The position numbers and the translations under genes are program-made. A stretch of DNA of 64,000 nucleotides, taken from assembly GCA_023205875.1 (NCBI GenBank), contig CP060758.1, positions 496,001-560,000 on the forward strand. Direction: 5' to 3'. Under the pieces are notes generated by a model, which did no database searches, was not told where the DNA came from, and saw only the letters and a program-made list of their open reading frames with translations. The stretch is from Chloropicon primus. Lineage: Eukaryota. This document shows positions 1 to 64,000 of the stretch, one piece after another (positions within the stretch are counted from its first letter, which is position 1; each line of letters begins with the position of its first letter).

Positions 1-972
1 GACGTGTTCGTGATGGGGACGGTGGTGGGCCTGAGGCCGGCGGCGAACAGCGAGCTCGGGGGCTGGGGCAAGAGCCTGTGGTGCGAGTGGAAGGTGGTGA
101 AGGACGACAAGTGGTCCATCGTCAGGGGAGGGAGGGAGGGCCTCACGCACAAGGCCCTGCCGAGCACGGACGACGGGCTCTACGTGTGGCAGAGCCCCCT
201 GAACGTGCAGCTGAGGACGAAGACGAGCTTTGATTGGCCAAAGCTGTGTTTCACGATCTTCGAGAGGGACGGCCTCATGTCCACGGACACGGTCTTCGGC
301 TACTCCCTCGTGTCCCTTCCCATGGAGCCCGGGTACCACCGCCTGGAGGCCAAGTGCTGGCGGCCCACCTCCAGGGTCAAGTGCATCGACTGTGAGTTGA
401 GCGTGGCTTACACGGGGATCAGGCCGGAGCTGAGGAGCAAAAGTCTGATCTGGCAGAGGGAAGGACCTTACATGAACATGCAGACCGTTGGCATCGGGGC
501 GATCGAGCTCGAGCTGAACATCGTGTTCTCCAAGGAGATCGACGAGCTCTTCGATATCGAGCTCACCGAGACGGAGGCCAGCAAGTCGTCGCAGGGCGAC
601 TTGCTGGCGAGCAAAGGGAACGGAGCCTCCTCTCTCGCGGAGGAGCCCCAGAGCGAGGGCCTGAGGATCGTGAGGAGCAGGAGGGGAAAGAGGTTCAACG
701 AGGTCACTTCGAGCCTTGTGGCCGCGAACATGATGAAGAAATCCGTCGGCAAGAAGTTTGATCCCATGTCCAACCCCGCCTCCCCCTTTCCTTCGAGCCA
801 GGCGGCCCAGGGGTCCGCGGGAGGCGTCGACTCTGTGCTCTCCCCGGCGGACCAAGCCCGGGCGGACAGGAGGCAAAGAATGCAAGCCCTCATGCAAGAC
901 AGGGAGCAGAGAAGGGCGGAGCGGGCCCAGAGGAAAAACACCCTCGAGGACCAACCGGGCGACGCGGCTTGA
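1..972 (+). CDS. B9-domain (C2-like) ciliary transition-zone protein, B9D1/B9D2-like; probably 5'-truncated by the window edge
   Basis: Motifs LWCEWKVV..W.I..G..EG.T, VWQSPLNVQLRTKTSFDWPKL and GYSLVSLPMEPGYHRLEAKCWRP match the B9 family. The frame is open from base 1. There is a low-complexity C-terminal extension. Confidence 0.8.
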   Translation, partial: DVFVMGTVVGLRPAANSELGGWGKSLWCEWKVVKDDKWSIVRGGREGLTHKALPSTDDGLYVWQSPLNVQLRTKTSFDWPKLCFTIFERDGLMSTDTVFGYSLVSLPMEPGYHRLEAKCWRPTSRVKCIDCELSVAYTGIRPELRSKSLIWQREGPYMNMQTVGIGAIELELNIVFSKEIDELFDIELTETEASKSSQGDLLASKGNGASSLAEEPQSEGLRIVRSRRGKRFNEVTSSLVAANMMKKSVGKKFDPMSNPASPFPSSQAAQGSAGGVDSVLSPADQARADRRQRMQALMQDREQRRAERAQRKNTLEDQPGDAA

Positions 973-1019
973 GGAATGGAGTTCACTGGTAGTGGTGACT
1001 TGACTTGATCGATTGCGAG

Positions 1020-1345
1020 AAACGATAGATAGAAGCCTTCCTCCTGTAACTTGCACCACCTGCACCCTTCCTCAGAGGGAGGAAAAACACCCTCGAGGAC
1101 CAACCGAGCCTCGACGTCCTCCTTGCGCGTCGTGATGTAATTTTACGCATTTTACGTATCTTCCGAAAAACGATAGAAGCCTCCCCCAACTTGTACCACC
1201 TGCATCCTCCTTCCTCTTGTAACTTGCACCACCTCCTTCCTCCTGTTCCTCCGCCTCCTCTCTCGGGCCTGAGGATCGTGAGGAGCAGGAGGGGAAAGAG
1301 GTTCAACAAGAGGCACTTCGAGCCGCGAACATGACGAAGAAAGCC
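1020..1345 (+). repeat. Rearranged partial duplicate of B9-gene coding segments plus short internal direct repeats
   Basis: 1080-1106 matches 931-957 (aggaaaaacaccctcgaggaccaaccg). About 1253-1342 matches about 625-741 with internal deletions. The aacttg(c/t)accacct motif occurs three times (about 1048, 1188, 1221). Confidence 0.85.
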
Positions 1346-1427
1346 ATTGCACCTCATCCCCCATCTCCCCCTCCCTCCCCCGTCCATTCCTCATTCATTC
1401 TATTCATTCATTCGTCCTCCTCCCGCG

Positions 1428-3929
1428 ATGGCGACGGTGGAGACGATGGCGTCGTCGCAGCACTCCTCCTCCTCCTCCTCATCTTTGGCCGTCAAGGAGG
1501 TCGTATCCTTGCTGGGGAAGACCACGAACGACGTCCTGTCCAGCAAAGATGCTTTCTTGGAGGACCTAAGCGCTTTGCGTAAAGATGTTTCGGCCAAGTC
1601 AGAGAAGAGCACTTCGGTGCTGAACTCCCTGATTCAGACGATAACCGAGGAGGCCCGGTCGAACATAGACCTCGTGAACAAGGTGAACAAACGGAGCGAG
1701 GCCCTTCGGGGCCTCTTCAGAGATATCGAGCAGCTTTGCGAGGAGTCGAGCCAGCTGGTGAATAGGGAGCATGTGACCAAGCTGAGCAGGGCGTCGTATA
1801 ACATCAACAAGACCGTCCAGAACACGGAGGACATCATAGCCATACCCTCCCTCGCTTTGGAGGCCCAGCAGTTCATTCAAGAGGGTCAGGAGAACGAAGA
1901 CGAGGGGGGGGTTGACCTCGTACAGGGTTACGTCGGGATCACGCAGCTCGAGGGAGCGAGCCTTTTCGCCAGGAAGGCCGTCGTGATGCAGCAGGGGGCT
2001 GCCAAAGGGGACTCATCTGAGAACAGGGAAGGCGACTCATCTGACAACCACGAAGATTCGAGGTTTCAAGACACGCTGTCCGAGTACTTTGACAAGGTGC
2101 TGGACACCAGCGCCAAGTTCGAGACTTTCCTTTGGAGCACGATCAGGAACTTCATTGGACTGGGCAGGACTAACCCAGATCAGCTCCTGTCGGCGGTGAA
2201 GGTGGTGGAGATCCAGGAGCACCGAGATAGCCACACCGTGGATGACGGGGCTGAGCTCAAGCCGAAAAAGAAGTGGAAGGACAAGTGCTTCGAGGAGATC
2301 GAGCAGGCGATCGAGAACATCACGCTGCCACTCGCAAAGCTTTGTCAGATGATAGGAGAGTCAGTGGACACGTCCAGGCAGACCCAGACCATTTCGATCG
2401 ACGAGGTGCTCGAGGTGGCGAACTCCGTCGCAGCGGATTTCACTGACATTTACGACTACTCTGCTCCCTGCTTCCCCGCGTCGTACAACATCTTCAACTT
2501 TATGATGAAGGCTTACCACAAGGGGTTCGGCAAGATGATCGATGAGATCGGGGAGCTCGCCCCGTTGCTCTCGAACAGGCAGGTCCTGTCGGTGATCACG
2601 TGGATCACCCAATACCAAGGCTTCATCGAGTCTTTGGGGATTGACATCAGCGCAGAATCCAAGGAGTGGGATTACTGCGACTTGATAGAGGTGAAGAAGG
2701 AATCGAAAGTCCCTCGGGGGGGGCGCCGGAAAAGCATTTTGAGCCTGGATGCCTTCCTCCGGCCTGAGGGGGGCGGCGCGGAGGAGGACAAGGAGGCTGG
2801 CGCTGGGGAAAGGCCGGAGAAGCCTGGGGTGATGGGCTTCAATAACTTGACCCAGATCTTCATGTCTCGGATGAGAGAGTACCTCACGAGCTGGTTCGCC
2901 AACATCATCGAAGCGGAGGAGCAGCAGATGTCGAAACCAAAGGAGGACGATCACGGGAAGCTGTGGACGCCCGCGCTGATAGACTTGTTCAGAATACTGA
3001 ATCAGCAAGTTTCCATCGTGCAGAAGGCGACTACAGGGCCGATGCTCCTTGAAACGTCTCGGACGATCATCCAGGTCATGATCGAGTTCCAGGGGATCGA
3101 GATGGAGAGGCTTGGGCTGAAAGATCGGGGCGAGGCAGCCCTGGAGCTGGCCGTGGCCGCGGTAAACACAAACCTCAAAGCCTACGAAATGTCCTTGGAC
3201 CTCGCTGATACGATCGAGAGCTCCCTCGACGAGAACTGCAGGGGCGTTGTGGACATAGAAGAGGCCTGCAGGGGTTTCTTGCAAGTTTCCAAGCTCGCTG
3301 TCGACCAGGTCGTGAGCTGCATCATAGAAGACGAAGGGATTGTGCAGATGTTTTCCCGGTCGATGTTCAGCCCCAGCTGGCTGACTGGAGGTGCGACCAG
3401 CGTTCTTCTCGCGACTTTGGAGGACTACATGCAGGACGTCACGCGCTGGATCGAAAAGTCCTTCCTGAAAAGGGTCGTCGAGTCCCTGATCACGAAAGTG
3501 GTGGACAAATGGATCGAGGCGTTCATCGCGCAGACGCCCATCATCCAGAAGGACGTGACCGACCAGATCGTGAGGGACTGCCTCCAGCTCCGGGATTTCT
3601 TTGCGGATTACAGCAGGGATAGCAACCACAAAGCTTTCCAGCTCATGGAATCCTTCTCGGACATCGTGGACGCGGAAGATGCAGACTCTTTCGTCATCTC
3701 GTACAGGCTTTTGCTGGAAGTGAGGGACGATTTTGCGCCAAGCAACTTGGAGAAGGTGCTCAGCGCGCGGGAGGACATCAACAAGAAGGAGGCTGCCAAC
3801 GTGCTGTCCCAGTGCGAGGAGATATTCTCCTCGAGAAAAAATTTGCTGTCAGGCCATTCCATAAAGGCCGTGTCGACCGCGTACAGATTTTTCAAGCACT
3901 CAAAGTCGAACAGCAAGCAGAAGCAGTGA
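1428..3929 (+). CDS. SEC6: Exocyst complex component Sec6 (EXOC3)
   Basis: About 833-aa helical protein with an N-terminal coiled coil and Sec6-like motifs (APCFPASYNIF, GKLWTPALIDLFRILNQQ, ATLEDYMQD). First ATG is at 1428. Confidence 0.85.
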   Translation: MATVETMASSQHSSSSSSSLAVKEVVSLLGKTTNDVLSSKDAFLEDLSALRKDVSAKSEKSTSVLNSLIQTITEEARSNIDLVNKVNKRSEALRGLFRDIEQLCEESSQLVNREHVTKLSRASYNINKTVQNTEDIIAIPSLALEAQQFIQEGQENEDEGGVDLVQGYVGITQLEGASLFARKAVVMQQGAAKGDSSENREGDSSDNHEDSRFQDTLSEYFDKVLDTSAKFETFLWSTIRNFIGLGRTNPDQLLSAVKVVEIQEHRDSHTVDDGAELKPKKKWKDKCFEEIEQAIENITLPLAKLCQMIGESVDTSRQTQTISIDEVLEVANSVAADFTDIYDYSAPCFPASYNIFNFMMKAYHKGFGKMIDEIGELAPLLSNRQVLSVITWITQYQGFIESLGIDISAESKEWDYCDLIEVKKESKVPRGGRRKSILSLDAFLRPEGGGAEEDKEAGAGERPEKPGVMGFNNLTQIFMSRMREYLTSWFANIIEAEEQQMSKPKEDDHGKLWTPALIDLFRILNQQVSIVQKATTGPMLLETSRTIIQVMIEFQGIEMERLGLKDRGEAALELAVAAVNTNLKAYEMSLDLADTIESSLDENCRGVVDIEEACRGFLQVSKLAVDQVVSCIIEDEGIVQMFSRSMFSPSWLTGGATSVLLATLEDYMQDVTRWIEKSFLKRVVESLITKVVDKWIEAFIAQTPIIQKDVTDQIVRDCLQLRDFFADYSRDSNHKAFQLMESFSDIVDAEDADSFVISYRLLLEVRDDFAPSNLEKVLSAREDINKKEAANVLSQCEEIFSSRKNLLSGHSIKAVSTAYRFFKHSKSNSKQKQ

Positions 3930-3979
3930 ATCGTTTATATATTTTTGTATAACAGGGCCCCCGTTTTCAAGAACGCGCA

Positions 3980-5263
3980 TCACACAAGGAGCTGCAATCC
4001 CTTCCTCTCAAGCCTCCTCCTTTTGCTCCACCTCTCCTTGCCCTTCCTCTTCTCTTCAATTCCAAAGAGTTGCTTCTTCGCCTCCTCGACGTTGAAGCTG
4101 CCGCCCTCGGCGCAGAGAAGGTAAATCCTGCACTTCTGGCGGCCGAGCAGCAGCTGCCTTTCCGCAAGCACGCGCAGCCACGACGCCTCCTCCAGGCACT
4201 TGAGCATCGTGCCGTGATTCTCGTAGTTGGTCAGCAGAGCGGCCCTCCCCGTCTCCCTCTTCAGGACCCTCTCCATCTCTCGGAAGAAGCGAGGGTAAAG
4301 CTCTTTGTTTTCGCTCACGGACCCAAAGTGGAAACCGAAGGGCAGGTCGCAGGCGATGACATCCACGGATTGGTCCTCCAACGGCATTCGGGTCGCATCT
4401 ACCTTGCCGATCTGCACCTCGCCATCCAGCACCCCCGTGTTCTTCGTGGCCGCTTCGACCATGCTTTGATCCACGTCGTAGCCCACAAGCTTCACGCCGG
4501 AGCATATCCGGAACGCCTCCATCAGCAAGATGCCCTTGCCACACATGGGGTCCAGCAACGTTTCCCCGGCCTGGATGTTCGTGGCCCGAATGACCCCCCA
4601 GCTCACCACGGGGTCGAGCCCCTTGATCGAAATGTTCCCCTCGCTGAAATCCACTTGCTTTGCGAGGTCGAACCCCACCAAAACTCCGGCGTCGCTGAGC
4701 TGGACCGTGATCGTCAAGTCCGGCTCCCTCAGGCTGGCGCGCCAACCGAGGCCCTCCAAGGTCGCCTCCAGGGCCTTCCCCTGGCTCGCCGCGATTTCGC
4801 TCGTGGAGTGCTGCTGAAGGACCCTTCCCGAGCGCTTGCAAGTCACCCTGAACTTGATGGCCGCAGAGCTCCTCCCCAGCAGCCCGAGCAGCCTGCTCGC
4901 CTTCTTGAAATCGCTCCCCACCACCAGAGCTCGGAGGTCTTCCAAGCTTTGGGGGGTCTCCCCCCGGGGCTTCCCCGTCGTCTCGCGAAGCAGGAGGAGG
5001 CACCCCACCCGTTCCACGGCCCTGAGGCTGGTCAGAGCCCCCCTCGGCTCCGGAACCTTTGACCTGAAGCACAGCTTCCCGCCCATGGCGACCCTCACGG
5101 CCTCCCGGTCCACCCCCATCACGTCCCGCAGCTCGGTCCTCGCCACGTTCAGCATGCTCCTCGCCGCCACCGTGGCGTAGTAATCGTAGTAATCGTCGTC
5201 GGAGGGGGGCTGGTTAGCAGGGTCGCTGCTGCGGGGCGGAGCCCCTCCCTCTCCCGCCGCCAT
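3980..5263 (-). CDS. THUMP-domain SAM-dependent RNA methyltransferase (THUMPD2/3-like)
   Basis: THUMP-like FRVTCKRSG segment followed by methyltransferase motifs LLDPMCGKG, GYDVD, DAT.MP and DVIACDLPFG. ATG is at 5263. Confidence 0.8.
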   Translation of the reverse strand: MAAGEGGAPPRSSDPANQPPSDDDYYDYYATVAARSMLNVARTELRDVMGVDREAVRVAMGGKLCFRSKVPEPRGALTSLRAVERVGCLLLLRETTGKPRGETPQSLEDLRALVVGSDFKKASRLLGLLGRSSAAIKFRVTCKRSGRVLQQHSTSEIAASQGKALEATLEGLGWRASLREPDLTITVQLSDAGVLVGFDLAKQVDFSEGNISIKGLDPVVSWGVIRATNIQAGETLLDPMCGKGILLMEAFRICSGVKLVGYDVDQSMVEAATKNTGVLDGEVQIGKVDATRMPLEDQSVDVIACDLPFGFHFGSVSENKELYPRFFREMERVLKRETGRAALLTNYENHGTMLKCLEEASWLRVLAERQLLLGRQKCRIYLLCAEGGSFNVEEAKKQLFGIEEKRKGKERWSKRRRLERKGLQLLV

Positions 5264-5403
5264 GATCGATTTATTGATCGATTGATTGCCCTGCTCCTTT
5301 TTTTTGAGCAGGGTTTCGACGCTAGAGTTGAAGAACGCTGCTCCTCTAGCCAATCAGGTGAGGTGGCCCAGTGGAATTGAATTGAATATCTCTCCTGAAA
5401 ACC

Positions 5404-5556
5404 CCTCTGGTCCCTCCAATCAGTCTCCAACCTCCGATATCCCCCCAGCCCGACTTCTTCCCCCCTCCAACCAGTCTCCCCCCTGATCCCTTTCCCTCCA
5501 ACCCTCTCTCTCTCCCCTTCTCCTCCTCTGGTCCCCTCCAATCAGTCTCCCCCCCT
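5404..5556. repeat. Three degenerate copies (about 60-bp period) of cctccaa(t/c)cagtctcc in the divergent promoter between the THUMP and IF2 genes
   Basis: Copies at about 5404-5428, 5461-5485 and 5525-5550, with a further ccaatcag at about 5350. Confidence 0.7.
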
Positions 5557-5868
5557 GGCCCCTCCACTTTTCCCTTCTCTCCTCTGTCTTCGTTGTGGTG
5601 TACTGTGATTACACTCATATACCGCCTTATCCACGGCACGGCCTCCACGCCTGCTCTCCACGAAAAACCAGACCACCAGGACCCACACGACAAACACACA
5701 ACACAAACCAAGAACAACAACGAACACAACAACACGACGACGACGGAGACGAACAACATAACAAACGCAGTCTCTGGGGCTTTCGATTGACACCGCACTC
5801 GAAGGATTCCACGACCGGAGTCGTCGAGGACGAGGACTCGAACAAGGGGCATCGAGGCTCGGGACGGG

Positions 5869-8508
5869 ATGAGGGGGTTGACGGGAGGGAGGAACGGGGC
5901 CAAGGGGGTCGGGGGAAGGGAGAAGGGTGGAGCTGTCGTGGCGAGGAAGGCATGCGGCCAGGACAGAGGCGCCACCGCCGCGGTGGGGGTTGCCTCGCCC
6001 TGTCTCGGGAGGAGGAGGGACGGGAAGGCCCTGACCGCAGTCTTGGGTTTGGACGGGAGGGGGAAGTCGTCGTCCCCGCTCGGGCTGGCCCGAGGAAGCA
6101 TGCAAGCGTGCGCCGCAAGGGTCGAGCAGAGGGAGGCAGCGGCGTCCTCGGTGGAGACGATCGAGTTCCCGAGGGAGGTCGCCGGGTTTCTTATCGGGAA
6201 GAAGGGCGCGCACGTGAGGGCCGTGTCCAAGAGGACCAACGTGAGGATCGACAGCAGGGACGAGGGGAAGAAACGCGTGTTTACCGTGAAGCCGAACCGC
6301 AAGAGCGACAAGGAGGCCGTGAGCGAGGCCATGGGCATCATGAAGGAGGCGGCGAGAGCCTATCAGGATGTCCTGAATGGGACCACCACCGCCACCAGCA
6401 ACGACGGGGTCGACGAGATCGTCATCCAGGGGATTAAGTTCGGGTACACCCAGCAGAACCGCACGCAGGGGTCGAGGAGGCGCGGGGGCCAGGGCAACAA
6501 CAACACCGGCTTCAGGAACGACAGCAGGAACGGAGCTGGCTACAATAACAGCAACGGGAGGGGGAGCAACGGGAGGGGGAGCAACGGGAGGGGCGGCGGG
6601 AGGGGCGGCGGGAGGGGCGGCGGGAGGGGCGGCGGCAGCAGGAAGGTCTCTGGCAACGTGATCGAGAAGAAGAGGAGCGCGAGGGCTCAGAGGAAGGAGC
6701 TCCGGGAGAGTCGGGTCTCCAAGAGGGAGAGGCAGGAGATCTTTGAGATTCCAGAGGAGGGCATGGCGATCTCCGACCTCGCGGTCGAGCTGGCCGTGGA
6801 CCCCACCGAGATCGTGAAGGTCCTGTTCTTGAACGGCAAGATGGCGTCCGTGAACCAGATCATTGACGCCGAGAGCGTAACTTTAGTCGCGGAGCACTAC
6901 GACGTCGAGGTGCTCGAGAAGGAGAGCGACGACGCGGTGGTGAAGGTCACCTTCGAGGACGACAAGGACATGGGCGACGGGGACATGGAGACTCGGCCCC
7001 CGGTGGTTGCCATCATGGGCCACGTCGACCACGGGAAGACCTCGTTGCTGGACCGCCTGAGAAAGTCCCGCGTCGCGGAGGGCGAGGCCGGAGGAATCAC
7101 TCAGTCGATAGGAGCGTACAGCATCAACGTGAAGGACCACTGGATCACGTTCCTGGACACGCCGGGGCACGAGGCCTTCAGCGCGATGAGGGCGAGAGGA
7201 GCCAGCGTGACAGACATCGCAGTCCTGGTCGTGGCCGCGGACGACGGCGTCAAGCCCCAGACGAAGGAAGCGCTGCAGCAAGCGCAGTCCGCGGGCGTGC
7301 CGATCATCGTGGCGATCACGAAGATGGACGTGGCGGGGGCCCAAATCGAGAGGGTCAAGCAGGAACTCTCTCAAGTCAACCTTCTGCCGGAGGAATGGGG
7401 CGGGGAGACCGTGGTCGTGCCGATGAGCTCCAAGACCGGGGAGGGAGTCGACAGCCTGCTGGATTCCATCGTGCTGCTGTCGGACGTGTACGAGTACAAG
7501 GGGGTGCAGAACGTTCCGGCCAGGGGGACGATCTTGGAGGCCCACATGGACAAGACTTGCGGCCCCGTCGCTTCTTGCATTGTGCAAGCGGGCAGCCTGA
7601 GGGTCGGGGACGTCGTTGCCGCGGGGACGGGGTACGGGAGGGTCAAGTCCATGGTGGACGCCTCGGGGGAGCACAAGTCCGAGGTCCAGCCCTCATTCGC
7701 GGTGCAGATGACCGGGCTGAGCAAGGTGCCCAGCGCCGGGGACGCCTTCCAGGTCGTGGGGGACGAGCAGAAGGCCAGGGAGATGGCGGAGAAGGCCCTG
7801 GACAAGGAGCGCAAGGCGAGGCTGAGCGAGCAGAGCAGCGGAAGCTTCTTCAGCGCGAGCTCCTTCGACGGGTTTGACGGCTCGGAGGGCGAGGTGAAGA
7901 TCCTGAACGCCATCCTGAGGGCCGGGGCCTCGGGCTCCCTGGAGGCAGTCAAGGGGTCCCTCAGGGAGCTGCCCCAGGAGAAGGTGATCCTGAGGCACCT
8001 CTCCACGGCGACCGGGGAGATCACGCAGTCGGACGTGGACCTGGCCTCCACCAGCGACGCCCTCATCATCGGGTTCGATGTGACCCCGAGCGAGGACGTC
8101 CTGGCCCACGCCAAGCAGCTCGGCGTGCAGATCTACAGCTCGGACATCATCTACAACCTCATCCAGGACACGGAGAGGTCCATGATCGACCTGCTGGAGG
8201 ACATCGAGGTCCTGGACCAGGTCGGCGAGGCCGAGGTCCTGGCTGTGTTCGGGTCGAACAACTCCAAGGTCGCGGGCTGCAAGGTGACCGACGGCGTCCT
8301 GCAGAGCACCAGCAGGGTCCACGTCGTGAGGAGGAAGAAGACCGTGTTCGAGGGCGACGTCACCTCCCTCCGGATCGTCAAGGAGAACGTCTCCGAGGTC
8401 CTGGAGGGCTCCGAGTGCGGCTTGGGGTGCGACGACTTCGAGGGGTGGCAGGCCGGCGACAAGATCGTCGCGTACTCCGTGTCGAAGACCAGCCCAAGCC
8501 TGGACTGA
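5869..8508 (+). CDS. infB: Organellar (probably plastid) translation initiation factor IF-2 with N-terminal KH domain and RGG repeats
   Basis: G-domain motifs RPPVVAIMGHVDHGKTSLLD, EAGGITQ, FLDTPGHEAFSAMRARGA and C-terminal ECG. The N-terminus is transit-peptide-like. KH signature FPREVAGFLIGKKGAHVRAVSKRTNVRI. Confidence 0.93.
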   Translation: MRGLTGGRNGAKGVGGREKGGAVVARKACGQDRGATAAVGVASPCLGRRRDGKALTAVLGLDGRGKSSSPLGLARGSMQACAARVEQREAAASSVETIEFPREVAGFLIGKKGAHVRAVSKRTNVRIDSRDEGKKRVFTVKPNRKSDKEAVSEAMGIMKEAARAYQDVLNGTTTATSNDGVDEIVIQGIKFGYTQQNRTQGSRRRGGQGNNNTGFRNDSRNGAGYNNSNGRGSNGRGSNGRGGGRGGGRGGGRGGGSRKVSGNVIEKKRSARAQRKELRESRVSKRERQEIFEIPEEGMAISDLAVELAVDPTEIVKVLFLNGKMASVNQIIDAESVTLVAEHYDVEVLEKESDDAVVKVTFEDDKDMGDGDMETRPPVVAIMGHVDHGKTSLLDRLRKSRVAEGEAGGITQSIGAYSINVKDHWITFLDTPGHEAFSAMRARGASVTDIAVLVVAADDGVKPQTKEALQQAQSAGVPIIVAITKMDVAGAQIERVKQELSQVNLLPEEWGGETVVVPMSSKTGEGVDSLLDSIVLLSDVYEYKGVQNVPARGTILEAHMDKTCGPVASCIVQAGSLRVGDVVAAGTGYGRVKSMVDASGEHKSEVQPSFAVQMTGLSKVPSAGDAFQVVGDEQKAREMAEKALDKERKARLSEQSSGSFFSASSFDGFDGSEGEVKILNAILRAGASGSLEAVKGSLRELPQEKVILRHLSTATGEITQSDVDLASTSDALIIGFDVTPSEDVLAHAKQLGVQIYSSDIIYNLIQDTERSMIDLLEDIEVLDQVGEAEVLAVFGSNNSKVAGCKVTDGVLQSTSRVHVVRRKKTVFEGDVTSLRIVKENVSEVLEGSECGLGCDDFEGWQAGDKIVAYSVSKTSPSLD

Positions 8509-8963
8509 TACATGCATGGAATGAACCCGTGTTACAAGCAAGCAAGCGAAGCAACAAAAAGGAATACAGAAATAAGTAAGAAGAATAAAAAAATATATGT
8601 GTACCTTTACTTTTTGGTTGGGGACTTTACCAATACCAATACCAATACTGCTTTTTTTCATTGGACGCCAGCATGGGCTTTGACTCCTCTCTTTGTTTTG
8701 TCTCCCCACCTTGTCACTCCTTTTGAGTTTTGTTCTGAGAAATTTAATAATTCTGTGAGAAAACTACCAATACCGATTACGAATCAACTCTATCGAGAAT
8801 GTCTCTGAACGAACATAATAAAGCCAAAGCTGGGAAAGAGCGCTTCCCAATTTCCTATAACGCATGTGTGTGTCCGTCCAAAGACGAGCGGGGAGAAAAC
8901 GGACGACGCGACCCACAATTCAATACCGAGCGACGACTTGGCGACCGAGAGAGCACCCAATCC

Positions 8964-9722
8964 ATGACGATGATGATGAGAAAGACATTGATCGCGAGCC
9001 TGTCCGCCCTCCTCCTCTTCGCGGCGACCTGCATGGCGTGCGCCCAGGAGGAGTCGGTGACCTCGAGCCCGAGCCTTCCCGCGGGCATGAGTGAGGAGGA
9101 CCTCGTCGAGGTCACCGCGGTGGTGGAGTCGTGCAGCGGGAACTTTGCGGACATCGCGGCGCTTTACATGGTGGAGGCCAGTCCCCTGATCACGCTCGTG
9201 GAGAGCGAGATGCTGAGGGCCCAGTCGGAGGACGCGACCGCCCAGAGCAAGAGCACCTCGGAGGCTGGGAATGAGGCTGCTGCTGGCACTGGGGGAGACG
9301 TCAAGGGCGCCATCCTGAGAATCCTCGAGTCCGAGGAGTGGGACGCCCTGTTGAACTCGGAGTCCCTGCAGAAGATCTCCGACGAGATGGAGCTGGACTG
9401 CGTGATGGAGAACGAGGCCTTCGCGGAGATGTTCATGGGAATCGTCGGACAGCAGGGCGTCACGGAGGACCACGAGCTTTACCCCGTGATCAAGGACGCC
9501 CCCGCCATCATCGCGGGCTACTACTCGTGCGGCGGAAGGATCAAGCCGGTGATGCAGTTCGCTGACGGCGTGGTGCCCGACATCCTCGGCGCCGAGGCGT
9601 TCGACCCCCTGTCGATTCTCAGCAGCCCGCACTTCATCGAGCTCCAGGCCTCTGGGTTCGACATGGCGTGCTTCTTCGGCGTCCCGGAGGTGAGCGGCCT
9701 GCTCGCGGGCGTGATGGGGTGA
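8964..9722 (+). CDS. Hypothetical secreted acidic protein
   Basis: Signal peptide MMRKTLIASLSALLLFAATCMACA-QEE, strong GC3 codon bias, several Cys. No family recognised. Confidence 0.65.
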   Translation: MTMMMRKTLIASLSALLLFAATCMACAQEESVTSSPSLPAGMSEEDLVEVTAVVESCSGNFADIAALYMVEASPLITLVESEMLRAQSEDATAQSKSTSEAGNEAAAGTGGDVKGAILRILESEEWDALLNSESLQKISDEMELDCVMENEAFAEMFMGIVGQQGVTEDHELYPVIKDAPAIIAGYYSCGGRIKPVMQFADGVVPDILGAEAFDPLSILSSPHFIELQASGFDMACFFGVPEVSGLLAGVMG

Positions 9723-9888
9723 GAGGACCCCGAGATGGCGTTCGCGGACAACTGCGCGGCAGCAAGCGAACCCAGACGCAGACAACAGACGCCCTTTAAA
9801 GAAGAAGAAAAAATCAGCGCTTTTTGCTTTTCAATACACAACTACAACGAAACAACCAAGGAGATCACCCGTCCTCGAGGCTTTTTTT

Positions 9889-11493
9889 TTAATCGTTTCT
9901 CAGGCTCGGCTGCATGGTCGCCGACAGGAGCCTCTGCCACGTCTTTCCCCTGGTGTCCACCCTCCTCGCGGAGGAGACGATGAGGTCGATCGGAAAGTAC
10001 GCCGTGTGCGTGTTCACCATGCCCACCGTGATTCCCGTGAAGCCGGCAAAGGCGGCGTGAACGGCGCCTTGGGCCAGCACGTAGCAGTAGATCTTGTCGG
10101 AAGTGTTCGTCTCCACGGCCCGGATCATGTACGTCGGATCGATGAACTTCAAATCCACCTTCTTCCTCTCGCCTCCCGAAAAGTACTTTTTGATCTCCTC
10201 CCTGAGGTGAGTCCCGACGCAGGTCAGGATGGGGTTGCCCGAGGCGTCCTTCTCGGAGATGTTCGAGATCTCGTCCTGGTACGCGCCCTCGGCCACCACC
10301 ACCACGCAGTGGCTCTTGGCCTCCAAGGTCCTCTCGATGTGCTTGAGGAGCCCCCTCTCGCCGTGCAAGTCGAACTTCGTCTCCGGGATCAGGCAGACGT
10401 CCACCTCCCCGGACGCGAGGGAAGAGTTGAGGGCGATGAAACCGCTCTGCCTCCCCATCAACTTGACCAGGCCGACGCCTCGAAACGCCGAGGAGGCCTC
10501 CACGTACGCGGCATTGATGGCCTTGACCCCCTCCTGGCAGGCAGTGTCGAACCCAAAAGTCTTGTCGATGACAAGGATGTCGTTGTCTATGCTCTTCGGC
10601 ACGCCGATGACGGCGCAGGGGTAGTCCCTCTCCGTGCACTTGCTCGAGAGCGCGGAAGCCCCCGCGTTTCCGCCGTTGCCCCCGATCACGAAAACCATGT
10701 TCACCCCCCTCTCTTGGATGGAATCGCAGATCTTGTCCATGTCCGCCCCGCCCCTGGACGTGCCGAGCAGGGTGCCTCCCTTCCTCTGAATCCCGTCCAC
10801 CTCCCTCATCGTCAAGGAGATGGGCTGGTTCTCGTACGAGTAGAACCCCCTGAACCCGAACTTAATGCCGAGAATGTTGCCCTCCTTCACGCCGTACTGG
10901 TAGAGAGTCTGGACGATCCCTCTCACGACGTCGTTGAGGCCGGGGCAAAGCCCTCCGCAGGTCACGATGGCCGCCCTAACCGTCTTCGGGTTGAACCAAA
11001 CCTCCTTCCTCGCCCCCGCCCTGTACGCCCAAGCGCTGATGGGGACGCAGATCTCCTCCTGGGCGTCGTAGATCGACGCCCCGCCGCAGTTCGCCCCGAT
11101 GCTATCGCTCGACCCGTGGAACAACGAAGAGATCGCGACCCTGTCCCTGTTGGACACGAAACCCATCGACGAGTTGTCCTCCTTCAAGGGGCTCGGCATA
11201 GGCTTAAGCACGCCCCACAAGTTGTTGCACTGCAAGACGTCCTCCAAATCCGTCTCGTAGCTCCCGAGCGGCGTGACCGACTGTGTCATGGCCCTGGACT
11301 TCTCCGTCAGCTCGTCCCCCATGACGTCTTTCTCGAGGTCGTCCTTGGCCACGAAGACCGGGCGCGTCCACCCCCCCCGCCTCCTCCTTTCACCTGGCCC
11401 GCGACACGACCTCCCTCCATCCTTCGAGGCGGTTACCCTCGCCCCAGCGCTCCCCCCCCTCGTCACCCCTGACCTCTTCGTCGACGCCCTCAT
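9889..11493 (-). CDS. PFK: ATP-dependent 6-phosphofructokinase, plant PFK5/PFK_B-like, probably plastid-targeted
   Basis: AAIVTCGGLCPGLNDV, GGTLLGTSRGG, IGGNG, PKSIDNDI, KLMGRQSGFIA, KFIDPTYMIRA. Arg/Gly/Ser-rich transit-like N-terminus. Confidence 0.93.
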   Translation of the reverse strand: MRASTKRSGVTRGGSAGARVTASKDGGRSCRGPGERRRRGGWTRPVFVAKDDLEKDVMGDELTEKSRAMTQSVTPLGSYETDLEDVLQCNNLWGVLKPMPSPLKEDNSSMGFVSNRDRVAISSLFHGSSDSIGANCGGASIYDAQEEICVPISAWAYRAGARKEVWFNPKTVRAAIVTCGGLCPGLNDVVRGIVQTLYQYGVKEGNILGIKFGFRGFYSYENQPISLTMREVDGIQRKGGTLLGTSRGGADMDKICDSIQERGVNMVFVIGGNGGNAGASALSSKCTERDYPCAVIGVPKSIDNDILVIDKTFGFDTACQEGVKAINAAYVEASSAFRGVGLVKLMGRQSGFIALNSSLASGEVDVCLIPETKFDLHGERGLLKHIERTLEAKSHCVVVVAEGAYQDEISNISEKDASGNPILTCVGTHLREEIKKYFSGGERKKVDLKFIDPTYMIRAVETNTSDKIYCYVLAQGAVHAAFAGFTGITVGMVNTHTAYFPIDLIVSSARRVDTRGKTWQRLLSATMQPSLRND

Positions 11494-12003
11494 TCCTTCC
11501 TTCACCCCTTCACCTCTTTCCTGCCGCTCAAAATCCTTCCACGAAGAAGACGAAGACGAAGAAGAAGGAGACGAAGATGAAGGTGATGATGAAGCGGATC
11601 TCGCTGGACACGAAGCTTCTCGTCCTCGGGCGCTGGCGTTCCCTCTCTCGCTCCCTTCCCCTTTGCCTCTTGACAGCTAGCTGAGGAGAACAAAAAGTGA
11701 AGAAAAATAGCCAGCACGTGGGCGGGGTGGACTTGGTGGTGGTGGTGGTGGACTTGGTGGGGTGGATGGATGGATGGATGGATGGTACAGGTACACACCA
11801 ACAGAGGCACAACCAGCAGGCACAGAGGGGGGATGTGGATGACAATGGTGGATGTGTTTTTGGTTTGGTTTGCGTTCCAGTTTTTGTTTTTTCTCGAGAA
11901 GATAAGTTAATAAACAATTCAGAAGCAGCTTAGAATGAGGAGTCTTATAGATAGATTGGGCGTCGCGCGTGCGTGCGTGTTTGTCTGCAGGTGGTCTCGT
12001 GCG

Positions 12004-13365
12004 CTACATCCGGGGCGTCATTTGGTAACCGACCGAGGAGTCCGTCCTCTGCTTCCTCTTTCTCATCTGCTTGATCACGAGGGCCGTGACGCCGACGAAA
12101 GCGAGGACGCCGACGATGATCTCCGCAGTAGTCGTCACGGTCGCGGTGGATCCTTCCTCCTCTTGCTTCTGCTCCGCGTCCACGCGGTGAGCTTGGCGTG
12201 GCCTGCCCCCCCCGCCGGTGTAGCTCCCAGCTCCGCCGTCCCCTGGCTTGCTGAAATCGAACTCCACGATAACAGGAAAGTGGTCGGACACCATGGCAGG
12301 GTCGTAGCCGTGGAAGATCTCGACCTTGGAGATGAAGCTCGCCAAGCGAGGGGTCAGGAGCACGTGGTCGATCTGGCTGTACTCCCCGGCCCCGTCGACG
12401 ACGTCGTTGCCGTTCTTGTCCCACCAGTTCGAGTACCGCTGCTCGTGGGGGAGGTACTGCATGGTGTTGATGAGGTCCGTCTCGCCGTTCGCCTTCTCGC
12501 CCCTCAGGATGGCGAGGACGCTGGACCTCGGCTCGCTGTCCTGCACGTCCTTGTACTCGTGCGAGAAGTCGTTGATGTCGCCAAACACGACGACCTCGTG
12601 GCCCTTGGCGATGGACTCCTCGATGGAGGCCCGTGCAATCTTGGCTTGCCCCTCCCTCTTGGCACAGCTGTAGGGATCCTTTGGGAAAGCCTTGAGATGC
12701 AGGCCGTGGAAGGCGATGGTCATGCCATTTATCTCAAAGTGCGCCACGTAGTTCTTGCTGAGGGTCGTCCTCTTCCCAGAGGAGCTGTACCCGCACTTGC
12801 TTCCTTCTACCGGGTACTCGTGCTTGCTGGACAGGCGGTACAGGGGCTCCGTCGGCGCGTACTTGGTGAGGAGGGCCACGTTCTGCTTCGTCGCCGTGTC
12901 GATTCCTTTCCTCAGCAGAGGCGTGTACTCCGAGATGTCGGACCTCTGGATCACTTCCCTCAATATGTTACAGTCTTCCACCTCCATCAGGTTCAAGATA
13001 TCCGCGTTCACGAACTTGACGTACTCGGACACCTTGCTGATGTGTTCCTGAGCTCCCTGCTCCGTCCCGCAGTGTTTCATCCCAGGGCAAGACGTCTTCC
13101 CAGGATGCCACGGCGAATACGACGGATCATCCTTCCCGTCGAACAACCACTCGGCATTCAACGAAGCTATCTTCAACCGCGACAAGCTGTGACTCTCATT
13201 CCTCGTCTCCACCACGTTGCAGTCAAAGCTCTCCCCCACGGAGGCCGAGGAGCTCGCACCACTCGCTTGACGAAAGAAGCACGACGCGTACACGAACAGC
13301 AAGAACCCAACGTATACGTGACACCAACCAATAACCACGCCACCTTCACGCGACGAACGAACCAT
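12004..13365 (-). CDS. Endonuclease/exonuclease/phosphatase (EEP) family enzyme with N-terminal signal/TM and C-terminal TM anchor
   Basis: EEP motifs SLNAEWL, LMEVED, LHLKA, GDINDF, QIDHVLL and SDHFPV. Hydrophobic segments at both ends. The exact start is uncertain. Confidence 0.8.
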   Translation of the reverse strand: MVRSSREGGVVIGWCHVYVGFLLFVYASCFFRQASGASSSASVGESFDCNVVETRNESHSLSRLKIASLNAEWLFDGKDDPSYSPWHPGKTSCPGMKHCGTEQGAQEHISKVSEYVKFVNADILNLMEVEDCNILREVIQRSDISEYTPLLRKGIDTATKQNVALLTKYAPTEPLYRLSSKHEYPVEGSKCGYSSSGKRTTLSKNYVAHFEINGMTIAFHGLHLKAFPKDPYSCAKREGQAKIARASIEESIAKGHEVVVFGDINDFSHEYKDVQDSEPRSSVLAILRGEKANGETDLINTMQYLPHEQRYSNWWDKNGNDVVDGAGEYSQIDHVLLTPRLASFISKVEIFHGYDPAMVSDHFPVIVEFDFSKPGDGGAGSYTGGGGRPRQAHRVDAEQKQEEEGSTATVTTTAEIIVGVLAFVGVTALVIKQMRKRKQRTDSSVGYQMTPRM

Positions 13366-13985
13366 CTCTTCCACTTGCTTCGCTCGGGATGGAACGGAAT
13401 GGAATGGAATGGAATGGATGAAGGAGTTTCGACAGTCGTGTCGTGTCGCTCGGGATGGGTGCCAACCGAAAGCTTTGTGGTTTCGTCTGCGTAAAGTTGA
13501 CGAGAGGCCTCCGTCGATTCAAGCGGTCCCTCCCTCCGTGGCAAGACACGCGCGCCGTCCCGTCCTCCAGCTCTTCTCTCTCTCTCCCCAAGAAAGGCTT
13601 TCTGGCGGGAAAGGGAGACGAGTGAGGGAGTGACTGATTGGGCGGAGGAGAGGGAGGAGGAGAGGGAGGAGAGGAGAGGGGACCCGAACCAGGAGAAGCG
13701 TGCTGTCTTGGTCTTTCAGAAGAGCCCTCACTCGAAGGAAGTGGCGGTCTGGGGTGAGGACTGGACCAAGAGGGGCAGGGATCCCCAGGACAAGGAAGGG
13801 ACCACCCCCACCAGGAGTGGACGACGAGGCGGGAGGGGCAGGGCAAGAGGACGAGGAGGTCGCACCCATACAGTGAGGGTTCGATTTCTCTGACACTCTT
13901 CTGTGGCGCCTTGTCGAATTGTGTTTGTGGCATAGGCAGAGTTTGAGGAGGACCGTATCAACATCAGCATCACTTTGGGCTCGAG

Positions 13986-14873
13986 ATGGATCAGTACACA
14001 CAAGCAGCGGTGGCGTACTTGAGGTCGAAGAGGGGTGTGAGGAACGTTGCGACGGAGACGAATACAGGGGTATCCGAGCTCGAGATTGCAAAGTGGGAGG
14101 ACCAGAACATTCCACACGAGATACCGGAGGACTACAAGGACTTTCTGCGCGTGTCCAACGGGTTCAGGCTGAAGTGGGACTTGCTGTTTCACGGGGAGCC
14201 CGTGCAACTGGGGGGCATGTGCATCAACAGGCTCAAGGACGTTCAAAGGGTTGACATAAACATCTCGGCCAAGGATGACAGGGAGCCCACCGACAAGTAC
14301 TTCACGACGAAGAGGGACCGGATGCCCGTCGCCGCGTTTACTATCGACAAGCACTGCAAGTGCGGGAACGTCGCCCTGGTTTACTCCAAGAGAGAGGTGG
14401 GGAACAAGGAGATCCCTGAGGTCTGGTTCCAGGACCTGAGCGGCAAGTGGAACTTCCTCTCGAAAAGCTTCATCGTGTACTTTAGAATGATGGTGGCCCA
14501 CCTCGGCTTGCCGAACTGGCAGTACAGGTTCACGGAATTCGGCATGGACCCCATCTCCCGCCAGTGGTTCCACCTTTTAGCTCCGGAGAACTTTACGTTC
14601 GATCTGAACGCCCTGAACGTGAGGTCCGCCCCCAAGGAGAAGGGAAGGTCGGCGACCAAGGTCACGCCCACGCCAACGACGTCGGCGGCGACGTCCACGC
14701 AGTCCTTGCAAAAGATGAAATCGGGCTCCAAGGGGGATATGAAGATCGGCAGAATGAACAGAGCCTCGCTCTCTTCCGTGTCTGCCGCTGGCAAGGACAG
14801 GGCGAGGAGGAAGAAGCAGAACGAATTGTTGAAAAACGCTTACAGGGTTCGACCCAAGTCAGCATTCAACTGA
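13986..14873 (+). CDS. TPGS2: Tubulin polyglutamylase complex subunit 2 (SMI1/KNR4-like fold)
   Basis: WE......IPEDYKDFL..SNGF.L.W, LGGMCINRL, CGNVALVY, EVWFQD and YFRMMVAHLGLPNWQYRFT..G are TPGS2 signatures. Confidence 0.85.
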   Translation: MDQYTQAAVAYLRSKRGVRNVATETNTGVSELEIAKWEDQNIPHEIPEDYKDFLRVSNGFRLKWDLLFHGEPVQLGGMCINRLKDVQRVDINISAKDDREPTDKYFTTKRDRMPVAAFTIDKHCKCGNVALVYSKREVGNKEIPEVWFQDLSGKWNFLSKSFIVYFRMMVAHLGLPNWQYRFTEFGMDPISRQWFHLLAPENFTFDLNALNVRSAPKEKGRSATKVTPTPTTSAATSTQSLQKMKSGSKGDMKIGRMNRASLSSVSAAGKDRARRKKQNELLKNAYRVRPKSAFN

Positions 14874-14994
14874 GAGCGAGAAGCGGCTTCTTGTCTACAA
14901 GTGTACTTTACAAAAAATTTTGCTCTTATCTTATCCCTATGAAACACACATTATTCGTAATCTAATCAATACGACTCGCGTCGTGACCACGTCT

Positions 14995-15927
14995 CTAGCA
15001 ACTTTGCGCCAGGTCCAGGATGTAGGTGACGTACTTTATGATCCTGTCCCGCTGCATTTTTTGAGTCCTGGAGTGGTTTCGCCTCTCCACGCCTTCGATC
15101 CACTCGCTCCCCCTTGCGGCCTCTTGCTCCTCCCTCTCCATCTCCCGAAACTCAGCTCGCAAGGCCTCGAGCCTCTCCTCAACCTCTGTCACGAAAGTGT
15201 CCTTCTGCAGCTTGCCGTCGAGGTACGAATCGATCTCCGCCTGCAGCTTCTCGTCGCTCTCCGCCCGAGCAAACACGCTCGCCGCGCTTATGGGATCGAG
15301 GCCGAGGTCGGCCTGCAGGAAGCTCTCGTCCAGGAGCCCCTTCACCCTGAGCAACCCCCTCGTCTCGCCGTCGCCGTCGCCCCCTTCCCCAGCCTCCTCG
15401 TCGGCGTCGGCGTCGAGGAGAACGTCCAGGCACTCGCCCAGCAGCTTCATCGTTGGCGAGAGATTCCGTTTCTGGTACTCGGTCGCGAGCTTGTCGTACA
15501 GGATCGACAGCGCCCTTTGCATTGCGGCCCCGCCCTCTTCGGCCTCCCCTCGTCGCTCGCCGTGCACCCTGCGGTGGAGAACGGCCAAGGTCTTCCTGTC
15601 GACCCTTCCGCTGCCCACGCCTTCCCGCACCGCGTCCTCGAGGCTCGAGCCCGAATTCAGCAGCTCGACCACCTGCCGAATCCTCTCCCTCTCCTCCTCC
15701 TTCGTCAGGCTCACCCCATACGCCTCCTCGTACGCCTCGAGGCCTTGCTGGTCGCTCCGCGCTGCCCTCCTCCTCGAGATTCCACCGGACTCGGGGCACC
15801 TCCTCCTGACGATCCGGTTCTCGCGAGCCAGCCCCTCCCCCCCTCGACGACTAGAGCAAGACGACAGACTCGAAGCAACACCACCCCGACCCTTCCTTCC
15901 CACCATCGTCCTCGTCGTCCTCATCAT
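14995..15927 (-). CDS. Plastid protein, PALE CRESS-like
   Basis: ALSILYDKLATEYQKRNLSPTMKLL, DTFVTEVEERL and IKYVTYILDLA resemble plant PAC motifs as I recall them. Arg/Ser-rich transit-like N-terminus. Start ATG is uncertain. Confidence 0.6.
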   Translation of the reverse strand: MMRTTRTMVGRKGRGGVASSLSSCSSRRGGEGLARENRIVRRRCPESGGISRRRAARSDQQGLEAYEEAYGVSLTKEEERERIRQVVELLNSGSSLEDAVREGVGSGRVDRKTLAVLHRRVHGERRGEAEEGGAAMQRALSILYDKLATEYQKRNLSPTMKLLGECLDVLLDADADEEAGEGGDGDGETRGLLRVKGLLDESFLQADLGLDPISAASVFARAESDEKLQAEIDSYLDGKLQKDTFVTEVEERLEALRAEFREMEREEQEAARGSEWIEGVERRNHSRTQKMQRDRIIKYVTYILDLAQSC

Positions 15928-16384
15928 CCTCTGTTGATGGACGTCCCTCTTCGCACAGGGCATCAAAAGGAGCAAGCGAGGGGTCGACGGAAAGATCGTG
16001 AGACGCCCTTGAGGACTGTTCAGTCTCTTGGGAGCTCTCTGCCCCTCCGTCCGCCAAGAAACGGGACTCGGGTCCGTCCTTTCGAGCCTCCTCCCTCTCG
16101 AGCGAATGAGAAAAAGTCTGGAGGAGAAATCCCTTTCCCCCATCGAGGTCATCGGCAGAGGAGGTGGATCAAGGAAGAAGAAGGGGGTGGGTTGGCAATG
16201 CAATGTTGAACCCCGGCGGCTTCTCCAGGCAGCGCATAGAGGGCTAGGAACCTCAGTGACTGCAACTGAAAGACCCAGGTGAGTGAGAGGGATACCCTTC
16301 GCCCGGCAAGGTGTGGCTGACCGGCTGACCGGCTAATGTAACGCTCGTTTTGTGCAGCAAAGCAGAGAGGAGTGTGTTGGAGAG

Positions 16385-16974
16385 ATGAGGGGCAGGGACT
16401 ACTCGGAGCCCTCCGTGACGATTAAGAATCCATTCTTGAGCCGAGAGGAGGCTGAGTATGGCGGCGAGGACAGGGTTGCCGTGTGCGAGGCTCACGTCTA
16501 CGCGGAGGAGCCAGAGGGGCCGACGGATTCGTGCGCCAGGCCTCGCAGGAACCCTTCGTGGTGGACCCCGTTCGGCGTCGTGAACCGCACCAAGAGCGGG
16601 AACGGCTTCCTGTCCAGAAAGTGCACCGTAAGTGATTGCCGGTGGCCGCGACCAAAAATTTTGAAGCACGCTGACCGAGGACGCTGGACTTCCCTTTCCT
16701 TTTCGATCTCACACAGGCCGCGGACGATTGCGGTGGTTGCGCGTTCGACATCGAGGATGGTCCTGGCTCGCAGAAGGGCTGCTGCTCCTTGACTTGCTGC
16801 CTGTCGGAGCAGCCGAGGGTGAGTCGCCGCGTGCTAACTCCTCCCGTTGACCTCCATCGCTGACGCGTCTTTGCGGTTCTTCAGCTCCTCACCTGTTGCG
16901 CCATCACCAAGTGCCTCATCGTCATCCTTGGAATCACGGCCGTCGCTCTCTACTTTTTGAGGTACAGGAGGTGA
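16385..16974 (+). CDS. Small (144 aa) Cys-rich tail-anchored membrane protein, 3 coding exons (16385-16627, 16717-16818, 16885-16974)
   Basis: Phase-0 introns gtaagt..cacag (16628-16716) and gtgagt..ttcag (16819-16884) splice in frame to ...KGCCSLTCCLSEQPRLLTCCAITKCLIVILGITAVALYFLRYRR*. A probable 5'UTR intron lies at about 16279-16357. Confidence 0.7.
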
Positions 16975-17009
16975 TTGCCAAGCAGAGCCAAAAAGACGTC
17001 TTATCAATT

Positions 17010-18267
17010 CTAATTTATCCTTCGAAGCGCTTCCTTCACGCAAGGCCTCAAGTGCTTCGCGTCATTGTTAAAAACTTTCCCGTGCTCCACCAGCAGCACG
17101 TGCAAGTCGTACTTCACGTCGCTCGGCACCTTCCTGTTCAAGTGCTCGTACGTTTGTTCCCTGCTCGCCTTGGCAGGCACCCAGCCGAGGGCCACCGCCA
17201 GCTTCCAGACGTGGACGTCCACAGGAAAATCCGGCCTCTGCAGGCAGAACATCAAGACGCACGAGACGGTCTTGGGGCCCACGCCCTTGAAGGCTGACAG
17301 GTACCTCTTTATGTACTCGTCGCTCATGCTCCTCAGGTGCTCCAGGGAGCACTCCCCCCTCTCCTTGTGCACGGCGCTCAGTATGCTTTGGATCCGTCCC
17401 GTCTTGATCTCCGATAGTCCGCCCACCTTTATGCTCTCGGCGACCTTGGAGGGGTCCCCCGTTCTCACGCTCTCCCACGTAGGAAAGGCGCTCTTGAGCG
17501 ATGCATACGCCTTGTGAGACGTCTTGTCCGTCGTGTTCTGCGAAAGTATCGTCCCCACGAGCGAGTCGAGCACCGAGACTCTCTCCACCTCAACCTGGAG
17601 CCTGTCCTCCCCATGAATCAGGTGGCGAGCCTCGGCGTCCGCGTCGTCCCCCTCTCCCGACCGCCAACCTTTCTGCGGATCGCCGTGGAGCTCGATCAAG
17701 CGCCGCGTGACGCTCCTGCACTCCTGCGGAGGCGAAGCAGCGCCCCCCGCCAGCAAGTGAGAGAGACAAGGGTGGTGAGGGTGAAGTTGTCAGTCAGACG
17801 CCCTGCTGTGAGCTTGAGTTGCCTTCCTGCGGCAAGCAAAAGGCGAGAGGCCTGGCCCCGCAGCACGTACCTCTTCGTAGGGACGAGAGAAGCCGGGGAA
17901 GGGCCCCTCGCCCCCATCATCCCCGGATCTCGGCACAGTAGTCACGGGCTCCGCCTTCACCTTGACGCCCCTCTCGACCTTGATCCCAGGTGTTCCCTTC
18001 TTATTCGCAAGACTCTCGAGCAGCGTCCCTCGTTTCTTGACGACGCGTCCCTCGATCTGTGACGGCCTTATCGACGAGGCCTCCGTCTGAGCAAGCGAAG
18101 GCGAGGCAAAGTCAGTCGAGACTGATCAAACCAACCATCACCATCATCACCATCATCACGATTACGCTTGTCGTTGATGGGACTGGAGCTCCTGATTGGT
18201 TGGTTCAAGCGTCCAAGGGCAATCGACGGAATGGACTCACCTTGATCCTCGTCCTCGCGGGCGCCAT
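17010..18267 (-). CDS. HhH-GPD DNA glycosylase (endonuclease III superfamily, At3g47830-like), 3 exons (18267-18241, 18086-17871, 17723-17010)
   Basis: LVGTILSQNTTD, GGLSEIK, HhH FKGVGPKTVSCVL and FPVDVHV. In-frame GT-AG introns restore PFPGFSRPYEE|ECRSVTRRLIELHG. Confidence 0.85.
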
Positions 18268-18364
18268 CGTGTTCGCCCGAGGTAGGAAGTGGCGAAGGAC
18301 TCCGCATGCAGCTTCTGGCTCACATCTGCCCACGTCAGAGAGATCGAGTGACGAGGAGGGGGAC

Positions 18365-18412
<48 letters not shown>

Positions 18413-19614
18413 AGGGGGAGAGGTCATCCATCCTACAAGCAACAATCTTGGCTGCCTCCATGCGTGATTCCGATTCCTCTTGGTGTTCTCGAGAGGGTGG
18501 CAGCAGCAGCAGCAACAACAACAACAACCGTTGTCGCAAGGAAGGATGTTGATGGCATCCGGCATATCAGTCTCGGAGCGCATTCTTGGATGACTGGTTG
18601 ATCACAGAATCCTCTCTGATCGCCTGGTCAGTGGTCTCTTTGTCATCCAGGACAAGTTGTCCTCCTCCTCCTCCTGCCTGGACCGCCCTTGGATGACCCG
18701 GTCTGTGATCTGCGAACCTGGAGATGGTGACACTCGCAGGCAAGCCGTTGGCCCTTTTGGATGAAAAGGAAGGAGACCAGCAGGGCACATCGGATCGCAT
18801 CAGTGCTCGCCCTCCTCGTCCTCATCCTTGCCCTCGTCCTCGTCCTGATAAAGATCATGATCCGACCTGACCTGACCTCGGGATCCGGATCCGGATCTGT
18901 TTGACCCAATTCAATTTCGAAGAAAAAGTGGGTTGGGGGAGTCGTTCCGTTGAGGGGATTGACCGTTCACCATTCCGTTATTCATTGCCAAGACAACCCC
19001 CGCGCAACCCCCCTCGTGTAGAAACACCACAACAAAGGTACGTTGATCCCATGGAAAGTACATTCGATACAAGAGTAAACACCCTCGCTCCGCATTCGAA
19101 CATTTCTAAAACTCACGACCCCACCCTTACCAAGCCAAACCTACTCTACCCTGCACTTCACATTTGAACTTCGTTTGATATTTCCACCTTGATGTGTCCG
19201 TTCTTGTACCGAATGTGTATCTTCACGGGGTGTTCGTTGATCCCATGGACAAGTTCTCATCAAGATCGTGTAGAAAACTCTTGTTGAGACTCCAGTGGTG
19301 TGCGGTGGTGTCGAGGAGAACGAAGCGAACGAGGCGAAAGGAGAACCTTTGTCTTTGCTCGTTGCGTGGGAGTGCGGGACTTGACTGGAGTTGTGCTTGT
19401 CGCTTGTTGCAGTGTGCAACCAAGGGAGGACGAGGAATTCAAACACCTTGAGCTGCCTTTGCTCGTGTGTTGACTGGACGGAGCAAGAGGTCCCTTGACT
19501 GCCTTGGAACCTTTGCTTGAGAGGTTTGAACTTTTCCCTTTGTGTGTGTGTGTGTGTGTGTGTGGAGAACTTTGTTGGACACACAGGTGTCGCTTGACTT
19601 GACTGAAGAGAAAG

Positions 19615-21607
19615 ATGTCCCAGCCGCTTCGACTTGACTCGGTGATTGGGTTCGGTGGTGGGGTGGACGATGGACTTATTGTGCACCACCAGACGAACAC
19701 AATCATTTACCCGCTTGGGTCTACGATTGTCGTAAGAGACGTGACTGATTTGAAAAAGCAGGAGTTCCTTCATGGACACTCGGACAAGGTAAGGGGGGGA
19801 CGGCACACAAAACTTTTTGGCTAACCGGAGCGCATCGGTGACTAATAACCTCTTTCCCTCGCTTGCGTTCTCTTCTCAATGGAATTAGGTCCAATGCCTT
19901 GCTGTGTCCAAGTCCGGAAGATACTTGGCTTCGGGTCAGATTACCTACATGGGTTTCACGGCTGATATCATCGTGTGGGACTTCCACGAGCGTAAGATGA
20001 TACACAGGCTCAGCTTGCACAAGGTGAAGGTGCAGGCCCTGAGTTTCTCGTGCGATGAGAAGTACTTGGCGTCCCTCGGAGGTGCGGACGACAACTCCCT
20101 TGTGATATGGGACGTCGAGGCTGGCGAGCCTATCTGCGGAAGCCCTACGCACAGTGACCACACCTTGACCGTCAAATTCTTCAACACCACGCCTTTCAAG
20201 CTGATCACTGGAGGAAAGAACAACTTGAACGTTTGGGACTTCGACCTCAGAAACTTGAAGATCAGGGAGTCTGGCGTCCAGCTCGGGCAGTACCAAAGAA
20301 TTATACAGTGCATTGCTGTGGACGACTTCGATGAGTACGCCTACTGCGGCACGAGCTCCGGCGACCTTTTGCAGTGCAGTCTGCCGCAAAAGCTGTTCAA
20401 GAACTCTGGGCCGGCCAAGTTCATGGTCAGCCAAGGTATCCGCACTTGTGCTCTCACCCCCACGGGCGACATCATGATCGGCGGCGGTGACGGCTCCTTG
20501 TACTTGTTGAAGAAACCAGAGCTCCTGGAGGACAAGAGGTCCAGCAAGCTCAAGGTCATCGCGTCTGCGAACATCAACGGCAGCGTGTCCAGCTTGGCCT
20601 TTGCTGGCGTCGGGGATGGCTACTACACTTTCCTTGCCGGCACCGGAATGTGTGAGATGTATGTCTTGACGTACTACCTCCACGACGGGCAGCTTTCACA
20701 AGAACTCATTCAGTCTTGCCATCCATACAAAATCAACGACGTGGTGTTCCCAGCAGAGTACAGCGCAGTCTTTGCTACTTGCTCGATGAACGACATCAGG
20801 GTCTGGCACCGCGACCAGTGCAGGGAGCTCTTGAGAATCAAGGTTCCCAACGTGGAGTGCAACTGCGTTGCGTTCTCTGCGGACGGCAAGTCTATTATCA
20901 GTGGCTGGAGCGATGGCAAAATCAGAGCGTTTGGACCACAAACAGGCAAGCTGCTCTACACCATCCCAGACGCCCACCCTCAGGGTGTAACAGCGATTAC
21001 AGGCACGAGCGACAGCACTCGCGTCATTAGTGGTGGTGGAGAAGGAATGGTTCGTATTTGGCTGATCGGAAAGGTCTCCCAATCTATGGTCGCCTCGATG
21101 AAGGAGCACAAGAGTGCGGTGAACTGCATCGCGATGAGATCGAATGACGAGGAGTGTGCCAGTGCTTCATCCGATGGCTCTTGCATTATTTGGGACCTGA
21201 AGAGGTTCAAGAGAAACACGGCGATGTTCGCCTCGACCTTCTTCAAGGCCATTGCCTACGATCAGCACGAGTCTCAGTTGGTCACAACAGGAACCGATAG
21301 GAAAATCACGTACTGGGATGCCTATGATGGCCAAGCGATCCGTGTTATTGATGGAAGTCTGACGGACGCCATGAACACTCTAGATATTAGCCCTGAAGGA
21401 AACGTCCTCGTCAGTGGTGGAAGTGACAAGCTTGTGAAAATATGGGGGTACGATGAAGGACTTTGCTACTACGATGGAAGAGGCCATAGCGGGGCTGTAA
21501 CGAAAGTTAAGATCGCTCCAGATAAGTCCAACATCATCAGTGTGGGCTCAGAGGGCGCTATTTTCATCTGGGACTACAAGGACCCTCCACTTTTTGAGGA
21601 GAACTGA
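19615..21607 (+). CDS. CFAP52: Cilia- and flagella-associated protein 52 (WD40; WDR16/FAP52), 2 exons (19615-19788, 19889-21607)
   Basis: LDSVIGFGG..DGL..H...IIYPLGSTIV, QEFLHGH, YLASGQITYMGFTADIIVWD, CRELLRIKVPN and GYDEG. Intron gtaagg..ttag is in frame. Confidence 0.92.
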
Positions 21608-21696
21608 AGCGGTGAGACGGACGTTTGCCATTTGGAAATAATCAAATAGAATTAATTTCCCCCCTGTATCTATGATCCAACACATTATCAAGATTG

Positions 21697-22711
21697 TTAT
21701 GCTCCTTCGCTCGTCTTGCCAAGCACCTCGATCAGCAGCTTGGACAGCCTGTTGAGCGGCAGGCCCATCACGTTGAAGTAGCAACCCTTGATCCCCGAGA
21801 CCATGGACCCGCCGGAACCCTGGATCCCATACGAGCCTGCTTTATCCATGGGCTCCCCCGATGCAATGTACTTTGAAGTTGGAGGGGAAGAGGCACACGC
21901 GAGTCAGAAGGGAGGTGTTAACAGCGCGAGGCGTCGATCGCATGCCCAAACTCACCGCTCTGATCACTTCCTCCGGCAAAACCGAAAAGGTTACCGAAGT
22001 GCTTTCCGCACACTTTGTGAATTCCTTGGACCGCCCCCCGGACTCGAGGAGACACACGGCAACGCCGGTGTGCACCGTGTGTGTGTTTCCACTGAGCTTG
22101 GAAAGCATTCCAAACGCCTCCTCTTCCGTGGCAGGCTTCTCCATCACTGTTCAAAGACAAGTCAAGGACGAGAGGGAGAGAGAGAGAGAGAGAACATAGA
22201 GATGCGGGATCCGCGCCACGGTTAGCGACCCCCGCGTGTCCACGAGATCACGAGACAGCGGCGTGTTGGGCTTACCTTCCCCCTCCAAATCCACGACGGT
22301 ATCCGCGCCGATGATGAGATACCTGCCATCGCCATTGCCTTTCTCCCGCTCAAGAATAATGTTAGAGACGTCCTCGACCTTGTGCAAGGCAGTGTCCGCT
22401 GCATAGTCCGCCGCATTGTTCGAGTACTTGGTCTTGTCGAGATCCTCCGCGAAATTGGACACAACCGTCTCGTACTCCAACCCAAGTGACTGCAAGAGTT
22501 CCTTCCTCCTCGGTGATTGGGAAGCCAGGATCACCGAGTATTTTTTCAACTCTCCACGACAGACGTGCAACATGCCGCGGACGTTCGAAGACGCTTGCAG
22601 CGGCTCAGGACCTCGAGCGTGTGCCTTACTCGCTCTGCTTCCGAATGGCCTCCCCCTCGCTCCACCTCCGTACACGAATGGAAGAGTCGTGCTGGTCGGC
22701 CTCGCTCTCAT
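21697..22711 (-). CDS. Maf-family nucleoside triphosphate pyrophosphatase, 3 exons (22711-22276, 22146-21956, 21870-21697)
   Basis: [50 protein letters not shown] and [10 protein letters not shown] are joined by GT-AG introns. The start may instead be the ATG at 22573. Confidence 0.88.
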
Positions 22712-23081
22712 CCCTGCTGCTGGTGCTGGTGGTGAGAGGCCTGGAGGGATGGAGGAAGGGAGGAGGATCGGGGGGAGGAGGATCGGGGGGAGGAGATGGC
22801 ACCAATGTTTGGTTTGGTTGCGGGATTCTCTCTCCCCCAATCGCGTCGGAGGCGTGGACCAACAGGAGCACCGGATAAAGGGGGGGTGCGAGTGGATTGG
22901 TTGAAGAGGAGAGAGGAGTGGGGATGCTGCACCCTCTCTGTGTGTGCGTGTGTCGTCGATCGAAGAAACTTGGCCAACAAGACTGGTGACCCTCCTGGGG
23001 TTCCATTATTGTGCCAGGACCTTTGGCTTGTGCGGGAGAATGGAAGTGATTGAAAAGTATTCTACAACAAAACAATTTTTT

Positions 23082-24305
23082 TTAACCCGTGATTCCTTTC
23101 GTCCTAAAGGACGTCATGAGCTCGAGCTGGTCCACCAAGATGCAGTCATACTTGGACAGCTCACCTGTAATCGCTTGCACGACCGCTGATTTCATGCTCT
23201 CCTTGCTTGCTACCTCGATTCCGATCACTTTTGCCGCGTTACTTGGGATGGAGTTGTTGCTGTCAAGGACGTTGTTGCCATTGAACTCGTCGATTTCATC
23301 CTTCGCCAGCTTGCAGCCATTCACTTGGACAAGCTTGGCTTCCTTGCCGGATCCACCGCAGCTCGCGAGTATCGCTCTCAAGAAGGCCTTGGACGCAATG
23401 GCTGCGCCAGGCTCCTGTATCTTCAGCCTCAGCGGGAACAGCACCAAGTAGTGGTACTCGTGGCCCTCCAGAGGCTGCTCCCCCAGCGTGTCGAACATTG
23501 TCCTGTCCTCCTCGGTGGGAGTCACGAGCCCGGCAGCGCTCTGTGCTTGGGCAACCGCATCAAAGTCCCCAGTCCCCGAATGGTTCAGGAACGACCAGTT
23601 ACTTGACGATGACTTTGGCGTGAAGTCGTACACCGAGCTCCAGTAGTTGCAGAACGTGGACAAGTGCGCGCTGCTGAGCTGCTGTGCGAGCTGCTCGTAC
23701 TCGCAGGAAGAGTCGAAGCAAGCGAAGGACATGCCCGAGGAAGACTCGATGACGGGCCTCGTGGAGCAGAACAGCCTGATTTTGCAGTCTGTGCAGTCCC
23801 TCGTCCTGAGCTGCCTGCAGAGGAACAAGCAGACACAGTTCTTGCAGTTCCTTATGAAGACGCTGGACTCGGTGGGGCCGATGAATATCGTACAATCGCT
23901 GCAGTCGTCGATGGTGACGCTAGCGCAGTGGTCAAAAACAAGGATCTTGCACCTCTTGCACCCGTCAACCACGAACTGCTGCCCGTTTATCTTGCCTGGC
24001 TCCTTCACTATCGTCTCGTCTTCCGTGTTTATGCACATGAAGTCCTTCGGGTCCAGCTTCCTGCGTTTGTCCCAAGAGTACTCCTTCTTCGGTGCCTCAT
24101 CCTTCCGCACCACTGTGGGGCTGCTCTTTGGCTTGGGTGCCTCGTTGCCAGAAGACGCTGAATAGTTGGGCACGCTCGTGCTCGAAGGACTGAGTGTCTT
24201 CGTTTCCACCTCCTCCGGGTCGTTCAGCCTGTACTTGTGCGACCTGCTCCTCGCCGCCCTAGTCCTCAGACTGCTGTCGTACAGTCGGCTGAGCAAGCAA
24301 CCCAT
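23082..24305 (-). CDS. RP2: Protein XRP2/RP2 (TBCC domain, ARL3-GAP-like) with N-terminal MGC acylation motif
   Basis: MGCLLS start; YSWDKR..LDPKDF, PGKINGQQF, VTIDDC, IFIGP..SVFIRNC, CRQLRTRDC, PVIESS and WSSVYDFTP. Confidence 0.85.
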   Translation of the reverse strand: MGCLLSRLYDSSLRTRAARSRSHKYRLNDPEEVETKTLSPSSTSVPNYSASSGNEAPKPKSSPTVVRKDEAPKKEYSWDKRRKLDPKDFMCINTEDETIVKEPGKINGQQFVVDGCKRCKILVFDHCASVTIDDCSDCTIFIGPTESSVFIRNCKNCVCLFLCRQLRTRDCTDCKIRLFCSTRPVIESSSGMSFACFDSSCEYEQLAQQLSSAHLSTFCNYWSSVYDFTPKSSSSNWSFLNHSGTGDFDAVAQAQSAAGLVTPTEEDRTMFDTLGEQPLEGHEYHYLVLFPLRLKIQEPGAAIASKAFLRAILASCGGSGKEAKLVQVNGCKLAKDEIDEFNGNNVLDSNNSIPSNAAKVIGIEVASKESMKSAVVQAITGELSKYDCILVDQLELMTSFRTKGITG

Positions 24306-24895
24306 CGTCTTGCACCACGCCTCCCTTCCTTTCCTGTGTCTGTCCCCACCCACTGCTGGGACACTTCACAAACAACAACACACACAAACCGGTCCTGAGC
24401 TCCTGAACCAGCAAAGGGCAACGAAGGGAATGAAACACACCCAAAGAAACCCCCTTCGACCACTGTCTCCCTGTCCTGACGCCCTTCCCCTCTGGCCTCT
24501 GCCAACTCCCCCTGCTCGGTATTATGCAAACCCCCTTGCTCCCCCCACACACCAACCAAGCTATGCTCCTCGTGCAAAGGCCACCTAAAGAAACGTGGCA
24601 AGCGGCAAGACAATCCAATCCAATCCAATCCAAGAGACAACCTCCCAAGCCTCTTACCCACCGTGACACCTTCCCCTTGGGATGCAAACCACCGCGGCCG
24701 AGGTGCTCCTCTTCCTCAACCCAAGGTCTCTTCCTCTTCCTTTTCCTTGGGATCAGGCCCCCCTCTGTGCTTTGAAAAATTAACGTCTCTCGAGGGATAC
24801 CCGTTGGTGAAATGAAACGATTTTTTCTATTTAAAAATGAAAAAATGGAAAAACCGACAGCTGAAGAGAAGAGCACCAGGGAGCGAAGAAGGCCT

Positions 24896-24896
<1 letters not shown>

Positions 24897-24943
<47 letters not shown>
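24897..24943. repeat. (GAC)n microsatellite
   Basis: About 15 perfect GAC units. Confidence 0.9.
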
Positions 24944-24944
<1 letters not shown>

Positions 24945-25123
24945 GACGGAGGGAGAGGGAGTTCATCGTGTTCTTGTCGAACACTCGGCACGTGGCACGT
25001 GGCACCTTTCTTTTGTTTACGGAAAGAGGGAAGGAGGCTGTTTGATGTCAAGGGAGTGAGGCTTGGCTTGTTGGCATTGTTTTGTTCGAAGAGTGAGTGA
25101 AAGGGCAGGGAGTTGGAGCGAAG

Positions 25124-27217
25124 ATGGTACTCAAGGAGAGCAACAGGATTCACAGGAAGGCGAAGGGGGAGGACTCGGGAGGGATGAAGTCTCCGCTGAA
25201 GCCTCGCAAGAGTCTGACTGGGGTGTTGAGTCCAAACGACGATGCGAGGGAGAGGAAGAAGACGAGAGCGAAGCAGTCGGAGCTGAAGGCGAGGAGGAGG
25301 TCGCTGAACCTCTCCGCGGCGGAGGAAGGCGGGCGTGAGGCGACCGGGGCCGGTGCGAGGGGAGTGAAGGCGGAGAGGCAGAAGGCCAGCGTCCTCGAGC
25401 TCCAGGAGCTCTACCAAAACTGCATCAAGCTGAGCAGCGAGAACAAAATCAGCTCCAAGAACACCTGGGACTTGAACCTCATCGAGCACCTCAGCGAACT
25501 GGTCAAGCCAGAGAACAAGGTCGCGCAGGATCACGACTCGGACTTGAACTTTCAGAAAGCGAGTTGCACGTTGGACGCTGGAGTGAAAATCTACTCGTCC
25601 AGGGTGGACTCTATCCACACGGACGCCTTCAAGGTGCTTGGCGGCTTGCACAGGACCAGCAACGACCAGGAGGAGGACCATGGAGTCGGCCACGGTGCGG
25701 ATGGCGGGCCTGGAGAAAAGAAGTCCAGGAGAGCGAGGAAGCAGGTCGACGTGGACCCCTCGGCCACGTTGGAACAGAACCAAGAAGCACTCAACGTCAA
25801 GAAATTCGACCTGTCTTTCACAGTGGACCCCCTCTTCCACCAAACCTCCATGAAGTTCGATGAGGGCGGAGCCAAAGGCCTGCTGCTGAACCACTTGCAT
25901 GTCACCCAAGGCTGCGAGCTGGTGTTCGATTCCTGTGACAATCGCTTCAACAGATACATCAAGAGAAAGGGCGAGGAAGTCTCCGAGGAGGACGTTTGCA
26001 TCGATGGCTTTGAATCTATCGCAGAGCACGTCGAGGGCCTTCAGAACTGCGCTGCTTTGAGACTCACGAACTCAGCGAAGCGACTGGAGAGTGCCTTGAA
26101 CCAAAGGCCTGCGGTTGACGAGGACACGCTCTCCGGGCAAGTTCACCGGTGGCTCGTAGCCGACGCGACTGACTCCGTTGAGGACGCGGAGTTCCAAGAT
26201 GGCGGCTGCGACGAGGACGACGACCCGTGCGTGAGCGATTCTCTTGGACCCTGGATGGACTCCTCCGCGGCTGACATGGACATGGAGAGTGACGGAGAGG
26301 AGGTGAACGATAGTGACATGGGCAGCTTCCGGCCCCCTGCTTTCGGAGGCGACGATGGTTCTTCGAACGGTGGCCTTGCTCCGAGTGATGGCGTGTCTAC
26401 TGACTGGCTGAGTCAGATCGGACTGAGCTCGCAATTCAACAAGGCGTCTTGGGCAGGTATGTCTCACTGGAGGTACCGTGGCGCCCCGCCCAAAGCGAGC
26501 AACGCTGGTGGGGCTGAGAACAAGGACGGCAAGGAGGACGCGAAGAAGAAGAAGAAGAAGCAGATGATAGACTTTGAGAACCTTCCACCCCTTCCAAAGG
26601 AACCGTTTAGAACCGCAAAGTCCGAGAAGGAGATCTCACTGAAGACGGATCCCCAAAGCTCTCAAATCGAGTTCTTCCCTGAGGACGTTCATTACGAGGT
26701 TTCAAACCTTGGAAAGCTCTTCTCCAAACCAAACACGAATTTGAAGCAGCTGTACTCGAGGAGGAACGTAAGTCAGCAGGGCGAAGATTTCGACGACTAT
26801 GACGATGACTTCGGCGCCACAACTTTAGGCTTTGACGACGATGCTGAGAGTGGGGATGCGAATGCGTTTGGCTCGGACGGCCTGAGCAATGACGTGGCAA
26901 TGGAGGCCCCAAGGATGGTGGAACAGATCGACATCAACTACGACAAGACGTCCAAGCAAGTGGACGTGAAGAAGCTGAAGGAAACTCTGTGGGACTCTTT
27001 GCACAAGGATTCCGATGAAGCGGAGGAGTTAGATGACAAGGCGTACGATTTCCAGGGCGTGTTGAACACCATGGGGGATTCCATGGAAGCCGCCGGAAAG
27101 AAGGAAGACGTGTCTTTGCACATGTGTTTCATCTGCTTGCTGCACTTGGCAAACGAGAACACTCTCAAAATTGAGGATTGCCCTACCATGGACAAGCTTA
27201 CCATTACACAGGACTGA
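25124..27217 (+). CDS. NCAPH: Condensin I kleisin subunit CAP-H (barren/Brn1)
   Basis: CIKLSSENKISSKNTWDLNLIE, NFQKASCTLDAGVKIYSSRVDS, VDPLF...S.KFDEGGAKGLLLN and SLHMCFICLLHLANE. Confidence 0.93.
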   Translation: MVLKESNRIHRKAKGEDSGGMKSPLKPRKSLTGVLSPNDDARERKKTRAKQSELKARRRSLNLSAAEEGGREATGAGARGVKAERQKASVLELQELYQNCIKLSSENKISSKNTWDLNLIEHLSELVKPENKVAQDHDSDLNFQKASCTLDAGVKIYSSRVDSIHTDAFKVLGGLHRTSNDQEEDHGVGHGADGGPGEKKSRRARKQVDVDPSATLEQNQEALNVKKFDLSFTVDPLFHQTSMKFDEGGAKGLLLNHLHVTQGCELVFDSCDNRFNRYIKRKGEEVSEEDVCIDGFESIAEHVEGLQNCAALRLTNSAKRLESALNQRPAVDEDTLSGQVHRWLVADATDSVEDAEFQDGGCDEDDDPCVSDSLGPWMDSSAADMDMESDGEEVNDSDMGSFRPPAFGGDDGSSNGGLAPSDGVSTDWLSQIGLSSQFNKASWAGMSHWRYRGAPPKASNAGGAENKDGKEDAKKKKKKQMIDFENLPPLPKEPFRTAKSEKEISLKTDPQSSQIEFFPEDVHYEVSNLGKLFSKPNTNLKQLYSRRNVSQQGEDFDDYDDDFGATTLGFDDDAESGDANAFGSDGLSNDVAMEAPRMVEQIDINYDKTSKQVDVKKLKETLWDSLHKDSDEAEELDDKAYDFQGVLNTMGDSMEAAGKKEDVSLHMCFICLLHLANENTLKIEDCPTMDKLTITQD

Positions 27218-27383
27218 TTCTTTCTTTGGGAGGGGGGGATGCGAGAGAAACTATAGATCCTTTCCGCAAACTCTACTAAACACTCTATCAAAATAATTAC
27301 AGGTTCTTAGTCTTACATGCTCTGCCTTCTCTACTTCGAGGCATCGCTGTCTTTGGCCTTGCCCTTAGAAGAATCAAACCTTT

Positions 27384-28829
27384 TTAGGCTGACGAGAAGT
27401 TAACATCTGACAACAATTGCGCCCCTTGTGCTCCGTACCTCCACTCGATCGCTTCCATGACTGCGAGGTAGTGGGTATAGGCGGCAAACACGATCGCGAC
27501 ATGAAAAACTTGGTGGGAGTTGAAGAATATGTCAAACTTCCCGGGAAACATGCATTCTGGGAATTGTGTTGCGTAGACTAGAGCACCTCCCAGGTACATG
27601 GCCCCCATCGACACCTCGTATCCAAAGATTTTGTACAAGGGCCCTAAGCTCAACTCGTCGTTCCAGTGCAGAAGCGTGGCGTGAACGATCGGGAACACGG
27701 CGAAGAGTCCAAAGGCCACGAACAAGAGAGCTCGGAAGACCCTGTAATTGTCTTCCTGAAATCTGTCGAGCAAGGAAACGCCTGCGACCAGGCCCCCCAG
27801 ACCCAGGATCACCGCAAGATAAAAGTTCCTCCACATCACCTCGTTCAGGAAGGTGTAATAAACGACTGGGCAAAAGGAACCGGCGATCATCACAGCGATG
27901 CCCACGTAGTCGATCCTCCACCACCACTTGTTGGCCAGCGGGGAGCATATGGAAAAGGTGTGCGCCATGGAGGAGCTCAGCATGCAGAACATGGCCCCAA
28001 GCAGGTACAAAAAGGCGGGCCAGTACTCCACCTTGAAGTTCTTCGAGATCGTTGCCCTGAGGTGTGTCTCGAGGTCGAGAAGCTTTCCCTTGACCTCCTC
28101 CACGTGCAAGTTCTTGCCCACGTTGCGCCTCTTCAGCTCTTTCTGGAGGTACTTCAAAGTCTCCCTGAATTTTCCCCGCAGCTGAAAGCTGTGCTTCTTG
28201 TCCTTCTTGAACACGGTGCTCTCCACGTCCGTCAGGATCTTCCTGAGGTGGTCCCTCGCTTCCTCCAAGTGCAGCGCCTTTCCCAGCTGTTTTCGGGCCA
28301 TGTTCAGCAGCAGGATGGACTCCGTGTAGAGAGCCGCGGCGTCCTTGCTGGCTTGGACCAAGGACGACGACGCGGGGGGGTCCAGAGCCTCGGGGGGGCG
28401 GTGGTCCGCGCTCGTCCCGTTCCTGCTGCCCTGGTTGACCTCCATAATCGGCGGGGAGTAGCACAAGGCAATCAGGAGAGCGAAAAACAGGACAAAGCCG
28501 AAGGCGTGCGTCCAGATGTTTATGCTCTCGTTGTGAAGGGTGAAGAGCGACATGAGCGAGTCCTTCACGGTGAAGTTGACGCGGTAACCGCTCAGCACGT
28601 ACTGGTTGAATATCAGGTACCGCGGCACCCCATCCTTCTCGTATCGTCCCCCCGTCACCCTCGCCCGTATCGACCTCAGGATGTTCCCCCCGAGCGTCCC
28701 TCCCTTCTTCCTCCTCGGCCTCGCCGGCATCGACCTCGCCGCCAACATCGCGTCCTCGTCCCCATCTATCGCCTTCGCCTCCTCCTCCCTCCTCCCCTCT
28801 CTCGCCTTCTGCCTCCTCGTCACCGCCAT
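27384..28829 (-). CDS. Heptahelical transmembrane protein (PAQR/AdipoR/haemolysin-III family)
   Basis: YVLSGYR, SLFTLHNESINIWTH, SSMAH, IDYVGI and PECMFPGKFDIFFNSHQVFH. Confidence 0.9.
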   Translation of the reverse strand: MAVTRRQKAREGRREEEAKAIDGDEDAMLAARSMPARPRRKKGGTLGGNILRSIRARVTGGRYEKDGVPRYLIFNQYVLSGYRVNFTVKDSLMSLFTLHNESINIWTHAFGFVLFFALLIALCYSPPIMEVNQGSRNGTSADHRPPEALDPPASSSLVQASKDAAALYTESILLLNMARKQLGKALHLEEARDHLRKILTDVESTVFKKDKKHSFQLRGKFRETLKYLQKELKRRNVGKNLHVEEVKGKLLDLETHLRATISKNFKVEYWPAFLYLLGAMFCMLSSSMAHTFSICSPLANKWWWRIDYVGIAVMIAGSFCPVVYYTFLNEVMWRNFYLAVILGLGGLVAGVSLLDRFQEDNYRVFRALLFVAFGLFAVFPIVHATLLHWNDELSLGPLYKIFGYEVSMGAMYLGGALVYATQFPECMFPGKFDIFFNSHQVFHVAIVFAAYTHYLAVMEAIEWRYGAQGAQLLSDVNFSSA

Positions 28830-29779
28830 GGCGAGCGAACCAACAATAGCAACAACAATCCGACGACAATCACAACGCAGCGAGCGAAAAAAGGATCACG
28901 CTCGACGCCGCGACCTTGGAGCACACAAACGCGGCGCGAGCCGTCCAGTTGGAACGAGTCCTCCAAGTCGTTCAAGAACTCTCCTCCCTCTCAATACCTC
29001 GCGACACGAACTTTCTCTCTCCCACTCCCTCTCCCTCCTGCCCTGTCCTCCTTCTCGCGCGCCTCCCTCTCTATCTCTATCTCTGCCTCCCTCGTCGTCA
29101 CTCCAATCGTACGACGCGAAGCGAGGACTCCGGTTACGTAATGAGGCAACCAAGGTATCAAACGAAAGATCACGAGACGTAATTTCTCAAGGACAACCTC
29201 TTGTGTTCCCCTCGACCCTCTCCTCACCGACAAAAACCTTCAACAAACCAAGGCACCTCCGATCGCCTCCGCTCCAAGAGAAAGGCTTTCGATCCCCTTC
29301 AACGGATGGCCATGCTCATGGAGTGTAATCATCGTACACCGAAATCACTCCAAGGAGGGAAAAAGTTTTTTTTTCCCTGGTTTAGCAATCAGAGGGAAGA
29401 AGAGGCTTTGACTGCCGGGTTGCGTTGCGTTGCGTGGTTTTGTGCAACGAGGAAGTGGATTGAAGAAGAGGGAGTGCATTGAGGCGAAAGAGGAGAGAGA
29501 GATCTTTCGAACGAGCCGTCGGTCGACGTGTTTGGTGCCCGGTGTGGTGCGGGAGGTGGGAAGAAGGGCGGAGGGAGGAAGGGCTGACAAGTTGGTGGAA
29601 AGGGTGAGCTTCCTTGACGAAGCAAGGGCGGAAGAGGGGGGGAGTCGTGCGGAGGACGAAGCGGAACGAAATATCGTCTCTTGGTCTTTCGATTGTGCCG
29701 ACGGTTGTGCGTTTTGAGGAAGATAGAGGTTGGTTTGGGGTCGGACGAAGGGGAAGGGGAGGGAGGGAGGGGAGGCAGG

Positions 29780-32053
29780 ATGGAGGACTTTAGCGTGGAC
29801 CTTGATCTTGACTTGAGTGACCTCGACATCACGAGCGGGGACTTGAACTTCGCGGAGTTGAGCGAACAGTTGGCGAGGGTAGGACACCACAAGCTCATCG
29901 CGGACGCTTTTCGCAGGGCTTCCAAGGGGAGGGGGGATGCCAAGGGCCCTGGGAACATGAAGGAGCAGGCCAAGGACCTGGAGGTGACGCTGAGGCAGGT
30001 GGAGGTGGAGAGCATTGAGGGGTACGTGAACGAGTCGGGGAACTTGCAGGAGCTTCACTCGCAGATATTGGAGTGCGACGGGGTCCTGGACTCCATGGAA
30101 GACCTTCTCGGCCGGTTCCAGAGCGACTTGAGCGAGATAAGCAGCGAGATCAAGCACATCCAGAAGGAGTCCCTGAACTTGAACTTGAAGCTGAAGAACA
30201 GGAGAGCGCTCCACGAGAAGCTCAGCGTGTTTGCGGACAATATGCAGATCCCTCCCTCGTTGATCGACGTGATACTGGACAGCGAGGTCAGCAGCGCCGA
30301 GTACTTGACCTCCTTGCAGCTTCTTCACAAGAAACTGAATTTCTTGCGGACTTCCAAGGAGGCCCAGAGCTCGCTGGCCTTCCAGGACGTCGCGCCCGAG
30401 CTGTCCAAGCTGGAGAACAAGGCGGTGTCCAAAGTCAAGACTTTCCTCCTGGAGCAATTCTCTATCTTGAGGAAGCCGAAGACGAACATCCAGATCCAGC
30501 AGCAGAACCGGCTGCTTCGCTTGAAGGGCTTCGTGTCCTTCATCAAGCAGCACAACCAAGTCGCGTACAAGGAAATCAGAACGAACTACACGGAGACCGT
30601 GGGAAACATCCTCCTCAACCATTTCAGGGTGTACCTGTCCCACGTCTCGAGCCTTGAGAAGAATATGGCCGGCAAGAGCGACGTTGTCGGGTCAAGCGAC
30701 GGGGGATCCGCCTCCGGGACCGCCTCGGCACAGAGCACCTTGAGTGGCTTCTTCAATTCCATGAAACTTAGCGCTCTGAACCAGGACAGGAAAACGTCGC
30801 GGTCGTCTCAGGATAATGGCAAGTGTTTCGACTTGGGGGACAGGGGCGATATCTTGAGCAAGGTAGGCGAGAGCGCAGTGGTCCCCCACGTCGCGGAGTC
30901 TCAGGGGGTGAGGTTGCCATGCGAACAGATATTCAGGAGCATCAACAAGCTGCTGCTGGACTCCAGCTCGAGCGAGTTCATCTTCAGCACAGAGTTCTTC
31001 CGAGACCAGAAGGTGTTCCAGGAGACCATGAACGAGGTCATCGCCCTCATCAGCGACCACCTGAACGGGTGGGTGCAGGACGTCAGCGACCCCTTGGGCC
31101 TGTTCCTGATGATCAGGATAAACTACTCCCACCAGCTGATCATGCAGAGAAGGAGGCTGCCTTGCTTGGACTCCTACCTCGACAACGTCAACATGATCCT
31201 CTGGCCCAAGCTGAAGCTGGCGCTTGACAACCAGCTGCAGAGCCTGAACAACGCCCAGGTGAGCCTTGTCAAGCAGGCCAAGGGAAGGTCGATGGGGGGC
31301 AACGGTCGGTTCGTGATCGATAGCAGGCTGGCGAAGACCGTGAAGGGCATCACGACGAGGTTCGCCGACTTGCTCCTTTCGCTGATGATTCTTAACAGGG
31401 ACTTCAACCAGGGGCAGCTCGAGCGCAGCTTGGAGCGCTTGAGGTCCACGATGGAGGACCTTCTGCTCTCTGTGGCCAAGGGGATCAAGCAGGCCGCGGC
31501 ACAGGGCGGATCCAAGCCCGGGGTGTCCAGCAGTGCTTCCTTCCTGGTGAGCAACTACGGCGGCGTGACGCAGACCTGGAGGGAGAACTCGGACCAGTTG
31601 AGTTCGGAAGTGAGCCAGGGGGGCAACCAATATGGGGAGGAGATGCTGAAGCACTTTGAGGACCTTTATACGTCAAACGTGTCTCTGTATGTCGAGGAGG
31701 AGCTGAAGGGGCACTTTGGTGACATGATCAAGTTCGTGGAGAAGCTCGAGGAGACGCTGGCTCTGGAGGGCAGCTCCGGGGACATGACCAGCGAAAAGGC
31801 CCTGGCGAAGAAGATCATGGACCACTTCAGGGGTGCCTGGCAGGACGCGATCCAGGAGCTGAACACCTTAGTGCACGCCGACTTCTCGGGGGTGTCCGAG
31901 GCGCTGGCGAAGGAGGTGCTGAAGGCCGCGCTGACCCAGCTCCTGCTGTACTACACGCGCTTCGTGGAGGTGCTGAAGCAAATGTCGCCAGACCTGTTGA
32001 AGGAGTCCGTGACGATCCCTTCCATCATGTACGAGATAAAGAAGTTTCGCTAA
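29780..32053 (+). CDS. VPS52: GARP/EARP complex subunit VPS52
   Basis: LHSQILECDGVLDSME.LL..FQSDLSEISSEI, KLKNR, LDSYLDNVNMILWP and LTQLLLYYTRF. Confidence 0.92.
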   Translation: MEDFSVDLDLDLSDLDITSGDLNFAELSEQLARVGHHKLIADAFRRASKGRGDAKGPGNMKEQAKDLEVTLRQVEVESIEGYVNESGNLQELHSQILECDGVLDSMEDLLGRFQSDLSEISSEIKHIQKESLNLNLKLKNRRALHEKLSVFADNMQIPPSLIDVILDSEVSSAEYLTSLQLLHKKLNFLRTSKEAQSSLAFQDVAPELSKLENKAVSKVKTFLLEQFSILRKPKTNIQIQQQNRLLRLKGFVSFIKQHNQVAYKEIRTNYTETVGNILLNHFRVYLSHVSSLEKNMAGKSDVVGSSDGGSASGTASAQSTLSGFFNSMKLSALNQDRKTSRSSQDNGKCFDLGDRGDILSKVGESAVVPHVAESQGVRLPCEQIFRSINKLLLDSSSSEFIFSTEFFRDQKVFQETMNEVIALISDHLNGWVQDVSDPLGLFLMIRINYSHQLIMQRRRLPCLDSYLDNVNMILWPKLKLALDNQLQSLNNAQVSLVKQAKGRSMGGNGRFVIDSRLAKTVKGITTRFADLLLSLMILNRDFNQGQLERSLERLRSTMEDLLLSVAKGIKQAAAQGGSKPGVSSSASFLVSNYGGVTQTWRENSDQLSSEVSQGGNQYGEEMLKHFEDLYTSNVSLYVEEELKGHFGDMIKFVEKLEETLALEGSSGDMTSEKALAKKIMDHFRGAWQDAIQELNTLVHADFSGVSEALAKEVLKAALTQLLLYYTRFVEVLKQMSPDLLKESVTIPSIMYEIKKFR

Positions 32054-32245
32054 GAAGATGAGCGAACCAAGCCGGTCGCTGTTGTTGTATTCAAAAATAT
32101 AAGATAAGCTTTTACTCGCATTGATTGCTGTCAAAAAAGAAAAAGTTCTCAAAAAAACCATGCTCTCTCTCCGTCACCACAAAATTGCGCTTTTAACCGC
32201 GCGAAGGAAAATTTGTAAAGAAGAAAAACCAGAACGCCCTCCCTC

Positions 32246-33295
32246 TCAGTTTGTGAAGGGGTTCACCAGCCACGCCTTGTCCATCTGCTCTTGCACCGGA
32301 AGGCAGGAGCCCTCGAGGCCGCACAGGGCCCTCGACATGCTGTAGTGGGTGCAGGTGCACCCCACCGACCTGCTCGTGCTCGTGCGGAGAATGTAGCAGC
32401 CGTCCACCACAGGATTCGTGACGCAGCTCTGCAAAACCACGCCGTAGGACCTCTCCAGAGGCTCCCCGTCCGCGTTCTTGTCCGCGTAAATGTCGTTGAA
32501 GCTGTTGTACTCGGAGAGCACGTTGCTCTCGAACACCACCTCGTCGGCAAAGTCAAAGTCCTCGTCCCCGCAGCAGTCGCCCACGCTTCCCCTCAAGTCG
32601 GCGTGGGGGAAGAGGGAGGGAGTCGTGTCCTTTCCCGCGGGGCACTTGAGGTTCGACTCGTCGAACAGCGGCTTGACCACGAGGATGCCCGCCATGCTCT
32701 TCACCTGCATGGCGTCCACCTCTTCCAGGATAACGCTCCAGTCGTGGAAGTTGTTCTCGGGCGAGTCCTCCAGGAGCGCGGCGCCCTCCGAGGACGCGTC
32801 CTCGTCGTGGGCCCTCCCCCTCTCCTGGAACACCCTCGTCAGGGGCTTGTCCAAGGCCTCGTTGCACACGAAGGCCATCGTTATCGTGTCGTCCCCCCTC
32901 CTAGCGTGGGAGCTGTGCGTGCTCTTGTTCACCTTGTTCACCAAGTCAGGCACCATTTGGTTCAGCCACGCCCTGCTCAGCGTCGGCTTCTTGCACGGCA
33001 CCGCCGCGCCCAAACCCTTCAGGCCCAAGTTCGAGCTCGCCGGTCCCGCAGAGCACTGCACCTTTGACCCTCGAGCCGCAGCCGCAGCCGCCGTCGAAGG
33101 CGACGACGACAAGAGCGACGAAGACCCCAAAGTGGTCCTTGTTGACCTGGAGGAGGCAACACAAGAGTGGTCGCCGCTCGGCTTGTGTTGCCCTTGGGAC
33201 GAAGCCACCGACGACGACCCGACGGATCGTTCGAACTTTCGCCTCGGAGTCGAGAGATCCCGCATCGAGACGACCCTCTGCTGTTGCAGACACAT
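32246..33295 (-). CDS. Hypothetical protein with plant-type Cys-containing C-terminal motif, possibly plastid-targeted
   Basis: Ser-rich N-terminus and coding-like codon bias. C-terminal YGVVLQS...DGCYILRT.....GCTCTHYSMSR...Q...AWL resembles uncharacterised plant proteins. Confidence 0.65.
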   Translation of the reverse strand: MCLQQQRVVSMRDLSTPRRKFERSVGSSSVASSQGQHKPSGDHSCVASSRSTRTTLGSSSLLSSSPSTAAAAAARGSKVQCSAGPASSNLGLKGLGAAVPCKKPTLSRAWLNQMVPDLVNKVNKSTHSSHARRGDDTITMAFVCNEALDKPLTRVFQERGRAHDEDASSEGAALLEDSPENNFHDWSVILEEVDAMQVKSMAGILVVKPLFDESNLKCPAGKDTTPSLFPHADLRGSVGDCCGDEDFDFADEVVFESNVLSEYNSFNDIYADKNADGEPLERSYGVVLQSCVTNPVVDGCYILRTSTSRSVGCTCTHYSMSRALCGLEGSCLPVQEQMDKAWLVNPFTN

Positions 33296-34114
33296 CCTAC
33301 AAACTATTCTAAGAGATGGTCTCCTCTCCTCTCTCCCTGACCACAAAAAAAAAACACGACCTTCGACCCCCCCAAAAAAGCGCGGAGCGGAAAGGAAAAA
33401 AAGACAAGCACAAGAGAGGAACCCCCCCAAAAAAAAAAAAAGAAAGAAGACAAGACCCTCTTCCTTCCCTCTCTCTCTCTCTCTCAAGGCTTCCCTCTCG
33501 CCGTCGTTCTCCACCTCAGCTCAGCGCGCCCGCCACGCCCACGAGTCAACACTGTGAGACGTCCACGAAATCTCGTGTTTCGTCTCGCGATTGGTCGGTT
33601 CACCGTCCCCTGGAAAAGTAACGTCTCATATCATCGAAGCAAGCATCAGAAGAAAAGGACGAAAGCATACCGCCAGGGAGAGGGAAGAGCAAGGAAGGGA
33701 GGAGCAAGGGAGGATCACGCTTGAGGCAAAGAATCCAATCCAATTCCATTCAAGGGCTTAGTGGGCCCTCCTTCCCTTGGAGAAACGCAAAAAGGTGGGA
33801 CCTTGGGAACTCAAGCAAGGGGTTGTCAAGCAATACCATACGATACCCTACCAGAACAGAGAGGTGTCTTGGCCCAAGGCAGGAGGCCCGACTCCGGTTG
33901 GATAGGATAGGATTGCTTGGCTGTGTCATGTCCAGTGTCTGGTCCTCGTGTCCGGTTTGCTCCACAAAGTTTCCCCATTTGGTTTGTCGTCCTCGGTTGG
34001 TGTTCCCAATGCAGCGAGCGAAGAGGTGACAGTGGCGGGTGAGAAGCAAGTTGCTCTCTTGTTGTGTGTGTGCGTGTTTGAACTGCTGAGAAGAACGAAC
34101 GACCTAGAAGAACG

Positions 34115-36409
34115 ATGATGATAGTGGACTTGTTTGAGGAGGAGACGCTGTGGAGGTACACGGACGTGTACGACAAGGCCAAGCTGCTTGGCCCGGTGAC
34201 CTTCCCTGAGCTGAGGGAGCTTTGGAAGCTGGGACGTATTGGGCCAGGGACCACCGTGTCGAACGAGGCGTGGCTGCCCAAGCCAGTGGCAGTGAAGCGG
34301 GTCAAGGGCCTCATGACTGCGCTGTCCGTGAAGGGGGGGACTCCGAGGAACTCGAGATTGAGGGAGGAGGATCCCCACGCGACGGGGATAGAGGCCCAGT
34401 TGTGGTACTGCCAGATGCCGAACGGCGAGGTCGTGGGCCCGCTCAAGACGAGGACTCTGCAGAGGCTGTGGGTGGGCGGGAAGGTTGGTTCCCGGTACCT
34501 TGTTCGGGCCAAGTCCTCGAGCACTTGGCCCTCGGATCGGACGTACACGGTGGAGGGGCTCATGCAGGCCCTGGAGATCTTCACCAGGCGGCCGTCGGCG
34601 GTGCAGTCCGAGGGGCAGCAGGTCGTTCCCGAGGTTCCGACCAGCCTGATCACGCCCACGAGGGCAGCGGCGAGGGAGGACGACCTTCCCGTTGCGTCCC
34701 CCATTTCCGCCATCAAGGAGGTTGTGATCACCCTGCCAGGCCACAGGCACGGCAGCAGCAGCAGCAGGAGGAACAGCAGCAGGAAGGTGGAGGTGGAGGT
34801 CTCCACGACGGTCGAGGAGCCCGAGTCCTCGTCGTCCACCCACTCTTCGACGCTCGAAACGTCGTCGTCGAGGACGTTGACGACAGGTATCTCGACGGAG
34901 AGCCCCTCGGAGGCGACGTCCAGCGCCTCCGCGCTGGTGCCGTTCGCGAACCAGAGAGGCGTCCCCTCGGAGGCGACCTTGAGGAGGACGAGGACTCGCA
35001 TTACGTCTCAGAGCCAGGCACGAGGGGGGTCGCCCGCAAGGGAAAGGAGGAGGTCCTCTCACCAATCGCTGCAGGGCGGCAGGACCAAGGGGGCTTTGGA
35101 GCAAGACTCTGGCTTTACCGTGGAGCTGGAGAGGGCGAACGCGGAGATCAAGAGGCTAACCCACTCGTTGGCGCAGTCGGAGAAGGAAAAGATTCAAGCG
35201 AGGGAAGTGGCCCTCTCCCTGAGAACGATGCTGGTCGAAGAAAGAAAAAGGATGAAGGACAAGCCGCAGATTTCCTCCGCATTGCCCAAGAGCCCCCTCG
35301 CTCAAAACTCGGCCCCGGACCAGAGCGTCGAGCTGAAAAAGCTTTCTCACATGAGCACGGACAGCTTGTTTTCTTACGCCAACACTCTGAGGGCCGAGAA
35401 CGAGAAGCTGCTGTCGATCAGGAAAGAGATCGTGGACGCGCACAAGAGCGGCAAGGGGAGTGACGCCGGGGCGGGCAAGGTCGAAGGGATGAGAAGCGTC
35501 ACGCCGGTGCCTTTCAACATGTCCCCCAGCATCCCTGTGTCCGCGAATGCCAACGAGAAGGAGGCAGGCCAAGGACGAGCGGCGAACTTCGGTGGCATGC
35601 CCCCTTCATCCAGGGAAGCGTACGAGTCCAGCACCAGGACAGTGCATGCGGAGAGCCTGGCTGGACCCGCGTACTCGCCTTTCGGGGATGGATCGGTCGC
35701 CGCTCCCGCCCCCGCCCCGGTGCCTGACTTGAGCCACCAGCAGCACAAACCGAGGAGTGCCCACGTCTTCTCGCACTCGAGGAGGAACAGTGACAGCGGC
35801 CCGTGCGAATGCACGACGCATGCCCCGGACTACGAGGCCGATGACATCCTCGCAGAAATCGAGAAAGAGATCGAGATCTTCTTGACCCCCAGGGAGAACA
35901 GCCAGGCTCAGCTCAGAAGGGCGGACACCGTGCCTCGGTACGCGCCATCGTCCCAGGAAGCGCATGGAAGAAGGGAAGTTAGCCACGGCAGAGGAGGAGA
36001 CAGTGGCTACGATTTTGAATTCGCGCCGACGAGCCGCCAGGAGCCCTCGCCGTACGCCCACCAGCCCTCGCCGTACGTCCAGCGGGGGGGAGGGGCGGCA
36101 GGCTCGAAAGAGTGGTCCAAGGAGACAACCGTTAATCCAAGATACCAGCCGAGTTCTGACAAGATTGACGAGGCCGTGAAAGACTTCGTGCAGAAGTTCA
36201 AGGACGACGGGTTTCACCTCCCCCTGGCATACGCGGAGGGCTTTGGCTACATGCTCTCGGGCAAGAAAGTCCACTTGGCGTGCTTTGGCAAGAAGCTCCA
36301 CATTCGCTTCGGCGGTGGTTACATCGAGTTTCGAGACTACTTGGACCAGAAGAAGATCGTGCTTCACGAGCTGGCTCGGAGGAAGGACGACGACGACGTC
36401 TTTAGGTGA
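34115..36409 (+). CDS. Protein with two GYF_2-like motifs, a coiled coil and a C-terminal GAS2/GAR-like domain
   Basis: WRY.......LGPVTFPELRELWKLGRIGPGT.V and WY......VVGPLKT.TLQRLW.GG. C-terminal GY.LSGKKVHL....KKLHIRFGGGYIEFRDYL resembles GAR (RVGGGW). Confidence 0.7.
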   Translation: MMIVDLFEEETLWRYTDVYDKAKLLGPVTFPELRELWKLGRIGPGTTVSNEAWLPKPVAVKRVKGLMTALSVKGGTPRNSRLREEDPHATGIEAQLWYCQMPNGEVVGPLKTRTLQRLWVGGKVGSRYLVRAKSSSTWPSDRTYTVEGLMQALEIFTRRPSAVQSEGQQVVPEVPTSLITPTRAAAREDDLPVASPISAIKEVVITLPGHRHGSSSSRRNSSRKVEVEVSTTVEEPESSSSTHSSTLETSSSRTLTTGISTESPSEATSSASALVPFANQRGVPSEATLRRTRTRITSQSQARGGSPARERRRSSHQSLQGGRTKGALEQDSGFTVELERANAEIKRLTHSLAQSEKEKIQAREVALSLRTMLVEERKRMKDKPQISSALPKSPLAQNSAPDQSVELKKLSHMSTDSLFSYANTLRAENEKLLSIRKEIVDAHKSGKGSDAGAGKVEGMRSVTPVPFNMSPSIPVSANANEKEAGQGRAANFGGMPPSSREAYESSTRTVHAESLAGPAYSPFGDGSVAAPAPAPVPDLSHQQHKPRSAHVFSHSRRNSDSGPCECTTHAPDYEADDILAEIEKEIEIFLTPRENSQAQLRRADTVPRYAPSSQEAHGRREVSHGRGGDSGYDFEFAPTSRQEPSPYAHQPSPYVQRGGGAAGSKEWSKETTVNPRYQPSSDKIDEAVKDFVQKFKDDGFHLPLAYAEGFGYMLSGKKVHLACFGKKLHIRFGGGYIEFRDYLDQKKIVLHELARRKDDDDVFR

Positions 36410-36496
36410 CGTCTTTTTTAGGACTAGGGAAAAAAGGCACACACAAAATGTAATAACACAAAAACGAAACGAAAGCTTGCTGCTCTGGTCTCTTTA

Positions 36497-38434
36497 TTAT
36501 TTCTTTCGATACACTGGGTTTGGCACGGGACTGATGATCTGAGATGTCAGGTCCTGCACAAAATACGCGGCAAGGGCGGGCAAATCAGTCACCACCTCTT
36601 CCACCAGCTTCCTGCTGTCCACCAGCTGGGGACCTCCCTGAAACTTTTGGAGGAGCTTCAAGATCTCCTCGATCTGGAACGAATTGTCGTGAGTCGCGGC
36701 CGCCACGAGCTGAGATCTCAGCGATCGGTCCCTGGCCACAACCTGCAGGAGGCCTCTAATGGTGTCCGTCAGGTCGAGATCCAAGTTGCCGTCCTGGGCA
36801 AGCTCAAGCAAATTGGAGAGCCTCTCCCATTGGAACTCCTCGTCCTTGAAAAGGACCTGCGTGAGCCTGTTCCTCAGCCCGCTGTCCGTCAGCAGCCTCT
36901 TCGCGACGTATGGGTAAGCCACCTCCAAGAATCGGAACTCCGGCTCCAGAGTGATGCAGATTCCCTCCTGGATGAGCAAGGTCCTGATGACAAGGCTGAA
37001 CCTCTCTGGAATTCTGATGGGGTACTGGTACACGAGCTCGTTGAACTTCCCGGTCACGTTCCTGAAGTTAAACTCTGACAGGCTCTTCCCCAGCGAGTCT
37101 GTCCAGATCTGCTCCAGCGCCGGCACGATGGGGCCGATGTCCGTTTCCTCGGACAGGAAGCCCAGCCTGCTGAAGTCTCCCGCCATCTCCACGTAGTCCT
37201 TGTTCACGGCGTGGACCACGGCGTCTATGAGAACCTGCTTGTTCTTCTCGCTGATCTCCGCGACGTTGCCGAAGTCCACGTAAGCAATCCTCCCGTCGTC
37301 CAACGCGAAGATGTTGCCAGGGTGCGGGTCCCCGTGAAAGAGCCCAAACTCCAAGAGCTGCCTCAGGCCGGACACGACGCCGACCCGGATGAACTCGTCC
37401 ACCTTCACCCTCCTCCTTATTCCCTCCGGATCCGTGCACCTCGTGCCGTCAATCCACTCCATCGTGATCAACTCGGGCCCCGAGAGGTCCCTCCTGACCC
37501 AAGGTATCTTCACGAACTTGTCCCCCTTAAAGTTGTCGAAAAAATCTTGAATGTTCCTGGCCTCCTGGTTGTAATCCAGCTCCTCGAGAATCTTCTCCCC
37601 GAACTCGTCCACGATGAGCTGCGCGTCGCAGCCGAGGTTCCTCTGCGAGTAATCTTCCAAGAACCCGGCCAGCCAACGGAAGAGGACCAGGTCCTTCTCT
37701 ATGGTCGGCAACACCCCGGGCCGCTGCACCTTCACCGCCACCTCCTCCCCCGTTGACTTCAGGGTCGCCCTGTACACCTGCCCCAGGGATGCCGCCGCGA
37801 CGGGCTCCTTGGAGATTTTGCTGTAAGTCTCCCCTATCGTCCTGCCGAGGTTCCTCTCGATGATCTCGAAGGCTTCCTCGTCCGGGAAGGAAGGCACGTC
37901 GTCCTGCAGCACGCAGAGCTCCTCCATGTAATCCGCGCGAATGAGGTCTGGCCTGTTCGCCAGGACCTGCCCCGCCTTGATGAAGGAGGGCCCGAGGTAC
38001 GTCAGGGTCTCCCTGAGCTCCGCCGCCCTGCTCTTCACCGCCTCGTTCCCGTACAGGTCGTCGAGCTTCAGACACGCGAAGAACTTCCCCAGGCTAAACA
38101 AGATGTCGAACCCCCTCACCGCCAACTTGGCCGCGTCAAGCGGATTCTTCACATTCCGCCGGACGAGCTCCTCCGGGTCGTACTGCACGCTCACGCTGCA
38201 GGCCCCGCTCTCCGTGAACAGGTTCTCCTGCGTCCTCTTCGCGAGGCTCCTTGGGACCCAACTCCTCAAGTTCTCCGAGGAGGAGGAGGAGAAGGAGGAG
38301 GAGGTCTCCCTCCCGCGACGGAGCAACGCCGTCGTCGAGGGCGAGGTATGGCATGAGCCGACCGCCCTGCACCTTGCCCTTCCCCCTGCCGCCGTCCTCC
38401 CCCTCCCGTAGTGGCAACCCCCCCGCCCTTCCAT
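36497..38434 (-). CDS. ABC1K1: ABC1/UbiB atypical kinase, ABC1K1-like, plastid
   Basis: LGPSFIKAGQVLANRPD, LQDDVP, AAASLGQVYRA, VAVKVQRP, GLFHGDPHPGN and YVDFGNV. Confidence 0.88.
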   Translation of the reverse strand: MEGRGGCHYGRGRTAAGGRARCRAVGSCHTSPSTTALLRRGRETSSSFSSSSSENLRSWVPRSLAKRTQENLFTESGACSVSVQYDPEELVRRNVKNPLDAAKLAVRGFDILFSLGKFFACLKLDDLYGNEAVKSRAAELRETLTYLGPSFIKAGQVLANRPDLIRADYMEELCVLQDDVPSFPDEEAFEIIERNLGRTIGETYSKISKEPVAAASLGQVYRATLKSTGEEVAVKVQRPGVLPTIEKDLVLFRWLAGFLEDYSQRNLGCDAQLIVDEFGEKILEELDYNQEARNIQDFFDNFKGDKFVKIPWVRRDLSGPELITMEWIDGTRCTDPEGIRRRVKVDEFIRVGVVSGLRQLLEFGLFHGDPHPGNIFALDDGRIAYVDFGNVAEISEKNKQVLIDAVVHAVNKDYVEMAGDFSRLGFLSEETDIGPIVPALEQIWTDSLGKSLSEFNFRNVTGKFNELVYQYPIRIPERFSLVIRTLLIQEGICITLEPEFRFLEVAYPYVAKRLLTDSGLRNRLTQVLFKDEEFQWERLSNLLELAQDGNLDLDLTDTIRGLLQVVARDRSLRSQLVAAATHDNSFQIEEILKLLQKFQGGPQLVDSRKLVEEVVTDLPALAAYFVQDLTSQIISPVPNPVYRKK

Positions 38435-38807
38435 CACCCCTTCTCCCTTCCCCACAACAACAACAACCCCTTTCGACACCAGAACCCGGACCCTTCAAGC
38501 GTTCGTCCGCGAGGCGAGTTGCCGTGGTTGGCCTCCGCCCCTCTTCCCCTCCTCGTCCTCGCCGGGCTCGGACACGCAGGGTCTTGACCCACACCTCCGC
38601 CTTTGCTCTAATCCTAATCCTCCTCGAAGGTCCACGTTGTGAGGCGGAGATCCGCGAGATTTGGTCCACAGAGATCTGGGCCTCTAGGAGGAGGAAGAGG
38701 CCAGTTGTCCATGGGATGAGGGATGCTGTCCTTGGGATGAGGATGCCCGCCCGCGAGGAACAAGGGGACAAGGAGGGAGGGAACAAAAAAGGGCAAGACG
38801 ACGACGG

Positions 38808-38843
38808 AACGATAAACGATAAACGATAAACGATAAACGATAA
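38808..38843. repeat. (AACGATA)n heptamer tandem repeat
   Basis: About 5 units of gataaac. Confidence 0.8.
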
Positions 38844-38990
38844 AATAATAATTCATTTACAGGAGGCTTTATCTTTTATCTTCTATCTTCTATCTTCGCT
38901 AATATACTTCTCTCTCTGTGTGTCTACTTCACATAGAATATGGAGTCAGTGAGTGATGGACGGAAGTCCAGGGGTTTTTCTTCTTGTTTT

Positions 38991-40361
38991 TCAGTCCTTG
39001 CTGCGCAAGCGAATGCGCGGTGGCCAGTCCAACCCGTAAGACTTCAAGAACCTGTCGAGTATGGGGAGCGGGTCCAACTCCTTGGAAAGAATCTTCTGCT
39101 CCAGGTCGTTGAAGGCGCTCTCGGACCAGCCCTCGCCGAAGTAGCCCAAGCCGATCATCCACGCCGCTATGGCGTCCGAATCGTAGTAGAGGCTCGAGAT
39201 CCCTTCCTCGTGCTCCTGAAGGAGCGTTTTCGCGATGCTGTTGCCGAGGTACTTGGACAAGACGGCGAAGTACGCCTCGTACCTGTTCTGCTCCGAGGGG
39301 TACGGGTACATCTGCGGTTGCTCCGCAGGCTTTTCCATGGGCCTTTCTATTGGGCTCCCCTCCGCCTTTCGCTGGCTCTGCTGCGAAACGCTGTAGTGCT
39401 GGTGCTCCTGCCGGTGGTGGTGGTGGTGCGGGTGGTGGTGGTGCGGGTGGTGGTGGTGCGGGTGGTGGTCGCTGTCCTCGAACTGCGGCTGCGTCTTCCC
39501 ACGCCCATCGTCTTCCGGCGGCCCTCTGCCTCGACCGCCCTTGGCCTTCGCAGCGTTGGAGCTCTTCTTGGCGCTGTCCAGCTGATCCTTCAGCCTCTGC
39601 TTCACCTCGTCAAAAGTCTTGGTGATCCTTTCCATCTCCACCATGTTGATCTTGTGTAGAGTGTTCTCCGAGAGCATGACATTCTGGAAGCCCTGGCAGT
39701 CGCTGAGGAGCTCCTCCGTCGACTTGCTCTTGATTTTGGTCTCGAGAGCCTGCTCCCTCATGGCCTTGTCCATCTCGAACAGCTTGTTGAAGTACTTGGA
39801 CTCCCTCAAGACCTCCTCCAGCTCGGCCGGGCTGCTCGACGGGGCGTGCTCCCTCCCCGGAGCACGGCTCGAGTACCTCGGCTGGGCGCTCGTGGAAGGC
39901 ACGTTGCCTTGCAGGTGAGAGGTGGCCCTCTCGGTGTCCCCTGGCAGCTCCACCAGGTGGGAGGGCACGAAGTCCTCGTCCGAGTAGTCCCCAGGTCCCT
40001 CGTACATGGCCCCCCTCTTTCCGTGAGGGCCCCTCTTCGCCCGCTTCATCGCCTTGGCGTCGTGGTCCACCTTGTGGAACACCGGGCCTGGCATCCTCCC
40101 CACCTTGTTTCCCCTTCCTTTCGGCGGCTGGTACGGCCATCGCACCAATCCAACCTCGCGGCACCTCTTGCGAAGCGTCCTCACGCTCATGTTCAAGTAC
40201 TTGCAGGCCTCCTCCTGAGGAAGGTGGCCGTATCGTATGATGTCATCCTTATTGAAAGCCACCTTGTCGCACCTTTCCTTCCTTATCACCTGCAGTCGCG
40301 GGCACCAAAGCGAGAGGAGCAACCAAGACGAAGACAAGTTAGCACAACAAGAACAAGTTAA

Positions 40362-40395
<34 letters not shown>

Positions 40396-40642
40396 ATGAG
40401 TCAGGGAAGCTTGGTTGTGCAAACCAAGGCAAAGAAAAGTCCTTGTCCTGGTCGGAACTCACCTCTCCAGGAGGGATGCACATCTCCATACGCCTTTTTC
40501 GGAGGGTAAAGGTGCTCACCCCCAGCCTCTGGGCACCATCCCTAACGCTCAAGTTATTCACGCTCTCAATCTCTTCCCTTGAAAGATATATCTTCCTGTT
40601 AGATAACTTTTTCGGCGGGATCTCTCCGTCCGTGTTGGACAT
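38991..40642 (-). CDS. RWP-RK transcription factor with two RWP-RK-like units, 2 exons (40642-40463, 40289-38991)
   Basis: Exon 2: DIIRYGHLPQEEACKYLNMSVRTLRKRCREVGLVRWPYQ. Exon 1: EEIESVNNLSVRDGAQRLGVSTFTLRKRRMEM. Phase-0 intron gtgagt..ctgcag contains a (CA)n tract. Confidence 0.8.
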
Positions 40643-41539
40643 GTTTACGTCCCAAGGCCGCCAGGGACTTTTGTTATTTTGAGCGATGCCCGATGTCCTC
40701 GCCACGGAGGACAACCGGCGTTCACTCTATCCTTCCCCTCTGTGGCTCTTGCCAATGCCAAAGTTTTCCCAAGGTTCTCGATCGAGTGATCCGGCCGGGG
40801 TGGCTAAACCCTGAAGGAAGATTCCGGGATCCAGGCGTCCAGGCTGGACGGACTGGCCTTGCTCTGGGAAAACAACGTCTCAAGGGAGAAGGGCATCTAG
40901 AGACTAGAGAGTCTAGAGAGTCTAGAGTCTAGAGACTAGAGAGGAGGGATCCATCCCTCCTCTGAAAAAAAAATAGAAGATATAGAAGATATAGGTGGCT
41001 TTTAATTTTATTCTGGCTGGCTGGCTCCTTTCCTCCACCTTGCAAGGTGGTGGTTTTTCCTGGATGATGGTTGGATTCATTCTTATTCTTTTGATCCGTC
41101 GTTGACGTCCCAGTAGTTGTACTCAAGTCGTTGCCGTTATCCTTGCACACGCCCCCAAATTGATGGATGCGTCAGCCCATGGCCTCGGAATCGATGACTT
41201 CCCGCTCGATTGACTTCGCTGTCCTCCCCTTCCTCGCGCCCGAGATCCCTTGCAAGGAACCCCTCGTGGTGTTGCTGGTGCTGGTGGTTTGTGACCGTGT
41301 ATGCGTCCATGGGGTCGAAGCTTCTGCTCTCGGTGTCGGACTCCAACTCGGACAGACCGACCCGACCCCGCGAGGTCGTCGCGGCATTGGTCAAGCATTG
41401 CCCTGTAACGCGCGCCGATGGAGCCTCGTCTTCGAGAATCCTGAGCTCCCACCGGTCTGGGTGGGTCCTCCCCCTCTTCTGGCTCGGGGTCTGGCGGCCA
41501 CCGCGAACAGCTGCTTCTATCCTTTGTCCATCCCCCAGA

Positions 41540-42958
41540 TCACGGGTCGCTTGTACGCGGGGGATACTGCTGCTGCTGCTGCTGCTGCTGGTAAGGGCCC
41601 TGAGGCGAGGGGAAGGGGAAGGCCTGTGGCGGGAAGGGGAAGGCCTGCGGATGGGGGAAAGCCATGCCCATGGGCATGACCATGGGCGCCGCGCCGTACG
41701 CCACGCCGTCCCCCGCCCCGCCCTGGAAGGGCGCTCGCGCCGCCGCCGTCGACGCCCCGGCGGGCTTGAAGGCCTTGGCGTTGGGGTTGAAGGAGAAGGG
41801 CTTCGCGTTGGGGTTGAGCCCCGAGGACTTTGGCTTCGCAGCAGCAGTCGCGTCCGCCGAAGCCTTCCCCTCGTCCTTCTTCCCCGTGTCCTTCCTCTCC
41901 CCCTGCTGCGGCGCCGCAGCAGGGGCGCCTCGCAGTACGCCCGAGTACTTGTCCTCCTCGTCCATGCCGGAGTCGTCGATGTAGTGGCCCCTCTCCTCGG
42001 CCACGTGGGTGTTGGAAGAGCTCTGGCCCTCGATCTCCCTGGCTATCCTCTCCGCCCGAGCCTCGATCGCTTTCATCCTCGGGTCGCTCTTGTTCAGAGC
42101 CGTGGTGTACTGCTCCTCCGAGTAAGTTGTCTTCGCCCCCGTCATCCTCTCGAAGGCCGCGAACTGGTCCCAGTCCTTGCCCCCTGCCCCAGGGCCCGAG
42201 ATCTGGTGGAAGCTTCCCGGGCCAGGAGCGCCACCACCACCACCACCAGCAGCAGCGGCGGCCGGCTGACTCATACTCATGCTCTCCTCGTCCTCGGCGG
42301 TCGGCGTCCACCTCTCGAGCTGCCTGCCGTAACCCGTAGCCTTGCCCCTCGAGATGGACGAGTCCGTCCCGAAGCCTCCCGCGTCCTCGTGGCCCGCCAG
42401 CCCCGCTTGTTTGGCAGGCCCCACGGACGCCGCGTCCGTCTTCACCGCCTTTGCGGTGATCTGGATGACGTCCGGCGAGTGGATCACAAGCTTTTGCAAG
42501 GGCTTTTCCACGATCTCGTCCTTGCTGGCCTCCGCGTCCTTGCTGTCGTCCTTGACGATCTCAGCCATGGACAGCACGACGTCATAGTCCTTTGGGTTGG
42601 GGGTCCCGAAGCTGTGCAGGATCCCTTCGTACGTGCGGCCACCCTTCACCTGGACCTGGACCTTGTAGCCCACGAGGACCTCGTGAATGAAGCGCAGGCG
42701 AGCTCCCATGGACATGGAGTCCCCAGCCTCGCTGGGTGCCTGGCCAGCCCCGCCCGCCGCGTTGTTCGACCCCGCGCTTTGACCCGCCCCACTACCACCA
42801 CCACCCTTCTGTCCTCCACCACCGCCACTGCTCGACTTGTTGGTCCTCCCTCCGCGCGAGTTGTTCGAACCTCCCCTCCCCCCTGCCGCCGGGGCACCTC
42901 CTCTCTCCAAACCCGGAGGTGGTGCGTTGCGCCACGTGTTGTTACTCGGTCCCGCCAT
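41540..42958 (-). CDS. Ataxin-2-like / CID3-CID4-like PABP-interacting protein (Lsm, LsmAD, PAM2)
   Basis: LVGYKVQVQVKGG..YEGI (Lsm); FGTD, LERW, WDQFAA, YSEEQYTT.L, AERIAREIE, ERG...DEEDKYSGV (LsmAD); LNPNAKPF (PAM2). Confidence 0.9.
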   Translation of the reverse strand: MAGPSNNTWRNAPPPGLERGGAPAAGGRGGSNNSRGGRTNKSSSGGGGGQKGGGGSGAGQSAGSNNAAGGAGQAPSEAGDSMSMGARLRFIHEVLVGYKVQVQVKGGRTYEGILHSFGTPNPKDYDVVLSMAEIVKDDSKDAEASKDEIVEKPLQKLVIHSPDVIQITAKAVKTDAASVGPAKQAGLAGHEDAGGFGTDSSISRGKATGYGRQLERWTPTAEDEESMSMSQPAAAAAGGGGGGAPGPGSFHQISGPGAGGKDWDQFAAFERMTGAKTTYSEEQYTTALNKSDPRMKAIEARAERIAREIEGQSSSNTHVAEERGHYIDDSGMDEEDKYSGVLRGAPAAAPQQGERKDTGKKDEGKASADATAAAKPKSSGLNPNAKPFSFNPNAKAFKPAGASTAAARAPFQGGAGDGVAYGAAPMVMPMGMAFPHPQAFPFPPQAFPFPSPQGPYQQQQQQQQYPPRTSDP

Positions 42959-43941
42959 CCCTCAACCCCCCCCAAAAAAAACTTTTCCCTCTTCCCCCCC
43001 CCGAACGACGACGACGACAATAATACGGTGCGGCCAAAAACGCAACGTACGCTTGACCCAAAGCTCCTCCCACTTGGCCGAGACTCTCCTCGTCCCTCAC
43101 ACGCTCCACTTCGATGATCGATCGATCGATCGCAGAGGGTTGACTCGACTGCCAATCCAATCCCAAAACAAAACAAAAAAAAAGAAAGAAAACCGCAGCC
43201 ACCGAAGCTAGCTAGCTCTCTCTCTCTCTCGTCTCTCGTTGGCACGTGAAGCGGCTTCTTCTTCCTCGGTCTCGACTGTTGTGGTCGACGCCTTTTGCTC
43301 GACAACGAGTCTTGTCTCTCTCTCTCTCTCTCTCTCTCCCGCCGTCTTCGTCTTCTTCGCTCTTAGGGTTTGCGCGCGCGCTTCGCTCTGGCAGGAGGGG
43401 AGGTCTTCGATCGAGGGGAGGGAGGAGCGCGACTTTGGGAGAGGGTGGAGGACGGCGGGAGGGAAGGAAGCGGAAGAGGAGGGGATCACGTGAAAGAGCG
43501 TCTCGCGGGCTTTCGTTTGGTGCCTTGGTCGAAGGAATCGAAGGAAGGAGGGACGGAGGGTTGGGTGAGATCAAGTTGGGAAACGCAAGGGGACGGAGGC
43601 CTCGGGTAGGAGGTGAGTTTCATGGCAGAACGCAGGGGAGGAGACCGTCGGATGGGGTTGGGATGGTTGGTCAACCCGTCTTCCTCTCTCGTTTGGGGGG
43701 AAACGGTGCGGAATGGGTCCTGACTTTTGATCCACCTTGTCTCTCTGTTGGTATAGATTGGGAGAGAGGCGATTAGCGGGAAGGTTCGCAGGCCAAGGGG
43801 GTCGAAGGGGTTTGGCGAACAAGAGTGCGCGCCTCTCTCATCCTTTCGAATGGCGCCTCGATCGATGGCCTTGGCGTGAGCTGAGCGTGCGAGGGTCGAG
43901 ACGGACGTGTCTCTTGAACCACCCACACGAAGACTTTGGGG

Positions 43942-44448
43942 ATGGACGGCGAGGGACTGTTCGAAGCGAGAGCGGCGCAGCCGCCTCCGCCGGGTTTCTA
44001 CAAACTGTACGACCAAGGCGTGGAACGGGGACCAGAGCCCCCCGCGCCGATCGAGGGAGAGTTCCAGCAGTACGGCACGACGTACTTTCTGGCGGGAGAG
44101 AGCGGGGACGGGGGGGCGCTCGCAAATGATGGCTCGAGCAGCGGTAGTGGACCAGGAGCGGTGGCCAAGCTGAGGGCCCTGAACAGGGAGACCCTCTTCG
44201 CGTTCATCGAAGTCGTCGACGCCATGGGGAACCGACCATCCGAAAGCCAGAAGGCGCAAGAAATCCTTCGCGAGTGCTTGGTGAAGATGGCGACCATGCT
44301 GTCGGCCCTGAGGTCGAAGCAGGCTCTGTTTGAGATCAAGAAAGAGTACATCAAACAGAATGGGGCGGGAGAGAAGACCCAAGAGTTTTTCAGGGAACTG
44401 GCTTCCGGCCTTGAACCTCTCGCCAAGGAGGACTCCCCTCGACGATGA
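43942..44448 (+). CDS. MED7: Mediator of RNA polymerase II subunit 7
   Basis: PPPP.FYKLY...P.PP.PI.G.FQQYG, LRALNRE.LF.F and M..MLSALR.KQA are MED7-like. Confidence 0.75.
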   Translation: MDGEGLFEARAAQPPPPGFYKLYDQGVERGPEPPAPIEGEFQQYGTTYFLAGESGDGGALANDGSSSGSGPGAVAKLRALNRETLFAFIEVVDAMGNRPSESQKAQEILRECLVKMATMLSALRSKQALFEIKKEYIKQNGAGEKTQEFFRELASGLEPLAKEDSPRR

Positions 44449-45287
44449 AGTGGCAGACGGCCGGCACGTCGTCGTCGACGCGAGCAGCTGACTAGCACAA
44501 CATGACTCATCCCCTGTAAAATCAATCGCCAACTATGTTTCCCAAGTATATGTTGTGCGTGTAAATCAAGATCTTGTACTTTTTTGCTAGCGTCAAGCTC
44601 TCCTTCGCCCCCCTCTGCCCCTGGACACACACACACACACCTGGTCTGAACCTCCTCAGCCCTCCGGGAGGAGGAGACAAAGCACGCACAGCAGTAGACA
44701 CCCGCCCAGACAGACAGAGAGAGAGAGAGAGAAGGGGAGAGAGAGAGAAGGGGAGAGAGAGAGGGGGGGGCGGGGAAGGCCGCTCCCTGCATGAAAGAGA
44801 GAGGACCCTCCTGGTGGATGGTCCCTCCTCCGTCCTTCCCCTTCCTAGGAAAAGTGAAGCCTTCCTTCGAATGGATTACGAATTCGTGCTCCGCGGCCCC
44901 AAGGCGCGGCCTTTGCCTTGGGCTCGTAATTCCTTAATCAGAGCCAAGACACGGTCTCCACCTCGGCCTCGCCCCCCCCCCGTCATGGAAAAACTAAAGC
45001 GCGAGGCCCGAGGCGAGGAGAGGAGTCAAGCCGAGAGCCCAGGAGCGGGAGAGAGAGAGACAAGGGATGGCGAGGATGATCGGACAGAGGAAGGACAGGG
45101 CGAGGAGTGGCCTTGCTGGCCTTGTGGTGTGGCCCTCGGTGAACCAAGGTTCCTTCACTTGATTGGCAGAAGGAGTCTTTGCGCGCACAGACAGACAGAG
45201 AGAAGAGCTCGAGTCCTAGCTCACACTCCTCAGACCAAGAAGGTGGGACAAGAGGGAAGGGAGGACCAAGAAGGTGTTGGTGTTCCC

Positions 45288-45289
45288 TC

Positions 45290-45328
<39 letters not shown>
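45288..45328. repeat. (GT)n(GA)n compound microsatellite immediately before the giant ORF ATG
   Basis: Seen directly. Similar tracts occur at about 18367-18400, 19541-19564 and 40365-40392. Confidence 0.85.
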
Positions 45329-45329
<1 letters not shown>

Positions 45330-48300
45330 TGACATACGTGGAGATGACAAGACGGAGGGGGGGAAGAGGCAGGAGCCTCGTGGGAAGGAGAGCGTCCAAT
45401 TGGCGCCAGGTCTTCCTTCTGGGACTGTTTGTAAGTGCCAGCCTCCTGGTAATGGCCCAGGACGTCCTGGAAGGGCCTGAAGAGATGGACACGGCTTCTC
45501 TGATCGTAGCAGATATAAGGAAGCCCGTTTATGTAGACGAGGACGGCAACTTCGTGGAGGCGGACAAGGAGAAGCACTCGGAAACCTTTATGCCTGCCTG
45601 CTCCCAGGTGTGTGCTAAGCTTCCAGGTGGTGCAACCTCGAGCTCGACTGCAGACTGCACAGAGGTGTGCAGTTACGGTAGGGTTTTCTTTTCGACTCCG
45701 GGAGGAAGTTCCTTCACGCCCAAAGGTGTGTTGCCTGGAACCTCAGAGGAGCAACCCAAGGGACTCTTCGATACGGCAAATTTTGGCCTCACCACTATCA
45801 ACTACCTTTCCTCCAAGTGGTACACATACATCCCGCCGCGAGGCCAGATGCCTGACGAGGACTGCGTGGCGCTCGGTAGGGAGCCCCCCTGCGGCTACAG
45901 GCCGGGGGACGTGAACCCTTACGGCCTCAGGATAGTGAGTCTGAAGGGAGGAGCGCAAGACATACAGACGGCCACGATGAGGCACCTTCCTCAGGCCATG
46001 GAGTACGACTTGCTGTCGCAGAGCATCCTCATCCTGACGGACAGGTTCCCGGCTACGAACTACCCGACGACCACGGGTGGGAAGCCTGTTCTGACCCTGC
46101 TGGCGATCAATGAAACGACGGGAGAGAGGCATGAGAACAACCTGTCAGACACGGAGGCCGGGCAATCGGTTCTCCAGTTCTGCAGCGCGATGAACGCAGG
46201 CTGCGAGTTCAAGCCACCGGTTTTCGCGTCGCTTCCTCATGATTACGACGCTCTGGCATACCAAGCGACCGCCTTTGACACCCTGAACCAGGTGTTCTAC
46301 TGCGTTCTGTACAACTCGGAAAGCCCGGAGACTTCGAAGACGCTGTTCGCGGTGAAGAGGCAGACGGACGCCGCGAGCTCTTTCACGAGGCCGGGCTCGG
46401 GGGAGTTCTCCGTTTCCATCGTGTTTGAACAGATGCAGTACTACAAGTGGCCCGAGAGACTTCAGGCGATATCCTCTCTCGAGCTGTCGCCCAAGCTCGT
46501 GGAAAGCGATGGTGCTGTGTCGTTTCAGCCGGTGGAAAAGGGTTCGGCGAGGGGTCTCTACGCCGTGGCCAGCGTGAAAGAGAGCGTTGGACCTTGCGCA
46601 CCAGTCTCTTTCGGGGGGAGGGGACTGCACTGCGGTGCCGCGCTTTCGGAGGAGGATGTCCTCGAGCACAACAAAGTCTACACGAGAACCTTTAGCAAGA
46701 CTCAGCTCGAGTGGAGCGCGGATAGGCCGCCAAGGTGCGAGTGCCCGAACGCTGTTGTTCAGCTCAACATCGCGGAGGAGCCTTCGTATGACCCGGAGAC
46801 TCAGCTGATGAAGCTTGGCAATTTCATCTTGGATCCCTCTGGAGAGGAATTCACGATCCTCTCTTACATCGATGAGAGGGCCAAGGAGCAGAGCGACACG
46901 CTCCCCACACCAAGCACGTACCCGAGCGAGCAGCTCATTCCAACGCTGTCCGCCATCCAGTCGCACAGGCCAGAGGACACGGGGTCCTTGTTCTTCTTCG
47001 ACAAGGAGACGGAGGGCTTCAACATTATCGAGAACGAGATGGCTCTGTTGTACGATCCCAGCGTTGTCGTGAACCAGTACGACGTGAAGGCGAAGTTTCC
47101 TTTGGACAACTTTCCCTTCTTCATGTTCAACGTCTTGCAGGACTCGAAAGCGGCCGAGGGCCCGCTTTCGGACATTTATCCCCTGGAAACCATCTCTTCC
47201 AGGAGTTACATGACGACGGTGCGAACGAGCCTCGAGCTCGGGGGGCTGGGAGGTCTCAGGACTGGCCAGTACGTCTGCGTGGAGCAGCCCATGACCTGTG
47301 AAACGTGCAAGAGCGATTACCGACTCGAGCTGGAAGAGATTCTTGGCGCAACGATCACGAGCGATGGAGACTTTTACCAGGCGTGGCAGAGCCTGTTCAG
47401 CAGCGGGGCGTACACCAAGGAGCTGTTCGCGCTCGACGAAAAGATCAGGCCGTCGGACCCTGACACGTACTCCTTCAGTTGCCCGGAGCCGTGCGACGAG
47501 TACACTTGCGACCAGTGCTTGAGGTTGTTCAACAGGCCCTGCGCTCTCTACATCCAGGCAGGAGTGCCCTTTTCGGCGGACATTTACGCTCTGAACGCGT
47601 TCGGAAGGCAGCAGAAGTACATCTCCGACGACAACTTCACGGTGACCATTACCGGCGCGGGATTTGACGCCGAGAACAACCCTGCGACGATGCCTGAGGG
47701 TGACATCAAGCTGGGACCGGTGTGGAGGGAGGAGGGCTCCGGGTACCCGGGGGGACCTTTGCCGGAGGGGCAGAGGCCCCTGGCGGGTTCCGAGCTCTTT
47801 AGCCCTGACAACCCCCTGGAGGCGGTGTGGGCGTACCCGAACTACCATGACTTCGGTTCCACGACGTCCTTGAAAGCGGGGGAGACTTATGACACGCTGT
47901 GCGACCCCGACGAGACTTTCGTGAATGGCAAGTGCTCCCGTTACATCGTGAGGCCCAGGAATGTCCAGCCCGGCGTGTACACCGTGGAATTCTCGTTGGA
48001 CAAAGCCGGGAACTACTCTATCGCCGCCACACTTAAGGGACTTCTGACGTACGAGGACGAGACGCAGACAACAGTGGACTTGGGCACGGACATCTTCAAC
48101 TCTCCGTACCTGCTCACCGTCCTTCCGGGAGACACTTATTCGTTGTACTCCTCCGCCGAGGGGGGTGGACTGGCGAGTGGGCAGGTGGGAGTGGTCGGAA
48201 GCTTCCTGTTGAAGGCGAGGGATCGATTTGGAAACAACCGGATACTGGGTGGAGACGTCGTGGACGTCTTTTTCAAGGGAGCAGATTACGTGCACGGGGC

Positions 48301-51300
48301 GGTAGAGCTTCTCCCGGAGGACAATACGTACCTCACCGAGCCTCTTGGCTTTGTCCCGTACGCGAATGTGACGGACACTGGAGATGGCAAATACCTTGTA
48401 CAATACTACCTCATCTCAAGAATCCGCGAGAAGCCGTTCTACAGCATTGACGTCCAGCTGCAGAAGGAGAGCATTCCCAGCAACGAGGAGGACCCCACCG
48501 CGCCTTTTGTCATCGAGATCCTCCAGGGAGAGACGAGCGCGGAGAAGAGCTTTGGCCTCCAGTCCTCCCAATCCGAAACGGGTCTGGAATACGTGATCGC
48601 TGGAAAGCCCTCGGTGTTCACCGTCCAAGCAGCGGACAGATTCGCGAACCTGCAGGCTCTTGGAGGGGACCCCTTCCAGGTCACGGTCACTGACGTCAGC
48701 CTGAGATCCCTCACCGCTGGAGTGGGAGGTGTCGTCTCGGAGGGGGGCGACGCCGAGTCGATCGGAGCCAGGAGACTGCAGCAACTCGACGACACGTTCG
48801 TGTTCTCTGATCCCACGGTTGAGATCGACTTTGACTCCAGCGAAGGAGACCTTGGACGATACAAGGTGGAGTACTCCATCTTTGAAGTCGGAGTCGCCAC
48901 CGTCGAAGTCAGTCTGTATGGAGACAACATCGGTCCGGGTGTTCCAGGGACGGCGGGAGAGTTCGGGTCTCCGTTTACCCTCTTCGTGTCTGCTGCCGAG
49001 ACGTTTCCTGGGAATTGCATCCTTTCTGGACCTGGACTTGAGGGGATCGCTGCTGGTGACAAGGGCGAGAGTGGGCTCGGCCAGTACGTCGAGCTGCAGC
49101 TTCGGGATGAGTTCGGCAACCAAAAGAGCGGGGCTGTCGAGGACGCTTACTTGAGAGGCAACGGGGCAAACTATCCCCAGCTCACCTTCAGGTATCTGCT
49201 GGACTGCAAGGATGAAGTCGTGGACGCCAAGGGGGAAGAAATCTGCGAGGGAAACCTACCGAACAGGGACCTCGAGGGTGTCACTTTCATCGAGAAGCCG
49301 TACATCGAAAGCGGCCCTATTCTGTACGACCTCAGGACGGATACCGTCTCGGTGGACGTGCTCACTCAGCCTATTTCTGATGGCCGCTTCCGCAGCTTTT
49401 TCACGAGTACGCTGGCCGGTGTTTTCGAGATGGAAGTCCTGCTGAGGCCGGTCAACCTGGCCGGCTCGGCTTTCACTGGAAACTTTGAGCCCATCATGGG
49501 GGAGGATGGGGGCCTTGGGACCGCGAGTCTCAACCCTTACGCGAGCCCGTTCACGGTCGTCGTGACTCCGTCCGAGCCATCCATCGAGTACAGCGAGATC
49601 TTCTACTACGATGTGCCCCTGGACAAGGTCGGGAGGGAGTGCACCGCCCCCGATCCTCAGTACGACTGCAGAAGTGCCTACGACATCATGTACTCCACAT
49701 TGCAGGGCAAAACGCACGAGATGATTGCCAGCGAGTCGGGTCTTCCTGCCCTCCCCACCGATTTCATCAAGGGGACTGCTGGTCTCGTGAGTTACTTTGG
49801 CTTCCAGCTGCGTGACAAGTATGGAAACATGGTAAAGGAGGTCGAGGACACGAGCGAGCTCCAAGTCCAAATCACCGGTTTTGACGCGATCTTGGGACAA
49901 GAGTTCGAGGTCCAAGTGAACTCGGATTACCAGGGGGACGGAAGGTGGCGCATGAGCTACCTCGCGAGCCAGACTGGGCAGTATACCCTGAAGCTGATGA
50001 ACGCGACGACGAGCGCGGAGCTTCTGAAGCTCGAGGTAAACGACGATGGGGCTTGGGAGCCCACCACCGAGCCCTTCAGCCTGTCGGTGACTCCAGCGGA
50101 CACTGATCCCACGTTCTGCACGGCCACGGGAGGGGGCCTTCGAGGGGGCCGTACGGGCGACAAGCCAGACACGCTCTCGATTACTGTGATCGCAAGGGAT
50201 CAGCTCGGAAACAAGAAGTCCACAGATGTTGGAGAGGTCGCGATTGAGGAGGCCTCGAGGTTCAAGTTGTACGTGACCCTTTGCGGGGCGGCAAGCACGC
50301 AGGCTTGCGACAGCCGAACCCGCGAAGGTTTCCCAGGCGGGTCTCTTGCTGACATCTCGGAGTTCGCCACCACGGACATTCCGGGAGAGTACAGGGTGCA
50401 GTACACCCCGACGATCAGTCCCGATCTCATCCCTGCCGAGGGAGGCTACTTTCTGTTGGAGATCGAGTACAACGGCATCAGCATCGGGGGAGACACGGAC
50501 GTGCTCTCGAATGATGACACGACGTTCTTGAAGCTTGTGCCTCAAGCCACGACCGTTCCCGAGCGCGTCTTTGCCCTTGTCCAAAAGGAGTACCTTGGGG
50601 CGGACCCCACGCGGAGCATTCTCTCCACGTTGAATGGCATGGACTACACCGCGGGCCTGGGACAAGGGGTGGTGGGGCAAGCGTTCTCCCTCCAGGTTCA
50701 GGCGCGTACGAAGGAGAACTTTGACCTCGTGGAAGGAGGCATGATCAAGAGGCTCGTTGTGGAGCTGTACGACAAGAACGACAAGCTGGTGGTTCAGGCG
50801 TCCAACACGTGGCCCGAGTCCCAGCCTGCGGACACCCCTGAGCTCGTCATCGACCAGGCGGACGGGACCTTCCTTGTGGAAATCCCTGCGATTCCGGAGA
50901 CCGCGGCGCCAGCGGACGTGGAGGCCGGCGCTTACGACAACCGGGTGACCGTGGCGGACACCTACTACTTGGAGATAAGGGGCGCCAAGGCAGGGTTCGT
51001 GGACATCGTGGAAGAGCATCTCTTGGGATTCTCGAACAAGACTGCGAACCCTATCGTCTTCAGGCCCGGCAGCACGAAGCTGGAGAGCGTTGACATTTTC
51101 AACCCGAGCACCATGACTCGGGTCGTGGGAGACCTGGAGGCGCCGTTCGAGATCGAGGCGGGCCAGCTGATCAAGTTCTTCCTGCAATCGAGGGATCGAT
51201 TCGGGAACAACGTCCGTTGGAGCGCGTACATTGGTGGCGACAACTTTCTCGGGCAGATGATCAGACCGTCCGGTGGAGCAAACGCCGACGTTCCTGCCTT

Positions 51301-54300
51301 TGTGCACGACAACCAGAACGGAACCTACCTGGTAGAATTCACCCAAGTCATCAGAGGAGCGTACAAGATTTACCTCAGACTTGACAGCGTCGCCCTTCCG
51401 GGGTCGGACGGCCTCTTCCCGTTCCCTTCCCCGACGTTGGCGCCAGATCAACTGGACAACCTGCAGCTCGCTTATCATTTGCCGATGACGGTGCTTCCGG
51501 CACCCAGGCACGTTCCGAGCTGCACGGCGACCACGGGCTCGGGAATTCCGCTGGACGGCTTGGAATTGAAGGTCTCGGAAGAGGCTGAGATCAGGATTAT
51601 CGAAAGGGACCGGTTCGGGAACCTGAGGGACTTTGTGTCGTTGGACTTGCAGGGGTCCCCGATCTCCTTCGCCTTGAATTTCACGTACAGCACCAAGGGA
51701 AATGCCAGGCAGCTGGCCCAAAAGAACTTCATCGTCAACGAGGGTGAATACGAGCTGGCTGCGAAAGATGCGTTCCACTCCATTCCGTACGTTGCGGGTG
51801 GTTCCAACTTCTTGTCCGGAGAGTACCTGGTGTACGTCTTCAGCCGTTACGATGAGACGGGAATCACGCATAGCGTCGTGTCGATCGCGGGTTCCCCAAG
51901 CATGATCACCGTGCTTCCCGGAGCTTTGTCGCTGGAGACGACCATTGCCTATGGCCCGGGCATCGTTTATGACAACTTGAACCCCGGAACAACGAGGGCG
52001 GGCGTTCCGGCGACCATCTCCCTGCAGACCAGGGACATTTACGGCAACGACCTGCTCAGCGGAGGTGAGGAGTTCCTCATCATCGTCAAGCCCCTTGGCA
52101 CGGGTATTTTCAGCGAGTCAAAGTTCGAGTCGAGTGCGACAGGGTTCTACCAGGGCGAGTACACCAGTAAGAGTTCCGGCAATATGCTTATCCAGATCAC
52201 CAGTCAGTCCCAGCTGCTTCCCACGACGCAGTTCCTCTACGAGGACCCCGTGACGAGGATTCTGGAGCCGCGGGTGGGTTCTCCTGGAGCCTACCAGGAC
52301 GGATTGGAGCGCGGCACGGTCGTCGACTCCATGGAAGATCCGGTGAGCGGAGAAATCATCGGGACTGACCCGGGCGTCATCGTCAACATTTTGCCGGGAC
52401 CTCTGAGTCCCAGCAAGTCCTATGCCCAGGACGGCGAAACGTCGGAGGAGTCTGTCATTCTGGGCGGCGACAAGTACGGCAAGATCAATATCGACGGCTC
52501 CATCTTGGAGATGGAGGTCGTTCCAGTAGATATTTTCGGTCAGAAGAAGACTGACAACGACGATGACCAGCGCCTGGAGGCGCGCATCGTGTATGTCATG
52601 AACATCAACAACGAGACGACTGGAATTTTCCCTTACTCGGACGAGACGTTTGCGGACAGGTGGGAGCTGGACGAGGACGGGCGTTGGATCTCCAAAATCG
52701 CTCTAGTCAGGAAAGAGGGGCTCGTGCAGTTTGTCCCCAGCAACCAGGACGGCGAGGGGATGGTGCCCATCCTCGTGGCGGGATACTACCAGTTTGAGGT
52801 TGACGTCGTTAAGTTTGACGTCGCGGACCCAAGCCTGGTGCTTGAGAGGACCCCCATCGGGTTGGAGGGAGTCGCCCCCGTCAGTCCCTACAAGTTCTTT
52901 GCCAACCCTGGGCAGTCGAGCGGCTCTGAGACGTCTTTGAGTTTCGGCGAGGAGGAGGATGCCACTTCGTCGAGGAGGAGGAGGTTGCTGCAAAGCTCCT
53001 CCTACCCCGCAACAAGCGCCTTCTTGGAATCTGCTGGCGTGGACCCTGCCGAGGCTGAGACCTACAAGCCAGACACCTCGTACGACTTTAGCGTTCTCGC
53101 GGGAACGGAAAGGTCGCTCTCCGTTGGCCTCTCCGATGCCTTTGGTAACGCGCAGCTCTTTGATGAGCTGAGGAGGTTGGACTCCCTGGTCGTTCGGCTG
53201 GGAGAAACGTTTATGAACGGCTCGAGCCCCTGCTTTTGGGTGGAGCCGCAGTTCGAGGCTGGGCAGCATGACATCGACAACGTGGAATCAAACCACGGGT
53301 GCACGCTTTTGCACAGGGGCTGGTACCAGGGCCCGGGATCGGACGTTACGACGAGTCCCACTCCCGTGGGACCGGATTACTCTCCTGTGGGCACAAACGG
53401 CAAATTCCTCGGGCTGCAGATGTCGGCCGTGAACAACGTCGACACTGGCTCTTTTACGATCAGATTCACGCCAGACGTCCAGCTCCCCGCCATCGCGTAC
53501 GGGGCGTACCAGATGGACATCATCCTGAATGGGCAGCACATCGGAGCGTCTCCTTACAGGTTCAGGGTTCTGCCTGGGCCCATCTTCGGACCCAGATGCG
53601 AGCTGTTTGGCCTCAAGCCAAGTTACGAGGTCAACAAGACCATTGAGGTCGGCATCATAGCAAGGGATGCGTTCGGGAACAATCAGACGTCCTCGGGCAA
53701 AGAAGACTTCTTTGTCGTCGAGGCCTCCGTGACGAAGAAGAACGTGTTCGGGGTGCCGGTTCTTGTGAGAGGGTGCACCCAGAACACGGGCGCCGCGTCG
53801 TCGTCCTGCTCCTTTTCCATAGCAGTTTCGGGCGTGGAGAACATGGGCTTGTACGTGATTTCCATGCTCACCACGACTGCGTCCGAGTACTCTCTCGACG
53901 GAGCGGAGGATCACATGTTGGAGGTCAAGTTTTGCCCGAACCCAAGCCTGTGCTCGGATACTCTCAATGTGTACAACCCTGCTGGTGTGCATGCCACCGG
54001 TGTGTACGAGCCGTACGGGCTTCGGATAGAACCTGGACCGACGGATGCGGCCTCCACGATTGCCTACGGGACCGCCCTGATCGAGGGCGGAGTTTTGGGC
54101 CAAAGCGCGAACTTCACCATCGAGGCAAGGGACATCTTTGGCAACAGGAGGTTCAAGGGAGGCGATAACTTCCAGATACTGATTTATCAGCCGCCGCCCC
54201 AAGGCCAGCTTGATGTGGACAGCCTCCAAGACCTGGACAACGGAAGGTACCGCGTTTCCTTCTCGCCAGGAGTCGCGGGGAGCTACTCCATCGTGATCTT

Positions 54301-57300
54301 GTTCGGAATCAACAGCGTCGCAAACAGCCCTTACAGGCCCATCTTTGTGTCCAACGAGAACCTTGTCAAGGTCTCGCAGACAAGGGTCGTGAACCAGTAC
54401 GGCTCGCTGCTCGTGATTTTGCCCCCCGCCGTCGCTGCCGAGGACTACGAGCTGGACATCCAAGCCTACTCGAGGGACAGTCACTATTCCTTTAGCTACC
54501 CCAAAACCAGCGGCGGCGAAGTCTTCGCGGCCACTTTGACCCCGCCCTCAAGCAACGGGATTCCGTCCGTGAAGTCGAACGTTACCGTGCTGCCTGATGA
54601 GGAGAGGCCGGGGAGGTACACCGCCAGAATTTCTGGCGCCATGATACAAAAGTCCGGAACGTACGGCCTCGCTGTGAAAGCTTGCACCAACGGAGGAAAC
54701 GCCACGAGCGTGAGTAGTGCCATGCCGAGCGTGGAGGACTTGCAGATGGTCGGAAACACCGGCAACAACACGTCTGTCTGCGGACAAGGCCACGTGCTGA
54801 AGCACATCCTTCACTCGCCTTTCATGGTCTTTGTTCACTCTGGTGTGCCCGACCCTGCCAATAGCTTTGCAGTGGAATTCGCGAACCCTGACGCGCTCAT
54901 TAACCACGGGTATGGTTGGACGGTGGGCGAGGTCCTGTCGTTCACAGTCCAGATCAGGGATCGATTCAAGAACAACTACGACATCAACCCTGCTTCTGGC
55001 AACGTGCTGTCTCTGGTGGCGCTTAAAATTTCCATCTCTAGGCTGTACGACGAGGATGCTGCGGAGTTCCCCGAAGTCTTCGTGGAGGACACCAACCAGC
55101 TCGGAAACGACGAGTTCTACGTGCAGTACACCGGGTCGAGCGGCCGCTTCATTGTGTTCCTCAAGACAGAGAGTGCTGGAGACTACCACTTTGATGTCGC
55201 ACTGAGGGGCACGAGAATCAAGAATGGCTTGGTGGACATACCCATCAAGCCGGCTGCGTTTGACATCACGAACAGCTACATCGAATCTCCGGTGAGGACC
55301 ATTTCCGTTGGCCAGTCGTATGCTTTCTTCATCAGGGCGAGAGACGTCTACGGGAATCCCCTGATTAGCGGCGGGGACAACTTCTTGATCGACTTGACGT
55401 CCTCGAACCCGATCTTGGATCCAGGCATCGGAGAAAATCCTCTGAACGCCATTGGTGAGGCGCAGCTGCCACAGGCCGGGATACCATCCTTGAGCAAAGA
55501 AGGCAAGTACACCTACAGTGATGACTTCGTCGTGGGAGCAAAAGTGTCCATTGCGGACTTGAATGATGGCTCGTACAGGGTGCTGATCAGAAGCGACAGA
55601 GCGGGCACCGTGCTGCTCACGATTAGCATGTATGGGGAGTCCGAAGGCCTTCCTGGCATCTGCGGTACGGCGGACGCCAAAGCCCTCTGCGACGCAAATG
55701 CGCTCGTCACGAGTCCTGCCTTTGGCATCATCAGCGTGGACGTGCCGGCGGGCAATCCATCGGCAGCAGAGTCCTTCGCCGAGAACTCGTTTGGCGCTTT
55801 GCAGCAGGCGAACGCCGGGGAGCTGACGAGATTCAGGCTGAACGCGAGAGACAAATTCAGAAATGACCAGACGCTGCCGGGCTTCAACTTTGAAGTTCGC
55901 TTGAAGTCGTCGGACGGTATGTCCGACGTCATAGGAAACGTGTACTACAGCACCACAGCGAGCCCCCTTGGCCCCGCCGGTATCTACATTGGCCAGTACA
56001 CCCCCATCCTTGCCGGAAACTACGACCTTAGCATAAGGAGGGCAGGGAAGGAGCTGAAGGGCAGGATTGCTGGCACCATCCGCCGTGGTCCTTTCTCTCC
56101 GTTTACTGTTCTGCCTGGGTCGACGGCAGGAAGCACAACAATTGCTGTTCACGAATATCTCGAGAACAACTCCACCTTCCTCGGATTTAGCAACCAAAAT
56201 TTTGTCGCCATGGCAGGTGCCACGACCACGTTCTCCATTGTCACCAAGGACAGGTATGCGAACCCGAAAACTGTGGGCGGCGAGGAATTCGTGATTAACG
56301 TGGGCCCCCTGGCCCAGGGACTGTCGCTTGATCTTGGCAATGGCACGTACTCTGCGAGCTACAGAATGACGAGTTCTGGGGATTACAAGTTGGCTATACT
56401 CGTGAACAACCAACTCGTGCAGAACCCGCCCGCGTTCTTCGATGCCTCGGAGGGAGGATTCAAGCTCGTGGTGATGGCGTCGAGCACGCTAGCTTCCAGG
56501 AGTGAAATCGTTGGGGTGGGGTTGACGACCGCGACCGCTGGCTCGACCTCGGCCTTCTCCATCCAAACGTACGATGAATTCGGAAACAAAAAGGATTATG
56601 GCGGAGACACAATGATTGCAGAGCTGTACAGCAGCGACACGGATGTGGTATACCCCATCAACGTCACGGACAACAGGGACGGGACGTACGATTTCGGGTA
56701 CAGGCTCGACCACGCGGGTATCTTCTCCCTGTCGATTGCCTTGGAGTCACAGGAAGGGACGAGAGAGGTGTTTTACAGCTCCCTGTCGCTTCCTGAGGAC
56801 AACCCCCCTCCGGTGGTTCAGATCGAGCCAGGCACGCTCTCCTTGGCGGAAACCACAGTGAAGGTAGACGAATCGCTTACCTACGTCTTCGATGTGCAGA
56901 CCTTTGAGATCTTGCCGAGAGATGACTTTGGAAACTTGATCACAAAGGTTGGGACAAGCGATTTTTCTGTCGTCGTCTCGACCGGTCTTGCGCCCAATGG
57001 AAACCTGTTCCAATTCATCAGAACGGAATCCAACCCAAGCATATCTGAAATCGAGGGTGGTTTCCAGAGTTCGGTTGATGTGAATACCCCAGGGTCCTAC
57101 GTCGTGAACGTGAAGTATGGATCAACCTTGCTGGGCAGGCCCTACGTGTTTCAAGTCATTCCGGCCCAGGTCGGAATATCTTCCGCCCCGGAGGGTCACC
57201 ACCACGCGTGTTTGACCACCGTTTGCACGGTGTTGGATCTCTTGCAGTACGAGGGGGAGATTTTCAACCCTCTCTTGCAGGGCGCAAGCGACAGGGAAGG

Positions 57301-60300
57301 CCGTGCTAACCCCGAGTACAGAGTATCCATCCGGGTCAGGGATGTGTATGGCAACGACCTTAGCGATTCCATGAAGTCTGTGGACAACGTGGAAGGCCTC
57401 GAAGGATCCGAAAGCTGTGGAGAGTACAGCTCCGAACATTGTCCTTTCAGGGTGACGGTCACTCGCCCCGATGGGCTCCGCATGAGCTCTCTCGCCGGCT
57501 GGAACAACGACATGATCAACAAGGATGATTCCGTTGGAGTGGAAGTGAACGACAGCACCGGAATTTTCGAGGCTTTCTGGGCATTCATTCGATCGGGCAA
57601 TCACTTCGTGTCCGTGTCGTTCCACTCGTCTCATGACGAGAACTTCCCCGAGACCTCGGATTCTAGAGGAGCAATGGTGAACCCAACGCCTCTGGATGTG
57701 AAGGTGATCGACTTGGACATGGTAGAGTTTGGACCAGCAAAGGCTTCCAACACCATCGTAACGGGACTCGGCTTGTTCGGCAGTCTCGCAGGAGAGCCGG
57801 GAGAGCTGAACATATTGGCTGCAAGAGATGCCTGCATATTGAACAACGCCGTTGTCGCCAGAGAGATATGCTTGGACTCTGACCTTGCCAGCGAGGAGTC
57901 CGTCCTCATGAGAAAGGGGGGGGCGCACTTCAACGTCTCGATCGTCCCGGTTCCCATCGCGGGTGAGAACACGACGATGGACGATGCCGGGTTCTCGTTC
58001 GACCTCGAGGACTTCGAGGATGGATCTTACCTGCTGGAGTACAAGATCGAAAGGGCTGGGGAGTACCTTTTCAACGTGAGCATGCTCAATCCCGGCACCA
58101 ATTTGTACGACAACCTTTACGCGTTTGCCATGGGTGGAGCGAGGCTGATCACGATCCTGCCTGGAGAGACCGATGCGGCGATGTCACTGATCAAGGGCTT
58201 GCCCTTGGCCGGTGCCTCCGTTGCTGGCCGAAGGGTGAAGTTCGAATTCACTGCAAAGGACCGCTTTGGCAACCTGCAGCGGGCGAAGAGTTTTGAGCTC
58301 ACCGAGGACAGCTTTGAGGTGGTCGTGGAACCAATTCTCACGAGCGAGGAGGACATTTACCTCCCGGCTGACCAGGCTCTCCTGGAGAAGTCGATCTCGA
58401 TCGAGCCCACCAGCGAGTCGTCCTACTCCGCTTCGTTCCAGCCAAGGAAAGCTTTTGTGTACCAAGTCTCGGTGAGGCTCCGTGGCAAGGATTTGGGAAA
58501 CAGTCCAGTCATGCAAGAGGTCATACCGAGTGGCATAGGATCTCAGTTCAACGTCTTGACGGGTTTGAGTGGACAGACTCCGCAGGAGGCCATCAACGCG
58601 GCTTCCGCGAAGGAGAACTTCACCCTCGTCCTGAACGCCTTTGATGAGTTCAACAACAAGATCAGAATAGGAGGGGACAGCTCCAAGTTTTTCATGGAGT
58701 ACGTTTTCCTGAAGAAGGACATTGTCGTGGAGACGAACCTCGTTGAGATCGCAGACCAGGACGACGGTTCATACCTCCTGCATTTCGTTCCTTCTTTCAC
58801 GGGAACGTACGCCATCCGCCTGGTCGTCAACGGCGTCCCTGCGGTGGCGCTCGGCGAGTCCTACACCGCGCAGGGGGACATCAAGAGTGTGGCCGCGTAT
58901 GCGTTGCAGTGCGAGCCCGAGGGACCTGCGTTCAAGTCCGGAACGGCCGCCGAGGTTGGCTCGTTCAAGCTGATCGTTAGGGATCGCGACGGGCAGATCA
59001 AAACGGTCGGTGGAGACGTCGTGTACGCGTCCCTGGTTCCACGAAGCGCGGTGAACGAGTACGACGCCAAATTGACTTCCGCGTCGCTGCAAGTCATTGA
59101 CGAGTCCACTCTTCCGGAATCGGACCCTGATGCCGTGGATGGCCCCGTGCCTGGCCGTTACAGGATCAGCTACAACGTCCAGAACTTCGGAGAATACGAC
59201 ATCAGCGTGAAGATCAACGGAGAAGACGTGAGGGGATCCCCGAGCGTCCTTCAAGTCGGAAAGAGGCTTCCTCCCGTTCAGGACACGGCAATATTCTCGT
59301 CGACCGCGACGAAGCTGACGCTGAACTTCCAGGACTCTTCCGGGATTCCGACCAGGACGAACAGAGGCGATCTTTTCGGCCTCGATACCTGTGACAAGTT
59401 GTTCGTTGCCTCCACCCTGACCAAGTTGGGTGACAACGCCAGGTGCACTTTCGTGAATCCTTCCAGGATGGAAGTCCTTCTTGGTTTCGGCGCCTCTATT
59501 CTGCCAAACGAGGAGCTTGTGTTCCGCAGTGACGAGGAGGCCAACAAGATCGTGACCTTCGAGAGGAACTCCCTTCCCGTTTCGGGATCTGTGATCGTGG
59601 AACGTCCTGTCGTATCTCCGCTGCCGACAATCGTCACAAGAGGTCCAACGAAACTCAGTTTCTGCGAAGACTTTCATCTCGATGCCAGCGGATCCTACGG
59701 CGCAGCAGGAAGGGCGTTGAAGTACTCTTACGGCATTTTGCCAAACGTACCAAATGACACGACGATTTCAGGACTTCTGGAGGAGCTGAGCCGAAACTCC
59801 GCGCCGAGACTGAGCTTGAGCAAAGATTACTTCGCTCCCGGAGTTGAGTACACTTTCACGATTAGTGTCACAAACTTCCTTCTGGAGACGAGGACGGTCA
59901 GGCACAAGGTGACGAGGATGCCTTACGCGATTCCTCAAATTCTGATCGAGGGTGATCCCGTCCTGAGGACTGAGAGGAACAAGCCGCTGTACATCAGGGC
60001 GAACGTGAGCGTGCCGGTGGGCAGCAGTGACCCCAGGTGCAACATCGATCTGCCAAAGGTCGACTTCACGTGGGGATTCGACAACAGGACTGTTGATGTC
60101 CAAGGCTTCCCGCTCGACCCCGTCACAAGGGAGACAAAGACTTTGTACATTGCTCCGGGGACCCTGGTCGCGGGCAAGAAGTACAACTTGAAGGTCGATG
60201 GAGAGGTGAATGGCAACGGCACCCTGAGCAACTTTGCGTACGCATCAGTCGAAGTGCAGTACAGTCCGATCGTCCTTGCCGTCAGCATGCCGAGCAAGAT

Positions 60301-63300
60301 TACGGACGACATGCCTTTCGTGATAGATGCTTCGGAATCGCTTGATTACGATGACCCGAGCCCAGAGAATCCCCAAGATCCATTTGGGCCCTTCATGTTC
60401 TACTGGTCGTGCCAGAAGCTCTCGCCAGCGGGCGAGCTCCTTCCCGAGCCTTGCTTCACCGGATCGAAGCAAGCGATTCTTTCTCAGGATCCCCTTGAAA
60501 GGGTGTTGAACATTCCAGAGGGCCTCTTGGAGGAGGGCACCTACTCTTTCGCCGTCACCGCGAGCAAAGAGCCTTTGTACGCCGGAGGCGCAGAAATCTC
60601 TGGAAGAGTGAAGCAGTTCCAGAAAACGGTGACGGTCACCAAGAGCGCCAGCGAGGAGGTGAAGCGCAGGGTGAGGAGAAGGCTCATGGAAGAGGAGGCC
60701 GAGGGGGTGGACGACGAGAGTCTGAAGCCTCCACAGGTGAGGATCAAGCCTGTGACAGGAATCGTCAATGCGAACGAGAGGTTCGCTCTGGAGAGCGTTG
60801 TGACGTCGTCTCTGAACGGCGGTCAGTTCAACCAAAGCGAAATTTCGATCAAGTGGGAAGAGCTCAACGGGATCATTGACCTCGAGACGTCTTACCCAGA
60901 CTTGCTGGGGACGCCTCACACGTACAAGAACTTGGTCTTGAAGAAAAACAGCCTGTCTCCTGGGCAGGAGTACAATTTCCAGATTTCTGCGTTTTGGACA
61001 AAGATGCCAGAGCTTGGAACGACTTTCGACGTTGTCTCTTTGGTGGCAAATGGAGCCCCGTCTTCTGGACTGTTTGAAGTGTCCCCAGTGATTGGCCATT
61101 CGACCAGCACGAGATTCACCCTGAAATGCAGTGGGTGGGAGGACGACAGCGATGAGCCCGTGGAGTACGAGTTCCGTTACATTGATCCGAACACAAACGA
61201 AGCGATCCCTCTGGTATCAAGATCAAGAAACAACGAAGTCACCTCAATCATGCCTCCCCTCGGATTGGGCCAAGAGGAGCAAACGATCGACGTCACGCTC
61301 CAAGCTTATGTCGTCGACTACTACAACGCGAAGACGGTGACAAACTTCACCATCGCATTGATGCAGAGAACGGCGACCGAAGTCGATCCGATTGAAATGC
61401 ATCACGAGCAGAGCGACTGCCCTGTGATGGAGTTTTTGAGGGAGAACGATAAGAGCGGCGATTCAGCGAATTCCACCGGCACTTCAAGTGCTTCGGATTC
61501 TGGCTCAAACGCCAACTCCACTTACTCCTCGAGCACCGAGGGGACTACTAGTGCCGCCAGCAGGAGGGGGCGCTCGCTCGCCCAAAACGCTCAGAACAGT
61601 ACGACGACGCAGTCCACCTCTGGAACAAGCTCAACCGATGATTCGGAAGTTGACCCACCAGAGTGCCGCTACAATATCACGGGCTTCTCCGCCTCTCTCT
61701 ACCGATTGGTTGAGAATGACCTGGCGCTGGCTCGCGGCACGAACGATGTCGCGCAGCTCCTTGTCATCGCAGCGAGCGTTGGACAGCTGGCCGGAGAGGT
61801 GAAAGCTGAGCATGAGCAGAGGCCTGTGGTCCCTGACGGGTTTGATCCGCCGGAAGATTTGCAGATCATCTTGAACCAGGACGGGATCAACTCCTACTCG
61901 AATTTGGAGCAGCTCAAGGTCGTGGTGGAGGCGTTGAAAGACGCTGTGACCACGGAGAAGTTCACAAAGGAGTCTATGGACTCTTTTGGAAACACTTACA
62001 GGCAGGTGCTGGCGCACGTGGGCGAGGACACCGACGCCGGATCCAGTGTTCTCCAGATTCTCGATCAGGCGGGGGGCACTGGCGTGGACTCCGTGGCGGC
62101 ATCCAGCTTGCTGGATTCCATGTCGATGCTCGCAAACTCGTATGAGCAAAGTGCCCAAACCTTGCAGAACATGATCAGAGACGAGCTTCTTGGCTCCGGC
62201 TACAACAGCAGCGGCGCCAACGACACTTCCTCTGACGGCGGTGACGGTTTCAGGAGAAGAAGGCTTTTGCAGCAGCAGCTCGTGACGGACCAGGCTACGG
62301 AAGTCATGGATATGGTGGACAAGCTGGCGTCTGCCGGCGTGAAAGACGCCGTGGACGGAGAGGATGCCTTCGAGGTGAGCAGCCCGAACATCCAGGTCAT
62401 GTCTGCGAAGAGGGAAGATCCCACTGGGTCTTTCAACCTTCCAAAGGAGCCGGGTGCCAAGGACTCCCCGTCGTTCGATGTGCCAACGGGCTTGGGCAGC
62501 GGCAGCGGAAACGTCGAGATCGTCTCGAGCGCGAACAAGAAGAACCCTTTCCAGGGAAGCATCGCTTCCGGTGGCAAGTTCGCGTCTGCGATCTCGAGCT
62601 CTGTGGCTAGCTTTGACTTGAAGGCAAACAGCAGCAAGATGAACGTCAGCATTGACGCGTCGTCGGGGCAGCAGCCCATTACCATCAAAATTCCGGTGCC
62701 CAAACCCGAGAGCTCGTGCAGGAAGGTTGAATCGAAGTGCCGGTACTGGGATGAGCACAAGCAGGAATGGAGCACCGAGGGTTTGTTCGAATTGGAACGG
62801 ACGGACGAGTACCTCGTCTGCCAGACGTTGCATTTGTCTAGCTTTGCTGTCAGCACGGATGACGTCGTGCCGGAATTCAACGTGGTGGATCCTTTCGACC
62901 TGGACCTCTTCTCGCAAATGACTCTGGACAACGCTTTGGCCATGTTTATTGTTGGCGCGATCTACATGCTCTTCGCCCTGGTGAACTACCTCGGGTACCG
63001 GGTGGACAACCAGAACAGGAGGAGGATGCAGGTCGAGCAGAAGCTGCTGGAGTTGGACCAGGGCATCAAAGGATTGTCCTTGACCAAGGGTGGTCAGGGC
63101 ATCTCGGCACCTTGGCCATCGAAGATGGGTTCGAACAACAAGAAGTCCGCTCTGACCAAGGAAGAGGAGGAGAGCCTTCGCTCTTACATCTCAAAAAAGC
63201 TTCTGAAAGACAGTGAGCTCGTTGCGGTCATCAATGTCAAGCCAGGGGACAAGTACACCAGACCCCAGCGGCTCATGGTTCTGCTGAGCATCGTTCTTGG

Positions 63301-64000
63301 ATACTTCGCCACAAGCGCCATTTTCTTTGGCCTTGATCCTTCCAACATCGCCGCGAAGCTCTTCATCGGTATCTTCACGGCTATGATACTTGGTCCTGCG
63401 AAGACGTCCTTCAAGCTCCTGTTCCGCAAGTCGACTTATTACGCTCCAAGGAAAAGGCCGGCGAGGAAGAAGCACATGCAGTCTCACAAGGCAAAGGCTT
63501 TGTCGAGGAGCGATCTGTGCACCTACCAGATCAAGGTCTTAACCTCAAATGTCCCCTTCGCGGGAACGCACAAGAATGTTCACGTCGTGCTCTATGGCGA
63601 CAAGGGTCGTAGCGTGACGCACACGCTGGATGAGGGCTCCCTCATTTTCTCGGAGGGAGGAAAGTCGTCCAAGGTATTGTTCGAGAGGGGAGAGCAATCT
63701 GTCTTCGAGATCAAGACGCAGGACGTTGGCAAGCTCGACCACATCGACATCGGTCACGACGGAAAGGGGTGGGGCTCTGGCTGGCACTTGAACTACGTGG
63801 TCGTGATCAACAAGAGCACGGGAGTTGGGGCCAAGTTCCCCTGCGGGCTTTGGCTGGACAAGAAGCTCGACGGAGGGTACTGCGAGAGAACTCTGAACGC
63901 GACTGATCCGTTCGAGGACCTTGCGATCCTCAAGGATGCTGGCGATTCCAAGGACAAGCTGTCGCCCGGCAGTCCTGCGGATGGATCCCAGAGGAGCGCG
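45329..64000 (+). CDS. Giant polycystin-1 (PKD1)-like membrane protein: signal peptide, about 25 filamin-type repeats, REJ, GPS, TM1-3, PLAT; runs off the window (at least 6,224 aa)
   Basis: The frame starting at ATG 45329 reads open wherever I translated it, and the ORF track has no terminated ORF in this frame. Signal peptide VFLLGLFVSASLLVMA|QD. Repeated (R/K)D.FGN..GG...D.GDG.Y motifs at about 47500-59260. REJ-like LDASGSY, IDASES.D.D...FYWSC and NGAPSSG.FEVSP..G...T.FTLKCSGWED..P.EY.F.Y. GPS CRYWD.....WSTEG...CQTLHLSSFAV. PLAT YQIKVLTS...AGT..NV.V.LYG..G...FERG...IGHDGKG..SGWHL..V.V....FPCGLWLD. Confidence 0.9.

Follow-up and report, generated by a model that had tools for sequence, protein, structure and literature searches.

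Polycystin-1 (PC1/PKD1) and its family, which includes human PKD1L1-3 and PKDREJ and the 11-TM sea-urchin proteins SpREJ3-6, combine a very long ectodomain, a REJ module, and a GAIN domain whose GPS lies directly before TM1 with a cytosolic PLAT domain after TM1, a TOP/polycystin domain and a six-helix channel. In PC1 the ectodomain carries LRR, lectin and PKD repeats. Stalk-dependent signalling and lipid binding by PLAT are described for PC1, the proposed target of its stalk being the TOP domain (PMC9672506). PKD1 has been stated to be absent from protists (PMC7265326), and PKD1 homologues to be typically lacking in non-metazoans (PMC10846610). The short sea-urchin proteins SpREJ1, 2, 7, 8 and 9 are REJ and GPS receptors without the full 11-helix channel (PMC1934368); they are animal proteins with one, two or six predicted helices, PLAT (if any) right after TM1, and a filamin rod in none. 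Two further groups are comparable: the adhesion GPCRs (latrophilin, CELSR, GPR126), with a GAIN-B fold, GPS before TM1, repeat-rich ectodomain and likely stalk-based activation, and the gamete adhesins FUS1 and GEX2 of green plants, whose filamin/invasin-type Ig domains are arrayed outside the cell.

Here we describe a protein of about 6,700 aa from the green alga Chloropicon primus. We judge it slightly better than an even chance that this is a five-helix homologue of PC1's N-terminal half that lacks the channel half, likely acting as a self-cleaving surface adhesion receptor or force sensor. The shifted position of PLAT and the green-algal orthogroup with a filamin rod are added here; a literature search found no description of a channel-less REJ-GAIN-five-helix family.

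Coding frame, gene model and transcription

The window analysed is a 64,000-nt stretch of contig CP060758.1 (positions 496,001 to 560,000, forward strand). It contains a frame with 0 stops in 6,224 codons, open at the window end (Table 1), while the other two + frames over the same interval contain 161 and 212 stops; at that stop rate the chance of such a frame is ~1e-82. In the ORF listing it is present solely as a 3'-open frame, which is the likely reason why the ORF track dropped it. The preliminary description had called the gene missed by that track. This is correct for the window's track but not otherwise: a public model of 6,633 aa (P0001/P0008) exists in NCBI, UniRef and EukProt, and the gene is thus already annotated. 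The model starts at Met42 and lacks the signal-like peptide.

Table 1. Features of the giant receptor gene; positions are those of the window.
Feature	Coordinates	Strand	Basis or remark
Coding frame	45329..64000	+	6,224 aa in window; full length ~6,700 aa, C-terminal part from P0001/P0008
Likely signal peptide	45329..45457	+	basic N-region, hydrophobic aa 28-42
N-terminal head, ~690 aa, with Cys	45458..47530	+	predicted beta-propeller-like
Rod of 26 filamin/GEX2/invasin-type Ig-like repeats	47531..59353	+	Pfam and own-repeat profile
In-frame GT..AG stretch, 78 nt	57170..57247	+	removed as intron in public model; likely coding
REJ domain, best of two Pfam stretches	60725..61399	+	PF02010, E 3.7e-37; module begins further upstream
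GAIN subdomain B with GPS motif (62735-62854)	62441..62872	+	PF01825, E 1e-7
TM1	62936..62992	+	preceded by conserved post-cleavage stalk
Re-entry segment with TRPQR motif, TM2 (63272-63328), TM3 (63350-63400)	63182..63433	+	homologous to PC1 TM2-3
PLAT/LH2 domain	63518..63901	+	PF01477, E 1.1e-16; cytosolic loop after TM3

In the window, the encoded protein runs from a signal-like peptide through a propeller-like head, 26 filamin-like repeats, REJ and GAIN/GPS to three helices and PLAT. What the preliminary description had said of the frame and its content was borne out: one + strand frame of at least 18.6 kb, no in-frame stop splitting the region, no intron as far as seen, a signal peptide, a Cys-containing N-terminal region (13 Cys in the first 500 aa), about 25 filamin/ABP280-like repeats (26 counted), REJ, GPS, TM helices and PLAT. 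The Pfam search that it had proposed matched Filamin, REJ, GPS and PLAT. Its domain order needs correction, being GPS-TM1-TM2-TM3-PLAT as against GPS-TM1-PLAT in PC1.

An RNA contig of 11,714 nt (X1) covers 53576-64000, the 3' 10.4 kb, unspliced and with 0 gaps, and six shorter pieces among those listed lie within 49043-53588. X1 was taken as RNA from seven spliced joints in neighbouring genes; the RNA status of X1, X2 and X5 was deduced from such joints, no run being recorded as RNA. Transcripts of the gene are present in the RNA runs of different studies. No RNA contig covers 44861-48160 and none of the listed pieces spans the whole gene, a hole that in itself proves nothing; the start codon and 5' end are predicted from sequence, the six shorter pieces listed lying from 49043 onward. 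The 78-nt stretch is likely coding, since its 26-aa peptide is conserved in four relatives (P0002, P0003, P0004, P0047) and it is retained in the unspliced X1 contig. The intron of the public model is likely a false call.

Head and rod

The hydrophobic stretch at the N-terminus (mean hydropathy 2.6) would fit a signal peptide, and P0002-P0004 have similarly hydrophobic N-termini. The head gave no Pfam match and no ESM Atlas match at or above 0.9 (best 0.81), and its model gave no Foldseek match at E<=0.001, the weak rows being mostly propellers. The same model, of low confidence (pLDDT 52), aligned in VIA-align with an NHL propeller (Z 11.3, rmsd 3.1, 196 aligned), every top row being a propeller; a propeller-like fold is predicted. 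By a head profile, this region is confined to green-algal orthologues among the proteins compared.

Searched with a profile of its own repeats, the protein shows 26 of them at aa 735-4675, against 0 in a reversed control. Pfam matched Filamin in three pieces (E 5e-20 to 7e-58), together with Ig_GEX2_N and Invasin_D3, and the best PDB sequence match of the rod was that of the Dictyostelium gelation factor (E 1.2e-15). Filamin-like repeats are also found in intracellular structural proteins such as dynein alpha heavy chain and TRIM71.

Ig_GEX2_N, Invasin_D3 and the gelation-factor rod are also the templates reported for FUS1 and GEX2 (bioRxiv 10.1101/2021.09.03.458930), and these matches would suit an adhesion receptor of gametes or of a cryptic stage, FUS1/GEX2-like but with a far longer stalk. 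The REJ proteins of sea urchins belong to sperm (PMC1934368), and a ciliary B9 gene lies in the same window. We nevertheless regard this reading as rather improbable. The Ig_GEX2_N matches are weaker than those to Filamin and indicate a shared fold class only, and the gene is seen in RNA runs of separate studies (culture stage not given), less often expected of a gamete-only gene. FUS1 is a single-pass protein with seven Ig domains (the same preprint), and FUS1/GEX2 have no REJ or GAIN, whereas the Chloropicon ectodomain does not consist wholly of about seven Ig-like domains: 26 repeats are joined by a head, REJ, GAIN and five helices. The likeness is at the level of fold.

Predicted cleavage site, membrane helices and kinship with polycystin-1

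The GAIN model matches the GAIN domains of CELSR1, CD97 and BAI3 (Z 7.0-7.3). Self-cleavage is predicted from the intact sequence motif H-L|S, between Leu5836 and Ser5837; the form H-L/F-S/T occurs in 15/15 green-clade rows printed and in 132/138 GPS-bearing matches. Structures of adhesion GPCRs align chiefly over GAIN/GPS, as far as about TM1. No 7-TM GPCR domain follows GAIN: there are five helices without a 7tm Pfam match, and these PC1-type helices and the REJ module distinguish the algal protein from adhesion GPCRs.

By profile comparison, the five helices are homologous to PC1 TM1-5. A profile of 28 PLAT-free, channel-free relatives had human PC1 as its top PDB match (E 5e-28, chain residues 58-612), with PLAT appearing as an insertion. 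Against six 11-TM PKD1-like proteins, the segment with TM2 and TM3 reached an hhalign probability of 98.6 (E 1.5e-15), and 7-row algal profiles scored 14-34 bits (TM2-3) and 18-38 bits (TM4-5), compared with maxima of 6.9 and 4.4 bits, respectively, in 120 local shuffles. The motifs TRxQR before TM2, LP.W before TM4 and AWLLSS in TM5 are shared with the PC1 family. Single alignments are weak for this kinship (E 0.083 for TM4-5), and the PC1 helices in PDB were recovered neither by phmmer with this protein by itself nor by the 8-row profile A1, but by the deeper profile only. The bundle rests on sequence profiles because the structure model of the membrane part is poor: the AlphaFold model (mean pLDDT 47.5; ~50 in helices) aligned unconvincingly with the PC1 bundle 8z6b, at Z 7.3 and rmsd 12.4, and PLAT matches only were found among the Foldseek rows listed for it.

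Lys/Arg counts flanking the helices fit an N-out, C-in topology with PLAT and IQ on the cytosolic side. The PLAT model agrees with lipoxygenase PLAT (VIA-align Z 16.6, rmsd 1.9, 112 aligned). PLAT follows TM3 in the Chloropicon protein and 10 relatives, as against a position before TM2 in seven PKD1-like matches, and it is absent from several orthologues. Past the window, the public model supplies 476 aa, comprising a Pro/Arg-rich loop, two IQ-like motifs, TM4, TM5 and a short tail. The two motifs, in the TM3-TM4 loop, are putative, identified by motif in the Chloropicon protein and by Pfam IQ matches in orthologues; IQ is kept in green orthologues and in Cyanophora P0070, and the PC1 family differs in this respect. 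Conservation is lower in the rod than in TM2-3, TM4-5, the stalk and IQ.

The stop codon lies outside the window, and X1 reaches 1,289 nt past the window end against 1,428 needed, ~140 nt short of the modelled stop, which would leave room for a single 11-helix polycystin channel subunit with its front half in the window. The evidence contradicts this reading, and we hold it to be extremely improbable: P0001/P0008 end 19 aa after TM5, eight relatives (P0002-P0004, P0047, P0050, P0007, P0059, P0062) end 14-72 aa after it, and the relatives L001 and L002 have a stop codon in the DNA at that point. PKD_channel is found in 0/7 matches with precomputed Pfam domains, which include neither PF08016 nor PF20519, and no TOP domain or six-helix TRPP-like channel is present in the public model, which stops 19 aa past TM5.

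The preliminary description had suggested just such a front half, a claim that must be dropped; the extension past 64000 that it had proposed yielded two more helices and no channel domain. Its statement that REJ, GPS, TM and PLAT define the family is ill-fitting, as PLAT occupies a different loop and is missing from several orthologues. Its further proposal, a polycystin-1-related receptor of the green lineage whose ectodomain has ~5,800 aa, is supported by the TM1-5 homology and by green-algal relatives. The kinship is stronger than earlier argued, since the membrane helices themselves are homologues of PC1 TM1-5.

That homology would also suit a PC1 front half working in trans, docked on a separate PKD2/TRPP channel in a PC1-PC2-like complex. 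PC1 and PC2 make contacts at the pore. Green algae possess PKD2 and make use of split PKD folds, MST3 with SIP (PMC11015965). However, PC1 and PC2 join through TOP and channel-half contacts (PMC9672506), both missing here, none of the 26 window ORFs scanned is a TRPP gene, and Chlamydomonas PKD2 has other partners. We consider docking of this kind to be of low probability.

Distribution of the family

Orthologues with 21-26 repeats and ~30% identity were found in Mesostigma, Pedinophyceae and Cymbomonas, the closest named relatives, and in environmental sequences, so that the same architecture does occur in green algae, where the preliminary description had proposed to look for it. No Chlamydomonas orthologue was named among the 27 clusters checked for names, which does not imply absence. 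The channel-less core occurs also in Cyanophora, Rhodelphis, Rhodomonas, Achlya, Cantina, Andalucia and Rigifila. In other protists it bears unrelated ectodomains (EGF, TSP1, TIG, fn3) and, in P0079, a cytosolic RhoGAP module. A homologue search among proteins of 631-2000 aa gave three matches. The trees were quick trees with an unsettled base, and so no root or order of events can be derived from them.

The neighbouring ABC1 kinase has named matches that are mostly chlorophyte, with a few from land plants and streptophytes. The genome papers on Chloropicon and Pseudoscourfieldia describe compact chlorophyte genomes of ~57% GC, and their main texts contain 0 mentions of polycystin or PKD.

A repeat number held at 21-26 across deep divergence would also be expected of a structural tether, in which the Ig rod anchors or spaces a wall layer, scales or flagellar hairs and the five helices mainly fix it in the membrane, like MST3. 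The acidic ectodomain, with Arg-rich RRL motifs resembling processing sites, is consistent with this, and MST3 sets the filament length of Chlamydomonas mastigonemes with a PKD-like domain as anchor (PMC11015965). Nevertheless, with its GPS intact, its stalk conserved and IQ motifs present, the protein has more than an anchor would call for, and the varied ectodomains and RhoGAP on the core in other protists are the habit of a receptor family; we find a mere tether unlikely.

Proposed function of the receptor

Filamin-like repeats alone do not demonstrate adhesion, and the ligand, location, cleavage and signalling roles that follow are proposed ones, for a protein that is likely a self-cleaving surface receptor. 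The signal peptide would place the N-terminal 5,800 residues outside the cell, and GAIN would cut itself at HL|S, both pieces staying associated. An Ig domain is 4-5 nm long, and the head could thus be held ~100 nm out on the 26 repeats, where it may bind a ligand on wall, scale, surface or partner cell. Tension on the rod would strain REJ/GAIN and shift the conserved stalk against the five-helix bundle, a target other than TOP being needed because the Chloropicon protein lacks that domain. Output would pass through the large cytosolic TM3-TM4 loop, with the two IQ-like motifs binding calmodulin and PLAT binding lipids and steering trafficking. The protein itself would conduct no ions; calcium entry would need a separate channel.

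Implications

The presence of relatives in many distant protists suggests that the front half of PC1 is an ancient receptor that stands by itself. A broader scenario, which we offer tentatively and as somewhat short of an even chance, is that proteins with the REJ-GAIN-five-helix unit form a receptor family of their own, equal in age to the major eukaryote supergroups. One member would then have fused with a TRPP channel to give animal polycystin-1. In green algae one giant member, with the filamin rod, would have been retained from the chlorophyte-streptophyte split onward, with PLAT independently placed in another cytosolic loop. Such proteins would be the missing protist counterparts of PKD1, and might act in trans to gate a PKD2 channel distinct from them.

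The absence of PKD1 from protists holds for the 11-helix form, but many lineages outside the animals have complete genes for its front half. In these stand-alone versions the PC1 five-helix domain and stalk could be solved and tested without the channel, which bears on force sensing by PC1. PLAT occurs in two loops of one scaffold, which suggests either two recruitments of a lipid-binding module or its relocation. That a 20-kb gene has stayed intact in an algal genome so compact and so poor in introns points to a surface structure or life stage not recognised so far.

Gene structure and transcription of the giant frame

The + strand frame opening at 45329 continues to the window end, as the preliminary description had stated: its 6,224 codons contain no stops, compared with 161 and 212 in the other two + frames (frame translation). 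The frame as a whole has a GC3 of 0.74, with local values of 0.68-0.79, and the gene is real and ordinary-looking within its own genome. It was indeed omitted from the window ORF track, likely because it is 3'-open, but it had not been overlooked altogether, since a 6,633-aa model exists in NCBI, UniRef and EukProt (P0001, P0008).

This public model begins at Met42, losing a hydrophobic signal-like segment, and cuts out as an intron 78 nt that are in frame and bounded by GT..AG. The peptide encoded there is conserved in four relatives and the 11,714-nt contig of sequencing run X1 is ungapped at this place. This makes a false intron likely, and the full protein would comprise about 6,700 aa. 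Thus, the model likely carries two errors, the in-frame pseudo-intron and the start lacking the signal peptide. X1 was counted as RNA because seven introns of neighbouring genes are spliced in it. A second run, X2, contributed seven short pieces, and no listed RNA piece covers the 5' 3.7 kb of the frame. X1 differs from the window by G>A at two sites, which correspond to both Ile/Val substitutions that distinguish P0001 from P0008; the window has the P0008 alleles. The genome keeps cilia genes, as judged from the B9-C2 gene; the genes in 1347-42958 are ordinary neighbours.

Features of the window and of the giant frame
Feature	Position (nt)	Strand	Remark
B9-C2 ciliary transition-zone protein	1-972	+	E 6e-29
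Sec6, THUMP methyltransferase, IF2, phosphofructokinase, SMI1/KNR4, WD40, TBCC, condensin Cnd2, HlyIII-family membrane protein, Vps52, GYF_2, ABC1 kinase, ataxin-2	1347-42958		
Seven introns	16275-22276		confirmed by RNA
RWP-RK transcription factor	38991-40397	-	about 5 kb upstream of giant frame
GA microsatellite	44698-44779		upstream intergenic region
GT microsatellite	45280-45336		directly upstream of start codon
Giant frame	45329-64000	+	open at window end
Signal-like segment	45329-45451	+	absent from public model
RRL[L/Q/M] motifs (aa 1148, 2549, 5116, 5413, 5643)	about 48770, 52973, 60674, 61565, 62255	+	
X1 contig	53576-64000		gap-free
Putative false intron	57170-57247	+	78 nt
G>A differences in X1	59018, 61310		
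X2 pieces	59545-63901		

The protein ends after five helices

The frame had been proposed as the possible front half of an 11-helix channel subunit, which was not borne out. A low-complexity loop rich in Pro and Arg, a pair of IQ-like motifs, two helices and a basic tail of 19 residues make up the 476 residues beyond the window; no channel domain is among them, and the model ends there. The DNA loci of two relatives, L001 (75% identical) and L002, have a stop codon at the equivalent place, without introns. Charges flanking the helices fit an N-out, C-in protein with five helices; an 11-helix channel is highly improbable.

Rod and head domains

Pfam matches (Filamin, Ig_GEX2_N, Invasin_D3, REJ, GPS and PLAT) upheld the domain order read initially. 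The rod comprises 26 filamin-like repeats (aa 735-4675) according to a profile built from its own repeats, which found none in reversed sequences; about 25 had been estimated. That the protein is a structural tether seems unlikely. The N-terminal head had no match in Pfam or Atlas; its predicted structure (pLDDT 52) aligns with six- and seven-bladed propellers (best NHL, Z 11.3, many ties), which suggests a propeller-like fold. The Arg-rich RRL[L/Q/M] motifs, whose positions are partly shared with the homologs P0002-P0004, resemble subtilase/site-1-protease sites. Cleavage at these motifs, beyond the predicted cut at the GPS, may therefore divide the ectodomain into several pieces.

Distribution of channel-less relatives

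A GAIN-B-to-TM3 profile was searched against 1.84 billion representatives (E<=0.001), giving 1,004 matches, 150 of which were listed. Among those listed, 88 contain GPS, TM2-3 and TM4-5 in order; the other 62, fragments or proteins missing one segment, were left unclassed. The 88 comprise (i) 79 that lack PLAT and have fewer than five further helices, including 54 that end within 110 aa of TM5, (ii) three with PLAT after TM3 and no channel, and (iii) six with PLAT after TM1 and 5-6 further helices; as the query was channel-less, these shares do not represent prevalence. Gene calls that were cut short may account for some of the short tails. Polycystin_dom and PKD_channel were found in all three scanned proteins of class (iii), which we take to be animal from their domains; two were among the name look-ups.

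The architecture sought in green algae and protists was found as a channel-less core; the named members among the 27 clusters looked up are Cymbomonas, Pedinophyceae, Mesostigma, Cyanophora (2), Rhodelphis, Rhodomonas (a fragment in the P0083 cluster), Achlya, Cantina, Andalucia and Rigifila. The same core bears filamin rods (5-43 repeats) in Cyanophora and Rhodelphis and in the Rhodomonas cluster as well; the cryptophyte-related P0085, P0214 and P0083 are about 7,100 aa long, contain 42-43 repeats and lack the head of the green-algal proteins. Other members have EGF, TSP1, TIG or fn3 ectodomains. Four channel-less proteins (P0079, P0114, P0126, P0147) have additional modules: between TM3 and TM4 either RhoGAP or a tetraspanin-like segment, and after TM5 either F5/8 or TRAF-zinc-finger domains, each protein having one or other of these, which suggests variable output modules.

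In quick trees, the window protein clusters with environmental sequences and those of Mesostigma, Pedinophyceae and Cymbomonas (SH-aLRT 100 and 97), an orthogroup sharing the head, 21-26 repeats and IQ. The window protein and 10 of its relatives have PLAT after TM3; Mesostigma, Cymbomonas, P0007, P0052 and P0055 lack it. A quick tree of 32 rows, selected from 87 and constrained to unite PLAT-bearing algal with channel-bearing proteins, was rejected (p-AU 2e-5). The algal and PC1-type placements therefore likely arose by separate histories, whether gain or relocation.

Relationship to polycystin-1

The top PDB match of the C-terminal alignment was TM4-5 of human polycystin-1 (PC1), at a weak E 0.083. 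From the 150 listed matches we chose, as shorter proteins, 28 relatives with neither PLAT nor channel; their profile matched human PC1 at E 5e-28 (residues 58-612), ahead of every adhesion GPCR. With profiles from seven algal rows alone, the scores of six 11-helix PKD1-like proteins far exceeded those of 120 controls shuffled locally, and the hhalign probabilities were 98.6 (TM2-3) and 98.9 (TM4-5). The predicted structure confirmed PLAT (Z 16.6) and matched GAIN-B at Z about 7; the helix region was modelled too poorly to assess the bundle.

In PC1 chain 6a70_B, PLAT (103-206) precedes TM2-3 (233-330), whereas in the algal profile the order is reversed (HMMER). The proposed polycystin-1 identity holds for REJ, GPS and the homologous helices, but two defining features of the 11-helix family, PLAT after TM1 and the channel half, are lacking, and we do not assign the protein to it. 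By analogy, it would work as the receptor half of polycystin-1; that it partners PKD2 in trans is improbable.

GAIN domains are already known in Dictyostelium and Tetrahymena (PMC3321182), as are sea urchin REJ-GPS proteins with fewer helices (PMC1934368). The literature searched (main texts, mostly open-access) held no description of a channel-less five-helix PC1-like family or of this algal protein.

Judging from domain content and from work on PC1 and adhesion GPCRs, on which all functional steps are based, the chances are slightly better than even that the window protein is a self-cleaving adhesion or force receptor, whose signal would leave via the cytosolic loop; a gamete adhesin is a rather improbable alternative. 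Within the literature searched, the protein represents a receptor type so far undescribed.
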